Assembly: GCA_900088475.1 (NCBI GenBank)
Contig: FLMG01001983.1
Location: 54,116-118,115 of the forward strand
Length of the DNA: 64,000 nucleotides
Direction of reading: 5' to 3'
From: Hyphochytrium catenoides
Taxonomy: Eukaryota > Protista > Hyphochytriomycota
The translations under genes and the position numbers were made by a program. Shown here in pieces: positions 1 through 64,000 of the stretch (position 1 is its first letter; each line of letters opens with the position of its first letter). The notes under the pieces were generated by a model. The model was not told the DNA's origin, did no database searches, and worked only from the letters and a program-made list of their open reading frames with translations.

Positions 1-2
1 TT

Positions 3-2435
3 CGCCAAGGCGTCCAATGGATCTACTGGGAGGTCATTCTCTTCTTGGTTACCGCGTCCACTTCTTGTCTCCCTACCAGTGTTCATCTGCAGCAGTGTGC
101 TCTCGCTTAAGGGACGCATCAATGGATCGCAGAGATGTAAAGCGATCTCATCCGTCATCAGCAGCTGTCTGGCTAGGCCCGAGTAAGATACAGTTGAAGA
201 GAACTGCAGCAACTCTTTCAGTATGTCAATAGCTATGCAGTTGGACTCCCTCAGCGCACAGGCTGCCACCTTGTTAAGCAGAGGCGGATGCTTGGCCATT
301 TCCGCCAGTACTACCATCGAATTCTTAGGGCCATCGGGCTTCACTGAGGAGACGCCTCCTCCTCGAATAGCTCCCCTGACAATCCACAAAACTTCGTCAT
401 TCAAGCGACTACGGCGCGCATGCCCCGCCGCCTCCTCGCCATTCATCGCATGATGGACGGTGTCATCGATTGTGAGGAGTTCGGTAAAGCGCAGGGTCAC
501 TGGAGAGGGCTTCTGGTGTTGCGAGGTAGTAGTGGAAGACGAGATCCAGAGGTCTTGGAGAGAGGTATTTAGTTGAACTCTGTTGAGATGACCGCGGTAC
601 TCTCGCGGTGGTGCTGAAGCCTTCTTGCAAAGGACGTGCACCATCTTCGACACGTAATCAAGTGACATGTCCTCTTGGCCCCTGGGGGCGGCGTTAGTGT
701 CATCATCGTCATCATCGGGCAAATAAGCTTGTTGAAAGATGTTCCGACATTTGTAAGCGAGGACGCTTGCGAGACTTTCAATGTCGCTCATCAGTGTGTG
801 CTCCGTTGGATGAGCGAACTGAAGGTCAACAAACATCCTCAACACGTGAACCAAAGCATCGTCATGAACTCCGTCGGCTATCTTGAGATCGAATCTCACG
901 CCATCCCATGGGTATAGATCAGACCACACGAAAAAATTTAGCCGCTCGGACAACTCGTTGGCAATGTCAATGGTGAGGCCCTCGGTTAGAAAAAGCTTCA
1001 GGTACTGTTGCAGATAATCGCTGTTCGTAAATACTTGCCGCAGATTCATGTCGCCATCTCCTAACGTCGCTAACAGTGATGACCAGGCGCCCAGGTATAA
1101 CATTCCAGGCTGCGCTTGATCCAGACGTTGACGATCGGGGGGCAACAAGCTTTCGCCGCGTCGTGCGGCCGCCACAGCGCTCTTGATCGCCGTGGTTGCC
1201 CAGCGAAGCAATATCGCCATCACATCGCTGGCTCTCAGTATCTCAAGAAAGTGTGGGTCGTGGTCTATTCTATCGTACTGTTGCCAATGGTGTTTAAACG
1301 GATAGAATAGCCATTGCAGAGCCCGGCCCATGTACAGAAGTCTATCCTCGGCTTCTTGTCTCCTACGGGCATACGTTGACTCGTCCTCCACATTCATATC
1401 TCTGTCTTGAGCAGCGACCTCTTCCTCGTCGATGGCCCGGACAAGAGAGACTGAGAGCTCAGCCAGCCCTCGGTCCAGAGAGGCTCTGAATTGCCTACTC
1501 CGTAAAACGTGTTGCCCTCCTCTGTTGTAGATCAACTGCCAGAAAATGGTCTCCAGGTCGTCCACCGTTCTAACGTCGTGTGTGCCGTCTCTTGACAGTC
1601 GCTGCGATGCCATTGCCCTCAGACAACGGAGCAAGGCGGGGCAAACGGAATCGCTAGCAAGGTAGTCTTGCACGGCATAGGGATGAGTATACAAGCCCGA
1701 GGACCATTTGTCACTCAGAACGCCGTCAAAGGCAATACGTGCAGCGTCGGCCCGATGCGCGGTAGTAAGGAGTTTCCTTTCATCTACAATGATAGCAAAG
1801 AGAGAGAGCAGAAGCCTGCTGTTCTCCCCAACGAGGTCAAGCGTCACAAACCCTTGGAGCTTCCTTTCCATTTCAATAGGATCACATTTCTTCATCTCCT
1901 TCCTGCAGAAGCTTCCGACAGTCTCAGGGATCGCCAGCGGCCAATGCTCTAGCACTTCCCCAGAGATCGCTCTCCTCCACCTCTTCAGGTCTTCTCTCCG
2001 TGAAGGGATGGCGATAGAGACAATGTCGCCCAGGCTCATCTCTAAAAAGAAGGCCTTGAGCAGCGAGAGACATTGAGCAATTGTCGTCTCATGGCCCTCC
2101 TTGGCCATGCCTTGATGCTGCTGCTGGCTTGTTGTCAGCAGCAGAGAAGCGCGGTGAGTTCCGTCCCCCTCCTGAGTGCTCGCAGACTGGAGTAGCTGCA
2201 ATGCAGCCAGGGACTCATAGGCCTGCATCAGCAGCGTCGAAACGCTCTCAAGGGACTTGGGAGCCGCCGCTCCCCAAGTGTCATCCGCCTGCACTGTCTC
2301 ATCTGCCCTCTCTCCTCCACCTCTCCTCCTCCCAAGCGATCCCTCCTGGTCGCCTCCTTCAGCAGCATCGCGGACGATGCGACCTTCAACCACCATTTGA
2401 TCCTTTCCTCGCTCGATCGTATCAGCTCGCTCGAC
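3..2435 (-). CDS. Large exon of an uncharacterised helical protein, truncated by the window's left edge
   Basis: Manual translation of the minus frame is stop-free from 2582 to base 3 (860 codons), so the track missed it for lack of a stop codon. Probable acceptor ...ttgctttcag| at 2436-2437; first in-frame ATG at 2396. The peptide is protein-like (ETIFWQLIYNRGGQHVLRSRQFRASLDRGLAELSVSL, LQQYLKLFLTEGLTIDIANELSERLNFFVW). Upstream exons not resolved. Confidence 0.8.
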
Positions 2436-2769
2436 CTGAAAGCAAGGCACACACTGGTGCCAGTACCGCCTCCTGACAAATCCTCCGTGAGACTTTACGC
2501 AAGCAAACGAGCTTCTCAGGGAGGAAAAAAGCGGCAATGGGATGATGGGGAAGCGGGAGGTTGCCGCCTGCTGCTGCTGCTGTCAAGAGGAAGAAGTACG
2601 CGATCTAGAGCGTCTCAGGGCCGTGAGACTGATCAGTGAGAGACGAAGGAAGATCATCTGCTGGGTCGCTCGGTCGGTCGGTGGGGCTTTAATCAAATTT
2701 TTGAGTCGTAGTTTTATTCCCCCTCCAGTCTCAGTTCTTAGGATGGACAGTATACGAGGTCAATACAGA

Positions 2770-3030
2770 GATAGAGGAGGAGGAGAGGAGAGGAGAGAGG
2801 AGTTTCGGGTTACTTCATCGGTAGGGCAGCGGAGAAGGAGATGCACAGGAGAGGAAGGGAGGGGAAACAGAGAGGAGGAGGAGCAAGGGGGGACAGGAGG
2901 GGGAAAGAGAGCGAGTAGAGCGCTGGGGANNNNNNNNNNNNNAGGGGAGGAGGTGTCGACAGCAAGCGGTGAGAGATAAGAGGACATGATGGGGAGAAGA
3001 AGAGGCGAGACGAGAAGAGAGCGAAGACAG
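2770..3030. repeat. Purine-rich (GAG/AGG/GA) low-complexity tract containing an N gap (2930-2942)
   Basis: Directly visible GA/GGA-rich sequence around the gap. Confidence 0.85.
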
Positions 3031-3559
3031 ATGTGATGTCATCACAGGTGGCTAGACTGCAGAAGATGCAGTTGCATGAAGAAGAGGAGGAGTGGACTGA
3101 GTGTGGCCCTGCTCCAGAGCGGGTGGGTTGATGATGGGGGTTGGCATTCTCACCTACCGTGATGATGCTGAGGACGAGGAGGACGAGGAAAATGAGGAGG
3201 AGTCTGGAGGAGGTAGAAGCAGTACTACGAGGGAGGAGAGGAGAAAGTAAAGCCTTTAGCAGGAGGAGGAGGTCGGACGACGAGAGAGAAAGAAGGCCCT
3301 TGTTTGGACACTTGGGTAAGACGCGCTCAGGCCATACATAACAACAGAGCATCGGAGACCCAGAGAGAAACAGGAGGTGAATAAACTTGTCGTTAGCGGC
3401 TAGAAACGTTAAAGTACTACAGTACCCCACAGACAGTCAGTCACCTCTGAACAGAAAGGGGCCTTGCCTGGCGGCGAAGGGATCCCAGATAGCATCAAGA
3501 AGCTACTGGTTCATTTCTACTTCTATTGACCACTTTAGAAAGCATTTATAAAGCATTAA

Positions 3560-3900
3560 AAAAGGAAGCGAAAAGAGAAAAAGAAGAAGAGGAAAAGAAG
3601 AAAGAAGAAGAAGAAGAATGACGAAGAAGTGCTGGAAGAGACCAGAGGAGACAACAAAGATTAGAATCAGAAAGACCAGAAGAAGGGAGAACGAGAGACG
3701 ACAAGGAAGATGAAAGCAGAAGAAAAGGTAAAAGATAAGAAAAGAAGAAAAAGAAGAAAAGATAAGAACAAGAAGAGAAGACGAAGAAGAAGCGGAAGAT
3801 CGCAGAGGAGACAACAAACACTAGGACCAGAAAAGAGGAAAATAGAGGATAGAAAGAGAGAAGCAATGAAAGTTGAAAGAAGAAGAAAGCAATGAAAGGC
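3560..3900. repeat. Degenerate (GAA)n/(GAAA)n simple repeat
   Basis: About 340 nt that is strongly A/G-dominated on the + strand, e.g. aaagaagaagaagaagaa. Confidence 0.9.
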
Positions 3901-5270
3901 TGAAAGAGAAGAGGAGGTCCCTCCTGCGTTTTACTACTATTGTTTATATGGTGCTGCTGGCGCTTCTTTCCACCAAGCAAACCTAAAGAGACAGCTGCAG
4001 CCGCTGCTGGAGCTCCTGGTGCCTCATCCATTGGTCATGAATAGTAGCTGCAGTAGATTTGTGTAGGCATTGCAGATGGAGCACTTCATTTTGGTGCCAG
4101 GAGGTTTTGGGCCGCGTTTATTTGTTGTTGCCGCCCATATTTTATAATTAGCTGCTGCTGCTACTACTGGTTCTGGCAACAAGGGAGAGAGGAGGACCAG
4201 CCGCCAGCAACAATAGCGAACGTAGTATGGAGGTCCAGAAAACAGACCCAGCCGGGTCGGAAGAAGATGTACCTAAAGGAGTCGTCGTGGTCAGTCGGCG
4301 GTCTCTATTTTCAATTCCACTGCTACTAGCTGTATGTCGTAATGCTTGTCTACAGCTATGGGTACTCTTGGATTGCAGCTGCTGCTAGTATCTCACAAGA
4401 AGCAGCAAATGACTACTTCGGAAGCAAAGCGACGGTAGTTGTTAGAAGAAGACTAGGAAAAAGGGCGGCGGCGAGAAGAGGAGTGATGAGAAGATTGAGA
4501 AGAGAAGAGGAAATGAGCGAGGAGGTGGTGGCGGGAAGCACCGTTCAAAGAAAGCGGGCCCGCTGGTGCTTTAATGGTGGGCGGAATGAACTGGACTGGC
4601 TGAGAAGACTGTCACGCTTATTTACTTGCTCTTCTGATGCAATGACCTGGCAGCTTAAAGCCCTCAAAGTGTTCTTAACTACACTCATCCTTATTCCTAA
4701 ACCTGTCATGCTGATATCTAATATGATCAGTACACAGTACGTAACACCACTTAAAGTCATACAGATCACAAACTGAGGCATGCTAATTTGCAACTAGTGC
4801 AATTTATGGTTGATGTTCCCGACCTAATTCCTAATGCAGACCTAAGCCCCCTACCCTTTTAAAATAAGAAGCTTGCCGATTCCTGATTATTTATGTTCGA
4901 GATTTTTTTTTTTGTGGTAAGTAAGTCCTTTTGGCTCCCGAAGTTCCTGGCTTGACCTTCTTGTAGATCCAGGGACTTGAGGCCCACCCACGCTAGCACT
5001 AAAGGATAGGTTTAGAATGGGTGGGCTGGATATCGGCCAAACTACTGCTCGAAGCACTACTGATTGAGCCGCTGAAGCTGCAAGCTTCAAAAGACACACA
5101 GCTTGAGGCAGTCGTATTTGTCCCAAGCTGAAGCAGCTCGGAAGAATCTGCAGACGCAGTGCTTCAAGCACGAAGCAGATCTCACTAAAGGTAGATCTCT
5201 CCGGTTGACATTGTCTTGGCCTAGTAGCCCCAGTAAGAGTCGCGCCAGCGAACTCGAAGCTCTCAAGAAG

Positions 5271-8200
5271 ATGTCAGGCAGTCACTTGAGCCGTGATTTT
5301 TTTGACTTAGTGAAGGCTATTGGAGAGTCAAAGTCCAAACAGGTGAGCTGCTACCGCGCTCAATCTGGAATTGAGTTGGAAATAAACCTGCTCTCTGTAG
5401 GAGGAGGACCGAATCATTATCAAGGAAGTTGCGCAGCTGAAGAAGCAGATGCAAGAGAAGGAGACCTCCAAGAAGCGACAGAAAGAGTTTGTCATCCGCT
5501 TGATGTATGTTGAGATGCTTGGGCATGATGCGTCCTTTGGCTACATTCGAGCAGTTGAGCTGACTGCAGCGACGAACCTCATTCAGAAGCGCGTCGCCTA
5601 CCTATGCTGTGCGCAGTGCCTGTCCCCATCTCACGAGTTTAGGTTCATGATTGTCAACCAGCTTCAGCGTGATATGCAATCCTCTAATCATTTGGAGGTC
5701 ACTGCAGCCTTGACCGCTGTCTGCAAGCTCGTGACAATTGAAATGATCCCAGCTGTGGCTCCAATTGTCACAGAACTACTCCGCCATGAAACTGAGATTG
5801 TCAGAAAGAAGGCGGTGATGGCTCTGCAGCAATTTTCCCGCCTCAACCCGGACTCTGTCTCACATCTAGGCGATCAGATTCGACGAATTCTATGTGATCC
5901 CAGTCCAAGCGTCATGGGGGCCACCCTATGCATTCTTTATGACTTGGCTCAAGCCAATCCGGCGGCTTACAAGGATCTTGTGCCCAGTTATGTCAGCATT
6001 TTGAAGCAGATTACGGAACACCGGCTACCCAGGGAGTTCGATTACCATCGCATCCCTGCACCTTGGATTCAGATCCGCTTACTGAAGATCCTGGCCATAC
6101 TGGGCCAAGCAGACCAACAGACCAGTGAGGGCATGTATGAAGTTCTTCATGACGTTATGCGCAGAGCAGATACGGGCATCAACGTGGGCTATGCAATCAT
6201 CTACGAGTGTGTTAGGACCATCACAGCCATCTATCCCAATAGCACCTTACTGGACGCTGCTGCCTCCAGCATCTCCAGATTTATTAGCAGTGACAATCAT
6301 AACCTCAAGTATCTGGGCGTCACAGGCCTAGCGGCTATAGTCAAAGACCACCCCAAATATGCTGCAGCACACCAAATGGCCGTCATTGACTGTCTCGAAG
6401 ACCCAGACGAGTCGCTTAAGCGGAAGACCTTGGATTTGTTGTACCGTATGACCAACCCTGTCAATGTGGAGTTTATCACAGAGAAACTTACGCAATTTCT
6501 AAGGGAGACAAACGATGAGTTTCTGAAGAAAGAACTTGCGGAACGAATTACTCAGTGTGCAGAAAGATTTGCTCCTAGCAATGGGTGGTACATCCAGACG
6601 ATGACCAACGTCTTCGAGCTTGGAGGAGGACTGGTGAAGGAAGAAGACGCCCATAATCTTATGAGGCTTATTGCTGAAGGCAGCGGAGAGGACGACGAAG
6701 CCGATGAGGAGCTGCGCAGGGATGCCACAGAAACGTATCTGGAACTTCTAGACAAGTCAGTACTACCTGACATTCTTTCCCAAGTGATGGCATGGACTCT
6801 GGGAGAGTACGGCTATTTATCAGAGACTATGTCCCTTGAGGAGATTGCTGAACGTCTTTGCGAGCTCCTGGGCCGCACTCACGATGACCCTGCCAAAACA
6901 CGAGGCTATATACTCGCCGCCTTAACGAAGATTACAGCCCAGCTAAGCAGGCGGCTTCCCTGCGTGGATGAGGTGATGGAGAAGTATAGAGAAAGCCAGT
7001 ACACAGACCTTCAGCAGCGCTGCTATGAGTACATCGCACTGGTCTCAAATCCACAGCTTATGCAACGAGTATTGCCAGTGGATGCCAGCTGCGAGGACAT
7101 TGAGGTAGACCCCAACCTCGAGTTTCTTCGTGGCTTCGTGGAAGAGGCCGTTAGTCGCGGGGCTTCTCGATACAATCCTCCCGTTGATGAAGAGGACGAT
7201 GAATATGGCGACACCAGGCATGTAAAGGGGACTCAGGGACTGAAGCTAGACGCCTATGAAAAACCATCTATCCCTACGGCCCCTATTCCCCGGAGCAATC
7301 CTCCATACGAACCTCAGCCCTACGGCGGTGGTGCACCAGGATCCTATCCTACGACTCCTGCCGCGTATGGAGGTCCGGCTGGTGCAAGTCTTGCTGGTCC
7401 AGGTCTCGACTCCCTTAAAAGACAGGCAAAGCCAGTATGGGGACACCATCAATGGGGCGCCCCCGCGGCTCCTCCAGCACCAGAGCCACCCAAGCCAGGC
7501 TATCCACCTGCTCAACCCGACTATGGCAGAGCCCCCTCTGCCTCACCAGTCAGTCCTCAAGAAGAAGAGGTGGAGGAAGAGGAGGGGCCTCACGAGCTCA
7601 GTGAGAAGGAGCGCACGGCAGCGATGCTTTTTGGAGGAGTTCCTGGTGCACAGGGTGGTACATCGGCGAGAACGGGCTCGCAAAGGCCGTCGGGAAGGGC
7701 GTCGAGGACTGGGAGAACGCCAGCTACAAAAGCAAGTCCAGCCGCAACATCTACTGCCCCATTGGCTGGCGCTGCCGGTGCCATCCCCACAGGAAGGAGA
7801 CCTCCAACCAAAGGGCCAGGTAGCCGCTCCAGCTCTAATCGTTCATTAGGTTCCGTAGCTGCAGCTGGAGAAGCCCAACAATCCGCCCCAATAATTGATC
7901 TTCTGGATATGTCCTTTGATGATACTCCTGCAGTCGGTGCAAGTGCTCCAAATGCTTCTCCTATTCTAGACCCTTTTCAAACAACGGAGGCTTCTCCCTC
8001 TACAGCTCCTACCTCTTCCGCCCCTGTACCTCCGCAAGCTTCTCTTGACCCTTTCTCTTCTATGCCCTCTATGGCATCAACGCTTCCTACCACGATGTCG
8101 TTGCCCCCACAGCCCGCTGAAGTAGGGCTAAGCTTCAATGGCCATCCTTTGGAACCAGCGGTTATGAGGACCCCGGAATTCGGCAACTTGTGGGGATCGC

Positions 8201-8469
8201 TAAAGGCAGAAACTAGTGTCAAGATCCCTTCCTCTGTCCGTTCGTTATCGGACTATGAGGGCCGAGTTCGGCCACTACAGCTCCACGTAGTAGAGACCAT
8301 TCAGGCCACAAATGAGGCGATCTCGGCTGCCAGACTGGCTGGCTCGGATGTCTTTGGCCTGGTACATGCGAAGATCCGATCTGCAGGCTTCCTACACCTT
8401 ACAGTCAAGAGTCCAGATCCAAATTTCACACAGTACATTGCGCAGGCATTGCAGCAGAGTTTGAAATAA
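5271..8469 (+). CDS. AP4E1: AP-4 adaptor complex subunit epsilon (2 exons; intron 5343-5400)
   Basis: MSGSHLSRDFFDLVKAIGESKSKQ|EEDRII start joined across a GTGAG...TAG intron; Adaptin_N motifs (YVEMLGHDASFGYI, FDYHRIPAPWIQIRLL, CLEDPDESLKRKTLDLL, VLPVDASCEDIEVD); long Pro/Ser linker; C-terminal appendage (TPEFGNLWGSL). Confidence 0.95.
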
Positions 8470-8743
8470 AGGATAGGCTAATGATAATACTATTGGTGGT
8501 TACACCGCTGTAACGAGCGAACTGTACGTGGAGAACTCAACGCAAAGACCGTGATCAAGGCAAAGACCGTGATCCGAAAAAGGTTAGACTGACAGCGGGA
8601 GAGCATCTGAACATGCGACAGAGAGTGACATCACGGAAGTAATGAACAGACGAGATGAATAACAGACTAGGCTTAGGTGGAGAAGACAGTCAGGACAAGC
8701 ATCTCAAATGTTGACGGGAGAAGGGTACACTTCGCTTCAGGCC

Positions 8744-10806
8744 CTATGGCGATGAATTTGGGCAAGGGGCTTTCACCTTCTCTAGATTGGCGACAATTTG
8801 CGCCACGAGGCGGCAGGTGGTGGAGATATTGTCCTTTCTTTGATGGTGAAGCTGTAGGATCGCGTCAGTACATAAGGCATATGTTAGTCAATCCACTGAT
8901 TTCTGTCGTACCTGATGAAGGCACTCCAGCATCTCATGAGCAGAACCTTGGACCGCCTGTTCACTGCCAAACCCCAATGTGCCTCTGTGCATTAGAATCA
9001 ACGCGACCGTCCACAGGGACTCCTCATTGCTCTCAGCTACTCTCTTCCACTTTAGCACTGTAATGAGGGCCCGAAAGAACCTATTCAACGACATCCGGAG
9101 ACAGCAGTCAGCGCGGTCTGTTTGATGTACGAGAGATATGCTCACCTCTCATTGTATAGCTTCCTACTTAGTCTAGGTGGCAGGGGATCCTCTGTCAGAG
9201 CTTCCATGAGTAGCAAAGCGAACAGGGCCGCACCATAGGCTCTTCCTCTAAGCAAGCCAATTAGGATGTCCATTAACCCCAGTGCCAGGAGCTTCTCTTT
9301 CACGCCAGGACATAGAGAAAGGCTTGTCAACAGCTGCAGGGGAACAATGATCAGGCTCTCAGCCTATGGCATGGAAGGAGAGAGGACGGGAAGGGCAACA
9401 GTCAGTTATCACATAATCGGTGAGACCTGCCGTGTAGCTAGCGCATTACCTCCATAAGAAAGTCTACTACTGATTCCAAGAAGGTATCTGAGCTGCAGGC
9501 TAGCGCAGAAGCTAGCTTCCGATGGTCCCTAGGCATACGGAGTGGACCAGAAGGGAATCATGGGCTGTGTGAGGTAAGGCTGAGTAAGGAAGGTCATCAG
9601 GAGAACTCCTGACTGTCAGATATATACCCGACATCACGTGCTTACAGATAGAGAAAGCCTTCCAAGTACGCGGAGACACAAAGAGAGAGCAAGGAACAAG
9701 AACTCACGATGAACTCTGGCACTTGGCGAAGCATTCATTAAGCTCTTGGGCTAAATAGACTTTCTGAAAGGCTGGCACCTCCGCTGACCACTGTAGCACC
9801 AACAAAACGAACTCAAAAAGACCGTCATCATTATCCTATCTCAACGATAAAGTTGGGCACCTGGCGACACAGTTCTCGTCCTCTGCAGATTAGCTGTGTC
9901 GAAAGACAATAATAAGTTCCTTTTCCCTACAGAGCTTGCTTCACTAAAAGTATAGCTAACCTTCTGCAACCGCAGTTCGGAGAAACTAGGTACAGCGGGC
10001 GCCTTACCCTCCGACTCGTAGTCTCCTGAAGCTTGACTCATGGTGTGGAACTTCAAGCTTTTAAACCCTTAGCATTCCCCATCTCTCTCGTCCTGTGGCA
10101 GATCCATATAAGGGCTACCAGGGTTCATGCATACGGCACGGATCTTGAGGAACAACTTCCCACTCGACGTCTATCCTGACTATTCTCCCTAGATCGACAG
10201 TCTTTACTGAAGCCTAACTACTTCCTCTCACCAAGCCCGCTGGCGTCCCAAACATTCTCGTACATCCTGGGGCCTCCTCTCCTAATATCCTCACGCTTCA
10301 GTCTTGACTGGAGGTCTATGCGCTGTCTATGAGGAGTCGATGACGGTCCAAAGGCCGATAAAGCTTCAGAAAGCCAACCGCCGATGATGGTTCGTTTGTT
10401 CATTCGTCCAATGACTCTTCGTGTGAAAGGGAAGATTGCTCCAGGTGACGCTGGTATTACACGAGGGTTAGAGGCATGGAGTCCAAGGCGTATTACTACG
10501 GGCCAGCCCTCTTTTGATAGCGATGGCTTCCATCTCGAGAGAAGAGACAGAGGGAGGGAGAGGTATATGTAAGTCAAGATTTGGTAATGGCGAAGAGAGT
10601 TAAATCACAAGACAGAGAATGAGAGAAAGACGATGAACTGAGCTCAGAATGCTGATCGAGCCATCATAGTTCCTACCCAACAAAATCACTCACCCTTGAT
10701 GACAAGCTGTTGCGGCTGTGGAGGTCAGATGCCAGCGAGAGTCATCCACACAGAACTGGAAGGCAGAGTCGGTTAGGCCATAAGAGGCCTCGCCGCACAC
10801 TCGCAT
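8744..10806 (-). CDS. Hypothetical protein with an ARM/HEAT-like C-terminal half (~7-8 exons; 5' end uncertain)
   Basis: Phase-consistent GT-AG chain giving ...DHRKLASALACSSDTFLESVVDFLME|AESLIIVPLQLLTSLSLCPGVKEKLLALGLMDILIGLL...LYNER|FFRALITVLKWKRVAESNEESLWTVALIL...ECLHQ|LHHQ...NSSP*; stop at 8744-8746; candidate ATG at 10806. Confidence 0.55.
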
Positions 10807-11057
10807 GTTCTACGTCTGCCACTGGCACATCTTGAGGTCTGTCTTCTTCTCTGACTCGAGAGGAGGTTTTTCTCCTCAGGTTAGATCAAAGGGGCCCTCC
10901 TTGGATCGGCAAAGACTGAGCTTCCTCATCACGATGGCGCTAAACGATGGGGTAACCTTAGAGTAGATACTGTGCAGTGATCTTAAGTGGAGCTTTGTGG
11001 GGCAGCCTCCAACACCACGTGGGAGCGTACAAACAGCGTAAGGAAGACAAGATTCAG

Positions 11058-13851
11058 ATGATGAAGCCAAACGACGCTTCTCTTTCTGCTGATGAGGACT
11101 CTTCTCCTGCCCTAGATGAGGAGGGTACCTTCTATAGTATGATAGGAATGGCCCTTGCAATAGGTGCGGCCATCGTGTCCAACCTGGGCGTCAATATCCA
11201 GAAGCAATCACACATCAATGTACGCTGCAATGCTGCTGGCAACGCATTGCTGAGTTCTTCCTTACTTCTTCTTTCTTCTCTCCACTCTTCCATGGGAATT
11301 TGCGGTATCTGTGAGCTCGGGTTTATCTAGTGCATCCTGCCAAATCTCTCCTCCATTTCCCCTGCCATCGCTCTCGCGTACTTTGCCTTCCTCTCAGCGT
11401 GATCTTCTGAGGACCTCGATCTTATCAATCTCGGGTTCCTACTGTGACTCATCTTGTCTTTGCTCACTGTGCAGGAAGATAATAGGCCAGAGTTCCGGCG
11501 CCGACCGTATGTTAGGAGACCCTTGTGGCTATTAGGCATGTCTCTTGTGGTCGTAGCGTCCCTTGGAGACTTCCAAGCACTAGCGTGAGGACGATGTCTC
11601 TGCCTTTTCCCTCTTAAGCGTGCTATCTCGACATCTCAGCTCTCTCTCTCCATCTGGATTCTCTGCCTGCTTTCTCGAGACCTGCCCAACCATCTCATTT
11701 TGCTCATTGGAAGAAATGGTCTCAGTCATAGAGGGCCCTTAGAGCGCTGTAGTACCCTTCTTTGCCCTTTGGCCTGTGGGTACAAAGAGAGTCGTAATGT
11801 GTACTGCTTTAGGTTCGCCCCTCAGGCTCTGGTGGCAGCTGTAGGCGGAGGCATGACAGTTCTAGCAAATGTTGTCTTCGCTCACTGCTGGCTCAAGCAG
11901 GTAATGTCCAGAGCTACTAATCTTTGAATCCGAAAGGAGACATATCTGGACTAGTCTGAAGGGACTGAAAGAGAGAAACCGAAAGAGGACAGAGCGAGAG
12001 AGAGCCATGGTCCGTTGATAAACGAGAGGAACGATGGAGCTGAATCGCGCATAGGCAATCTCGACAAGCCTTGTATTCACAGAAGCTTGTTGGCCTCTTC
12101 CCTCTCTTCCACCCTTTCTGTGATCTTTGCCTTCTGTTTTAGCGCATTCTACCCTCGGACATCCTGGGTACCTTATTTATTGTGGGCGGCATCGTCCTCT
12201 CTGCTTTTGCAAACATTCCAGACAAAGACTTGAAGCTCCATGACCTGGAACAGAAATTTATGAGACCGGGATTCGTTGCCTACGTCCTCACACTGGTGTG
12301 TATTCGCTCCCTGCAGTATAGTCTGGGCAGACTATTTCTCCTTTATGATCCGTTCTCCAGCTATCCGCTTGTTCTCCACAGACCCTGTACATCTGCGGCC
12401 TTCTCCTCCTCTCCTGAGTCTCTCTTCTCCAAGCCTTGTTCTCCTTCTCTTCTTGTCGCTGGCTCGCCAAAATCTTATGACATTTCTCCTCTATCCCTGT
12501 CAACGTACACATCTACAGTCAGTAATAATTGCTGCGACGTGGTTGTATGTGCGGAGAATAGAGTCCCAAGAAGTATCAGCTCGGTCTGCAGCAGAGGCGC
12601 GTCTAGTGCCGTACTTCTATGCCATGTTAGCTGGCCTTTTTGGATCCTTTGCGGTCCTCCTGGCGAAGGTAATCGCTGCGCTCCGCCGTGTCTCTGCCTG
12701 TGCTCGCTTTCTTACGAGGCTGACTTGATATTCCAGTCAAGTCTATCGTTCTGTCTTCTCCTTTACACCGAGATGATTGAAGTATCGTCTGCTGGGTTCA
12801 CTTTCCTCCTATGTGCTTAGTTATCCTTCTAGTAGGTCAGTAACCCATCGCTCTTCTCAGTGTGTCGCTTTGATGGTGTTCCGGACAATGATGGGCAACA
12901 ATCAGTTCTCTTATCCCATCACCTACGTGTTCGTTCTTGGTAAGCGAAGGCCTGGAGATACTCAATACTAAGAGAACAATCTGAGGGCAGACTTCCGGCA
13001 GATGTAGCACTCGCGTTTAGAGGTGACTGCGTTCTGAGCTAAAAGGAAGGAACATAGACGATCGATTGAAGAAGTAGAGGGAGTCCCACAATCCTCACTT
13101 TCTGAGCGTCCTGTTCTTCCAACGGAGAGCAATTATACTAAGTGACCTATCTTCCTAGGTACATTACTGTTTCTGATTCTGCAGACGGACTTGCTGAACC
13201 GTAGCTTGATGAGCGGAGATACTCTCTCCGTTTTTCCTGTCTTCCAATGCTTCTGGATAGGGGTAAGCGCTTGGCCATTGCCTGTTATGTTGGCTGTCCT
13301 GAGGGAGGGCCCTCCCAGTCTTTTGGGCTAAGCGTATTGTGGCTCTCATGCTGTGCTCAGGGTGGAGTCCTTAGTGGGCTGATCTTCTATCAAAAGTTTG
13401 CGGAGTTCGATGTGTTCCAGAGCATTGCCTTCCCGGTGTCCTCGATCCGTACGTTGGACTTTCCTCGTACTATTATCTTTGTAGACAGCTCTGTGCTTGC
13501 TCTTTACGACGAGTTGACGGGAGTCTTTGACCAGGCCGTAGTCTCTCCAAGCTCAGAGCTCTCCTACGTCCATCCAATCAACTTTTCTTCTTCGCACTTA
13601 CCGCTTTGTGCATAGTCATTATGTTAGGCATCTATCTTCTCGCGAAGCACAAGAGAGGAAGCGACATGGACTCTGTGGAACGTCAATACACCTTACGCAT
13701 CCTCCCGCCCTCTCCTGTGCTGGACAGATGGACGACTGTTGGGCGCCGCTCTGCGTCTGCAGATGAGACAACACCGCTCAAGCGTGACAGCAGCAAGCGC
13801 TTGCAGAGACTCAATAGCGATCGAGTCTATCGAAAAGCTCAAATAACATAA
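11058..13851 (+). CDS. NIPA-family (DMT superfamily) magnesium transporter, 8 exons
   Basis: Spliced product has NIPA motifs: IGMALAIGAAIVSNLGVNIQK, PYVRRPLWLLGM...GDFQALAFAPQALVAAVG, LANVVFAHCWLKQ, GLFGSFAVLLAK, LQTDLLNRSL...VFPVFQCFWIGGGVLSGLIFY. Seven GT-AG introns; stop at 13849-13851. Confidence 0.88.
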
Positions 13852-14106
13852 TAAAGAAAGGAACCAACAACACTTGCCGGATACCAATGACAGCCATCCT
13901 TAGCTTTTTAATGCTAATGTTCTGCTTCAATAACGAGAGTCTGAAGAAATGCAGTGACCAGGATAGAGTTGAATACTTGGGCACATGGGTCATAAAAGAG
14001 ATATAAAGCACCAGTCCACAGCTTGTGAAGGAGGAGGCAAAGTAGGGAGACGGACTGTACTCTGGAAGAAGATTCTCAGGGCCACAGTCTACAAGATCGG
14101 TGTTTC

Positions 14107-17100
14107 TCAAGCTGGCTGAGCGGTAGCGACACTAGTCCGGCGGTTGGTGATTGGACCCACAGCTTCTTCCTCAGCCATAATGGACCGAATGAAGTCAAGG
14201 GCTTCATCCTTTGACATTTCGTGGACGTTGCTCACTTTGTTCTGATGGCCGATGCCATAGAATTTATCGGCAGCGTTGACCAGCTCAGGCCTGAAAGTGG
14301 ACGTGATAAACTGTGCGGGGTTCTCCTTATCGTTCGTCTGCCGTTCAATTAGAGCCGCAACTGCTGCGCGGTAGGTAGAGTCTAACGCTTGGTCAATCTC
14401 GTCAAAAAGGTAGAATGGAGCAGGGTCACAACGCTGAATAGCGAAGATGAATGCCAGAGCTACAACCGCTTTCTGTCCACCAGAGAGCTGCTGCATGAGA
14501 TAGGTTTCCGCTCCGCCTGTGAAGCTAACTCTAACTTGTACACCTTCGAAACTGCTGACTCTTCCCACTCCCATAGAAGAAACGTTAGATGACTCGCTCT
14601 CCTCTGTTTGCTTGGCACGGACGATGGTAATGTTACCATGGCCATCCGGTACCAACTCCTTAAACACTTCGGAAAAGTGATGAGAGACACCTTTGAATGT
14701 ACGCAGAATCGCTTCGTCCTTGCGCTGATCCAAGACTTCAATCAGCTCTTCAATTGCTCGTCCTCCGTCATCCAGCTCCTTCTTTCTGTCAATAAGGGCT
14801 GTGCGTTGCTCACTAAAGTTCACATATTGATCTAGAGCCTTCTTGTTCACATGACTGTACTTCTTCAGCTTTTCGTTGATTTCATGCAGCGTCTTCATCA
14901 CCTTTTTCAGCGAGTAGGACTTGAATCGTTCAAGTTCCGCCATGGGAAGAGTGCCAAGTTCCCTTATTTTGCGCATGTTATCTTCCCGCTGCTGCAGCAA
15001 CATACTCCTCTTGTTCATCACCTTTTCCGTCTTCCTTGTCTCACCCTGTAGCGCTTCAGCTAAAGCAGTATCCTCGTTCTTCAGATCTTCGAGCTTCTTG
15101 TTTAGAGAAGCTAAAAACTTCTGCGTCTCTTGGAGGCTCTGCTCCAACCGTTGCATTCTGTCGCAATTTTCTTGGAACTTATTTCGCGCATGCTCCAAAT
15201 CACTGCGCTTGCTCTCCCGGAGATCTAGCCTCTCAGCCACATCCACTTGACCTGTGGTCCCAGCTCCAAGCTCTGACTCCGCCTCCTCCAGTCGCCTCAC
15301 AAGGTTAGAGTTCAGCAAAGTCTCCAGAGAGGTTTTCTTCGCCCGAACCTCCTCCAAAGCACTAACTTCTTCCGTCTGGTTTTCTTTTAACCGGAGGAGC
15401 TCAGCTTGTAAGGCTTCTAGCTCCCGCTTTTCTTGTGGAGAGAGAGAAGCAGTAAGTTCAGATCCGATCTCCTTCTCCAAAAGCTGTAAGCGCAAACGAG
15501 AGTCGTCGAGGGAGTTCTGTAACGGTCCAAGCTGGGTAAGCTTTTCTTGTAGGTTGGCCTCCTGCACTTTGATGGTGTCTCGCAGCCTTTTGAATGAGGT
15601 TGAGGCCTGGACATGGTTCCCACGGGCTTGATTTTTCTCGGATTCGACTCGGGTTCGCTCCGACATGAGTTTAGTGACTGCCATGTCCGCCTGCTCAGCT
15701 CTTTCTTTTGTCTTCTGCCAGTCTGTCTCTGCTTTCTCCAGCAGCTGCTTCGTTTTTTTTATGGCAGCGTAAGCAGCCAAGCGCGACTTAAGTGGGTCAT
15801 TGTAGCCACCCTGCATTGCTCCACGCCTCTGGACCAGATCACCCTCCAGGGTAAGGCAATCCATGCCTGCTGACTCTGCGAAATTGGACGCGACCGTTAA
15901 ATCACGGCATAGGAGGAATTTGCCAAACAACGTCTCCATCGCGGGCTTGAATTGACGATCGTACTTGATTTTTGATATGAGCGGAATGGCATCCTCGCTC
16001 GTAGGATATTCGGTCCTCTTGGGTCGCAGACGGTTCAAAGGCATAAAGGTGAGTCTCCCGGCGTTCCGCTGTTCTAAGGCCTTCATAAGCTTGGCAGCAA
16101 TCTCGTCATTGTCGACAACAATGTGGAACAGGGCATTACCAGCGGCCACCTCCACTGCAGTTCTAAACTGCTCTCTCTCCAGATCAATTAGGTTAATGAG
16201 TGGACCGTGGTATCCCCTAATTCTCTGGGTGGCCACGATCTGATCAATCGCCTGAAGTCCTTGACGTACTTCTCTAGGCATAGTGCTTCGTAAATCGTCC
16301 TCGGCCCGCTTTAGTTGCTCCCTGGAAGTTGAGACCTCCTTGTCCATGGCTTGATCTGCGGCCCATGCTTGTTTGCGCTCCTCAGCCATTCCATTGAGCT
16401 GCTGCTTTAGCTCCTCCGATCTTTTCATAAGAGCTTCTACTGCTCCGTACCGTTCATTCATTTCCTCCTGCTGCTCCTGGAGGTTCTCTTTAGACTCCCC
16501 GATTTGTGACTGCAGAGAAGCTATTGATTTCTGCAGATCCTGAATGTTCCTCTCTTTCGCAGAGATAACGTCATGCAGTTCCTGGATTTCCCCTTGCAGG
16601 AAACGATCCCTTTCTTGGACGGAGGAAAATTGAGAGTTTCTTCCTTGCTTGATATAAAGAGCTTCAGACTTGCGCTCCAGCTCTGATATGCGGTTAGCAA
16701 TTTGCTCGACCGTCGCCTTCCTTCGGTTGAACTCGGGGTTAATCTTCTTGTCAAGCTGCTGCTGAGCTTCAGCAATCTGTGACTTTAGAGCCGTTGCTTC
16801 TTTCTTCGTCCTTGACTGACGCTCTTCATCAGCTGCAACGCGGTCATCGAGCTCTCTAAGGTCCAACTCCAGCTTCGCCTTATTTTGTATCAATTGTGTG
16901 CGCTCCATTTCCAAATCTTCTCTTTCTTGCGTCATAAGCCTAGCTTTCTGCTGTGCATCCTTAATGTCCTTCTCGGTACTGCGAATCTCTTCATGAATGC
17001 GGAAAGCACGATCATGAATATCTTTTGAGACTTCATTCTCTTCTTGTCTCGCATCTTCTAGTTCCTGAAGCTGCTCTCTGGCTCGAGTCAGCTCTTTATC

Positions 17101-17787
17101 GTAAAGAGTGTACTCGAGGGCGCGCTTTTCCTTATCTAACTGTTGGTACTCGCTCAGCTCCGCTTTCTCTTCCTCCAGCTCTTGAAGCCGCTCCTCGATA
17201 TAGACGATAACTTTCTGGATCTCCTCTCGCTTTTTTTCACTTTCTACAAGAATTTTCACGGACTCTTCACGCCTCTCCTCGTAGACTCGAGTGCCAGCAA
17301 CTTCTTTGAGCAACTCAAGCCTTTCCTTGTCTTTCATGAGGGCCAAAGCCTGGACCTTGCCTTGTTGCACGATGTAGTAAGGGTTGGACCGTGAAAAGCC
17401 CGCACTTTCCAATAGGTGAATGACATCGCTTTTGGCAATATGTTTCCGATTGAGAAAGAACTCATCCTTTTTCAACCCAATAGTCCTTCGCAGAACTACT
17501 TCTTCTTGATCAACAGGAAACCTTCCGTCAGTGTTGTCGAAGATGATCTCTACGAAAGCGGACATAACATTGGCTCCGGCTCCCTCATGAAGCAAATGCT
17601 GCCTTTCCTCCTGACGTAGATTGGCAAATCTTGAGCTTAAAAGTACAAAGCGTATGGCATCGAAAAAGTTCGATTTGCCAGATCCATTTCGCCCAACCAC
17701 CACATTGTGTTTTGAGCTGAAGGGAGCAACTTCCAATTGGTCCCTATAACTGCGGAAGCCCGCAATAATAACCTGTTTGATATGCAT
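14107..17787 (-). CDS. SMC3: Cohesin subunit SMC3, intronless, 1226 aa
   Basis: MHIKQVIIAGFRSY start (ATG 17787); Walker A GRNGSGKS; SMC3-type GLKKDEF acetylation site; SRSNPYYIVQQG; hinge GRLTFMPLN; signature LSGGQK; Walker B/D-loop FYLFDEIDQALD. Confidence 0.98.
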   Translation of the reverse strand: MHIKQVIIAGFRSYRDQLEVAPFSSKHNVVVGRNGSGKSNFFDAIRFVLLSSRFANLRQEERQHLLHEGAGANVMSAFVEIIFDNTDGRFPVDQEEVVLRRTIGLKKDEFFLNRKHIAKSDVIHLLESAGFSRSNPYYIVQQGKVQALALMKDKERLELLKEVAGTRVYEERREESVKILVESEKKREEIQKVIVYIEERLQELEEEKAELSEYQQLDKEKRALEYTLYDKELTRAREQLQELEDARQEENEVSKDIHDRAFRIHEEIRSTEKDIKDAQQKARLMTQEREDLEMERTQLIQNKAKLELDLRELDDRVAADEERQSRTKKEATALKSQIAEAQQQLDKKINPEFNRRKATVEQIANRISELERKSEALYIKQGRNSQFSSVQERDRFLQGEIQELHDVISAKERNIQDLQKSIASLQSQIGESKENLQEQQEEMNERYGAVEALMKRSEELKQQLNGMAEERKQAWAADQAMDKEVSTSREQLKRAEDDLRSTMPREVRQGLQAIDQIVATQRIRGYHGPLINLIDLEREQFRTAVEVAAGNALFHIVVDNDEIAAKLMKALEQRNAGRLTFMPLNRLRPKRTEYPTSEDAIPLISKIKYDRQFKPAMETLFGKFLLCRDLTVASNFAESAGMDCLTLEGDLVQRRGAMQGGYNDPLKSRLAAYAAIKKTKQLLEKAETDWQKTKERAEQADMAVTKLMSERTRVESEKNQARGNHVQASTSFKRLRDTIKVQEANLQEKLTQLGPLQNSLDDSRLRLQLLEKEIGSELTASLSPQEKRELEALQAELLRLKENQTEEVSALEEVRAKKTSLETLLNSNLVRRLEEAESELGAGTTGQVDVAERLDLRESKRSDLEHARNKFQENCDRMQRLEQSLQETQKFLASLNKKLEDLKNEDTALAEALQGETRKTEKVMNKRSMLLQQREDNMRKIRELGTLPMAELERFKSYSLKKVMKTLHEINEKLKKYSHVNKKALDQYVNFSEQRTALIDRKKELDDGGRAIEELIEVLDQRKDEAILRTFKGVSHHFSEVFKELVPDGHGNITIVRAKQTEESESSNVSSMGVGRVSSFEGVQVRVSFTGGAETYLMQQLSGGQKAVVALAFIFAIQRCDPAPFYLFDEIDQALDSTYRAAVAALIERQTNDKENPAQFITSTFRPELVNAADKFYGIGHQNKVSNVHEMSKDEALDFIRSIMAEEEAVGPITNRRTSVATAQPA

Positions 17788-18359
17788 TGCACACAGGGAG
17801 TCGTAGCTCTTGACTGTTCTAACCCGATAGGTGGTCAAACACTAATCTCAAGGACTTGAGAGCAGAGCTAACACTCTGCCTTCATCGCCGCGCAATCTTC
17901 ATTCAAGACCACTTTACCAATCCCAGATAGACACTTGGGGCTCTGAAGGTTTCCGCGAATTTTAGAGACTGGCCCCGATTCGAAAGTGACTGAAACATCG
18001 AATCTCGGGCGTCAGATTGAGCTTCCACGAAATTCAGTCACGGCGAGTTTGAGGATCAACAGAGCAAGAAGAACACCATTCGGGCACTTTTGGCGGGAAA
18101 AGATGTTAGCATTCTAATTCTGGATCTCCGCCTCTGTTGCTCTATTCTTCAAAATAAACAGCACAAAAGCCTCAATTATTACAGAAGCAATTCCAAGATT
18201 TTAGAGTTTACAAGTTATGGGTATCCAGATCTCACTTTTAGCAGGATTATCCGAGGACCTGGGTGGGTCTCGCCGTTATCGTTTTGTGATGATGGCGCTC
18301 AGAACAGAAATTTCTACTCCGTACTTGCAGAACCAGTTTCCGTGCGCCTCCAGCTGCCG

Positions 18360-21300
18360 ATGTACTCCGGAGTAAGTCATCCGCGACGGTTCGCTGGTCC
18401 CCAAGGCGTGCGCCAGTGGATGCGTATGCTAAGAGGAGTTCCTAAGAGTCATAGTACAGCTCCAGATTCGGTATGGAGGCCTGAAGAATGTGTGAGCTGC
18501 ATAGTTCTCTATCGAGCATGATCAAACTTAAGGAATAAAGGAAGCGTCAATCTATTGGAAGGAAGCATCTGTTCTCCGTTGCAATGCCTCTGACCAATTT
18601 GGACTACCGATCTCTCAAGGACAAGATTAGTGAATTGTAAGGCCTGTGGAGCTGCTAAAAATCAGGATAGGGCAGCTAACTGGTCCGTCCAATTGTTACC
18701 ACAGGCAACAGCGAAGGAGGTACTTAGAGCAGAAGAAGGCTCTTAGGGAGGCCACCTTCTCTGAGTTTGGAGCGATCACCCAACACGCTAGATTGAACGC
18801 TTTGGAAAAGCTAAAGCAAGCGTCCGAACTTGCAGAACGCGAAAATGCAGCCCTATTGCAAGATATTGCGACCACGCAGGCTAAGCTAAACCACATAGTC
18901 AGTAATACTGAAGCCAAACAAGCCTTAGACTGTGCCAAGGTAAGTGTGGGGCATGGCCAAGCTATAGTAAAGAAGCAGGAAACCCTATAACGGCGTCCTG
19001 CTTGCAATCTTCTTCGCTATGTGGCTCGATATCTAAGCCAATTATCCCCAATTTGGCGCCTGATAATACCTGTAGGAAACCTTCTGCCACAAGGTTGAAG
19101 CGGTGCTACCAGCTTGGCGGGAGCAGCTCCAGTTGCATAAAGTTGCGGCGATACGTCTGTTGGAACTGAGACGGAAGGATGCTGAGGAGAGAAGACTGCT
19201 AGCCAAGCAGGTCCTTCAACAGCCTTCCGTATTCACTGTCGGCTGACTCGTCCTCAATCTAGTCCCCTCCCCTTCTGCACCCACACAATCTTTTCAAACC
19301 TGCTCTTAGGCCTTTGATAAGGAGAAAAGCATTGAGCTCTTGCTTGAACAAAAGGTAAAAGATCCAATACGACGATTGTAATGTCAGAGGCCAGTCTTAG
19401 ACTGACTCTGAATTGAACGTAGCGCAACGAGTTAGCGATAGCACAAGTCCTGGAGCATAATGAGGCAATACAGAGAGAGGCAGAGCGTCTGGCGCTTCGT
19501 CATGCAGGTAAACGTGTCTTAGGCTCACGTCATTGGTCATTAAGATAACACCCCCTACGCTACGTAGCAAATGAGAATGAGGTGACGCTACAGCACCGTT
19601 TTGAAGCTTTGACTGAAGCCGCAAAGGCCAAACTGAAGAGTCTTCGGGCCAGCAGCAGCCGTAAGTGCGTTATCCCTTTCTCCTTCTTGTCTGCTTCTTG
19701 GAGTACTTCGGGTAGGAGATTGGTTTCTACAGCTTGATCTTGCTTCGCCTTGTACTTGGCACTGCTTCTACCATAGCAGGGCTTGATGAGGAGGCCCCTA
19801 TATATGCTTGTCTTGGTCTTTCCAGTTGAATTCGCCGTCGGTTATTCATTGTTCGCGGATGCAGGTACTACCGAAGACTCCGCTCAAGGGGAATTGCAAA
19901 ACATCAAAACAGCTATAGATGAAGCACTGTAAGTCCAGTGACGGAGTTGCACAACATGTTTCTGGCACTATCAAGATGTTTACCGTCTTCTTGCGCTGCT
20001 GGGGCATACTCTCTTGACAATAATCTTGCCATCTTTAGGGCACTGTCGATTGGCCTTCCAGAATCCTCCAAAGGCGCATTTCTTCGACCAAGTCCTTCTC
20101 TCACTCAAGATGAAGCTTCTCCATCACCTTCTTCGACCCCCGCCCGAGCCCTCAAGAAGACTGATGACATCAGGGAGGGGAACGCCATACCCCAGTCACT
20201 TCGAGACATTGTTCGCCCTGTGACCAATGGATCCGCCGAATTCCTGGCCAATGAATCCGTAGCAAGTCTGGCTCTGACTACTCGCGAAGGCAGGAGACAC
20301 AAAGACAAAGTAGATGACGGACGCGAGAGAGGCCGCACAACAAAAGATACTGATGGTGAGAATATTGTTAATAAAAGGAATGTAGGTGGGCTGGGAACGC
20401 GATGGGAAGAAGATTTAAATTGCACCAGAGCAATGTGGCAACCTTAGGCGGGAAAAGGAAGGTTGGACAGCCGAGAAAAGATAACACTAAGAAAAGTTGT
20501 GAGGCAAGGCTAACGAGGGGTTACGCGCCGGAATGTTACTCCTTCACTAGGCCCGCAAAGATCTACTAACAGCGAGGAAAAGCAGGATACCGAATGGAGA
20601 GCTGCGAAGTCACCCAGAGAAAGCAAAGAGCAGGTGAAGAGTTAGGTTAAACATAAGATAGGGAGACAAACATAACAGCACTCACAGGCACTCTTCCGAC
20701 CAGGTTGAAGACGCGCAACATAAGCTCATCCAGAAATACCAGGGTCAGATTCCGCAGCGCAGCTCTCGAAGTCAGCCCTCAAAGCCTGCACAGCGGTTAA
20801 GCGATTCAGGGGCTAGAGAGGAAATGGTCCACGGGTCTGTGGCCAGAGTTCACAGAGGTTCATTTCCAAAAGGCTTAACTGGTGATAGGTTGAAAGATGA
20901 GAAGAAGATAGAAGACAGTATAGAACGGCAAAGCGCAATATTTGGAGGAAGCCCGCAGCGGTCACAGACCGAGACACCGGATAAGCCACAGTCACAAGAA
21001 GAAATTATGGAGAAACTAGGGGATGGAGGCCCTCCTCGACTTCCCATAAGACTGCCAGGAAGCGTTAATGACAAGGTTTCCACAGAGCTTGGTCGTAGTG
21101 TCAACCACGGAAGTAGAGGAGCTGAAGGAGGGGGTAGAACAAGCCCTTCTCTACCTCCTTCCCGCTCAAGTAGGGCATCTAGCTCTTCTCCTCCCGCCCC
21201 AAGCAGGGCATCTAGCTCTTCTCGGCGACCATCCAGTTCTCTTTCGGAGCAACTGAAAGGCCAGGAAGCGGATGGAACAGAGACCAAACCTCCCGTCGAA

Positions 21301-24300
21301 GACATAACCAGGAGATTGGAAGACTTCATGGCCCGAACCCAAGCATCTGCTTCCTCGTCCGCAAGATCATCGAGCCACAGACACTCCGTAAGTGGATCAC
21401 AGGCCACAACGCGGAGAACAGAACGAGAAGACAAAGCTGGTACAAAGGCACCTTCTCCATTGAGCAAAGAGCTGCAGCTTGAAAGATGTATGACCAACCT
21501 GCAAAGTAATATAGCTAGGGCAACAGCACCAAAGTCCCCCGATGACGCAGGAAAGCTTAGAAGTAGCGGGGCGCATCCAGCCCTACCTCTTGTGCCATCG
21601 CTGTCATCGCTTGGTACCTTGTCGGCTGCAGTAGAGCCGGAAGCGCGTGTCCTCTCAAGCCCTGGAATTGCTGATGGCGAAGGTGAGGAGCAGAGAGATA
21701 AGTTCTCTCTTTTCATCCAACCGTCTTGCCAACCCGAGGACCCTATTGGCCAAGGAGAGAAGGATACTAGCTCCATCTCAAGCTTCTCAAATTACGAAGC
21801 AGGCCGCCTTGATGGACCTCGCCAAAGCAATCTGCCAGGAGTGACAGAACCTACTCCCATTGCAAGTAAGGAAGCTTTCTCTGACTTGCGAGAGCAGAGG
21901 AGCAAGCCAAATCTCTCTGCAAGTTCCTCCCCTCCGGCTCTGTCGTCTGTCTTATCTGACGAGGTTGACGGAAAGAGGCTACAGCCAGAATGCCGCAGCC
22001 AAAGTAGCCAGGAAGCACAGCAGGATCAAGGACCTTTCAAGGGCACAGAGGCCAAGGATTTGAATTCAAGAGATTCAAGAGAATCGGTAAAAATCATTCC
22101 CTCTGCTCTTTTTTCCGGCCGAAGTTTCGCAAAGGAAGAGACGATGATAGGTGATGCGGATGGCACACGGGATAAAGATCAGAAGACGTCTCAAGCACAA
22201 GCCTTGCAGGCGGTTGGAGAAACCCATGAGGAAAAAAGAGGACTCGGGGCTAATTCTAGTCAAAAGGAAGGACTGGCTCCAGGGTTGCCGAAGGTCACGA
22301 GCAGACCAGGAGATGGAGTGGAAGAGCACAAGGCGACGCCATCACCATCTTGCACAGAGATCATTAGTCAAGTGCGTTTGCCTCTTCATGTTTGATCTCT
22401 CGCCTTGAGACTTGCCACTGTTGTTTTAAAGTCGGGTAGCACTGATCTCCCTTATCCCAATGTATCCTTGAACAGATGAGCTGGAGTCAAAAATCCAAGG
22501 CTTTTCTGGCGATGCTTTCTGCCCTTCCTAAGCTAAGCTGTCAAAATCTCTCCATTCCTAGACCAAAGGAAGGCATGCAACGTTCTCAAGAAGAAGAAGA
22601 GGCCCTAGTGATTAGGTGTGTATAAGCACGATTTTGGTGAAAATTAGTCTAGTCCCAATCCTCTCTCGCTTACCGCCTCTGCCTGCCTGTACTAAATGCG
22701 GCAACCCGCGCTCGACGAGGTGTTCATAGTGCCTGGCCCATATTGTCTTCCTTATTGCACATGTGTTCCACCTACACTTTGCCCCTCCTGATGAATATCT
22801 GTCTCTTGCACAGGTCGCTGTTACATGAAGGAACAGAAATGGTGCTCCTTCCCGCAGCAGCATTCTCTGCCTTGCGCCGGTTTATTCTCTGCCTTTCTCC
22901 AGGTCAAAGCTCACATATGGAACCCCTAGATTATACATCTTTTCAGCGCTAACCTTCTATCAATACCTTAATTATTCAGACATCATGCCCAACTCTGCTT
23001 TTGAGGGGAAGCTCACTGAGGAGAAGCTCAGAAAATACCAGGCGGATATTAGTCCACACGTGCCAGGTATGGATCAGGATTGGCAAGGAGAAAGAAGAGT
23101 GAGAAGCCCAGCAATTGGATCAGTAAGATGGGTACCTCAGATGCAGCGCAAGCCGTCTATCGTTCAAGTTACCCTTTGTCTTTGCGTGACACAATTGGTT
23201 TCTTACCTTTGTGTTTCTCTATCCTTTTTCACCAGAGATTTGGAAAGCGCTGCTCGGTCACCTCGAGGGGCTCATAGCTGCAGGGGATTACTCCGTTTCT
23301 GCCATTCTGACAGAGTTTCTTCCGGTTCTACTCGGAGACAGGGCAGAGGAAACGAGATACCAGCGCAAGGTCCTATATTCTCCACTATTGCTTCTGATCT
23401 ATCCTTTGCTCCTTTGATCTATCTTACGCTCAATTGTGTCCTCCTCCTCTGGGCCTTGGAAGGCAGATTTGCCTCCTTGTGCCTGCCTGTCTCGCAACAT
23501 CGGGTGTGTAGGGTTCCCTCCTCCTACTTTTAGCCGCGTGGTATCCAAGGTTCTCCTTCCCAAACAAGTGACGGAACTCTAAGTAGCAAAGGCTCATCCG
23601 CGTCTTTGTTGTTTTGCTCACTTGATAGCTACGGGACTTCCTCTCCCCAATACTGGCTGCCAAGGAGACCAGAAGCGAGAGGGAGAACTCGACAGCGGAG
23701 AAAGTACGGGCTGATATAGGGGAACCTGAACCTGTAACAGAGTCAATCCAAAGATCAAGGCATGGTGGACCCGCAAGACCCGAGGCTGCGCCGACTTCGT
23801 CTCAACCTTCACTTCCTACGTCCTCACCAACAACTGGTTTGAAGGAAAGCAAGCCTCGAGTGGAACTATCAGGACCACAGCCACAAAAGAAGCCAATTCC
23901 CTCTCCGGACAGGCTGAACTTAGCTCAATATATTACCCCTCAAAGGTGGGAAGAGTGGCCTAACGTGTCGTCCCTTCCTTACGAAGGAATCATCAAATCT
24001 CAGCGTATCAGTGCGCAGTTCTTGATGGTCTGAAGCTATGAATCTCGCGTCATCCTCTCTCACCCTGTTAGTCTCTTTTCCATTTAATCGTCATAAGAAC
24101 TGATCAATCTTGGTCATCTCTCTCCTGTCCGTGACAGCAGAGAGTCAGAGGAGGAGAGGCTTGCCAAGCTTCTCAGGTATGTTTGATCACCGAATGAAAC
24201 AAGTCTTGCATTAGTGTGGGGTCAGCTCATTAGCTATGAATTGTTCAATCCTACGCCACGTTGCTCTTGAAACCTATCAGGAAAGGACAAACAAGTCCGT

Positions 24301-24428
24301 CGCGCACGGCACTCAAGGCTCTTCAAATTCTAGACGATGGAGACGGCCTGGAAAGCAGTCTTCAAAGCGCGGGTTCACTTGCTAGCCCCAAGAAGGGTGA
24401 GGACGACAAGTTTGATGACGACTTTTGA
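18360..24428 (+). CDS. Multi-exon coiled-coil/disordered protein, tentatively Kizuna (KIZ/PLK1S1)-like centrosomal protein
   Basis: About 15 exons linked in phase, including track ORFs 18646, 19938 and 20824. N-terminal coiled coil (QQRRRYLEQKK...ELAERENAALLQDI...ETFCHKVEAVLPAWREQ), Ser-rich middle, helical C-terminal block and acidic end EDDKFDDDF*. The gene is well supported; the Kizuna identity is remembered resemblance only. Confidence 0.6.
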
Positions 24429-24798
24429 GAGATGAGAGCAGGCATTAGGGAAAGTGCGGCAAAGTGTGAAGATTCGTGTACGAAGTAAACATTTCTCTTC
24501 TATTTACACTATCTCGACAGCCTAGTACACGATAGCGCATACCACTTAAATGAACAGACGCACTACCACTAGTAGGAAGATAACTCCTGGATAAGGAACA
24601 GAAACTCTATTGCAGCCCAGAGCTTCACGTTATCCCAATCTCGGTTCTGACCTAAGCTTCTTCCCCTGTCATTTGCCTACCTACCTTCTAACCTAGCTAA
24701 TTAATCGGAAAGAAAAGGAGAATCGATGAACAGAAGGTGCCCAAGCTTCCATCCACCTCTTCTCTCCTCTCTTGTGCCCTCCAGTCTTGTCTCTCAGA

Positions 24799-27700
24799 TC
24801 AGGTAGACTTAGAGATGACAGGCTTGACACCAGCAAGCTCCTCCTTCCCTTTGTCTAAAGACGCCAGTGTAGGGTTTACTAAGCTTCCGCTTTCCTGCCC
24901 AGAGGACGGTCCCATGCAGCTTCTGGCGACGCTCTCAAAAAGCCTTTCAATCTCCCTCGCGCAACGAGTGAAGGAATGCGCCCAGAAGTTGTAACGAGGG
25001 TTTTTGATTAGCTCTATGAAAGTGATCAGCAGACCCCACTGTCGAATTGGAGAAGAACGAGCAAATACGTTAGTTTCGCATCCGGTACAGAAGGCTAGAG
25101 GATAGGAAATGTAGAAAAAAGCAAGATCCTTACAGGATGAGGTCGGTGCACAATTAGCCGTTCCAGAAGCACACGAGTTATCTGTTCCTTGACCATGTCA
25201 CTCGTCGCCTCCGCAAAAAGATAGAGCAGGACGCACGAGAAGTAGTGCGTGTGATTATTAGGATAGCGCAAGTTGTTTGCTATGGCATTGAGAAATAAAT
25301 AGCGGCCTTCAGCATCCAACTCGGTCACCATGTTCTGAAAGATCTCCATAGAAGCTCCCGACGATAGAGAAGCCTGAGCATTCGCCTTGTTCTGCAGCTG
25401 CGCAATGGCTTGTGTTCCAACATAGAGTACCATGGCATTTACTGCGGGCACCCAATAACGCCCGTATTCGATAGATGGAAGTCCAGCCGCGGCATTATCC
25501 CGTTCCGAAGACGAGAGCAGTTTACTTCTGATCCTGTCAAGAATGGCAGTGCCTTGCTTGGTCTTAAGATATTCATCTAGGTCATCTTTGATGCCGTTGG
25601 GAGTAATGGCTTGGAAATAGTTTGGAGGAAGACGCGGTGGAAGGGAGATCTCAGGAAGCAGGTCGACCTTCAAGTTAGGTGTGAAAGGATCTGGCAGCCT
25701 CATAGTCCTAGGGAATGCCGAGAGAATTAGGTTTCGCAGCTGGATGCAGTTGGGCGGGATGACGTCGCAAAAAGAGGCATGGTAATCGCACAGGAACTCA
25801 GGGAAGTCGTGAAGAAGCACTAGAAGGACCCGCAGCGTTCCCTTGTATAACAGTCGAATTGGCTCTGACATCTTGACCGCGTTAAGGTATGGGTAAAGGA
25901 AGGAGAACAGGTCGATCAGCAGCCTTTGTAGAGGCATCCATCCCTTCTGCCCCTTCGCCAGTAGAAGCGTAGGCATAAACATTCGGTGCGAGACGAGCTC
26001 CAGCCAGGCAAAGGCAAACCCTGGCACGTTGGATGGCTGAAGCATATGGAAAGCGCTCGCAAAAGAAGAGAGAACCTGGAAATAAGAAAAAGGAGAGGGC
26101 ACATCATCAGTGATGCCAAAGACAACAATTCAAACGGCTGGAATTAGCACAAAAAATTCTCTCAAAGAGAAAGGGAAAGAGGGTCCAACAAAACGTCAAG
26201 GACACTAGACAAGTCAATTAACCAAGTAGGAATCCGCCTTACTTGGAAATTGCTCGAGTCCAACACGATGTCTGGGGTGTTCAGATCTTGGAGCAAGTTC
26301 ACTAGGAGCCTGAAGAAGGGTCTCTGGTCAAAGGTACTTTGCGTAGCCTTGGCGGCCTCATGAGCCCTAGACAGCATATTGGAGATGATGGCTAACACTT
26401 TCCCCAGCAGCGATATCTTGGTCGGGAAAGAAAGAGGGTCCGTGTACTTCACTATAAGCATAAGAAGCTTGCTATAACCATCCAACATGCCATAAGACAG
26501 GTTGGAAGCGTTGGCTTTGTTTGTGTGATTGCAGGTATGCCGTGCGAACAGAAGGAACAGAGGAGGGCCAGCATTACGTAGAATTTGTGAGGCATTTAAC
26601 CACATGAGAGAAACCTTAGAATTCGACGCTTACCTAAGCCTCCGGTGGCATCGTTGCCCTTCCCGTTGCTCTTGTTGGTGCCGCAGCTCTCCACAGAAAT
26701 CTCCACTATCACTCGGAAGAACCTCTCGATATTCTCCTCTACCTTGAGTATCTGGTGCTGCTGGAGAAGAGACAGGTATCCTACATACGCCTTGTCATTC
26801 CCTGGGGTCTCACCGAGAATGCGCATCCAGGTTTCCAGCAGATACAGCATCTGCTCCTTGCTAGCGGTAGTTCCCGCCGCTGTGGGTGCAAACCGTGAAG
26901 CTCCTATGGGCTCCTTTGTTGTAGCTGAGCTGGCAGAGCGGACCTGCTCCAGAAGCTTGCCTAGCGCTGCGAATTGTTTATTGCTTGCGCCATGGCGTTG
27001 AGCCAGCTTCGACAAGGCTTCCATAGTGCTTGCCATTTCTGCAACCGATACACTATGCTCAACAGCAATGCACTGACGGACGATGTTGACCGCCAGCTCT
27101 ATGCAAGCTACGTTTCTCCCTGTTTCCACACTCCGGCCAAGGTGCTGGTCAAACTCATTGACCTTGAGTAGTTTGGCTCGTAGAAGTGCGAGTACAATTT
27201 CTCCATAGAGCTTGTGGTCCTCCAAGGGCTGAAACTTTATCCAGTTCGTCAGTTCAATTGCCTGCTTCTTACTGATGTCCTTCAGGGCTTCGAGAACAGC
27301 TACTAGGGCCTCCATATGCAGTTTCTCGTTCACCCCAAGCTCAAAGAGACGCTTGAAAAGCTTCTGAGATAATGAAATGCAAACCTGAAGCGGAAAAAGC
27401 ACACATGGGTATCGATAAGCACAACAACCAAAATGACGGCACCCTTCTCGGCGGATCTCAAATTTGTAGTATGAGGTAGACGGAGCAATCAAAGGACGTA
27501 GACAAAGCGCTTCATACGATTTTGGTAGCTAATTCACCATACCGGCAGCGCAAGCATAGGGCGGTCAATCTTTCGGGCTCACCTCATCTCGGACCTGGGC
27601 CTGTGTCTGCATGCAGACTACTTTAGCCTCTCTGATGAGCTGGTGCAGTTCGTGGTCAGCAGGAACGGCCGCAAGAGTCACTTCACGGACAAGCTGCTTC

Positions 27701-30700
27701 GGCAAAGCTTTGACCACAAACTCCAGCTTATTCAAGATGGTATCGAACTTCTCAATTGCGCTGATCGCTGAGAGGCCACTTGTAGGCGTGGGTAAACCGC
27801 CAATATCAGAACCGAAGGCCCCCATATTTCCGTTCTTGGCAGGACTGGCCGCTGCTGTACTGATAGGGGTTGAGGGAGCTGAGTTCGCGGCTGATCCCGT
27901 AGCCGTCCCAATAGAAAGAGGAGGTACACCCGTATGTCCCCGCTGGACGACCGGCTGTCGAGGTACTTTTTGGAAAGCCTGCGTTTTTAGAAGCCAGATA
28001 TGGAAGAACGATCAGGTAAGCTTAAAGAAACTTAGGCACTTACGCTGAAGCTTACTTACCTCATAGACCATCAGATGCTGCGGCTTGAGACTGCTGCCCG
28101 GTTTTGGCCGCAGTGGATCCGGCAGACCTGACGGATAGCGGTTGCCTGTAGCGGTATTAAAGCTTGGATCCGCAAACGGCTGTGAGGACTGCTCACGATG
28201 CTTTCGGCGAGCAGCAAAGGCGGGCCCTAACGCCTCATCAATATCCCTTGCAGCCTTCTCGGTGGCTGCCTTCTCAATAAGCATGCAACCGAGTTCCAAG
28301 TTTTCTGCCGAGCAAATCTAGGCACAAAAATTAGAAGAGAGACGAGGTCAGCTTAGGCCAGGGAACCCTGTCAGTGGAGCGTAGACCTGAATCATTATAA
28401 CATCAACCTCTGTTAGTCTACAAACTCCCCTCATCAGAATAGCATGCAATCAATGTATACCCAATGATCCTTATGACTAGGTGCCACACGAAACTCACAA
28501 GAGTCCACGTCTACATCTATTCGTAATCTAGGCCTCACCTGCACCACTTGCTCCAGATGTTGTTGCTCCGCGTTGGAACCGGAAAGCAGCGAGCGGAGAT
28601 GATTTCCCATGGACACCCTCAGTGGCTCCTTGCACGTTACTAGTGCGAGACTGCCTGCCAGATTGGAAACCATCAGATGGGCTGCCTTGCGCATCTTATT
28701 GTCGTCGCCTTCAGTTGCGAAATCCTTTAGTATGAGCTCTCTTGTAGTGATGCATGCAATGGTCACGCTCCGTTCCACAACCTACACAGATCGAGCACAA
28801 AGAGCAAACGGGCAACAAATTAGCCTCGCGCAGAGAATATGCATTGCGCTAATAAATTACTGTAGAAAACGTNNNNNNNNNNNNNNNNNNNNNNNNNNNN
28901 NNNNNNNNNNNNNNNNNNNNNNNNNNNNNNNNNNNNNNNNNGGACTTACGGGCTGGATAATCTCTCTAATGGCACGGTCCACGGCCAGGGGAACGACCCT
29001 CTTAAGTTGCGGGTTAACGTTGAATAAACTGATACCTGGGTTGACACTGACATAGGAAGCCAAATTCGGAATAACGGTTGTTTCTGGTACTCCTGAATCG
29101 CCAAGAGGCAAATTGCGACTTTCAGTGAGAGCACGCGGATGTAAAAAGAGATATATTACCTGAAGCTGTAGAGGCCGCTGATGCGGAAGAGGCCATAGCG
29201 GGAGAAACAACCCCTGCTCCTATCCCCGCCGAGGTAGCACCAGCCCCCAGCCCAGCCGCTGAGGTGACAGACGAAGCGTTAAGGGCAGCAGAAGCATCCC
29301 CAACCTTGGCAGAGTCTCCTATGGCTCTTCCAACGTCCAAAGAAGCAGGTTGCAGAAGACTCTGTTGAAGAGCCTTCATGTTGAAGTCTGGGTTGCCTTG
29401 TTTCGGAGGTTGCCTAAAGACGACGCATTAGGTCGCGGTATGCAGACAAAAAGGAATATAGAACTAGATGACAACGCTGTAAGGTTCCAGAGTTAACCGT
29501 TCCAATGGGCAGTTAGCTTATCATGCCTATCAACGAAGCGAATACGGAACAAAGTGTCCCAAAAAATGATCTGGAAGAGAGCTTGCAAAAAGGTCAAATG
29601 ACGTACTTCCTCTTTGCCAGAAGGCTGCCAGCCTTCAGATCTTCAACCTTCAGCTTCATCGCCTTGCACAAAACCTCTATTTCGAACTTGATGTTAAGCT
29701 TCAAATCCGGCACGTCATAGAGCTCACGCAGGGCTGACATCAGGCCCATGACCCAAGGGTTAGGAGGTCGGAAGACCTTGGAATGTTTACAAGCATCAAG
29801 GATCTTTGCAGCCACGGGTACTACAGCTATTAGATGTCCTGTCTCATAGCCCACAAATAGCAATTCTTTCAGATCCAAGTCACGCTGAAGCAGGGGCTTG
29901 TTCCTCCCTAAGGTGAAAAGACCCAACCAAGACCCCAGATTCTTGAGAAGGGAACGCTCCTGAGCGCTCGTAGTAATCTTGCTTGAAGTCAACAGCTTGC
30001 GAATGTTCTGGCAGAAAGCACGGGGTTTTTGTCAGAGCAGTGCTAGCGCAAGACATTAATTGTTTCCACGCTTCAAATAAACACCAACATAACGAGGTTA
30101 TGTGATAAAAAACGACGAAACAGAACGCATTTTATCTCAGGGACCGATCCCCTCGAAGTAAAAGGAACGAATAGGTTCAATGGATATTCATTTAATCCGA
30201 ATGCAGCCAAGAATGCCAACCAAAAATCATGGTAACTGGTAAGGGCAACTTCGCACATGGCAGTACCTGTAAAGTTTTCCTGGTAATCTCTTGATCTAGC
30301 TTCTTCAACCCAAGTTTTTCCAATACTGCCATGTACACCCCATGAAAATTGGGCTGGGTGCTTATCCTCCTAACCACCAGGTAATTGGCTAGCCATCCGT
30401 AGTGTTCCTCCTTTAAGAAACTTTTCACCTCCATCACCTTGCTGTCAAGATTTCCGGAAGTGACGTTGTTGATGATGAAGTGAATTCTATCCTGCACTGC
30501 ATCCGCCGGGGTCTCTGGCACTGAGGTGGCTGGATCCTCAAGGCTCACGGGGCCCATTATTCCGTCCACACTCATGACCGCGGGAGCTAGTATAAGAATT
30601 ATGCAAGTAGGTCAGAACCAGCGACTTTTATGTAACGTCGACTTTTATGTAACGTCGTTTGATAAGCGTCGGGCAGCTCTTCTTACCTTGGTGAGCAAGT

Positions 30701-33700
30701 GAATTGGGAGTGGCCAGACTCTGCGGCCGACTTTGAGCTTTAGCTACTGCGTCCTGAAAGGCCAAAGCCCCTAGTCCTTGAAGGTTGCCTTTAGAAGGCA
30801 GATTTTGTCCAACAGCTGTGGTAGGGGATGGTGACGAGGCCGTCCCAATGCGGGGAAGGATGGTGAGTGGTGTTGAAGTGGCAAAGGCAGCACCCTCCGC
30901 TGGCTGGGGACGTGAAGCAATGACCAGATTGCCTGTTGGGTTCAGCGAACCTGTCGCGGCACCTGGAGCAATCATCCTTGCCATTGCGGGCGATTGTTGC
31001 CTTACAGGTTGTTGGACGCCTGTTCGCTGCTGAGGATTCAAAAGCTGAGCAGAACCCAACCCCCCGTTGGCGAATTTGGAGTCCACCCCATCGATCCTAG
31101 GAGATGGCAAGCCTGTATTAGAGAGCACACTACTAGGTTCGCCACCTGGCTTAGGACCCATAGCTAGAATGTTTTCGATCTCCGCAACAATCTCAGGATG
31201 GCTCTGGCGAAGATGAGGGATCTGCAATACGTGAGAACAGTATTGAGGCCACTCCGCCAGCCTACCCTTGAACTGCTCCAGTGCAAACATTCCGAAGCGA
31301 AACATTTTGCCATAAGTTCCACCAGCAGGAGGCTTTTTCAAAGCATCCAGCACGTATCGAAGAGCAATCCCTAAAGTAAAGTTCGAGACGAGTTGGTGCT
31401 GAATGAGAGAACCAAAAAGGATGCCTGTGATCCGGAGTTCCTTTTCCGGGTATTTGTGGAAGAAGCGGTATTCATCAAACAGATTGTGAACCATACACTG
31501 AAAGATTTCCTGTAACATAACCACGGCGTCGTCAGTCCCTTTGAGGAGTCAATTTAAAAGGTTAGCCGCATCTAAGCGTCTTACCTGTTCCCGGGTGTCC
31601 TTGGAACCCTTGAAGCGCTTCAATGTCTCAATAACTTCGTCAATACTCTGTTCTCCCTTATAGATTTTTTGGAAGTATGCATCCGCTTGTTCTTCAATGT
31701 TCTCCGAGGAGCCCCTGGAAGTCGCTATAGAAAGCAATCCTCCAACCTCCCTATAAGTTGTGGTGAAGGCCTCACACAAAGCTGTGACTTCAGCTGCGGT
31801 GGCTGCATCCATGACTGAGAGACTTGCTTGTAAGCATTTGATAAAGCTAACCAGGTTCTCGGTTGAGAGAATCGCTTTCCCCATGACAGGATCTGAACGA
31901 ATAACCGCCCTGGGCTGCAGGGGCACATGGTAGAGGTTCAGAAATTTTATGGCAGCGTCTACGAACTGTTTCCCTTGGGCATTAATCCGCCCGACTAGCC
32001 ACTGTTCTAGCGGGACTAAGTCTCTATCGGCTGCAAAGCAAGCCACGGCGATTGAAAAGACCATCGACGGGGTGTCCAATAGGAATCGAAGACACTCTGG
32101 CAGCTCTCTAGCCAGATTGAGGATCGCCTGCAAGGTTGCTGGGGACGGGTCTTCCTGGAAGGCTACAATGGCTGCATTGATGACCACAGAGCGTCCTAAT
32201 GCAATCCCTAACGACCAGAGGTGCTTAAGCGTGGCATTGCCTAAAGGTTTACGAATATATCCGCCTTGTAGCACCTTCTCTAATAACTCCGTCCGCATAG
32301 GATGCTGACCACTAATGACTCCGGCTGTGTAAGCCAGTCCTATCAGAAGTATATCAGGGCAAGTGCGAAGGGCATCCTCAAAAACGGTCCTGGCAACCAC
32401 ATATCTCTTATCTGTGTCCGCCAGAAGCAGCATAGTGCTATAGAAATCGACTGATATCCAGCAGAAGTTCTTCGGCACCTGTGCTGAAAGAAGTTCAAAC
32501 AACACAAGACGATTCTTGGCTGAGCGATAGCTAAACAACTCAGCAGGAGCCGAAACAGAGAACCGCAAAAATGACAGCTGTCCATCCCGGTTATTCCACA
32601 GGCGAAAGAGAACGTCAACAGGGAACTCTGGAAGGCCCGACGAGCTTCGGTATGCCGAGATAAGGATGTTGAAGCCTAGTTGATCGGGAACAATGAATCC
32701 CGGATGATCCAAAGCCATAGCTACCGCATGCCAGTCCAAGTTGGCACCTAATTCCGTACGCAGAACGTGTGATATAACCTCAACGTTCCAGCTTGCAACC
32801 GAACCGTCGTCCCTATCATCACCGTCCCCATCTGGAAGAGTTTGTCTGCCTAAAGACATCCCCGTGTGTGTGCGTGCCAGCAATCCCAGCATCTTGCCAA
32901 TCTCCGTGGCAGGATTATCAGTCCTAGGCCAAGCCATGCGAAGGATGGTGGTGAAGGAGGCTGGACTCCTTGTGCAGGTATAGCCATACTCTGACATTAA
33001 GTCACTCAACGAGCGCACCGAATCCATGACCTCCTGAGACAGAGAGGAGATGACCCCAGCTGTCAAATTATCTTCGGCCGTGAACTCTGTCTTTGGAAAA
33101 ATAAAGGGTTGTAGGTCCGCGTTTTCGCCAATATCTGGGTGCGAACGTAACAAATGCGTGAAGAGCAGCCCCTCGTCTAACCTTTCAAATAGATCAGACT
33201 TCTCCGATAGTATAGATACCAGAAGGTGGAGTGGCCCTTTCGGTAGCCTTGGTGTGCTCCCCTTAATATACTGAGGCAGAGTGGTTCTCAACAGCTCAGT
33301 TCCAGCTGTGACACTGCCTCCTGCGGTTGACTGGGTCAAGGCAAGAGCAATAACAATTTGCTGGCTACAGGGAAGCTTCAAAAAGGCACAGAATAGGTGA
33401 AGCTCAGTAAAACTTAGTGATCTCCGATCCTTTCGCTTCGCAAAGCCATTTTCAACCGCTTGGCATATGAGGCTTGAGAAATTCGGCCGTTTTGATGCTC
33501 TCTCTAGTTCCGTCCCTAGATAGTGGAGTTTGGTGCCATCTTTCGGTTGCTGGGCTAGCAACTTTTCCTTTGAGGGCCAGTCAATTCCGCTAATCAAGCA
33601 CGAAACAAGAAATATCCAGGCCTCGTCGCCGTATAGGCCAATAATCTGTGGTGGTTAACAAGGAGGTTAAACGTGCAGCGTCGTGACATAACCTGCACTT

Positions 33701-33809
33701 TATCTCAAACCTGGTTGATCTCAGTTGCAACAGATTTATATGTTTTCTTGTTCAGACCGTTTACTAAATGCTGAATCTGCGAAAGGTAGGGGACTGCAGA
33801 CGAAACCAT
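24799..33809 (-). CDS. CNOT1: CCR4-NOT scaffold subunit NOT1, 14 exons
   Basis: TTP-binding region ([32 protein letters not shown]), CAF1-binding MIF4G ([36 protein letters not shown]), DUF3819 ([20 protein letters not shown]), NOT1-C ([48 protein letters not shown]|[10 protein letters not shown]). Thirteen introns traced; the N gap 28873-28941 is intronic. Confidence 0.96.
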
Positions 33810-34741
33810 GTCAAGAGTTCAGCGAATACATGGAGCCATTCACGAAGCGCCACCGGTAGCCACGCGAACGCTTTGTATTCATCAGGTTTGATTTCTCGAA
33901 TGCAGGGCTAAAGGTCCCGCAATCTAGGAATCTGACCGCAAGGCGGAAGGTCAGAGGCTGTGATGCATTAGCTGCAACAAGGCGACACAATCTCTTCTGG
34001 AACTCGATAGAGCTCTAATAGATGGAGCTCAATCTGAAAGGCCCAGAATTACGTTAGTGCGAGAAAGCTGTGTAAAGGGTTCGTTGTACGAGAACTTACA
34101 GCCCAATGATTGATAGAGGTCTAGACCTACCCGCCTCATATCCCAATATAAAGCTCCATAGGGATGGGTGGGGGTACGTTCAGTAGTAGTACCAGGATAT
34201 AAGGGGGGAAATGAACTTGTAAGGTCTAGTAATAGGATATTTCAGTAGTAATATGGCTCGATAGATACTGATATCTTTCTTTTACTGGCCCAATTTCTCA
34301 TTTAACTGACAGTAACAGAGGGCAAAAGATAGTAGTAATACAGGAATCTTGATGTTGGTGGTGGAGATCAATGCCCACATTGTGGCGAATCACTGGCAAA
34401 GTAACTAGACCTAACTGATTCTCGACTGATGTGATTCGTATGGAGGTGGCGTGGGATGAGAGCTGCTTGTCGTTTCGACCTCTTCGCATCATCAGAATCA
34501 TCGCCATCACTGCTGACCTAGCGCTGGTCAAGCTCTAACAGAAGTAGAAGTAAGATAATGCTGGCGGCGCGCGGTTGCTAGTTGTTATTGTTCCTTTATT
34601 ATCTGAGGTGATTATGCCCAATTCCCATATCCTTCATTGTGCTTGTGGGAGGAGGTGAACGAGGAAGGCTTACTGAACATTATGACCGGATAGCACTGCC
34701 TTCCACAGCACCTTATTATCGGTTGCGCTTAAGAGCTCGCC

Positions 34742-37700
34742 ATGGAGGACGGAGAAGCCATCGAGCTTACGAAGCTCCCCGTCTTAGGGGCGGTCACTGC
34801 TCTGGTATTTTCTCAGGATGCTACGCTATTACTCGCAGGTAAGCATGTTTAGCAACATGACGGTCCTTTGGTGACTGACAAAACTTGCAGGCATCGGCTC
34901 TTACTTGCATGTGTTTAGAGTTCAGGACGGCCAGCGGTTGTACTGTCGACAGGTTCTTAGGCACAACCCTGTCCACCAAGTGGAGCTTGGTATGTTCCTT
35001 ATTTAGTATATATCATAGGCCAATTGAAGTCGCCTCTCACATCTCCGCCGTAGAGTACGATGTGGACCGGGCGATTGTGTTCGGGGGGAAGTCCCTTATC
35101 GTCCTCTCTCAAGTTCCAGAGGGGGCACTGTCTTGTGAACAAAGGAGACGAGTAGACGGCTCCTACGACATTCTTGACGTCCGGTACTGCCTCCAAAATC
35201 TGGACGACCTGATCCTGGCTGCTCAGCTCCTCCCGAAACGTCTGAATACAGATACAGAGAGGCTCGCCATCGGGTTTGCTCACAATTACGTGGAAATATG
35301 GTGCTTAGAAACGCTACGGATGGTGCATAAAGTTGTTAGTTCAGTCCGGTGTCTACTCTACAGCATGCAATTCGCTCCACAGTGTACGGCCACTGCCGCT
35401 CCAGGAACAGCCTGGCCTGACCTGATGATAGCTTCAGGTACTGTCTTTTCTAAAGTGGTTCTGTGGAGTTTGGAGGGAAACGGAGAGACTCTCCATGCCC
35501 TAAGCGGCCATCTAGGGGTCATTTTCCGCATCCAGTGGTCAAGTGACGGCTCCATGTTAGCCACATGCTCCGATGATAGAACTATTAGGCTCTGGAAAAG
35601 GAAGGATGTAGGCCAGACCCATTTGTCTGCCCTAGAAGAGGCATGGACTGGTTGGGGCCATAAGGCTCGAGTCTGGGACGTACAATTTGCGGCCATTGGT
35701 CTCATATCGGCCAGTGAGGACGCTACTCTCCGTGTCTGGGATTGGTCTGGAACTTGCCTGGCCGAGCTGGTCGGTCATGCAGGGAAAAACGTGCGTCGTG
35801 TGGCGATATCCGCTTCGCTCTTGCTCCCTGTAGTTGCTTCCGGAGGGGATGACAGTGCAATCAAGCTCTGGGATCTACGACGACACCTCATCTCGAATGC
35901 CATGACAGAGACAGCTGCCGCCACTATTGTGCCACCTGAAGTTCAGGACACCACTCTAGGTGAGTCTGGAATCGTGCAAAAAGAGAAGAAAAGCACATCA
36001 GGGCGAGCTGCCTTTTAAAGAGAGAAAACGGGCAGGAAGAGGGTCAACAGTGCATAGTGGGGCATAGATAGGAGTGCGAAGGTACTTAATCTTTATCTTG
36101 CAACAGAGGAAGCAGGAGCCGCGGAGCACGTAGAGAAGTTTAGTCGAGACAGCGCGAGGGCAATGGCCATAACGAATGGGGGAACTATCCTTTACGTGGG
36201 CTTCAGTAGCACTGGGCTCTGGGCCTACGACATGACGGACGCTAAATGGCGCGCCGTGGGCCTCACGGTAGGCGTTGAGCCTCTCGCTTTCTCCCGGGCA
36301 TAGACTATATGCATCTTTGTCTCTCCATCGGCTCTTGTAGGGACTTTTTGATAGTCCCTTCTCTACCGTTGCTTGATATGACAAAGACTATCCATGTACA
36401 TGGAGCTTACATATTCTCTGGAACTCTACAATGTCCATCTTATGTTGCTAACACTATTATCTTCTGCTCTGTGACTCTATTGTGTTTATCGTCTGCCTTT
36501 CAAGCGTTACGATGAAGACTGACCTCTTTTATATAGTTCACACACCGAGAGAGCGTAACCCACGTCACGATCCCTCCCAAGGACAGGCATGTCTTAGCTG
36601 GGACCTCCCGAGGTTCCATCTTCATCTTTGCTATCCCTATTGCGGAGGCAGATCGGAAAGACCAAATTAACAATGAACACATTCTTATGGCTTCTGTTGC
36701 TGGTGCGCATCAAGGAACCATCACGCTTCTCCACTACATGCATCAGCAATGTGATGGCAGGATGATAGAAGAAACACTTTATTCGAGTGGGGCGGACGGC
36801 TGCCTCAGGCAATGGGGCTTGCCGTTTAATAATAAAGACGAGCGCGTAGATGCTACGACGAAGGAATTAGTTCCGTTGGCGTGCTATCGGACCGCTTGTG
36901 GCAAGTCTGTAGCATTTACAGCGCTTGGCATCTCCTGCGAGTTTAACATCGTTGTTGCTGGGGACTCACGAGGGAGATTGATGATTTTTAAGCTAGCTGA
37001 GCAAGAGCGTTCAATGCTAAGGGCAGAGGGGGTTGAGATTCTCCCGTACCGTAAGTTCTACGCGCATGGAAGGGACCAGGTAATGCTCTGGCCTCTTCTC
37101 CTCGAGCTTCCACTCTCAATCGCCGTCATGTCATGTCTTCGAACTGCCCTTCAACTTCATAGCTAACAAGGGTCTTTCTGGGCGTGTGAACTAGGTCTCA
37201 GCAATCAAGATAGTGCGGAACTATATCTACTCTATAGGACATGATGGCTATATCCAGTCCTACGTTATAGAGGGTGACGGCCATGTTTCTTTAGAGGCTA
37301 ACTCGGATATCGATAGTTCAGACAGGATGTATGCCCTGAGGCCGATTGGTAGGGTAGCGACGCATCCCATCTCTATCCCTCGACAGATCTGGATATCTAG
37401 CTCAGGTCAGCTAATTCTGGGTGGCTACACTGGGAGCGATTGCATTGTCTGGAACGTTACGTCGAGCCAACAGCTACTTAAGGCACATGCGGGCAACTGG
37501 AGGCGGCCACACGCCCTGTGGATCAGCGAGACGGATCCTTTACAGAGTCTGACTTTGGTCCATGCCCCTCCCCCTCCAACCAGAAAATCCCCAGCATATC
37601 TCAAAACATTGACAACAGTTCAAAGTCTGGCTTGTTATCGTAAGACTCCCGACGCAACACTCACTGACGTAGGAGATTTACCCGAGATTGCAGAGTCAAC

Positions 37701-39765
37701 GGCTGCGAATGAGGCAAGTTGTTCCAGATGGTTTGCTAGTGCTTCCCTTCACGTACCTCTACATGGCCGCATCATACCTGCAGCCCTATGGCTGAAGCCT
37801 GGATTGGTGGCAACGGGGAGCGAGGATAATGCTGTCAAAATACTTTATTATCAGCTAGAGGAACTGTCAGAAGCCGCGAGCGCCCCACCTCCTACATGCT
37901 TAGGAATGGCATCAGGCCACCTGGCCGGCATCCGAGCGATGGCCTTGTTGCGGAGTCGACCAGAACTAGATAAGCCCGCCAAGACAATGCCAAGCTTATT
38001 CTTCACCGCTGGGGGAAGGAACATGATCAAGGTTTGGCGTTTACCAGGTGGCCCAAATATTTCGGGAGCACGAGTTGAGGACGTTGGCACCTATGAGAAG
38101 GACCACCCCGTTCAGGACCAACGACTGACCTCCATTTCCTGTCATGTACTGCCTGATCAAAGGAGCGAAGATGCGCACCGCTGCTGCGTCGTAGTGGCAG
38201 GGGATTCGGAGGGTTCGCTCATCTTCCTCATCTACTGCGACCTCTCCAGAAGTTTGCTAGAAATAGGACAGACTTGTCACAGCCTCAGACCCATACTAGC
38301 GTTGAAGGTTGTGTCAACAGCAGGACGTTTTTTTGTCCTATCGGGTTCAACTGATGGCAAGGTCCACGTAACAGACTTCTCAAGCTGTGTGGCGCAACTG
38401 CCGCAGAGGTAATGTCGTGTCGATTGCACCTGACCCTGCTGATCTCCTTTCTCTTCACTACTCTCGCATGAACTTCCCTAGAACGTTTTCTCTCTGAATT
38501 GCGGACATTTCCTTGTGTCTACCTTTCTTTCCCGTCACCTCTCCTTCATCGTCATCAGCGTGCGTGCATTCCTCGTTTCTTAAGCTTTTAGTACCATGTC
38601 TGGTGGTACCACCGGCGTTGGCCAAAGTAGGTAACATGTATTATCTAGGTCATCCGTTCGCAAATTCTCTTAGGTCTTACGCTCCTTCTTATTAGTTCTC
38701 AATTTTTTTTGGCCCATAGTTCACGTTGCACGTATTTACGAGTGTTTTCCAGTCATCTATCTTCGGAAGACTCTCTGAGTGCTGTTCGGTCCCAGTTTTC
38801 CATGATGCCACCTATAATAGTGCTGGACTGCCATCAGATGGGCGTGAATTGCCTTGATGCTGCTTGGATTCCATGTGATGATCAGAACAAAAAGAGCCTT
38901 CTAATTGTGACCGGAGGCGATGATCAGGCACTTGGGCTTGCAAAGTTCGCCCTGTCAGAAGACGTGAGTAACGTATGCACGACCGCCTGTTGGTGCTTAG
39001 TTGCCCTTCAGCTTACTTTTGTCTTGAAGGGTGAGGGTATGTGGACTTACAGAGCTTGTTATTTTATTCCATGAGTTGGCATGCGATTGATATCCTTGTT
39101 GCTTTTACGGTATCGTGCTTATCTAGTCTCTGTCTCTCTCTAGGCCCCTCTCACTCTCCTTTGGCAGCGGTATCTTCCCAGCGCCTCTAGCTCGGCACTG
39201 AAGGGTATCTCACTCCATCAGATGTACATCTTCGCAGTTGGCTACGACCAAAGGCTTACGGTCTGGAAGTACACTACCATAGACGAGGAGGCCGAAGCGG
39301 CAGTAGAGCCTTTGTACCGCGTTACCGAGACCATAGTAGATGTTGCTGATGTCCACAGCCTCGATGTGGTCGAGAATGAACGGTATGACCTTTGGATCAA
39401 TGTTCGATGTGAGGAGAGAAAGATGGAGCCAAGGGCGGGTGAAAGTGACAGACAGCGTGAAGGCCAACGGATACACTCTACTCCAATTTTACCGAGTCTA
39501 GAAGACGAGGAGGTTGGCCTTGAGCGTATCGAGGGGTTCTCATAGGAATAAGATCAGGGAAGTCAGGGCAAAGGGTGAGGAGCGTGGACCTCTAATAACG
39601 AGTTTGGCTGGTTTCTAATCCGTCTCGTGTCCCTCTTCACGCGCCAACCTTCTCTTGTCTTCTGATGGTAGCGGCCATTTTGAAGCAGTCATCACAGGCC
39701 ATGGACTTCAAGTGCTTATCTATTCACCAGAGTACCCTCACGGGCACCACGAAGCCTTTACATGA
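34742..39765 (+). CDS. WDR6: WD40 protein WDR6/Trm734 (tRNA 2'-O-methylation cofactor), 9 exons
   Basis: Family motifs RCLLYS, IASGTVFSKVVLW, GHLGVIFRI...CSDDRTIRLW, GWGHKARVWD, AGNWRRPH, HGRII, TGSED, HQMGVNCL...TGGDDQAL, VGYDQRL, VDVADV, GHGLQV; eight GT-AG introns in phase. Confidence 0.88.
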
Positions 39766-39928
39766 TCAGTCATTTATTGAGAGCTAAACGAACCCGATAA
39801 GGAACCTACGCTCCCAGACCAAGAGTTACCTCTACCTAAAGAAAGTTACCTGTTGCTAAGCCTACATGCGTTACTTCGGCTCAGGCCATATGTACATTGC
39901 TAGAATAGCTAAATCTGCGCTGATGGCT

Positions 39929-40572
<644 letters not shown>

Positions 40573-42521
40573 CTAGGACCGCCAGGTATCCTTTGGTACG
40601 TCCCTACGCAAATCTGGGAACAGCAAGGATCGATCCCGCCGTAAGGAAACAAGCTTTTTGTTCTAGTCCCCTTGTGTCGTTATCGTACGCCTTTGGTTGC
40701 GAAGCTCTGCTCTAAAGCGAAGCAGTACTCGACAGTTCTGTATGACATGCGGATGAAGCTTATCGAAAGTGATTGAGCTTCGGCAAGCGGCGGATGTGAG
40801 CGAGTTAGTGTTGGACATCTCATACAACAGACTTTCTCGTCTTTCCTTGCGCTGAGAGGGACTTTCGCGCCGTTCCTCTGTCTCTCTCCTACTCTGTCTC
40901 CCACGATGTGGACAAGGTCTGTAGCTTTGTCCACAGAAGGTGCAGACCATGTTCTCTGTCATGTCTCCTCTGTCTCGTTAGGTTGAACCTTTGTACCCGC
41001 ACCTCTTTGCACTCTTTGTCCTGCTGTTACATTCTCTTTTTGGTGTGTGAGAGTCTTTCTTCGGCGCTGTTCCTTCCCTTGTCTCTCTTCGGAAACTATT
41101 GTACAGTGAAATCTCAGATGCATTGCAGTCCCGGTAATAATATGCCCGCTGCCACTGGAGCAGTACGGCTATAAGGGGAACAATTTAGTAGTAGTAATAA
41201 AGGTAGGATAAAAGCCCCAGTAAGCATAATTGTCTAATCGCCGTTTGGCTCATCTTTTGATCGGTTAGCGCCACAAGACATTACCAGAAGTATAGCTCTG
41301 TTGGTTTTGTGGAACAAAGCAGAGAGTTTTTTGGGAGGCAAAAACACAATCAAAAGAGCTGTACGACAGTAGAACGACAACGTAGTACATGTACATGTAG
41401 CCCTATGGGTGCATGACGCCACAGCGGTCAGGGCAAACCGCCTATGTGCTGAGTACAGTACTGGGGGTTGGCCTTGCAAGGTAGGGGATGGCTGCGGACC
41501 CCCTGGACGGCTAACACCCTTGCCCCCTTGCAACTCTCGAGGTTTGTACCACCGTGTACAGCTGTAGTGTGCTTGTCCTTGCTTCTTGAGGAATATAAGG
41601 AGGGACACAAGCCTTTCTCCCAGGTCTTTGGTGCCCCTTGTGCATTTGCCTTACTCACGCTCATCCAACTTTTCTTATAGGTGACATCGTCAAGGGGTGA
41701 TAACAATCATTGGGGAAGTAACATCAAATTCAATAATAGTCCGAGGGGTGGTTTTGTATAGCGCTTAGTAAGCCTGATCCTGGTCCGCTAACATTCTGCC
41801 CATCTTAAGGTATATAAGCGTTAGAGAGCTATTCTTACCTAATCATGAACCTCACTGTAACTCCCATATGCTCCTCCTAGCGGCTTCTGATGTTTGACCT
41901 TCAAAGTCTAAACCTGTTCCGCCTCCTGTCATGCTCCACCTGCCCGTGAGAGAGAGTGCCGGTTCACGGTAACACCTGTATGAAGGGAAAGGAAGAGCGG
42001 AGCCATAGTCCTCTACTTTAGCCCTTGGTTCATACAACAACACACTTCGGGGATACTGTACATTCTTTTGTTGTCCAAGATCAGCGTCACAACACCCTGC
42101 CGCTCCTTAGCCTAGCGCCTTGATGAGAACTCGGCGATAGAACGGAGGAGCAGGTGGGCCTGGTCAGAGACTGGCAACGGATGATCATGTCCTGTCGACA
42201 TTGGCTAGTGCAGCAGGTGGACGCAGATCTATTGCCACTTCTTCTGCTATAATAGACCACCGTCGCGTGACTCATTGGTAGGAGTGGTCAAAAAGCGCAT
42301 GGAGCCAACCTGGACATCCGAACCAAGTTCAACTTGGTGAAGGTGATGTTCAACAGCGTGGGTTTGGAGGCTGGGGCCATGGATGTAGATCAGGGCCAAA
42401 GCTATAGCAGGTACTACTTTGACCTCCCTCGTCGCTGCCAAGATCTCTTGGCCGCAAGTCGCTGTTTTTCGGTGCGGACACAGTCTTGGCTAATGAGTTT
42501 TGAGGCCATACCGCTCTAGAG

Positions 42522-45500
42522 ATGGGTCAAGATCGAAGTAGTAGCTCTTTTCCAGAGCAGTCTGCTGCCAATGAGAGGAGTACGCCCTTTTCAGGAGGAG
42601 CCGGTCTGACGCAGCAACCAGTGGAGGGAGCTGGACCGTGGAAGGCGACCGAAGATCCAAACTCTGCTCCAATTGTCGGCATAGAAACGAGGACCTCTGG
42701 TGGCAGCTGTCAGCATACAGCGGGACAAGCGGCATCAGTACAGAACATGCCTACGCCAGATATGAAGAGGCGAGGGCTACCAAAGCCGCTCAAGTCCACC
42801 ACCGTCGCTGTTTTCTTTCTGACATTAGCGCAAATAACCACCCTACTCCCCTTCCCAGATATCTATCAGCGTCTCTCTGCAGCTTGTATGCTCTTTGCTG
42901 GAGGTGCCGCTTCTTATCTTCTAGTGCTGGGTTTCTGCTGCAAGGTGTTCCCCAGGAACACCATCACGCCCATCCTACTCGACCGGTTTTTCCATCCTAT
43001 CAGAAACTGGCAGCAGGAGCTTCTTAGGACATTCTTGGAGCTCTTCTTGGGTTTCTTGGTGCTAGTGTCGACCTACACATACTTCCAGAGCTTTCCCCTT
43101 GCTCTCTCAAGTAGCACTATTATTGTCTTAGGCCTCTCAGCAAGCTTTGAAGCAAAAAAGGTCCCTCTCTCCCAGATGGAGAGGCTTCTCACAGCCTCGC
43201 TTATCAGCTCTCTTCAGGTTTCGGGGTCCAAGCGCTCACTTACCTTCATTAAGCTGGCTATTCTCACAATCTGCCTTACGGTGGTACCGTATGCTTTATT
43301 CAGTGTCGCGGCAGAACTCCAATCAACTACAATGTCTACGTTAATCCCAGCTAAATTTGAAGGCGTCAGCGTAGCGTATCTACTCATGCTGATGGTGGCC
43401 GCATCCTTCATATGTGCAGGAGAGCTTCTAGTTCACTGGGGACCAACGCATTCGATAGGACTTATAGTGAGGGAAAGACTGATCAATAGCGGAAGAAACT
43501 GGGAATACCATACAGTCCGCTCAGTAATTGAGGTTGTAGGGTCTTTGGTGGCTACCTGGGTAACATATGCCAGCTTTGAAGACGCCTTGTTATCGATACA
43601 GCTAGGGACTCTGGCGGGTATCATGCTCGTAGTGCTTGGAAACTGGTGGTGCACCCGGGGATTGGTTAGATCCGAGGAGGAAAGGATAAGACTGGAAACA
43701 GAGGTTACTGGACAAGAGGAAGACACCACCTTGAGAGGATTAGTTGGAACTCGCCCGGTCCGAGAGAATGAGCATCAGTTCAAGGTCCTCCCGTTACTCT
43801 GTCTTGTGGGCTACGTCGGAATAAAGGCAATCAACGTCATCTTCCTCAACTTCCACGACATTGCTCTTGCTATCGTTCTTACTACGTTGGCCTGTGTTCC
43901 CCTCATCTTCCTGACGGAGTTTCTCCTTCTCTGGCCGCCTACACGCCTGATCGGTCAGGTACTGCAGGACCGGTGGCTGCTGGCCAGGCGGAACTGGCAG
44001 CAGTTCCCCGTTCGGTCCTTCATCGAGGTGGGCTGCTGGCTAGGTGTTATATACGGTACTTATGCCTTATACAAGGACCTGGTTACGGCCATAAAAGTGG
44101 GAACGCTATCGGTAGTCATTGTTGTCATGACAGGGGAATACCTCCTTCGCTGCAGCAACCTCGCAGGGCGGCAGGGAGAGATGAGTGCAAACACATCGAA
44201 ACTTGTTCCCTTGTTATGTCTTCTAGTGGGCTATGTGGGAGCCGTAGCGTTTAACGTCATCTACACTTCTCTCAGCCGCTTCGACGTAGCATTCATCCTT
44301 GCTACACTAGTTAGCATCGGCTGCATAGGGTTAGGCGAGCTTGTTGTCTCCTGCAAGCCTACGTTTTGGGCAGGCTTTGTTTTGCAGGATCGACTGATAA
44401 ATGTCAAGGACAACTGGAAACATTTCCCGCTTCGGTCTCTTATTGAAGTGGGCATATGGACATCTGTTGCCTACGGTTCTTATGTCATCTACTACGATCC
44501 TTTCGCTGCCATACAGCTGGCTACTCTCTCAGGAATGATTGTAGCTCTCAGCACTGAGTACTTTCTCCCAAAGTCTGCCGCCACATTAGTGAATGCCGGG
44601 GTCTTTTCTCCCGCCTTCACCTCGGAGGAGGAGACAGCGAGTGACCCTAACATTCCTCCTTTCTCTATTCTGGCGCTCGTGGCCTATGCCATCTGTGGGG
44701 CCATGTACCTCATTTATGAGAACTTTCGGGGCTTAGAATTGGCGTTTGTGCTTGCGACACTTGCGGGTGTAATGTTCGCCCTTGTCAGCCAGTTGTTGAT
44801 CATGTGGAGACCCACGAGAACTGTAGGGGCCATCTTGCAAAGTAGAGTCGTTCACTTTGTCTCTAATTGGCAAGATGCACCTATACGGTCCTTTGTGGAA
44901 CTCGGGAGCTGGCTTTGTGTCATCTATGGCTCCTATGCCATCTTCCATGACCTCATGATGGCAATACAGCTCGGAACCTTTTCTGCGATGGTGGTGGTCT
45001 TAGGAGGAGAGGCGCTTAAACGTCGCTTCGGCTTATCTCCAATTGTGCCCTCCATGAGTGAAAGAGCCAAAGAGGAGACGGAGCCGCAAAGTAGGATGTT
45101 CCCTTTGATCTGTCTTTTTGGGTACGTGGGACTTGGAGCGTTTAATTTCATCTTCGACAATTTCAGAGCTATAGAGATAGCGCTCCTTCTCTCCACCATG
45201 ACCGGCATAGCTTTCATTGTCGTGGGAGACATTTTTGTGAGCTGGGGCCCCACGAAGACTGCAGGCACAATCCTTCAGAAAAGGGTGCTTAACATGGGGC
45301 TCAACTGGAGACTCTTTCCACTTCGGTCGTTCGTGGAGACCGGCTTCATGGGAGGCGTAACGTACGGGAGCTATGCCATATATTCTGATCTGGCAGTGGC
45401 AGTACAATTAGGTGTACTATCCACTATTCTTATAATCTTAACGGGGGAGAGTCTGGGAAAGAATGTCCAAGTACTCAAGCTCCGACTTCAGGAGAGAAGA

Positions 45501-47400
45501 GGCAAGACCGACGGAGAGGCCGATAAGAATGGAAAAGACCAGGCCAACTCTTACGAGAGTGAAGATGAGGCTGAAGATGAGAGCACGTCTGAGTCAAAGA
45601 TACTCCCTCTTCCCCTGATTTCGCTATTTGGTTTCGTGGGTGTAGTTGCTTTCAACACAATCTATTCAAACTTCAAGAACATCAGAGTGGCATTCTTTTT
45701 AGCAACGGTGACAGGCGTCCTCTTCGTGGTAGCTGGCGACCTCTTCGTTATCTGGTGTCCTACAAGGCAAGCGGGCTTGGCGCTGCAGAGTCGCGTGATC
45801 CATGCTAAGGTCAACTGGAACCAACGGCCCATTCGATCTCTTCTCGAAATCGGAGGGACTGTGCTTGTGAGTTGGTCCACATGGTGCTATTACCATGACA
45901 TCATCGCTGCAGTGCAGTGGGGCACAATAGCTGGAATAAGCGTCGTTTTGATTGGGGAGAGTGTCAGGAAGCGCCTGAGGAGCATTGAAAGGCGGCTGGA
46001 GAACGGACAATTCTCGGACTCCAGGTACATGAGGCTTCACCTACTTGCCTTGCCTTCATCCATGCCCACATGTTATTTCCTCTCCTCATGCTGTTCTTTT
46101 CGGGCGTGGTCTGTATGTCTGCAACTCGCCCTTGCGCCTTGTCTTTTACTTATTTGTAAGACTCGCCTATGTCACACCTTAGATCTAACTCTCCGCATGC
46201 TTCTCTTTCCCCCATGTTTATCCGCACCATCCGATTCACGTTCATTCGCACGAACCCCAATCTTCTCCCGTCTTACGATGTTATACTTCCAGCGATTCGC
46301 CTCTTCTCAGCTTGCCGTACGATACACTGTTTGAGGTTGCCACATACCTCACTCCCGAAGAGCTATTAGAGGTCCGGCTGTGCAATAAGCGGATAAATCA
46401 GCTACTAACCGCAGAAGCCAGCAGGTATTGGCGGCACGTTTCAGAGAAGATCAGAGGAGTTATGCGCACATCAGCGGTCGTGGAGGTGCGTTCCACACTG
46501 TGCGAAGTCATAAAGACTCTTAGTGCATATTCCAGAAGGCTCTGGAACGATAAGAGGTAAGGAGCCGTCAGAGCCAAATTCTTTGCTGCGTGGCCCGGGT
46601 CACCGGTTGCCGCTTGCACTGATCCTTTAGATATTTCCTATTCGTGCACTCTTTTCGTTATGAGAGTCTGTTTGTCCATCCTCAAGCTACCCACCAAGCT
46701 CACACCCTTGACGATTCCTGCAGATTCTCTCTCTTTCCAGTCCAACTTAGCCGGCACTCGCAGCAGTCCCTACAGTGGGTCCACGTGAACGCCGCTTGGA
46801 TAAGGGAGCAGAACATGGTCCCGATGACTGGCGCGGTAGTCTGGTACGAAGTCTCCAGGGGAGATCCGCTGCCAGCCGGGCACTTGACTGATTTCCACTT
46901 GCTCATACTTTCTTCTCCATGTCCTTGTTTAAGTTCTCTCCTCTGTCGTATGTGATGCACGGTTGTGTCCACAAAGGGTGCTTGCGGTCGGCCATTTTTT
47001 AGACTACTCTGTATACTGACACCTCTCCGTCCCTCTATGTTTAGTCTGGAACCAGGCCAAGCAGGCTATGAGATTTTCCGCCACATCCCGGACAAGGTAA
47101 GTGTACAGAAGGGCTGAAGGGGCATGAGTCAGCATTAGGAGCTAACACATCTTCCTGTAGGCGACACTCGGAATCACCATAAAGACTGAAGGAGGGATTC
47201 GCCGCATCTGCATTCCTGGGCCACTCTATACTAAGCTGCAGAAAGACCCTGTGAGCTTTGTGGCCTCCGCCACAGTAGGAATGAGCCGCCCTCTTTCCAT
47301 GTTCGGCGTTCTTACGCTGTTGGTTTTCACAATGACTCTAATTGTCACAGGCCACTGCCTTTATGACTTTGCAATGGGCCTGCTAGATAAATTTTATTAG
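42522..47400 (+). CDS. Uncharacterised polytopic membrane protein: seven ~4-TM repeats, F-box, C-terminal TM (~1386 aa, 5 exons)
   Basis: Exons 42522-46024, 46311-46556, 46724-46843, 47045-47096 and 47161-47400 total 4161 nt in frame. Seven copies of a (W/C)xPT..G.(I/V)LQxR.....NW...PxRS..E core lie among hydrophobic helices. Exon 2 gives the F-box pattern SLPYDTLFEVATYLTPEELLEVRLCNKRINQLL. Confidence 0.85.
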
Positions 47401-47619
47401 GCCCATTCAGTGCTATTTATAAAGTTCAATAGATGACCTCCTCACACATTTGAGGCCCATACTGTTGGCTCATAGAGTGTCCTGCTGTGCTCATACTTTG
47501 TCAGCACCTCACTTTCCAGCTCTTCATGGTCCTGTACAATGACGTCTCGAGACCAGTCCATCTTTCTCACACTATTCATCTATCTCTGCCATTCTCATAT
47601 GTACTATTGATGTTCATCA

Positions 47620-50473
47620 TCAGGAGGTGGCGACCTCCGCTACTGCTATTGGTCCGGCCCCTGCACTCTCGAAATCTGCTATCGTTTTCGCCTCCATGAC
47701 CCGCTTTGGAGGCCGCTTTTTGCTAAAAAAATCTTCACCTGGAAGCTCACAGGCATCTGGAGTTTGGCAGAGCGCAGGCAGAGATCCGCTCTCCAACTGA
47801 ATGACAATGTAGAAAGAGACAAGCATTCACAATGGAGATCAGAGCGGTGTACAGATAGGAAAGACAGCCAGGAAAGCAGATGACATTCCAGAAAGGGATT
47901 TTGCTTCTACACCTCCTCCTCTTCGCTTTGCGAGGCTCTCGTACCTTAGTGAAGAAGCGGACTCCAGTCTTCTTCACAACCTCCTCGATCGGTACTATGA
48001 ACTTCTCCAGCGGCATGTCAGCAGGAATAGCAGCATTAGGCAGTACAAAGCACTGCGCGGAGAGTGAGAGTGTAAGGTCCTCTTTTGTCTCGATTGCTTG
48101 CCTAAACACTCTTCTCTCGTAGGCGAGCGTTTGATCTGGACTTATTTCCGCGGGCATCCGAACGGCAAGGACGATCTTAAAGAAGTGGGTCGGAACAGCA
48201 ATATGTCCGTCCTCTCCTATCACTTCGTACACCATCCGACGCCGCCCTGCTTCGTCAGGAGGCTGAATCATGAACAGCAAGTAGAGCCACATGCGGAAGA
48301 TCGGAAGGAGTCAGGGCAAAAGGTTAGGAGAGTTAGAGCTGCGTGGAGTCAATTCTAAGGGCATGGTGCCAACGAGTGAATAGCGATTGTCGACAAAAAG
48401 GTCAAATGTAGGTACTGCCAGTCAGAAGCAGTAGTTGTCGGCACCCTCTAACAGAAACCTAATGTACTCGCAGCATGCCAAAGACACCAACACGCAAATA
48501 ACTGTACAGAAGCGTACTCTTGGCTTGAGGTGACAAGATGGATCAAGGCTCGGTTCCGCTGAGACTACGTCAGCTGAAGGCCTCTTCGTATCCTACCTGT
48601 GGCAGCCAAAGGGGTCCTGAGATGACGTACACGACTCCTACGTCTTTGTTTCTATTGACTAGCCGGCGAGTAAACTCTTCCAGTCTAGCCCAATAGTCGC
48701 GGTTAAAGCCTTTCCCAACTTGAGGACTGATGTTGGTCATGTAGAAGGTTTCGTCCATTGCCTCTTGACTTATAGAGGCGCCGGCTAAGGAGGGAAAGAG
48801 TCCATCAGCAGGAGAAATTTGGGACAGGCAGAGATAGCGTACTGGGGAGAACAACGATCGAGGAGAGATCCTTATGTTTAGAAACGAAGTGAAGTCACGG
48901 TGGGAGAAACAGTAGTCAGTAGTGAAGTTCCGACCTCCCAGTGGATGCGTTCAAAGGGCTGTCAACTTTGTGTGGAAGCCTGACGTAGATACGCCCGATG
49001 ATGGAACAGAAGAGAGATTAAGAGGCCACCACAAGGAAGAAGAGCCCATTAGATAGCAGTGCTGCGTAGAGAGAGGAAAGAGAGGCAGAAGATAGAGAGA
49101 AGGGACTGTCTAGAGCCTACTAACCTGCCGGTGCAAGGTGTCCTCTGTCATAGCCGGAGCGGAAGAAGTCACTGGGCCTCACCTGGAAGAGCTCCAGAAT
49201 ATCTGGATCAGGTCTGAAGACAGAACGGCTCCGAGTGGGGGAGGACTTTGATCCGTCTCCAGTACTTTCTCCCGCTTCTCCTTCTGATCTAACTGGGTCT
49301 TGTACCTCTTTCTTCTTCACTCGTTTCGTCAGCCTCTCCACTGTGAACAGTGGGTTCCTCGTCCTTTCGCAGAAAGAGAGAGAGGACGCATTAGTTAGGT
49401 CCTCCAGACTTTCAAAGACAGTAATATAACAATTTTCTGGGCCTGTATCCTAAGTAGCTGAGGAACGGGGAGGGAAATGAACTAAGGGAGAGAGTATAGA
49501 TAGACAGACAGAAAGAAAGAGATGAGCGCCAGAAATAGAGAGGAGAAACTTAGGTATTCGTGTGCATGGGTGTGGAAGAGAGAGAGAAATACAGTGAGAG
49601 AAAAAGAAGAGAGAGAGAGAGAGAAAAGAGAGAGAGAGAGAAAGAGAGAGAAAAAGCGAGGGCGAGAGAAAGCCAGTGAGAGAAGAGAAGAGAGAGAGAG
49701 AGAAAAAGAGAAAACGGGAGAGAGACGAGAGGGCGAGAGAGAGAGAGAGTGAGAGAGAGAGAGAGAGAAAGAGAAAGAGAGAGAGAGAAGACAGAGAGAG
49801 AGAGAGTATGAGAGGGAGAGATAGAAAGACCAGATAGGCAGATGACGGCCTCACCGCACATCATAGGCCACGGAGTAGCTAGTCCGATGCAGCAGAGGCG
49901 CTACAATCTCAGGAGCCCCAAAGATTGAGATGCCTTGCCAAGCTTCTGAGCTTATCTCTTTACTTCTTTTCTCTTCCTCGTTGTCCTTCTTCTCTCTCCT
50001 TATGGCCGCTTCTTCATTTGGTCCCCTGGCAAGGTCGCTCTTCTTAAGTCTTTCTAGTGGCTGTGGGCGATCGCTGCCAGCTCTGTAGCCGAAGTGATAA
50101 CCAAGATACGCGCTGACGAGGGCCCTGGAAGTAAGATGTTGGGCTTAGACAACGGTGTTGCTCAGCGGAATCGGGCCAAAAAGATAGAAAAAGAGTGCAA
50201 TAAGATAAGAAATATTGAACAGACTTTGGTCTAACAGGAAACCTGGATGGGAAACAATAAGCAGCCCGGGTCTCAACGGAGGAGAAGGGCAAATGAAGGA
50301 TAGAGGAAAGTTGAGATGAGGACCTTGAGAGGGGAGACTAAGACGGTGAAAGAGGAGAGGGCGCGCGGGAGAGAGAGAGAGAGAGCGAAGAGAGAGGGTG
50401 AGAAAGAGAAAGAGAGAGAGAAAGAGAGATGGGGGAAGACGGCAGGGGCGAGATAGAAGAGAGAGAGAGAGAG

Positions 50474-50510
<37 letters not shown>

Positions 50511-51279
50511 CTGCAAATTGGAACAGGGAAGAGAGAGAAGGACAGCGATAGGGAATAGAGACCACTATGCAATTCGAAGAGACTCACCCTAAGAGGCCCA
50601 AACTCGCCAATGCGGAAGAGGAAAATGGCAAAGCTCTGGCCTCTTCTCGTTCATTCTCTGCCTGAAATCCTCTTCTCTCATTCCGCTTGCCTGTATCTCT
50701 ATTTCTCAGTCTCTGTCCTCCCGGGTCTCTTCCTCTTCGCGCATAAGAAAGTGAGCGGCTGTGCTGCTGCCCAGAGTGTGTGGGAAGGGTGAGNNNNNNN
50801 NNNNNNNNNNNNNNNNNNNNNNNNNNNNNNNNNNNNNNNNNNNNNNNNNNNNNNNNNNNNNNNNNNNNNNNNNNNNNNNNNNNNNNNNNNNNNNNNNNNN
50901 NNNNNNNNNNNNNNNNNNNNNNNNNNNNNNNNNNNNNNNNNNNNNNNNNNNNNNNNNNNNNNNNNNNNNNNNNNNNNNNNNNNNNNNNNNNNNNNNNNNN
51001 NNNNNNNNNNNNNNNNNNNNNNNNNNNNNNTCTTCTCTCATTCCGCTTGCCTGTATCTCTACTTCTCAGTCTCTGTCCTCCCGGGTCTCTTCCCCTTCGC
51101 GCATAAGAAAGTGAGCGGCTGTGCTGCTGCCCAGAGTGTGTGAGAAGGGTGAGACGACGGGCTACGTGGGAGCCTTTCAGTCCCCAAGGATTTGAAGGAG
51201 AATAAAGGCCTGAGAGACGGGCACCCCAGCGGCTGGAAGAGCTGCCCTGCAGCCTTCTCCCTACGCCGATAACTTCCAT
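47620..51279 (-). CDS. Endonuclease G/EXOG-like (Nuc1 family) DNA/RNA nuclease, probably mitochondrial, 6 exons
   Basis: SYSVAYDVR|TRNPLFTVERL, catalytic SGYDRGHLAPA, ETFYMTNISPQVGKGFNRDYWARLEE, VISGPLWLP, IAVPTHFFKI, FVLPN, LCQTPDAC. Arg/Ser-rich N-terminus then hydrophobic ALASLGLLG|ALVSAYLGYHFGY. Exon 1 is disturbed by the gap at 50794-51030. Confidence 0.9.
49520..49830. repeat. (GA)n-rich microsatellite tract in EndoG intron 2
   Basis: Directly visible; CT-rich on the coding strand. Confidence 0.95.
50369..50510. repeat. (GA)n/(CA)n microsatellite in EndoG intron 1
   Basis: gagagagagagagacacacacacacacagagagagag visible. Confidence 0.95.
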
Positions 51280-51505
51280 GGGGCGAGAGAGAAGGGCTCT
51301 GCTAGCGGGGCAGCCACACAGCTGAGGATAGACCTCAAGGAGGGATCAAGAGACGAAACAGAAGGAGGGAGAGAGCGAGAGAGGGAGCTACGAAGGCAGT
51401 ACTGCGAGGCCAATAAGGGCGGTTTCTCTCTCTTGTCCGAGCCTTCACGAGCACAAGTGATGTAAGGGGAGAGGGAGAAAAGAAAGTGTGTTAGGGGGCG
51501 ACGGC

Positions 51506-51509
<4 letters not shown>

Positions 51510-51552
<43 letters not shown>
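51510..51552. repeat. Perfect (GA)n microsatellite of about 21 units upstream of EndoG
   Basis: Directly visible. Confidence 0.97.
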
Positions 51553-51557
<5 letters not shown>

Positions 51558-51811
51558 AGAAAGAAGGCGCCGATGAGCTGAAAGAAGCCAGCTCCAGGCT
51601 CACAGGGAATGAGAAAGAAGGATCAGAACTACAAGTAATGACCTCGATGCGGAATACATTTGGGTAGGTGATGGATTAGTCATCGCTCTGTATAACTCTA
51701 TAATGACTGACAATCAGGTACTTTACAACAGCTTGGGCGGCTAATCTATAGGAGAGTATCTTGCAGTACAGTGCCAACAGAGTTGAACGGACAGACAGAG
51801 CATGGAGAAGT

Positions 51812-54800
51812 TTAGCCGTAGAGAAGCGGAGGAGGTGAGAGCAGAGGCGTGATGGCTGTCCGGGATCTCAGTCGCGCAAGAATCTTAGCCTGTAAGGCCT
51901 CAATGTCATCCTCTAGCCAACGGGCCTCCTCCGCCTTCCCTCCCTTGTCTTCCTGTCGTTGTCTCACTCTGCCTTGTGCTTCTCTTGATAGATGAGGAGT
52001 TGCCCTAGAAGCAAGAGGACGAGGTCTTTCCGCAAACTCTGGGCCTGGAGGCGGATCCCTAAGGCCTAGAGGACCAAGAGTCGAGTCATAAAGAAAGTAA
52101 GAACTCGGCAAGCATAGCTAAGCAGGTGTTGGCCATCAGGGGACCGTCTTCGTTACCAAGGCCAAAAAAAGTAACTTGCTTGAGGTTAAGCAAAGAGACC
52201 ATTATCTGCACCTTTCAACGTACCGAAGACTGTGTTCATCGCTGTAGCGGTAAGCTCCGCATCCTGCTGTCGATAGAGCTTGAGCTCAGCCCTGAAGAGG
52301 ATGCATCCGGCAGCAGAAGCACATATGAGACAAACAGCTGGGGCTAATGCGCCGGGCCTTCAGGACAATAAATTGATCCACCTAGAATAGTGAGCTAATC
52401 TCATAGAGAAAAGCTAATAAAAAAAGCCAATATAACGTTGAGCTTAGTTGGTCTTACCGCTGTCTCTCGATTTCTTGCGCCTGTGCATCAATCACCAGCT
52501 CCGCATCGGCTAGCCGACGAAGTAGTCCCTTTGCCTCTGCTTCGAGCGTATTGCATCTCTCACTAGTTTCCTTAAGCTTTCCGGCATAAAGGAGAGCCGA
52601 AGAGTTGACAACCGAAAGTTTAGGGCCTCGGCCGCGGGAGCAGGGAACGGATGCGAAAGAATCAACCTGTTTTTCATTCTCTTTGTCAGCGTCTTCGACT
52701 TCTTTCCGATGCCCTGCGGCCCAAATGTCCCAGTCCTCAAGTGTCTTCCTTAGGACTTGGGCTTGCTCCTCGAGCTCCTGGATCTTTGCAGCGCTATGGC
52801 TCTCCTTCTGCTCCATCTGGCGTGAGGCAAGCGAAAAAGGTTGTGGTTAGCATTTGCATCACCAGTATGAAACTAAACGCTAACTTCTATGCTATGCCTT
52901 CATTCATCTCTACATACGGCTTGCTTTTTTCAGATCTGTCTGCTCGTCCGTCTGTGCCTTCTCTATCTTTCCTCCTCCTCTTTATCTGAACAGAAACCTC
53001 CCTCAACAAGTATCAAAGAAGAGCCCAGGCACATGGATGTACAGATGGGAGGCTACTGAATGACGGCGCCTTACTTGCTGATAGAGTTCTGCAACTTCTA
53101 ATCTGCTTTCCTCGGCCTCTTTCTTCCGCTTGGAGAGTTCGTCCCTCAGTCTCAAGAGCTCTCCTTCCTCACTGGCGCGCTCCCTCCTTAGCTCCTTCAA
53201 GCCAATCAATTATCGGCGAAAGACGGAGATGGGAGAAGAAAAAAGCGACAAGCTTGTCGATTAGCACGCGGTCCAACTAGCAGAGAGGCATCACAACTTA
53301 GAGAGAAAACGTCGCAAGGGGTCTCAAAGCATGTAACAAAGAAGGTTGTCGGCGTTTACCTCCATCCTCTGAAGCAACAGTTCGACTTGCTGCTCTTCGA
53401 CAGCAGCAAAGCCCGAAGCTTCCTGCTCTTCCTGCTTTTTATTCTTGTCTATTAGCTGTAGTCTCCGCCGGACCTCTGCTAGCTCAACCCCCTGTTCAAG
53501 TGGAAAGTCAAAGGGAGATAAGCCCTTCATCCCTTCTTGGCGGAGGGTTGAAGCCTCATAATCTCAGTCAGCCCATGTAAGGAACCAGCGCGAACAGTCT
53601 CAGAACCTGGCAGTCACCCAAACATTCCCGCTGATGGAGATTGACTCCGCGATCTACCTGTTCACGGATCTGAAGTCTTAAGTTGCTCTCTATAGCAACG
53701 CCATCATCTACGGCCCGCTGGCATGCACGAAGCTGAGCCTCTTTCCTTTCAACCAACGCCTATTCAAAAGATGTGATGGGACACATTCAGAAAAAGGCAG
53801 CACAAGAGTAGGTAGGAAGGAGATGTGCTGAGAGAGCATACTGACGCCTAGATTGCGCCAGAATAAAACGCAGAACAAAAGCTAGTACTACCCCAATTCA
53901 AGGGAAGAGAAGGGCACAAGGAATGAATGGCAGCAGAGCCAGGAATGGTCAGAGTGGCTACCTGCAGCTCATTGAGGTCAGTACTACTCTCCCGTAAGGA
54001 AGCCATAAGCCTTGCATTATCCTCTTCTAACTTTTTAATCCTCTCGCTCTGGCTAGATGACACGAACAATGCATTCGGGCACGCCAGTTCAGATCGACAC
54101 CATCTCCTCCAGCTTTGAGCCATAACTCTGATGTAACCTGCCGCAGCTTCTTAGTTCTCTCAAGGCACTCTTCGTCGTGTGAGATACACACTGCCCATTC
54201 CATCAACCAATTAGACCAACCCTGGCAGACAGACTCTTCGTGGACAGAGAGGAGCGCGAAGGATACATCCTCAGCTTCAAATCTGGCTCTTTCAATAAGA
54301 TGAATGCCACATCTCTGCCGATATATTCCTTGATCTATTATCTAACTTTTCCCCCTCTATTCTCACCTTTGTTTAGAGCTATGCACAGCGTTCGAGTTGC
54401 GCGCCGTTTTGCGTTGGCTTGTTCTTTCCATCGAGCGATAGAGAACAGTAGCCTCTGTCTTCTTTTCCTCAATTGAAGCTCTAGAAACCGAATCTCCAGC
54501 CTTTGCTGCTGCCGTCTAGCCTGCAGAAGGGCACAACGTGTCATTCACCTTACGTGAGGTGCCTAGAGAAGTTGAGGTGGACGGACGACGAAGGTGAGAG
54601 AGACAGTCTTGCCTGTCTCCAGGCCTTAAACACTTTTCTTGATAGCAGTCTTTTGTGAAACTCATCCGCTTTATGTCTCGATATCACATCCCGTCCCGCT
54701 TCAACGGTGCGATAAAGCCACAAACGGAGGTAGTCGCGCATCCGGTTCTCTCTAAGGTAGGCCTACAGATTTATCCGAGCGACAGAAGGGAGACACATTG

Positions 54801-57800
54801 GGGAGAGGAGAAGTTTCTGTTAGCCCTGTATATGTAACCTGGATGCTCGGGACTCCTCGTGCAAAAGTATTAGAGAGTCCTTGTAGACCAAGAAAGGGAC
54901 TTTAGCGCTAGGGTGTGCTAAGGAAATTTGAGAAAAGAGGGCATTAAATGGCAAGAAGGCAAGAAAAGATGTAGCAGCTGATGAAAGAGGAATCGACGGA
55001 CCAGACAGCAGTGGTAATGAGGAGCAGCAAGGCCTTCATACTACCTTTGCAGCCTTCATCGCTTTGCTTTTTGCGATTGCCATCCTCCACCGTAAAAAGG
55101 GTCTTCGAAGGACCATCGCCCTCGAGATTTCGAACCGATGGTGCTTAACGCGTCCGGAAATTGGAACAGGAGGGCTAGTGTAGGATGGCAAGCCCTTTGC
55201 TGCCTGACCGCCAGTTGAGCCAGTGGAGCGGTGAGAAAGCAGGGAAGAAGGGTGAGAGGAGCAGCACCGTGGATTCACAATAGCGTTACACGCAAGAAAC
55301 ACGTCACAGCTCTATCGGAAGCAAAAGAGGTGCAGGGCTTTGTTCACCTTCCATGCCGTGAACGCTGTCCGCTGCAGCCTCATGGCATAGAAGCGCAGAG
55401 CAACGTTTAGCATCGAGGCCTCCAGTCTGCGGCAGCCAGTAAACAGTTTCCATCTACACAAAGTAAAGTGGGATCAGACGTCAAAGAGTTAGATACAGAG
55501 AGAATAAGAGAGAACGGCAGAAAGGAAAATAATAAGGTAGCAAGAGAATACATAGAGCTGAAGATGGGAAATGAAGGAGGTACAACCAGGAGGGGAATAA
55601 GAGCTAGACTTCGGGTTTAAGAGGTACACTTGGCATGGATGGACCGTTGGGCTCAGGCTTTGCCATTCGATCACAACGGGCAAAGGAGGGAACGTGAGTG
55701 CAAGAGTGAGAGAAAGGGAGGATGAGAACGCCACTAAAACATTGTAGCAATAGGCGACTCCGACTCTGAAAACCAGGAGATTAAATAATTGCGAGACAAC
55801 AGAGGCAGAATCTTGAGCTTCAGAGATGTAGAACTCAACACCGTTACACTTCAAACGGTAACGCCAGAAGCAGGAGAACTCATTATAAGAGTCCAGCTGT
55901 GGAGAGGTCTATACCTCTGTATGCAGTAAACTGCCGCCTCTCTGTTTCTCCTCCTTTCTGCTGCTCTTCGAAAGATGCAGATCAGCGTCTGATGGTACCA
56001 CCGAGTCAGGATGTGCAACTGCGCCTCACGTCTTCTCCTCCTTTCTGCCCGCCTTCTAAATCTTTGAAGTCTAGAAGTATTGTGCCACTCCGAGAAAGCA
56101 GCCCTAAGGACGCGCACGGAAACCTTCCAATGTAAGGAGTAAGAGCCACAGAAACGGAGAGTAAAATAGCACATGGCAGAACAGGTAAGTGAAGCGAGGT
56201 AGGATGGTTCTCCGAATGACAAAGAAGAGGGTGAACACCAAGCAGGTTCTTTAGACTTACTCTAGCGTGAACCTGCGTCACTTTTCTCATTTGCTCGGTG
56301 TAACGTCTCCAAGCTCGAAAGGCTCTTCGCAGCCGATTTTTGGCGCCATAGAGCTGGAGCTCACCCTGCACCCAGTGATTTGAGAGAGAAAGATGATGGG
56401 ATGAGGAGCACCGTTAGATTTAGATGCTGGCATGCAGAGATCCTGGGCGTCAGAGCGAACCTGCAATGTCTTGCCAAGATAGACGCCATCCACGGAGTAG
56501 TCAACTTCCACATCTCTCGAGCTTAGTCTGCTTTGCCTGGTTCTCTTTAGTGCTCCTTTGAGATCCCTGCAAAGTTGGAAGTATGATCACTTAGATATAC
56601 ACGGGCTAAGATCATGCCAGGAAGGAGATGGGCAAGGGTCGACGCAAATGTATTGATGGCTTGGATGTATTCTCCATCAAAACAGAGGTAGCTCTTACCT
56701 GCACTGATCCCCAAGGAAACGTATCTTCTCCTGATACTCCTCCTCTTTCTCTTTCATAGCACTGCTCATACTTTGCAAAGCATACTCCAGGTCTTTTCTC
56801 TCCTTCCTGTCCTTCTCTGTTTCTAACTAGAGGGAGTATTAGCCCAGAGTCCAGTCAAGTGGTAAATGATCGATGATGAAGGTGAGTGATCTACTAGGTA
56901 ATAGGTCCATGAGCCGAAATGTCGATAAAATGCGGAAACTTCATATCAAGGATAGAATCCGTCCTGACCTGTAAGTGCTGTTGCATACTCTCAAGATGCA
57001 CGCGCAATTGTCGGACGATTTCATTCTCCTCTGACGGATTGGAGACCGAGACCACATGCGGAGGTGAAGCAGCTTGTGTGTTTCCGACTGGAGTTGAGGA
57101 AAAGTCACTTAGTGACAAGACCGGTAAGAGAGTTAAAAAAAAGCAACACTGAGGCTAAGCGACACCAACCAACAAACAAATCGTCCATTGCTCTCTCTTG
57201 TTTACCTTGCCCTCCGTTTTCGGTGGGTCCCCATCCTGTGGACGGTTGCAAGCGTTCCTTCACGGTCGCAGTTACACCTGAAGTGACAGAGGCAGGCAGG
57301 ACGTTTCTCCGATCACGAGAACGGGTAGGGGATATCGACGACTGTGGTAGAAGCAGGAAGGCTGACGCAGCCTTAGAAGAGGTAGAATGCTGGGCATTCC
57401 ACCCTACTCTAGACGACTCTGTATCTGCAGTGGTTTCCTCACTTTCCTCTGCTAAAGACTTTTCTTGGCGTAGCTCGGACTGCAAAGACTCTGAACTCGC
57501 CTGAGACCGGCGTTCCCTCGAACCACGGTTAGTTCGTGGATCAGAGAGTGAGCCCAAGCTGTCAATTGATCCGGACGACTAACTCGAGCAAGCCCGTTTT
57601 CAGATGTCGGAGATGCAGAGACTTTGACCCAAAGCGCTGGAGGCGTAATGGAAGTGGAAGCGACAGGAGGACGTGCGTCTGCATCAAGTAAAGAGTCAAC
57701 GGGAGCTATGGGAGCTGTATAAGGTACAGGGCATGAAGCGGCGCCTGATTTTTGGGTCGTTTTCTCTGAGGGTCGCAGCCTAGAGCTGCTTAAGGAGTGA

Positions 57801-60800
57801 CTCTCAGTTCTACATTCTTTTAGTTGCCGTTGGTCCTTAGCCAAACTTGAGGAAGACCTGAGCGTTACGGTTCGACTCGTTATGGCTTTGGAGTTTGAAC
57901 CATGGCTCTTGCGTCTCACGTCTAGCGAGGAAGGTCCAAAATTTAGAAAGACTGCGAAACGAGCAAACGAAATGGATGACGCAGAATGACGGGCATCGTA
58001 TAGAAAGAAGTTAAAGAGTTCGTATGCTTATCGCTCTCACCTTTCTCGAATTGCTCAAGATACTTAAGGTAGCCTTGGCTTCCCCTGCTGCTTCTTCCTC
58101 CTCCCGAGCTCTTCCTTTCTAAGTGTTCCTCCGAGAGGGTGGGTGCATTCGAATTATGGCCACCCCTGCCCTTTACTGAGGCGTCGTCCCCTACCTCACT
58201 CTGCCTACTTGACTGGCTCCGAGCTTGTCCTTGCCTGCCTTTCTGATTTGAACTGCCACGTGGAAGAGGCAGCGACCGGGCAGAGGCAGAGGATGAGCGA
58301 AAGTTGTACCGATGAAGAGCTTCTGCTAATGTGTGGCCGCCCGGTAGATCGAGATAGAGCTCTTCAGACTGTACCGCAGGCTGGTGGAAGAATCATACGT
58401 AAAGGGAGAGAGACATAGAAGCTGCCGCTGTAAGGCTTGAACTTGATAGGGTAGTAACTGTCCGTATGCGTTGAGACTCACCTTTGTGACTTTTGGCCCA
58501 GTATTTGTGGCAAATGAGCCTTCCCCTGCCTAGATTAAACGTCAGTCGGGAAGCTTTCATTAGCTAGGCATGCTAACTAACCCACAAGCAAAAGCAAACA
58601 TGCCCGCGTAGTACAGGAGTGCAGGGTTAAGTTGGGAGATTGGAGCTCCAAGTTTCATAGTAAGCGACTCCTACTATACCTTGGAAGACCTTGACCCAGT
58701 GAAAGACGGCGCTCTCGTTGAGCTTTGGCTATCTCTTTTCATTAGTTCTCCCTTGGTAACCAGAGAGGCATCTTGGTCTGGGTCCTGTTGTTGTGCGGGC
58801 AGAAAGCCGCGAAGACTGCCAAGCCGTACATGCAAAAGTTTGAATGAGGCCAGACATAAGAGTACACAGCCCGCCAGAGAAGAGGAACCCGCGAAGCTCA
58901 GAAGAGACTGCTGCGAATGACCCGAGCAAACAGTCGAGGAGTGTCACGGTTTCTTGCAAAGTAGAGAGCGAGACTGAGTGAGAGTGATTTGCAGTCCCAT
59001 CAGTTCACAGACAATAAACTGTATTTGGACCTGGGAGAAAGAACGTCCGGAGTGTCTTGAGGGACAATAGCAACAATAATGCGGCTGCTTTGTACCTGCT
59101 ACTGCTTTCCGCTACAGTGAGGTTGCCGGACCGCTCCTGCGATCCGTCTTCTCTTCCCCCTCCCTTCTTCATCCTTGCAAGCACATGGACAGTTCTTTGA
59201 TAGTCCTCTCGCACCTTCTGATGCTCTGCATGGGTTTCCTTAGACCTTTCCTCCTGCTCCTCCCTGGACACCCAAACCTCAGTTTAGCAGAAGCCATAAC
59301 ATGATCGCAAGCAGGTGAGCAGGCAGTTCGGAGAGAGCAGAAACGATCAGCAGTATAGCGGTAAACTAGTGAGCAGAGTGCAACAAGAGGAGCTTGTAGC
59401 AACAGACATGGACAATTCATGGAGGTTAGCTTGAAAGTAATTTACCGTTCCCTCGCAATGACTCTTAGCGGGTCTCTACTTCGGAGGCTTCTCTCTCTCT
59501 CAGCCTGCCGTTGGACTAGAAGATCAATATCTCCTAATAAGTGAGACCAGTGTTAGACAGTGAAAAGTTTTAAGGTGGGGAGAAGCGGAAACAAGTGCCA
59601 TGTCCCGAAAGGCCCAAGGAAGGGAGAAAGGATGGCTTACCCAGGAGATAGACAATTTTGCTCTGTTGCTCTGAGATGGACTTCGAGTAGGCATCTTCCC
59701 AAGAGGCAGACTTTCCGCCTTGAGTCGTCTATGAGAGGGTAGGAGTGTTAGCCTCGGGTAGAATGGCCCATATTGACCCGATATGACGCCTACAACTGTG
59801 GTAAAGTAATAAAGCCTGATCAGGCGGTTTGCAGAAGAGCTGAGGCCATTGGGCCATCATTGAACGGCAACGGGAAGCGCGGAAGTCTGAGCCATCAAAA
59901 GTATCCCCAAATGGGAAGTGAGGGACCTGTCTATGCATAGCGTATATCCTCTCTCTCATTCGTTTCAAGACACCTGCTCTCTCGTGTTCGAGAAGCGGTT
60001 TTAAGCTCCAAAGGGACAGCAGTCTGGACCGATGGAATAGAGGCGTTGAGTAGAGTGTTTTGATACCAGAGGAAGAAGCGGCTGCGTGCATTGCAAACGA
60101 TGGGAGCTAAAGGCGGGGTGCTCGGTATACGGTTGATTGGAGATCATGAAAAGGCGAAATAACCACAACGGGAAAGTATAGTCTTAAAAATCGAGAGGAA
60201 GGCTTCGGATGTCAGATGTTCCTTTCCAGAGTAAAAGGCAACAACGGACAGGAGTCGAAAGGCCGTACGCTTACTTTTCCGCATCAAACACAAATCTGGG
60301 CGGTATCGCCAGGTCCGCTCTAGAAAGGAATCTGCTACTGCAGAAGACATCTTTTAACTCCACAGATATGCTAAGATATTGAATGCACCTGACACGGGTG
60401 ATAAGCGAGAGAAGGATGAGTAATAAGAACTTCAGTCGTCCTGGGCAGAGCAACACGGTTCCTGTTCAGGATAACACAAGGCAGGCGGCATCAACTTACT
60501 TCTCGAGCTTTTGAATGTAGCAGTAGTTATTAAAGAGAACAGCCTGCAAACGCAATTCCCTCTGTGCAGCCGCAGGAGCCTGGTCGAGCTCATTCTGGGT
60601 CACTGCCTGCATATGCAACTTGTTAGCCATCGCGTATGTCCTTAACTTATTGCGCTCACACATAGTCCTCCTTCTTCTATCCTCAAGGTCAAAACTCCCT
60701 CCTTTGAAAGTTCCCTTTGCCCGAAGATTATGGTTCCCGATCGCATCCATTGGTCTCCACTTTTGCATTCTTTTCTCCATCACCAGACTTAAGCAGAAAG

Positions 60801-62022
60801 TCTTACCTTGTTATCCAGAGTCTTGAGGTTTGGCAGCAAGTTGAGCGCCAGGAGTCGATAGTTTGGCATTCTCGCGGCAGGGTTACCCTCGAAAATGAGG
60901 GCATCCAGTAAGGGAAGAGATTGAAGCGACTTAAGCACGTCAATCTCTGCGAGAAGATTATCAGCAACAGAAAGACAGCGCAGGTGCTGGAACTGCTCTA
61001 AGCCGTGAAGCGTTGTGAGCCTGATCGTAAGATAACGAGAATGGGCGGTTAGTGATTAGGGGAAATCTCTCAAAGGAAGGAGAGAAGTTGTAGAAGAGAA
61101 CAGTGTCATGCAGGTTCAGAGATTACAACGGAGCCGCGCGCGCCGCCAGGAACAGGAGAGATTCTAGCTCAATAAGCAGAGACTTTGGTAAGTAAGGAGG
61201 TACATACTACCGACCGAGAGCTCTAAGGCTGACATAGAGAATGAAGGTTTGACAGAGTAGCAGGGGAGAAAGATGCAAGAGAGAGAAAAGAGAACGGACA
61301 TGAGGGACGGAGACGCCTAGGTCGTTCGGCTACTTCGATAATTCTCCATACCGGTTATGACTCAAATACAGAGTCTCCGTCAGCTCTCTGACTGCAGGAG
61401 GAGCAATGTCTATCTCAGAAATTTCCTTGGAGACTAGATTCACTCTGGAACCGCTGACAGCGAGCGGACTTTCCAGCAGCGCTTGAGAGAGCTTGCACCC
61501 CACGAGAGATTGAATTTCCTTTCGCCTTTGCTGAGAGAGACGCCTGGGAGCCTGACTTCTGGAAGTCCTCCTTCTCTCCCCTCCTGGGCCATGCTGTCCG
61601 CGACCGGTCTTTCCGAAACGCCTAGGAGACTGAGACCTTGAAGGGCTCTCCGAACGAGCTCTTAAGCCAAAGGGCCTGGGACCAGCGGGGGCCGAACGGG
61701 CAGATTTTGCTGTAGAAGGCCGAGAAGAGGAAGACTTTGAAAAGGAGACAGGCCTTGAATCGACTGTTCTTGATATCGAGACATCGGGTTCGGAGAGCGT
61801 GTTCGGTACTCCAAACCTCCTTATGAGCTCCTCGTAGAGTTCTACCGACTCTTCACCCTTGCCAGATGGTCGATGAGAACCAAAGTGTCGGCCAGCTCTC
61901 CTACCCGCTGCCTGTGCCGTAGCAGTGGGCCTGTAGTCTGGGCCAGGGTCTGTGCAGTGGCTGGCGCCAGATCTCCGCCGACTCAGCTCCAGGTAGCTCC
62001 CTCCAAGACCACGGGTACTCAT
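51812..62022 (-). CDS. Large intron-rich gene (~25 exons): SDS22-type LRRs with LRR cap, disordered linker, Sfi1-like repeats and C-terminal coiled coil; putative centriole/basal-body protein
   Basis: LYLSHNR|LTTLHGLEQFQHLRCLSVADNLL...LIFEGNPAARMPNYRLLALNLLPNLKTLDNK (LRR + cap); Trp-ending repeats LRRAFRAW, LRAAFSEW, LHILTRW, QRTAFTAW, LRRPFLRW, RDYLRLW, SRKVFKAW, LFSIARW; Glu/Lys/Arg heptads in 52.2-54.1 kb. Exons could be joined in phase from 62022 to the stop at 51812. Confidence 0.72.
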
Positions 62023-62800
62023 CGCGACAATAAGTGCTTGTGTCTTCTTGCACTTTCTAAGCTTTTACCATCTTTCATGACCCTCTATCCGAACACCCAG
62101 TCGGTCCGATAAACAAACCGCCTGGGAAGCGGGATTGCATCTAGCGCCAATGCAACACTGAGCAAGCAAGCGGTCCTTCGCATGCTTCTTGGAACCAACT
62201 CGGCGCCATCGCCCTTGAAGAGCTTCCACTTAGGAGCTTTTGGCGCATGTAGGTGGCAAACATAGGTCAACTCTTGACGCAAAGCCGTACGTAGCCTGCT
62301 CCAACGGGCAGCAGCAGGCTCCCCACCTTGAGCTGCGTAATCTCTCCTGACTTATAGAGCGATCGTTCTCCATGGTGCTACGATTCTCATCGCTCATGAC
62401 CAACGCGGAGGCAAGAAACTCCAGTTTTCGAATTTTGCGTCTTGCAAGGCTGCAAACTTCACTTTGCGTTGACTAAACGTCAGGTATTATGTTTCTGGAC
62501 AAGGGCAGTGGCACTGTACAAAGAAGCATATGTGACAGTAATTATGAAGTTTACGTGAATATGAGGAGATATAGATCTTTATTCACAGTGTCAAGAATGG
62601 TAGCATGAAGAGTAACCTGGACTCCCATCGTCTACGGGCTTTGCAGACCTCATCTCGCCGCGTATCGATAGGCTCGCCGGGCAAGTTGAGGTGGGTTTGG
62701 AGAGCTAGGGAGAGATATCTCTGTCAACGAAAGCGGCAAAGTGATCCACCAAACAGCATCGCGCCAACACGATCCAGCCCAAACACGAAACTAGCGAACA

Positions 62801-62899
62801 ATGGCGCTTGATGCCTGTTATCGACTAGCAAGGTGACTGGAGGGTCCCTCAGATAGATGCTCTCAAGCTTGCTAGTCGACAACAGGCATCAAGGGCCAT
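62801..62899. ncRNA. Long near-perfect hairpin (pre-miRNA-like or inverted repeat), candidate only
   Basis: 62807-62832 cttgatgcctgttatcgactagcaag is the reverse complement of 62868-62893 at 25/26 positions. After one mismatch it extends by atggc/gccat; the spacer is 35 nt. The inverted repeat is certain; RNA function is hypothetical. Confidence 0.4.
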
Positions 62900-62987
62900 G
62901 GCAGAAAGACAGCTTCAACCCACTTCGGAGATAAGGAGAAGCACTAGCGTGGATAGATAATTATGGAGCAGGGAAACGTCTTTGGGG

Positions 62988-63040
62988 ATGTTCTGCTTCG
63001 TCGATAGCCTAATGTTCTGCTTCGTTGACGGTCTAATGTT
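62988..63040. repeat. 24-bp tandem repeat, about 2.2 copies
   Basis: atgttctgcttcgtcgatagccta / atgttctgcttcgttgacggtcta / atgtt; four transition differences. Confidence 0.9.
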
Positions 63041-64000
63041 GCAGGAGTCCCGTTTGAGTTTGTCTTTGCTCTCAGCTGCCCTTCCCATGTGCTTGTCCCA
63101 CTTTCTTCATTTGGTCTTCCATGCTTTGCCCTTGGCTCGCGATTTGTCCTTGCCCTGCAGTCACTCCCATACCAAGACCGCCTTCTTTCTCATTCTACGC
63201 CTCATCGCTATGTCTGCCGTGATTCTCTGCTCTCCAAACAATAGTCCGCGGTCTTCTCCTCCTCCTCTTCGAGACCTTATTGGCTACTGTTCCAGAGTCA
63301 ATGCCCGCTGTAAGGAGCAGCAGCTCCTGGTTACCGTTCAAGAGGTCTATCGTCGAATGAGAAATCTGCGATAGCAAAGCGACCTATACTCTCCGCCCTC
63401 AACTCCTGCTAACTCGGCCCGGAGGTTGACGCATATGAGCGGGCTCAAGTAGCAACAACATCAAACAATCTTGAAGGAGACACTTCAAGAAGAACAAAAG
63501 CCTAGCGACAACGAGCTCAAGCTGAAGTTAGGTTTAAACACTTATTCCCAAAGGCGCCAAAAGCTCAGATGAGGAGAATTAGACAGAGAGAACAGACAGA
63601 GCACAAGGGAGAGTCTTGCCATCGCTCAAGCTAGACGGTCCTTCGCATTCGACTCATCTCTTATTAGTGAATGGGGTAAGAGATAATTTCCCTTCAATTG
63701 GTCGGTGGTTGGCTCGGGCCGGAGATTGAAGAGGTAAAATGAAAGAGACACTGTGCACTCACGGCGTCTCTCTTCTGTTGTCATCTTCCCACCTTATGGC
63801 TGATATTGTCCATCAAGAACGAAGATAGTCGCCACATCTTTGGCGCGTTCACTCTTTCCTTATTGATTTCTTCTATTTTTAACAACAGTTATCTGAGTCA
63901 ACTACAACAAGACCGGGGGCAGATTTTCAAACTGAATTATCCGGAACATTGAGTGCCTTTATGCCGTATACACCGCCTGATTCCCTATCATATGACGAAT

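What the first reader, a model, noticed from the sequence alone, without database searches (positions are those of the whole stretch)
42522..47400. Seven-repeat (~28 TM) membrane protein fused to an F-box: candidate membrane-embedded SCF substrate receptor
Seen in sequence: the 3.5-kb first exon encodes seven copies of a 140-170 aa unit, with NW cores at 43005, 43497, 43992, 44412, 44865, 45303 and 45813. Consensus: PL(L/I)xLxGYVG..AFN.I(Y/F).NF....(L/V)A..L.T..G......G(E/D)...WxPT...G.ILQxR.....NW...P(L/I)RS.(I/V)E.G......YG(S/T)Y..(Y/F).D...A(I/V)QLGT......GE. Each unit has about 4 hydrophobic helices, with charged linkers between units. The ORF track reads into an intron at 46025 and hides the spliced F-box (46311-46410) and a final hydrophobic helix near 47300. 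Established: F-box domains bind SKP1 and normally pair with soluble WD40, LRR or Kelch substrate-binding repeats at the C-terminal side. Inference: a transmembrane repeat array replaces the soluble solenoid, with the F-box downstream, which could let SCF recognise substrates or ligands inside the bilayer. Conserved R, NW, RS and E residues suggest a repeated ligand or ion site. I cannot assign the repeat to a named family.
Basis: partly seen in the sequence, partly recalled or inferred. Interest (0 to 1): 0.85.

Follow-up and report, generated by a model that had tools for sequence, protein, structure and literature searches.

The report
Membrane-embedded F-box protein, seven repeats
This is a real, conserved gene for a protein that crosses the membrane about 29 times and carries a ubiquitin-ligase docking motif (an F-box) on its cytosolic side. 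Its repeated membrane module is an undescribed domain that other protists fuse to lipid desaturases, which points to ubiquitin control of membrane-lipid enzymes, though no function has been tested.

Summary
A profile built only from units of unrelated desaturase-fused proteins finds exactly seven domains (32-121 bits; shuffles reach at most 5.1).

No RNA data were found. The fusion is supported by:
- a metagenomic homologue that carries the whole layout in one uninterrupted ORF;
- orthologues across oomycetes;
- strain variants eight times denser in the predicted introns, which also hold all three indels.

AlphaFold gives each unit two transmembrane hairpins plus a cytosolic amphipathic segment with the invariant R…NW…RS..E signature (pLDDT 86.6). 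No Pfam, NCBIfam, PDB or Atlas match was found.

The module is rare: 149 representatives among 1.84 billion proteins. It usually sits in front of cytochrome-b5 front-end desaturases, and once in front of a TLC domain. A second subfamily pairs two units with another F-box.

Best reading: an integral-membrane SCF receptor or adaptor tied to lipid-enzyme control. SKP1 binding, substrates and ligand are untested.

The parts
42522..46024 (+). Exon 1: N-terminal 89-aa hydrophilic region plus all seven 4-helix membrane units (aa 1-1167 and two bases of codon 1168)
   Evidence: ORF; the GT donor at 46025 is read directly; the exon model translates without a stop
42789..43169 (+). Unit 1, the most diverged (aa 90-216). 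It keeps R, NW, R and E of the signature; T and S are replaced (PRN, RT)
   Evidence: groups with first-position units of homologues
43269..43661 (+). Unit 2 (aa 250-380)
   Evidence: clade with second-position units, support 96
43767..44156 (+). Unit 3 (aa 416-545)
   Evidence: modelled with unit 4, pLDDT 86.6
44184..44576 (+). Unit 4 (aa 555-685)
44640..45029 (+). Unit 5 (aa 707-836)
45078..45467 (+). Unit 6 (aa 853-982), the most consensus-like
45588..45977 (+). Unit 7 (aa 1023-1152)
46025..46310 (+). Intron 1 (GT..AG, 286 bp)
   Evidence: 4 SNPs and 2 indels in the second DNA run
46311..46556 (+). Exon 2: F-box (LPYDTLFEVATYLTPEELLEVRLCNKRINQLL..., 46312-46431) and the start of the C-terminal domain
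   Evidence: Pfam PF00646, 21.9 bits against cut-off 20.5; the family profile hits cyclin F, FBXO4 and FBXW7 F-boxes; tblastn to P0001, E 2.7e-11
46557..46723 (+). Intron 2 (GT..AG, 167 bp)
   Evidence: 4 SNPs and 1 indel
46724..46843 (+). Exon 3: conserved 'LQWVHVNAAWIREQN' part of the C-terminal domain
   Evidence: tblastn to P0001; alignment A4
46844..47044 (+). Intron 3 (GT..AG, 201 bp)
   Evidence: 7 SNPs. Pythium oligandrum has an intron at the matching place, just before 'FQPGDAGF'
47045..47096 (+). Exon 4: 'LEPGQAGYEIFRHIPDK' motif of the C-terminal domain
47097..47160 (+). Intron 4 (GT..AG, 64 bp)
47161..47400 (+). Exon 5: end of the C-terminal domain, C-terminal membrane helix (47293-47364), 11-aa tail and TAG stop (47398-47400)
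   Evidence: the helix is conserved in homologues and modelled as a helix in P0005

Best explanation
The locus is one five-exon gene for a 1386-aa integral membrane F-box protein.

Shown:
- It has seven tandem copies of a ~128-aa module. Each copy is modelled as two transmembrane helical hairpins joined by a cytosolic amphipathic segment that carries the invariant signature T-x3-G-x5-R-x6-NW-x5-RS-x2-E.
- The units are followed by a profile-positive F-box, a conserved ~165-aa domain of unknown fold and a C-terminal membrane helix.
- The layout is old. Units at the same position in different species are each other's closest relatives. Orthologues occur across oomycetes and in this organism, which lies outside them.

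Inferred from charge distribution and helix parity: the N-terminus, all inter-unit linkers, the seven signature segments, the F-box and the C-terminal domain face the cytosol, and almost nothing protrudes on the far side.

Inferred from what F-boxes are known to do: the F-box docks SKP1-CUL1-RBX1, making a membrane-embedded SCF receptor or adaptor.

Inferred from domain fusions: the same module sits directly in front of cytochrome-b5 front-end desaturases (sphingolipid delta-8 type by automatic naming) in dinoflagellates, thraustochytrids, euglenids and marine protists, and once in front of a TLC domain. I therefore take the module to be a bilayer-level lipid-binding or enzyme-binding element. 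The F-box protein most likely couples lipid state, or lipid-enzyme occupancy, in an endomembrane to ubiquitination of membrane enzymes such as desaturases. The C-terminal domain may contribute to substrate choice.
For: Gene model:
- All introns are GT-AG and the product aligns colinearly with Aphanomyces stellatus P0001 (aa 636-1380 to 665-1366, E 2.7e-135).
- P0003 carries seven units, F-box, C-terminal domain and helix in one uninterrupted ORF, L006:6001-9615.
- Variants from a second DNA run number 15 in 718 intron bases against 11 in 4161 exon bases (Fisher p 4.5e-7). All three indels are intronic and 7 of 11 exon SNPs are synonymous.

Repeats: the independent HMM finds seven domains, and the unit tree shows positional orthology.

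F-box:
- Pfam above cut-off in the window, in P0001 at 28.8 bits, in P0179 and in 7 of 60 long members.
- The family profile's only PDB hits are F-boxes, with cyclin F at E 1e-4.
- The modelled F-box aligns to those of FBXO42, cyclin F, Cdc4 and FBXL17.

Topology: K/R residues are concentrated on the side of the H3/H4 segment and the linkers. The module's C-terminus abuts cytochrome b5 in the desaturase fusions, and by general knowledge of front-end desaturases (not tested here) that domain is cytosolic, which fits the same orientation.

Module fold: pLDDT 86.6, pTM 0.74.

Lipid link: 29 of 60 long members carry Cyt-b5 and 26 carry FA_desaturase. P0084 carries a TLC domain in a single ORF seen on 6 contigs.

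Second link to SCF: the P0027/P0026/P0024 subfamily has two units, a canonical F-box, a different soluble domain and a C-terminal helix. Its unit nests among two-unit and desaturase-class units.

Signature: R, R and E are 98-99% conserved across 126 non-window units, and all seven window units keep them.
Against: - No transcript evidence was available. The run search returned DNA runs only, so the splice junctions rest on homology and variant pattern.
- The window's own F-box score is only just above Pfam's cut-off, and the usual tryptophan of helix 3 is I/V. SKP1 binding is untested.
- Topology is predicted, not measured.
- The lipid link is guilt by fusion. The module could equally be a general anchoring or oligomerisation device.
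- The conserved C-terminal domain, not the membrane array, may be the substrate receptor.
- No ligand, substrate or cellular location is known.
- The fold has no known relative from which to borrow a mechanism.
Confidence: 0.55

Rival explanations
1. The membrane array is only a large anchor or scaffold. It fixes the protein in a particular membrane and perhaps forms a platform. Substrates are chosen by the conserved soluble C-terminal domain, as in ordinary F-box proteins. The protein is still an SCF receptor, but not an intramembrane one.
For: A conserved ~165-aa domain sits in the canonical position after the F-box, with modelled pLDDT of 85-95. The second F-box subfamily also has a soluble domain after its F-box.
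Against: An anchor needs neither seven units each kept at its own position over long times, nor an invariant polar signature in every unit. The module also occurs without any F-box, in front of lipid enzymes.
Confidence: 0.22
2. The 28-helix array is itself a transporter, channel or lipid-moving device, for instance a covalently linked ring of seven 4-helix subunits. The F-box either controls the protein's own turnover or binds SKP1 outside a cullin ligase, as Rcy1 does in yeast recycling.
For: Many large-pore channels are rings of 4-helix subunits (general knowledge, not tested here). pTM 0.74 for the two-unit model may mean that neighbouring units pack in a defined way, but I had no coordinates to check this. 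F-box proteins with roles outside SCF exist (established knowledge).
Against: There is no similarity to any transporter or channel family by sequence or fold. Relatives work with one to four units, which argues against an obligatory seven-fold ring. No model of the whole array was made.
Confidence: 0.15
3. Gene-model artefact: the repeat ORF and the F-box exon belong to separate transcripts, or the F-box match is chance.
For: No RNA evidence. The F-box score in the window is near the threshold.
Against: A relative has the whole layout in a single uninterrupted ORF. The same order is found in at least ten oomycete species. The splice is in frame, and the variants and indels are confined to predicted introns. 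F-box hits recur across the family.
Confidence: 0.03

Closest known systems
Canonical F-box proteins (FBXW, FBXL, FBXO; e.g. cyclin F, FBXO4, FBXW7, Cdc4)
   Same: A ~40-residue F-box with the LPxE(I/V)L...L..EDLL...CK.. pattern, recognised by Pfam and by profile search of solved structures. A further conserved domain follows it.
   Different: The F-box lies after 28 predicted membrane helices and before a C-terminal membrane helix. There are no WD40, LRR or Kelch repeats. The domain after the F-box has no known fold. From memory, known membrane-attached F-box proteins use one helix or a lipid anchor (FBXW7-beta, FBXL2, Rcy1), not a multi-pass body; my paper searches found no multi-pass example.
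Multi-pass membrane RING ligases of the ER (Hrd1, Doa10/MARCH6, RNF145, TRC8)
   Same: The logic is the same: a large multi-pass membrane body carrying a cytosolic module that brings in the ubiquitination machinery. Several of these respond to membrane lipids or to membrane-embedded degrons (established knowledge).
   Different: No RING domain and no sequence or fold similarity. Recruitment would go through SKP1-CUL1 rather than direct E2 binding. This is an analogy, not membership.
Unit-bearing cytochrome-b5 front-end desaturases of protists (e.g. Durusdinium trenchii CAK9027333.1, Thraustochytrium sp. LLF1b, Entosiphon sulcatum, Tara Oceans P0002)
   Same: They share the same 4-helix module with the same R/NW/RS/E signature, in one to four copies at the N-terminus.
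   Different: They end in Cyt-b5 plus FA_desaturase instead of an F-box and C-terminal domain. The window protein has neither haem-binding nor His-box domains.
Oomycete orthologues annotated only as 'F-box domain-containing protein' or 'hypothetical protein' (Aphanomyces stellatus Aste57867_12710, Saprolegnia parasitica SPRG_19874, Pythium oligandrum Poli38472_000857, Achlya hypogyna 'F-box protein', Phytophthora fragariae PF005_g22160)
   Same: Same order of parts, colinear alignment at 33-38% identity, and similar intron places near the F-box and before the FRHMPDK motif.
   Different: In several oomycete copies the middle units are eroded, so only five or six are detected. The window copy and the metagenomic P0003 and P0004 keep all seven intact. 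I found no published functional study of any of them.

Membership tests
F-box protein (SCF substrate receptor) | F-box motif recognised by a curated profile | tested here: met
   PF00646 at 21.9 bits against cut-off 20.5 in the window. Orthologues score 26-28.8 bits. The family profile hits only F-boxes in the PDB, with cyclin F at E 1e-4.
F-box protein (SCF substrate receptor) | F-box exposed to the cytosol or nucleus, where SKP1 is | tested here: inconclusive
   Four helices per unit and K/R enrichment on the linker and H3/H4 side predict a cytosolic F-box. This is a prediction only, with no experimental topology.
F-box protein (SCF substrate receptor) | Binds SKP1 and assembles with CUL1-RBX1 | not testable with these tools
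   No complex prediction or binding assay was available, and the organism's SKP1 is not in the window.
F-box protein (SCF substrate receptor) | A separate substrate-binding domain | tested here: inconclusive
   There are two candidates: the membrane array and the ~165-aa C-terminal domain. Neither matches a known binding fold.
Multi-pass membrane RING E3 ligases (Hrd1, Doa10, RNF145) | RING or RING-CH zinc finger | tested here: not met
   No Pfam family other than F-box in any part of the protein.
Any characterised transporter, channel or 4-helix membrane family | Sequence or fold similarity to a described family | tested here: not met
   Pfam found nothing at E up to 1, and no family recurred over 53 unit pairs at E up to 10. 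NCBIfam gave only PsiE at E 0.13. A profile search of PDB sequences found nothing relevant. Foldseek on the PDB gave E of 0.47 or worse. VIA-align gave a maximum Z of 6.5, on hairpins only. The Atlas gave TM of 0.36 or less.
Cytochrome-b5 front-end desaturase | Cyt-b5 haem domain and three His boxes | tested here: not met
   Absent from the window protein and present in class-B relatives. Only the N-terminal module is shared.

The most novel reading that the evidence does not exclude
The seven-unit array is a bilayer-level sensor or receptor. Each unit's cytosolic-face R/NW/RS/E site binds a lipid head group or the membrane part of a lipid enzyme, as hinted by its natural fusion to delta-8-type desaturases and a TLC domain. 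The F-box then hands the bound enzyme to SCF. That would make this the first multi-pass, intramembrane substrate receptor of a cullin-RING ligase, and a protist counterpart of sterol- or lipid-regulated ER ligases.
Probability: 0.3. Interest if true: 0.85.

Novelty: new variant of a known kind. Interest (0 to 1): 0.62.

Why it matters
SCF ligases are thought of as soluble machines whose receptors use WD40, LRR or Kelch domains. From memory, the membrane-attached F-box proteins known so far hang on by one helix or a lipid anchor, and my paper searches turned up no multi-pass example. A receptor that is itself a 29-helix membrane protein, conserved across oomycetes and a sister lineage, would extend cullin-RING ligases to recognition inside or at the face of the bilayer.

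The repeated module is also a domain family with no Pfam entry and no structural relative. Its repeated fusion to front-end desaturases gives a directly testable link to the control of membrane lipid unsaturation or sphingolipid metabolism. Oomycetes include major crop and fish pathogens in which lipid metabolism is a drug target area, so an oomycete-wide regulator of this kind is worth knowing about.

Tried and rejected
- Transcript evidence. The single run search (kind 'any') returned three DNA runs and three tiny unrelated runs. Laying them gave no joints, so splicing is not shown by RNA. I should have asked for kind 'rna'.
- Named families for the unit. Pfam, NCBIfam, PDB sequences, Foldseek on the PDB, VIA-align wide and the ESM Atlas (by features and by shape) gave nothing above noise. 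The PsiE hit (E 0.13) and DUF6526 (4 of 53 pairs) are not significant.
- Fold of the C-terminal domain. No match; only the F-box part finds F-boxes, at Z 3.5-4.6.
- Synteny. LUC7 lies next to the gene in both P0003's contig and Pythium oligandrum. tblastn of P0003's neighbours found nothing in the window.
- P0096 (Pythium insidiosum; units, an anoctamin fragment and a CH domain). I judged it a probable merged gene model and did not use it as evidence.
- The UniRef name 'Dolichol kinase' for the Prymnesium two-unit protein has no Pfam support.
- Literature. Five full-text searches found no paper on multi-pass F-box proteins, on these oomycete genes or on the N-terminal module of these desaturases. 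Absence from the held library does not prove the family is undescribed.
I could not inspect unit-unit packing or pockets, and no whole-array model was made.
Full report
**1. What is in the sequence**

The + strand carries an ORF from 42522 to 46334 (1270 aa).

Seeding on those cores gives seven units at aa 90-216, 250-380, 416-545, 555-685, 707-836, 853-982 and 1023-1152.

To avoid circularity I built an HMM from 28 units taken only from desaturase-fused proteins of other organisms. It finds exactly seven domains in the window protein. Scores are 32-121 bits and i-E 6e-12 to 2e-39, whereas 200 shuffles of the protein never exceed 5.1 bits.

**2. Gene model**

Exon 1 ends at 46024, before a GT at 46025. 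An AG ends at 46310, and the next exon continues in frame with S-LPYDTLFEVATYLTPEELLEVRLCNKRINQLL.

Homology to the Aphanomyces stellatus protein P0001 fixed three further exons. The model is:
- exons 42522-46024, 46311-46556, 46724-46843, 47045-47096 and 47161-47400;
- all introns GT-AG;
- a 1386-aa product with no internal stop;
- aa 636-1380 align colinearly to P0001 665-1366 (E 2.7e-135).

No RNA run was found. My one run search used kind 'any' and returned DNA runs only, so the splicing rests on three other lines of evidence.

(a) The metagenomic homologue P0003 carries seven units, an F-box, the C-terminal domain and the final helix in one uninterrupted ORF, L006:6001-9615. The fusion therefore exists in nature without any splicing assumption.

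(b) A second DNA run of the same species label differs from the window at 26 substitutions and 3 indels in this stretch:
- 15 substitutions fall in the 718 predicted intron bases and 11 in the 4161 exon bases (Fisher p 4.5e-7);
- all three indels are intronic;
- 7 of the 11 exon changes are synonymous, and the other four are conservative or lie outside the helices.

(c) Pythium oligandrum's orthologue has introns a few residues before its F-box and immediately before 'FQPGDAGF'. The latter matches the window's intron 3.

**3. The F-box**

- The window's exon 2 scores 21.9 bits on PF00646 against a gathering cut-off of 20.5 (E 1.6e-4).
- P0001 scores 28.8 bits and Achlya hypogyna's orthologue 26 bits.
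- Seven of 60 long family members pass at E up to 0.001.
- A profile of 13 family F-boxes searched against all PDB sequences returns only F-boxes: cyclin F at E 1e-4, then FBXO4 and FBXW7.
- In a model of the P0005 C-terminal part, the F-box segment aligns structurally to the F-boxes of FBXO42, cyclin F, Cdc4, FBXL17, FBH1 and FBXL2, at Z 3.5-4.6 and 18-27% identity.
- The usual tryptophan of the third helix is I or V in this family.

SKP1 binding is inferred, not shown.

**4.

Between the F-box and the last helix lies a ~165-aa region conserved in all full-length homologues. Its motifs are RSL(I/V)YEA, LKWV(Y/F)(L/I)NA(D/A)WIR.Q, GF.VFRHMPDK and VP...Y.K.Q.DPFSFV.

In the AlphaFold model of P0005:1130-1376, the core of this region has pLDDT 85-95 and is a small alpha/beta domain. 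It matches nothing in the PDB or the Atlas. It sits where F-box proteins usually carry their substrate-binding domain.

**5. The membrane module**

AlphaFold2 on window units 3-4, with 53 aligned unit pairs, gave mean pLDDT 86.6 and pTM 0.74. Each unit is modelled as:
- helix 1 and helix 2, joined by a 3-residue turn;
- two short helices (PTR..G..LQ.R and NW);
- helix 5, which starts P(L/I)RS..E, and helix 6, joined by a 2-residue turn and ending in GE.

Hydropathy agrees with four membrane helices per unit.

K/R residues concentrate in the short helices, at the start of helix 5, after helix 6 and in the linkers. The two tight turns carry about one or none. By the positive-inside rule, the N-terminus, all linkers, the seven signature segments, the F-box and the C-terminal domain are cytosolic, and almost nothing is exposed on the other side.

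Independent support comes from the desaturase fusions. There the module's C-terminus joins directly to cytochrome b5, and by general knowledge of front-end desaturases (not tested here) that domain is cytosolic.

Across 126 units from other proteins, the two arginines and the glutamate are 98-99% conserved, NW 86-88% and G 90%. All seven window units keep R, NW, R and E.

**6. No known family**

| Search | Result |
|---|---|
| Pfam, window protein | no hit at E up to 1 |
| Pfam, 53 unit pairs | no recurrent family at E up to 10 |
| NCBIfam | only PsiE at E 0.13 |
| Unit profile against PDB sequences | nothing relevant |
| Foldseek against the PDB | best E 0.47, TM up to 0.26 |
| VIA-align against 48,161 chains | best Z 6.5, on single hairpins |
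| ESM Atlas by shape | TM up to 0.36 |
| ESM Atlas by features | scores up to 0.69 |

**7. The family and its partners**

A profile of 14 units searched against 1.84 billion representative proteins found only 149 hits. Local domain mapping and Pfam sort them into classes.

(A) About seven units, then F-box, C-terminal domain and helix. Members come from:
- Aphanomyces stellatus, A. euteiches, A. invadans and A. astaci;
- Saprolegnia parasitica and S. diclina, and Achlya hypogyna;
- Pythium oligandrum, 'Pythium' brassicae, Globisporangium splendens, Nothophytophthora and Phytophthora fragariae;
- metagenomes.

They are named only 'hypothetical' or 'F-box domain-containing'.

(B) One to four units, then Cyt-b5 and FA_desaturase. 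This covers 29 and 26 of the 60 long members. Examples are Durusdinium trenchii (auto-named delta-8 sphingolipid desaturase), Thraustochytrium sp. LLF1b, Entosiphon sulcatum and Tara Oceans contigs with intronless ORFs.

(C) Two units alone, for example in Prymnesium parvum.

(D) Two units plus a TLC domain, as one ORF seen on six marine contigs.

(E) Two units, a canonical F-box (LPSDVLHLILEHCDADTLR...W), a different ~250-aa domain and a C-terminal helix. These are single ORFs in several marine assemblies. Their unit nests among the two-unit and desaturase-class units, not among class A (support 100).

The module is thus joined to an F-box in two well-separated subfamilies and to lipid enzymes in many others.

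**8. Age of the array and the organism**

In a tree of 130 units, window units 1, 2, 3, 5, 6 and 7 group with the units at the same position in P0003, P0004 and the oomycete proteins. In these groups the window unit lies at or near the base (see also the score matrices). The seven positions were therefore in place before these lineages split and have been kept separately since.

The window's SMC3 (14110-17838, minus strand) is 48-52% identical to that of every oomycete alike, and 44-47% to ochrophytes and plants. The organism is therefore a stramenopile next to, but outside, the sampled oomycetes; this is an inference. Earlier notes of this scan on the same genome also call it oomycete-like.

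**9. How it most likely works**

Shown:
- one gene;
- a seven-fold 4-helix module;
- an F-box by profile;
- a conserved C-terminal domain and helix;
- conservation across lineages;
- fusion partners of the module.

Inferred:
- cytosolic F-box;
- SKP1-CUL1 recruitment;
- a role at or in the bilayer tied to desaturase or sphingolipid enzymes.

The nearest functional analogy is the multi-pass RING ligases of the ER (Hrd1, Doa10/MARCH6, RNF145). That is analogy only, because no RING domain and no similarity were found.

Rivals:
- The array is merely an anchor and the C-terminal domain is the receptor.
- The array is a transporter or pseudo-heptameric channel whose F-box controls its own fate or binds SKP1 outside SCF.
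- The gene model is an artefact, which is now unlikely.

**10. Verdict**

Orthologues are already in databases but uncharacterised. I found no paper on them or on multi-pass F-box proteins. I rate it a new variant of a known kind (F-box receptor) built on an undescribed membrane domain. Interest is moderate to high, limited by the absence of any functional or transcript data.

Noticed in passing
window 47747-48292 (-): An ORF with a DNA/RNA non-specific endonuclease domain (PF01223, E 2.5e-9) lies tail-to-tail about 350 bp after the F-box gene's stop. It probably has further exons.
   Followed up: partly
window 49577-49829, 50369-50510, 51509-51564: Long (AG)n/(GA)n microsatellites explain the strong GC and AT skew there. 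A 500-bp stretch at 50500-50999 drops to 30% GC.
   Followed up: partly
window 14110-17838 (-): An intronless 1243-aa SMC3 cohesin gene. It is 48-52% identical to all oomycete SMC3 proteins alike, which places the organism beside but outside the oomycetes.
   Followed up: yes
window 5449-8469 (+); 25095-33597 (-); 34885-38412 (+): An AP-4 epsilon adaptin gene, a multi-exon CNOT1 (Not1) gene and WD40-repeat ORFs. These are ordinary housekeeping neighbours with no lipid or ubiquitin link to the F-box gene.
   Followed up: partly
L006:4979-5863 and L007:3869-5130: A LUC7 gene lies immediately upstream of the F-box gene both in the metagenomic contig of P0003 and in Pythium oligandrum. This looks like conserved synteny, and it is absent from the window.
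   Followed up: partly
P0084 (L011:360-2513) and P0027 (L008:1459-3378): Marine protist ORFs join two units to a TLC (ceramide-synthase-type) domain, or to a second kind of F-box with its own C-terminal domain and membrane helix. The source organisms are unknown.
   Followed up: partly
window 42400-47600 against run X2: The second DNA run of the same species label differs from the window at about 0.5% of positions here. Some sites appear in about half of the assembler's depth (46569-46931), which suggests heterozygosity or a second strain.
   Followed up: partly
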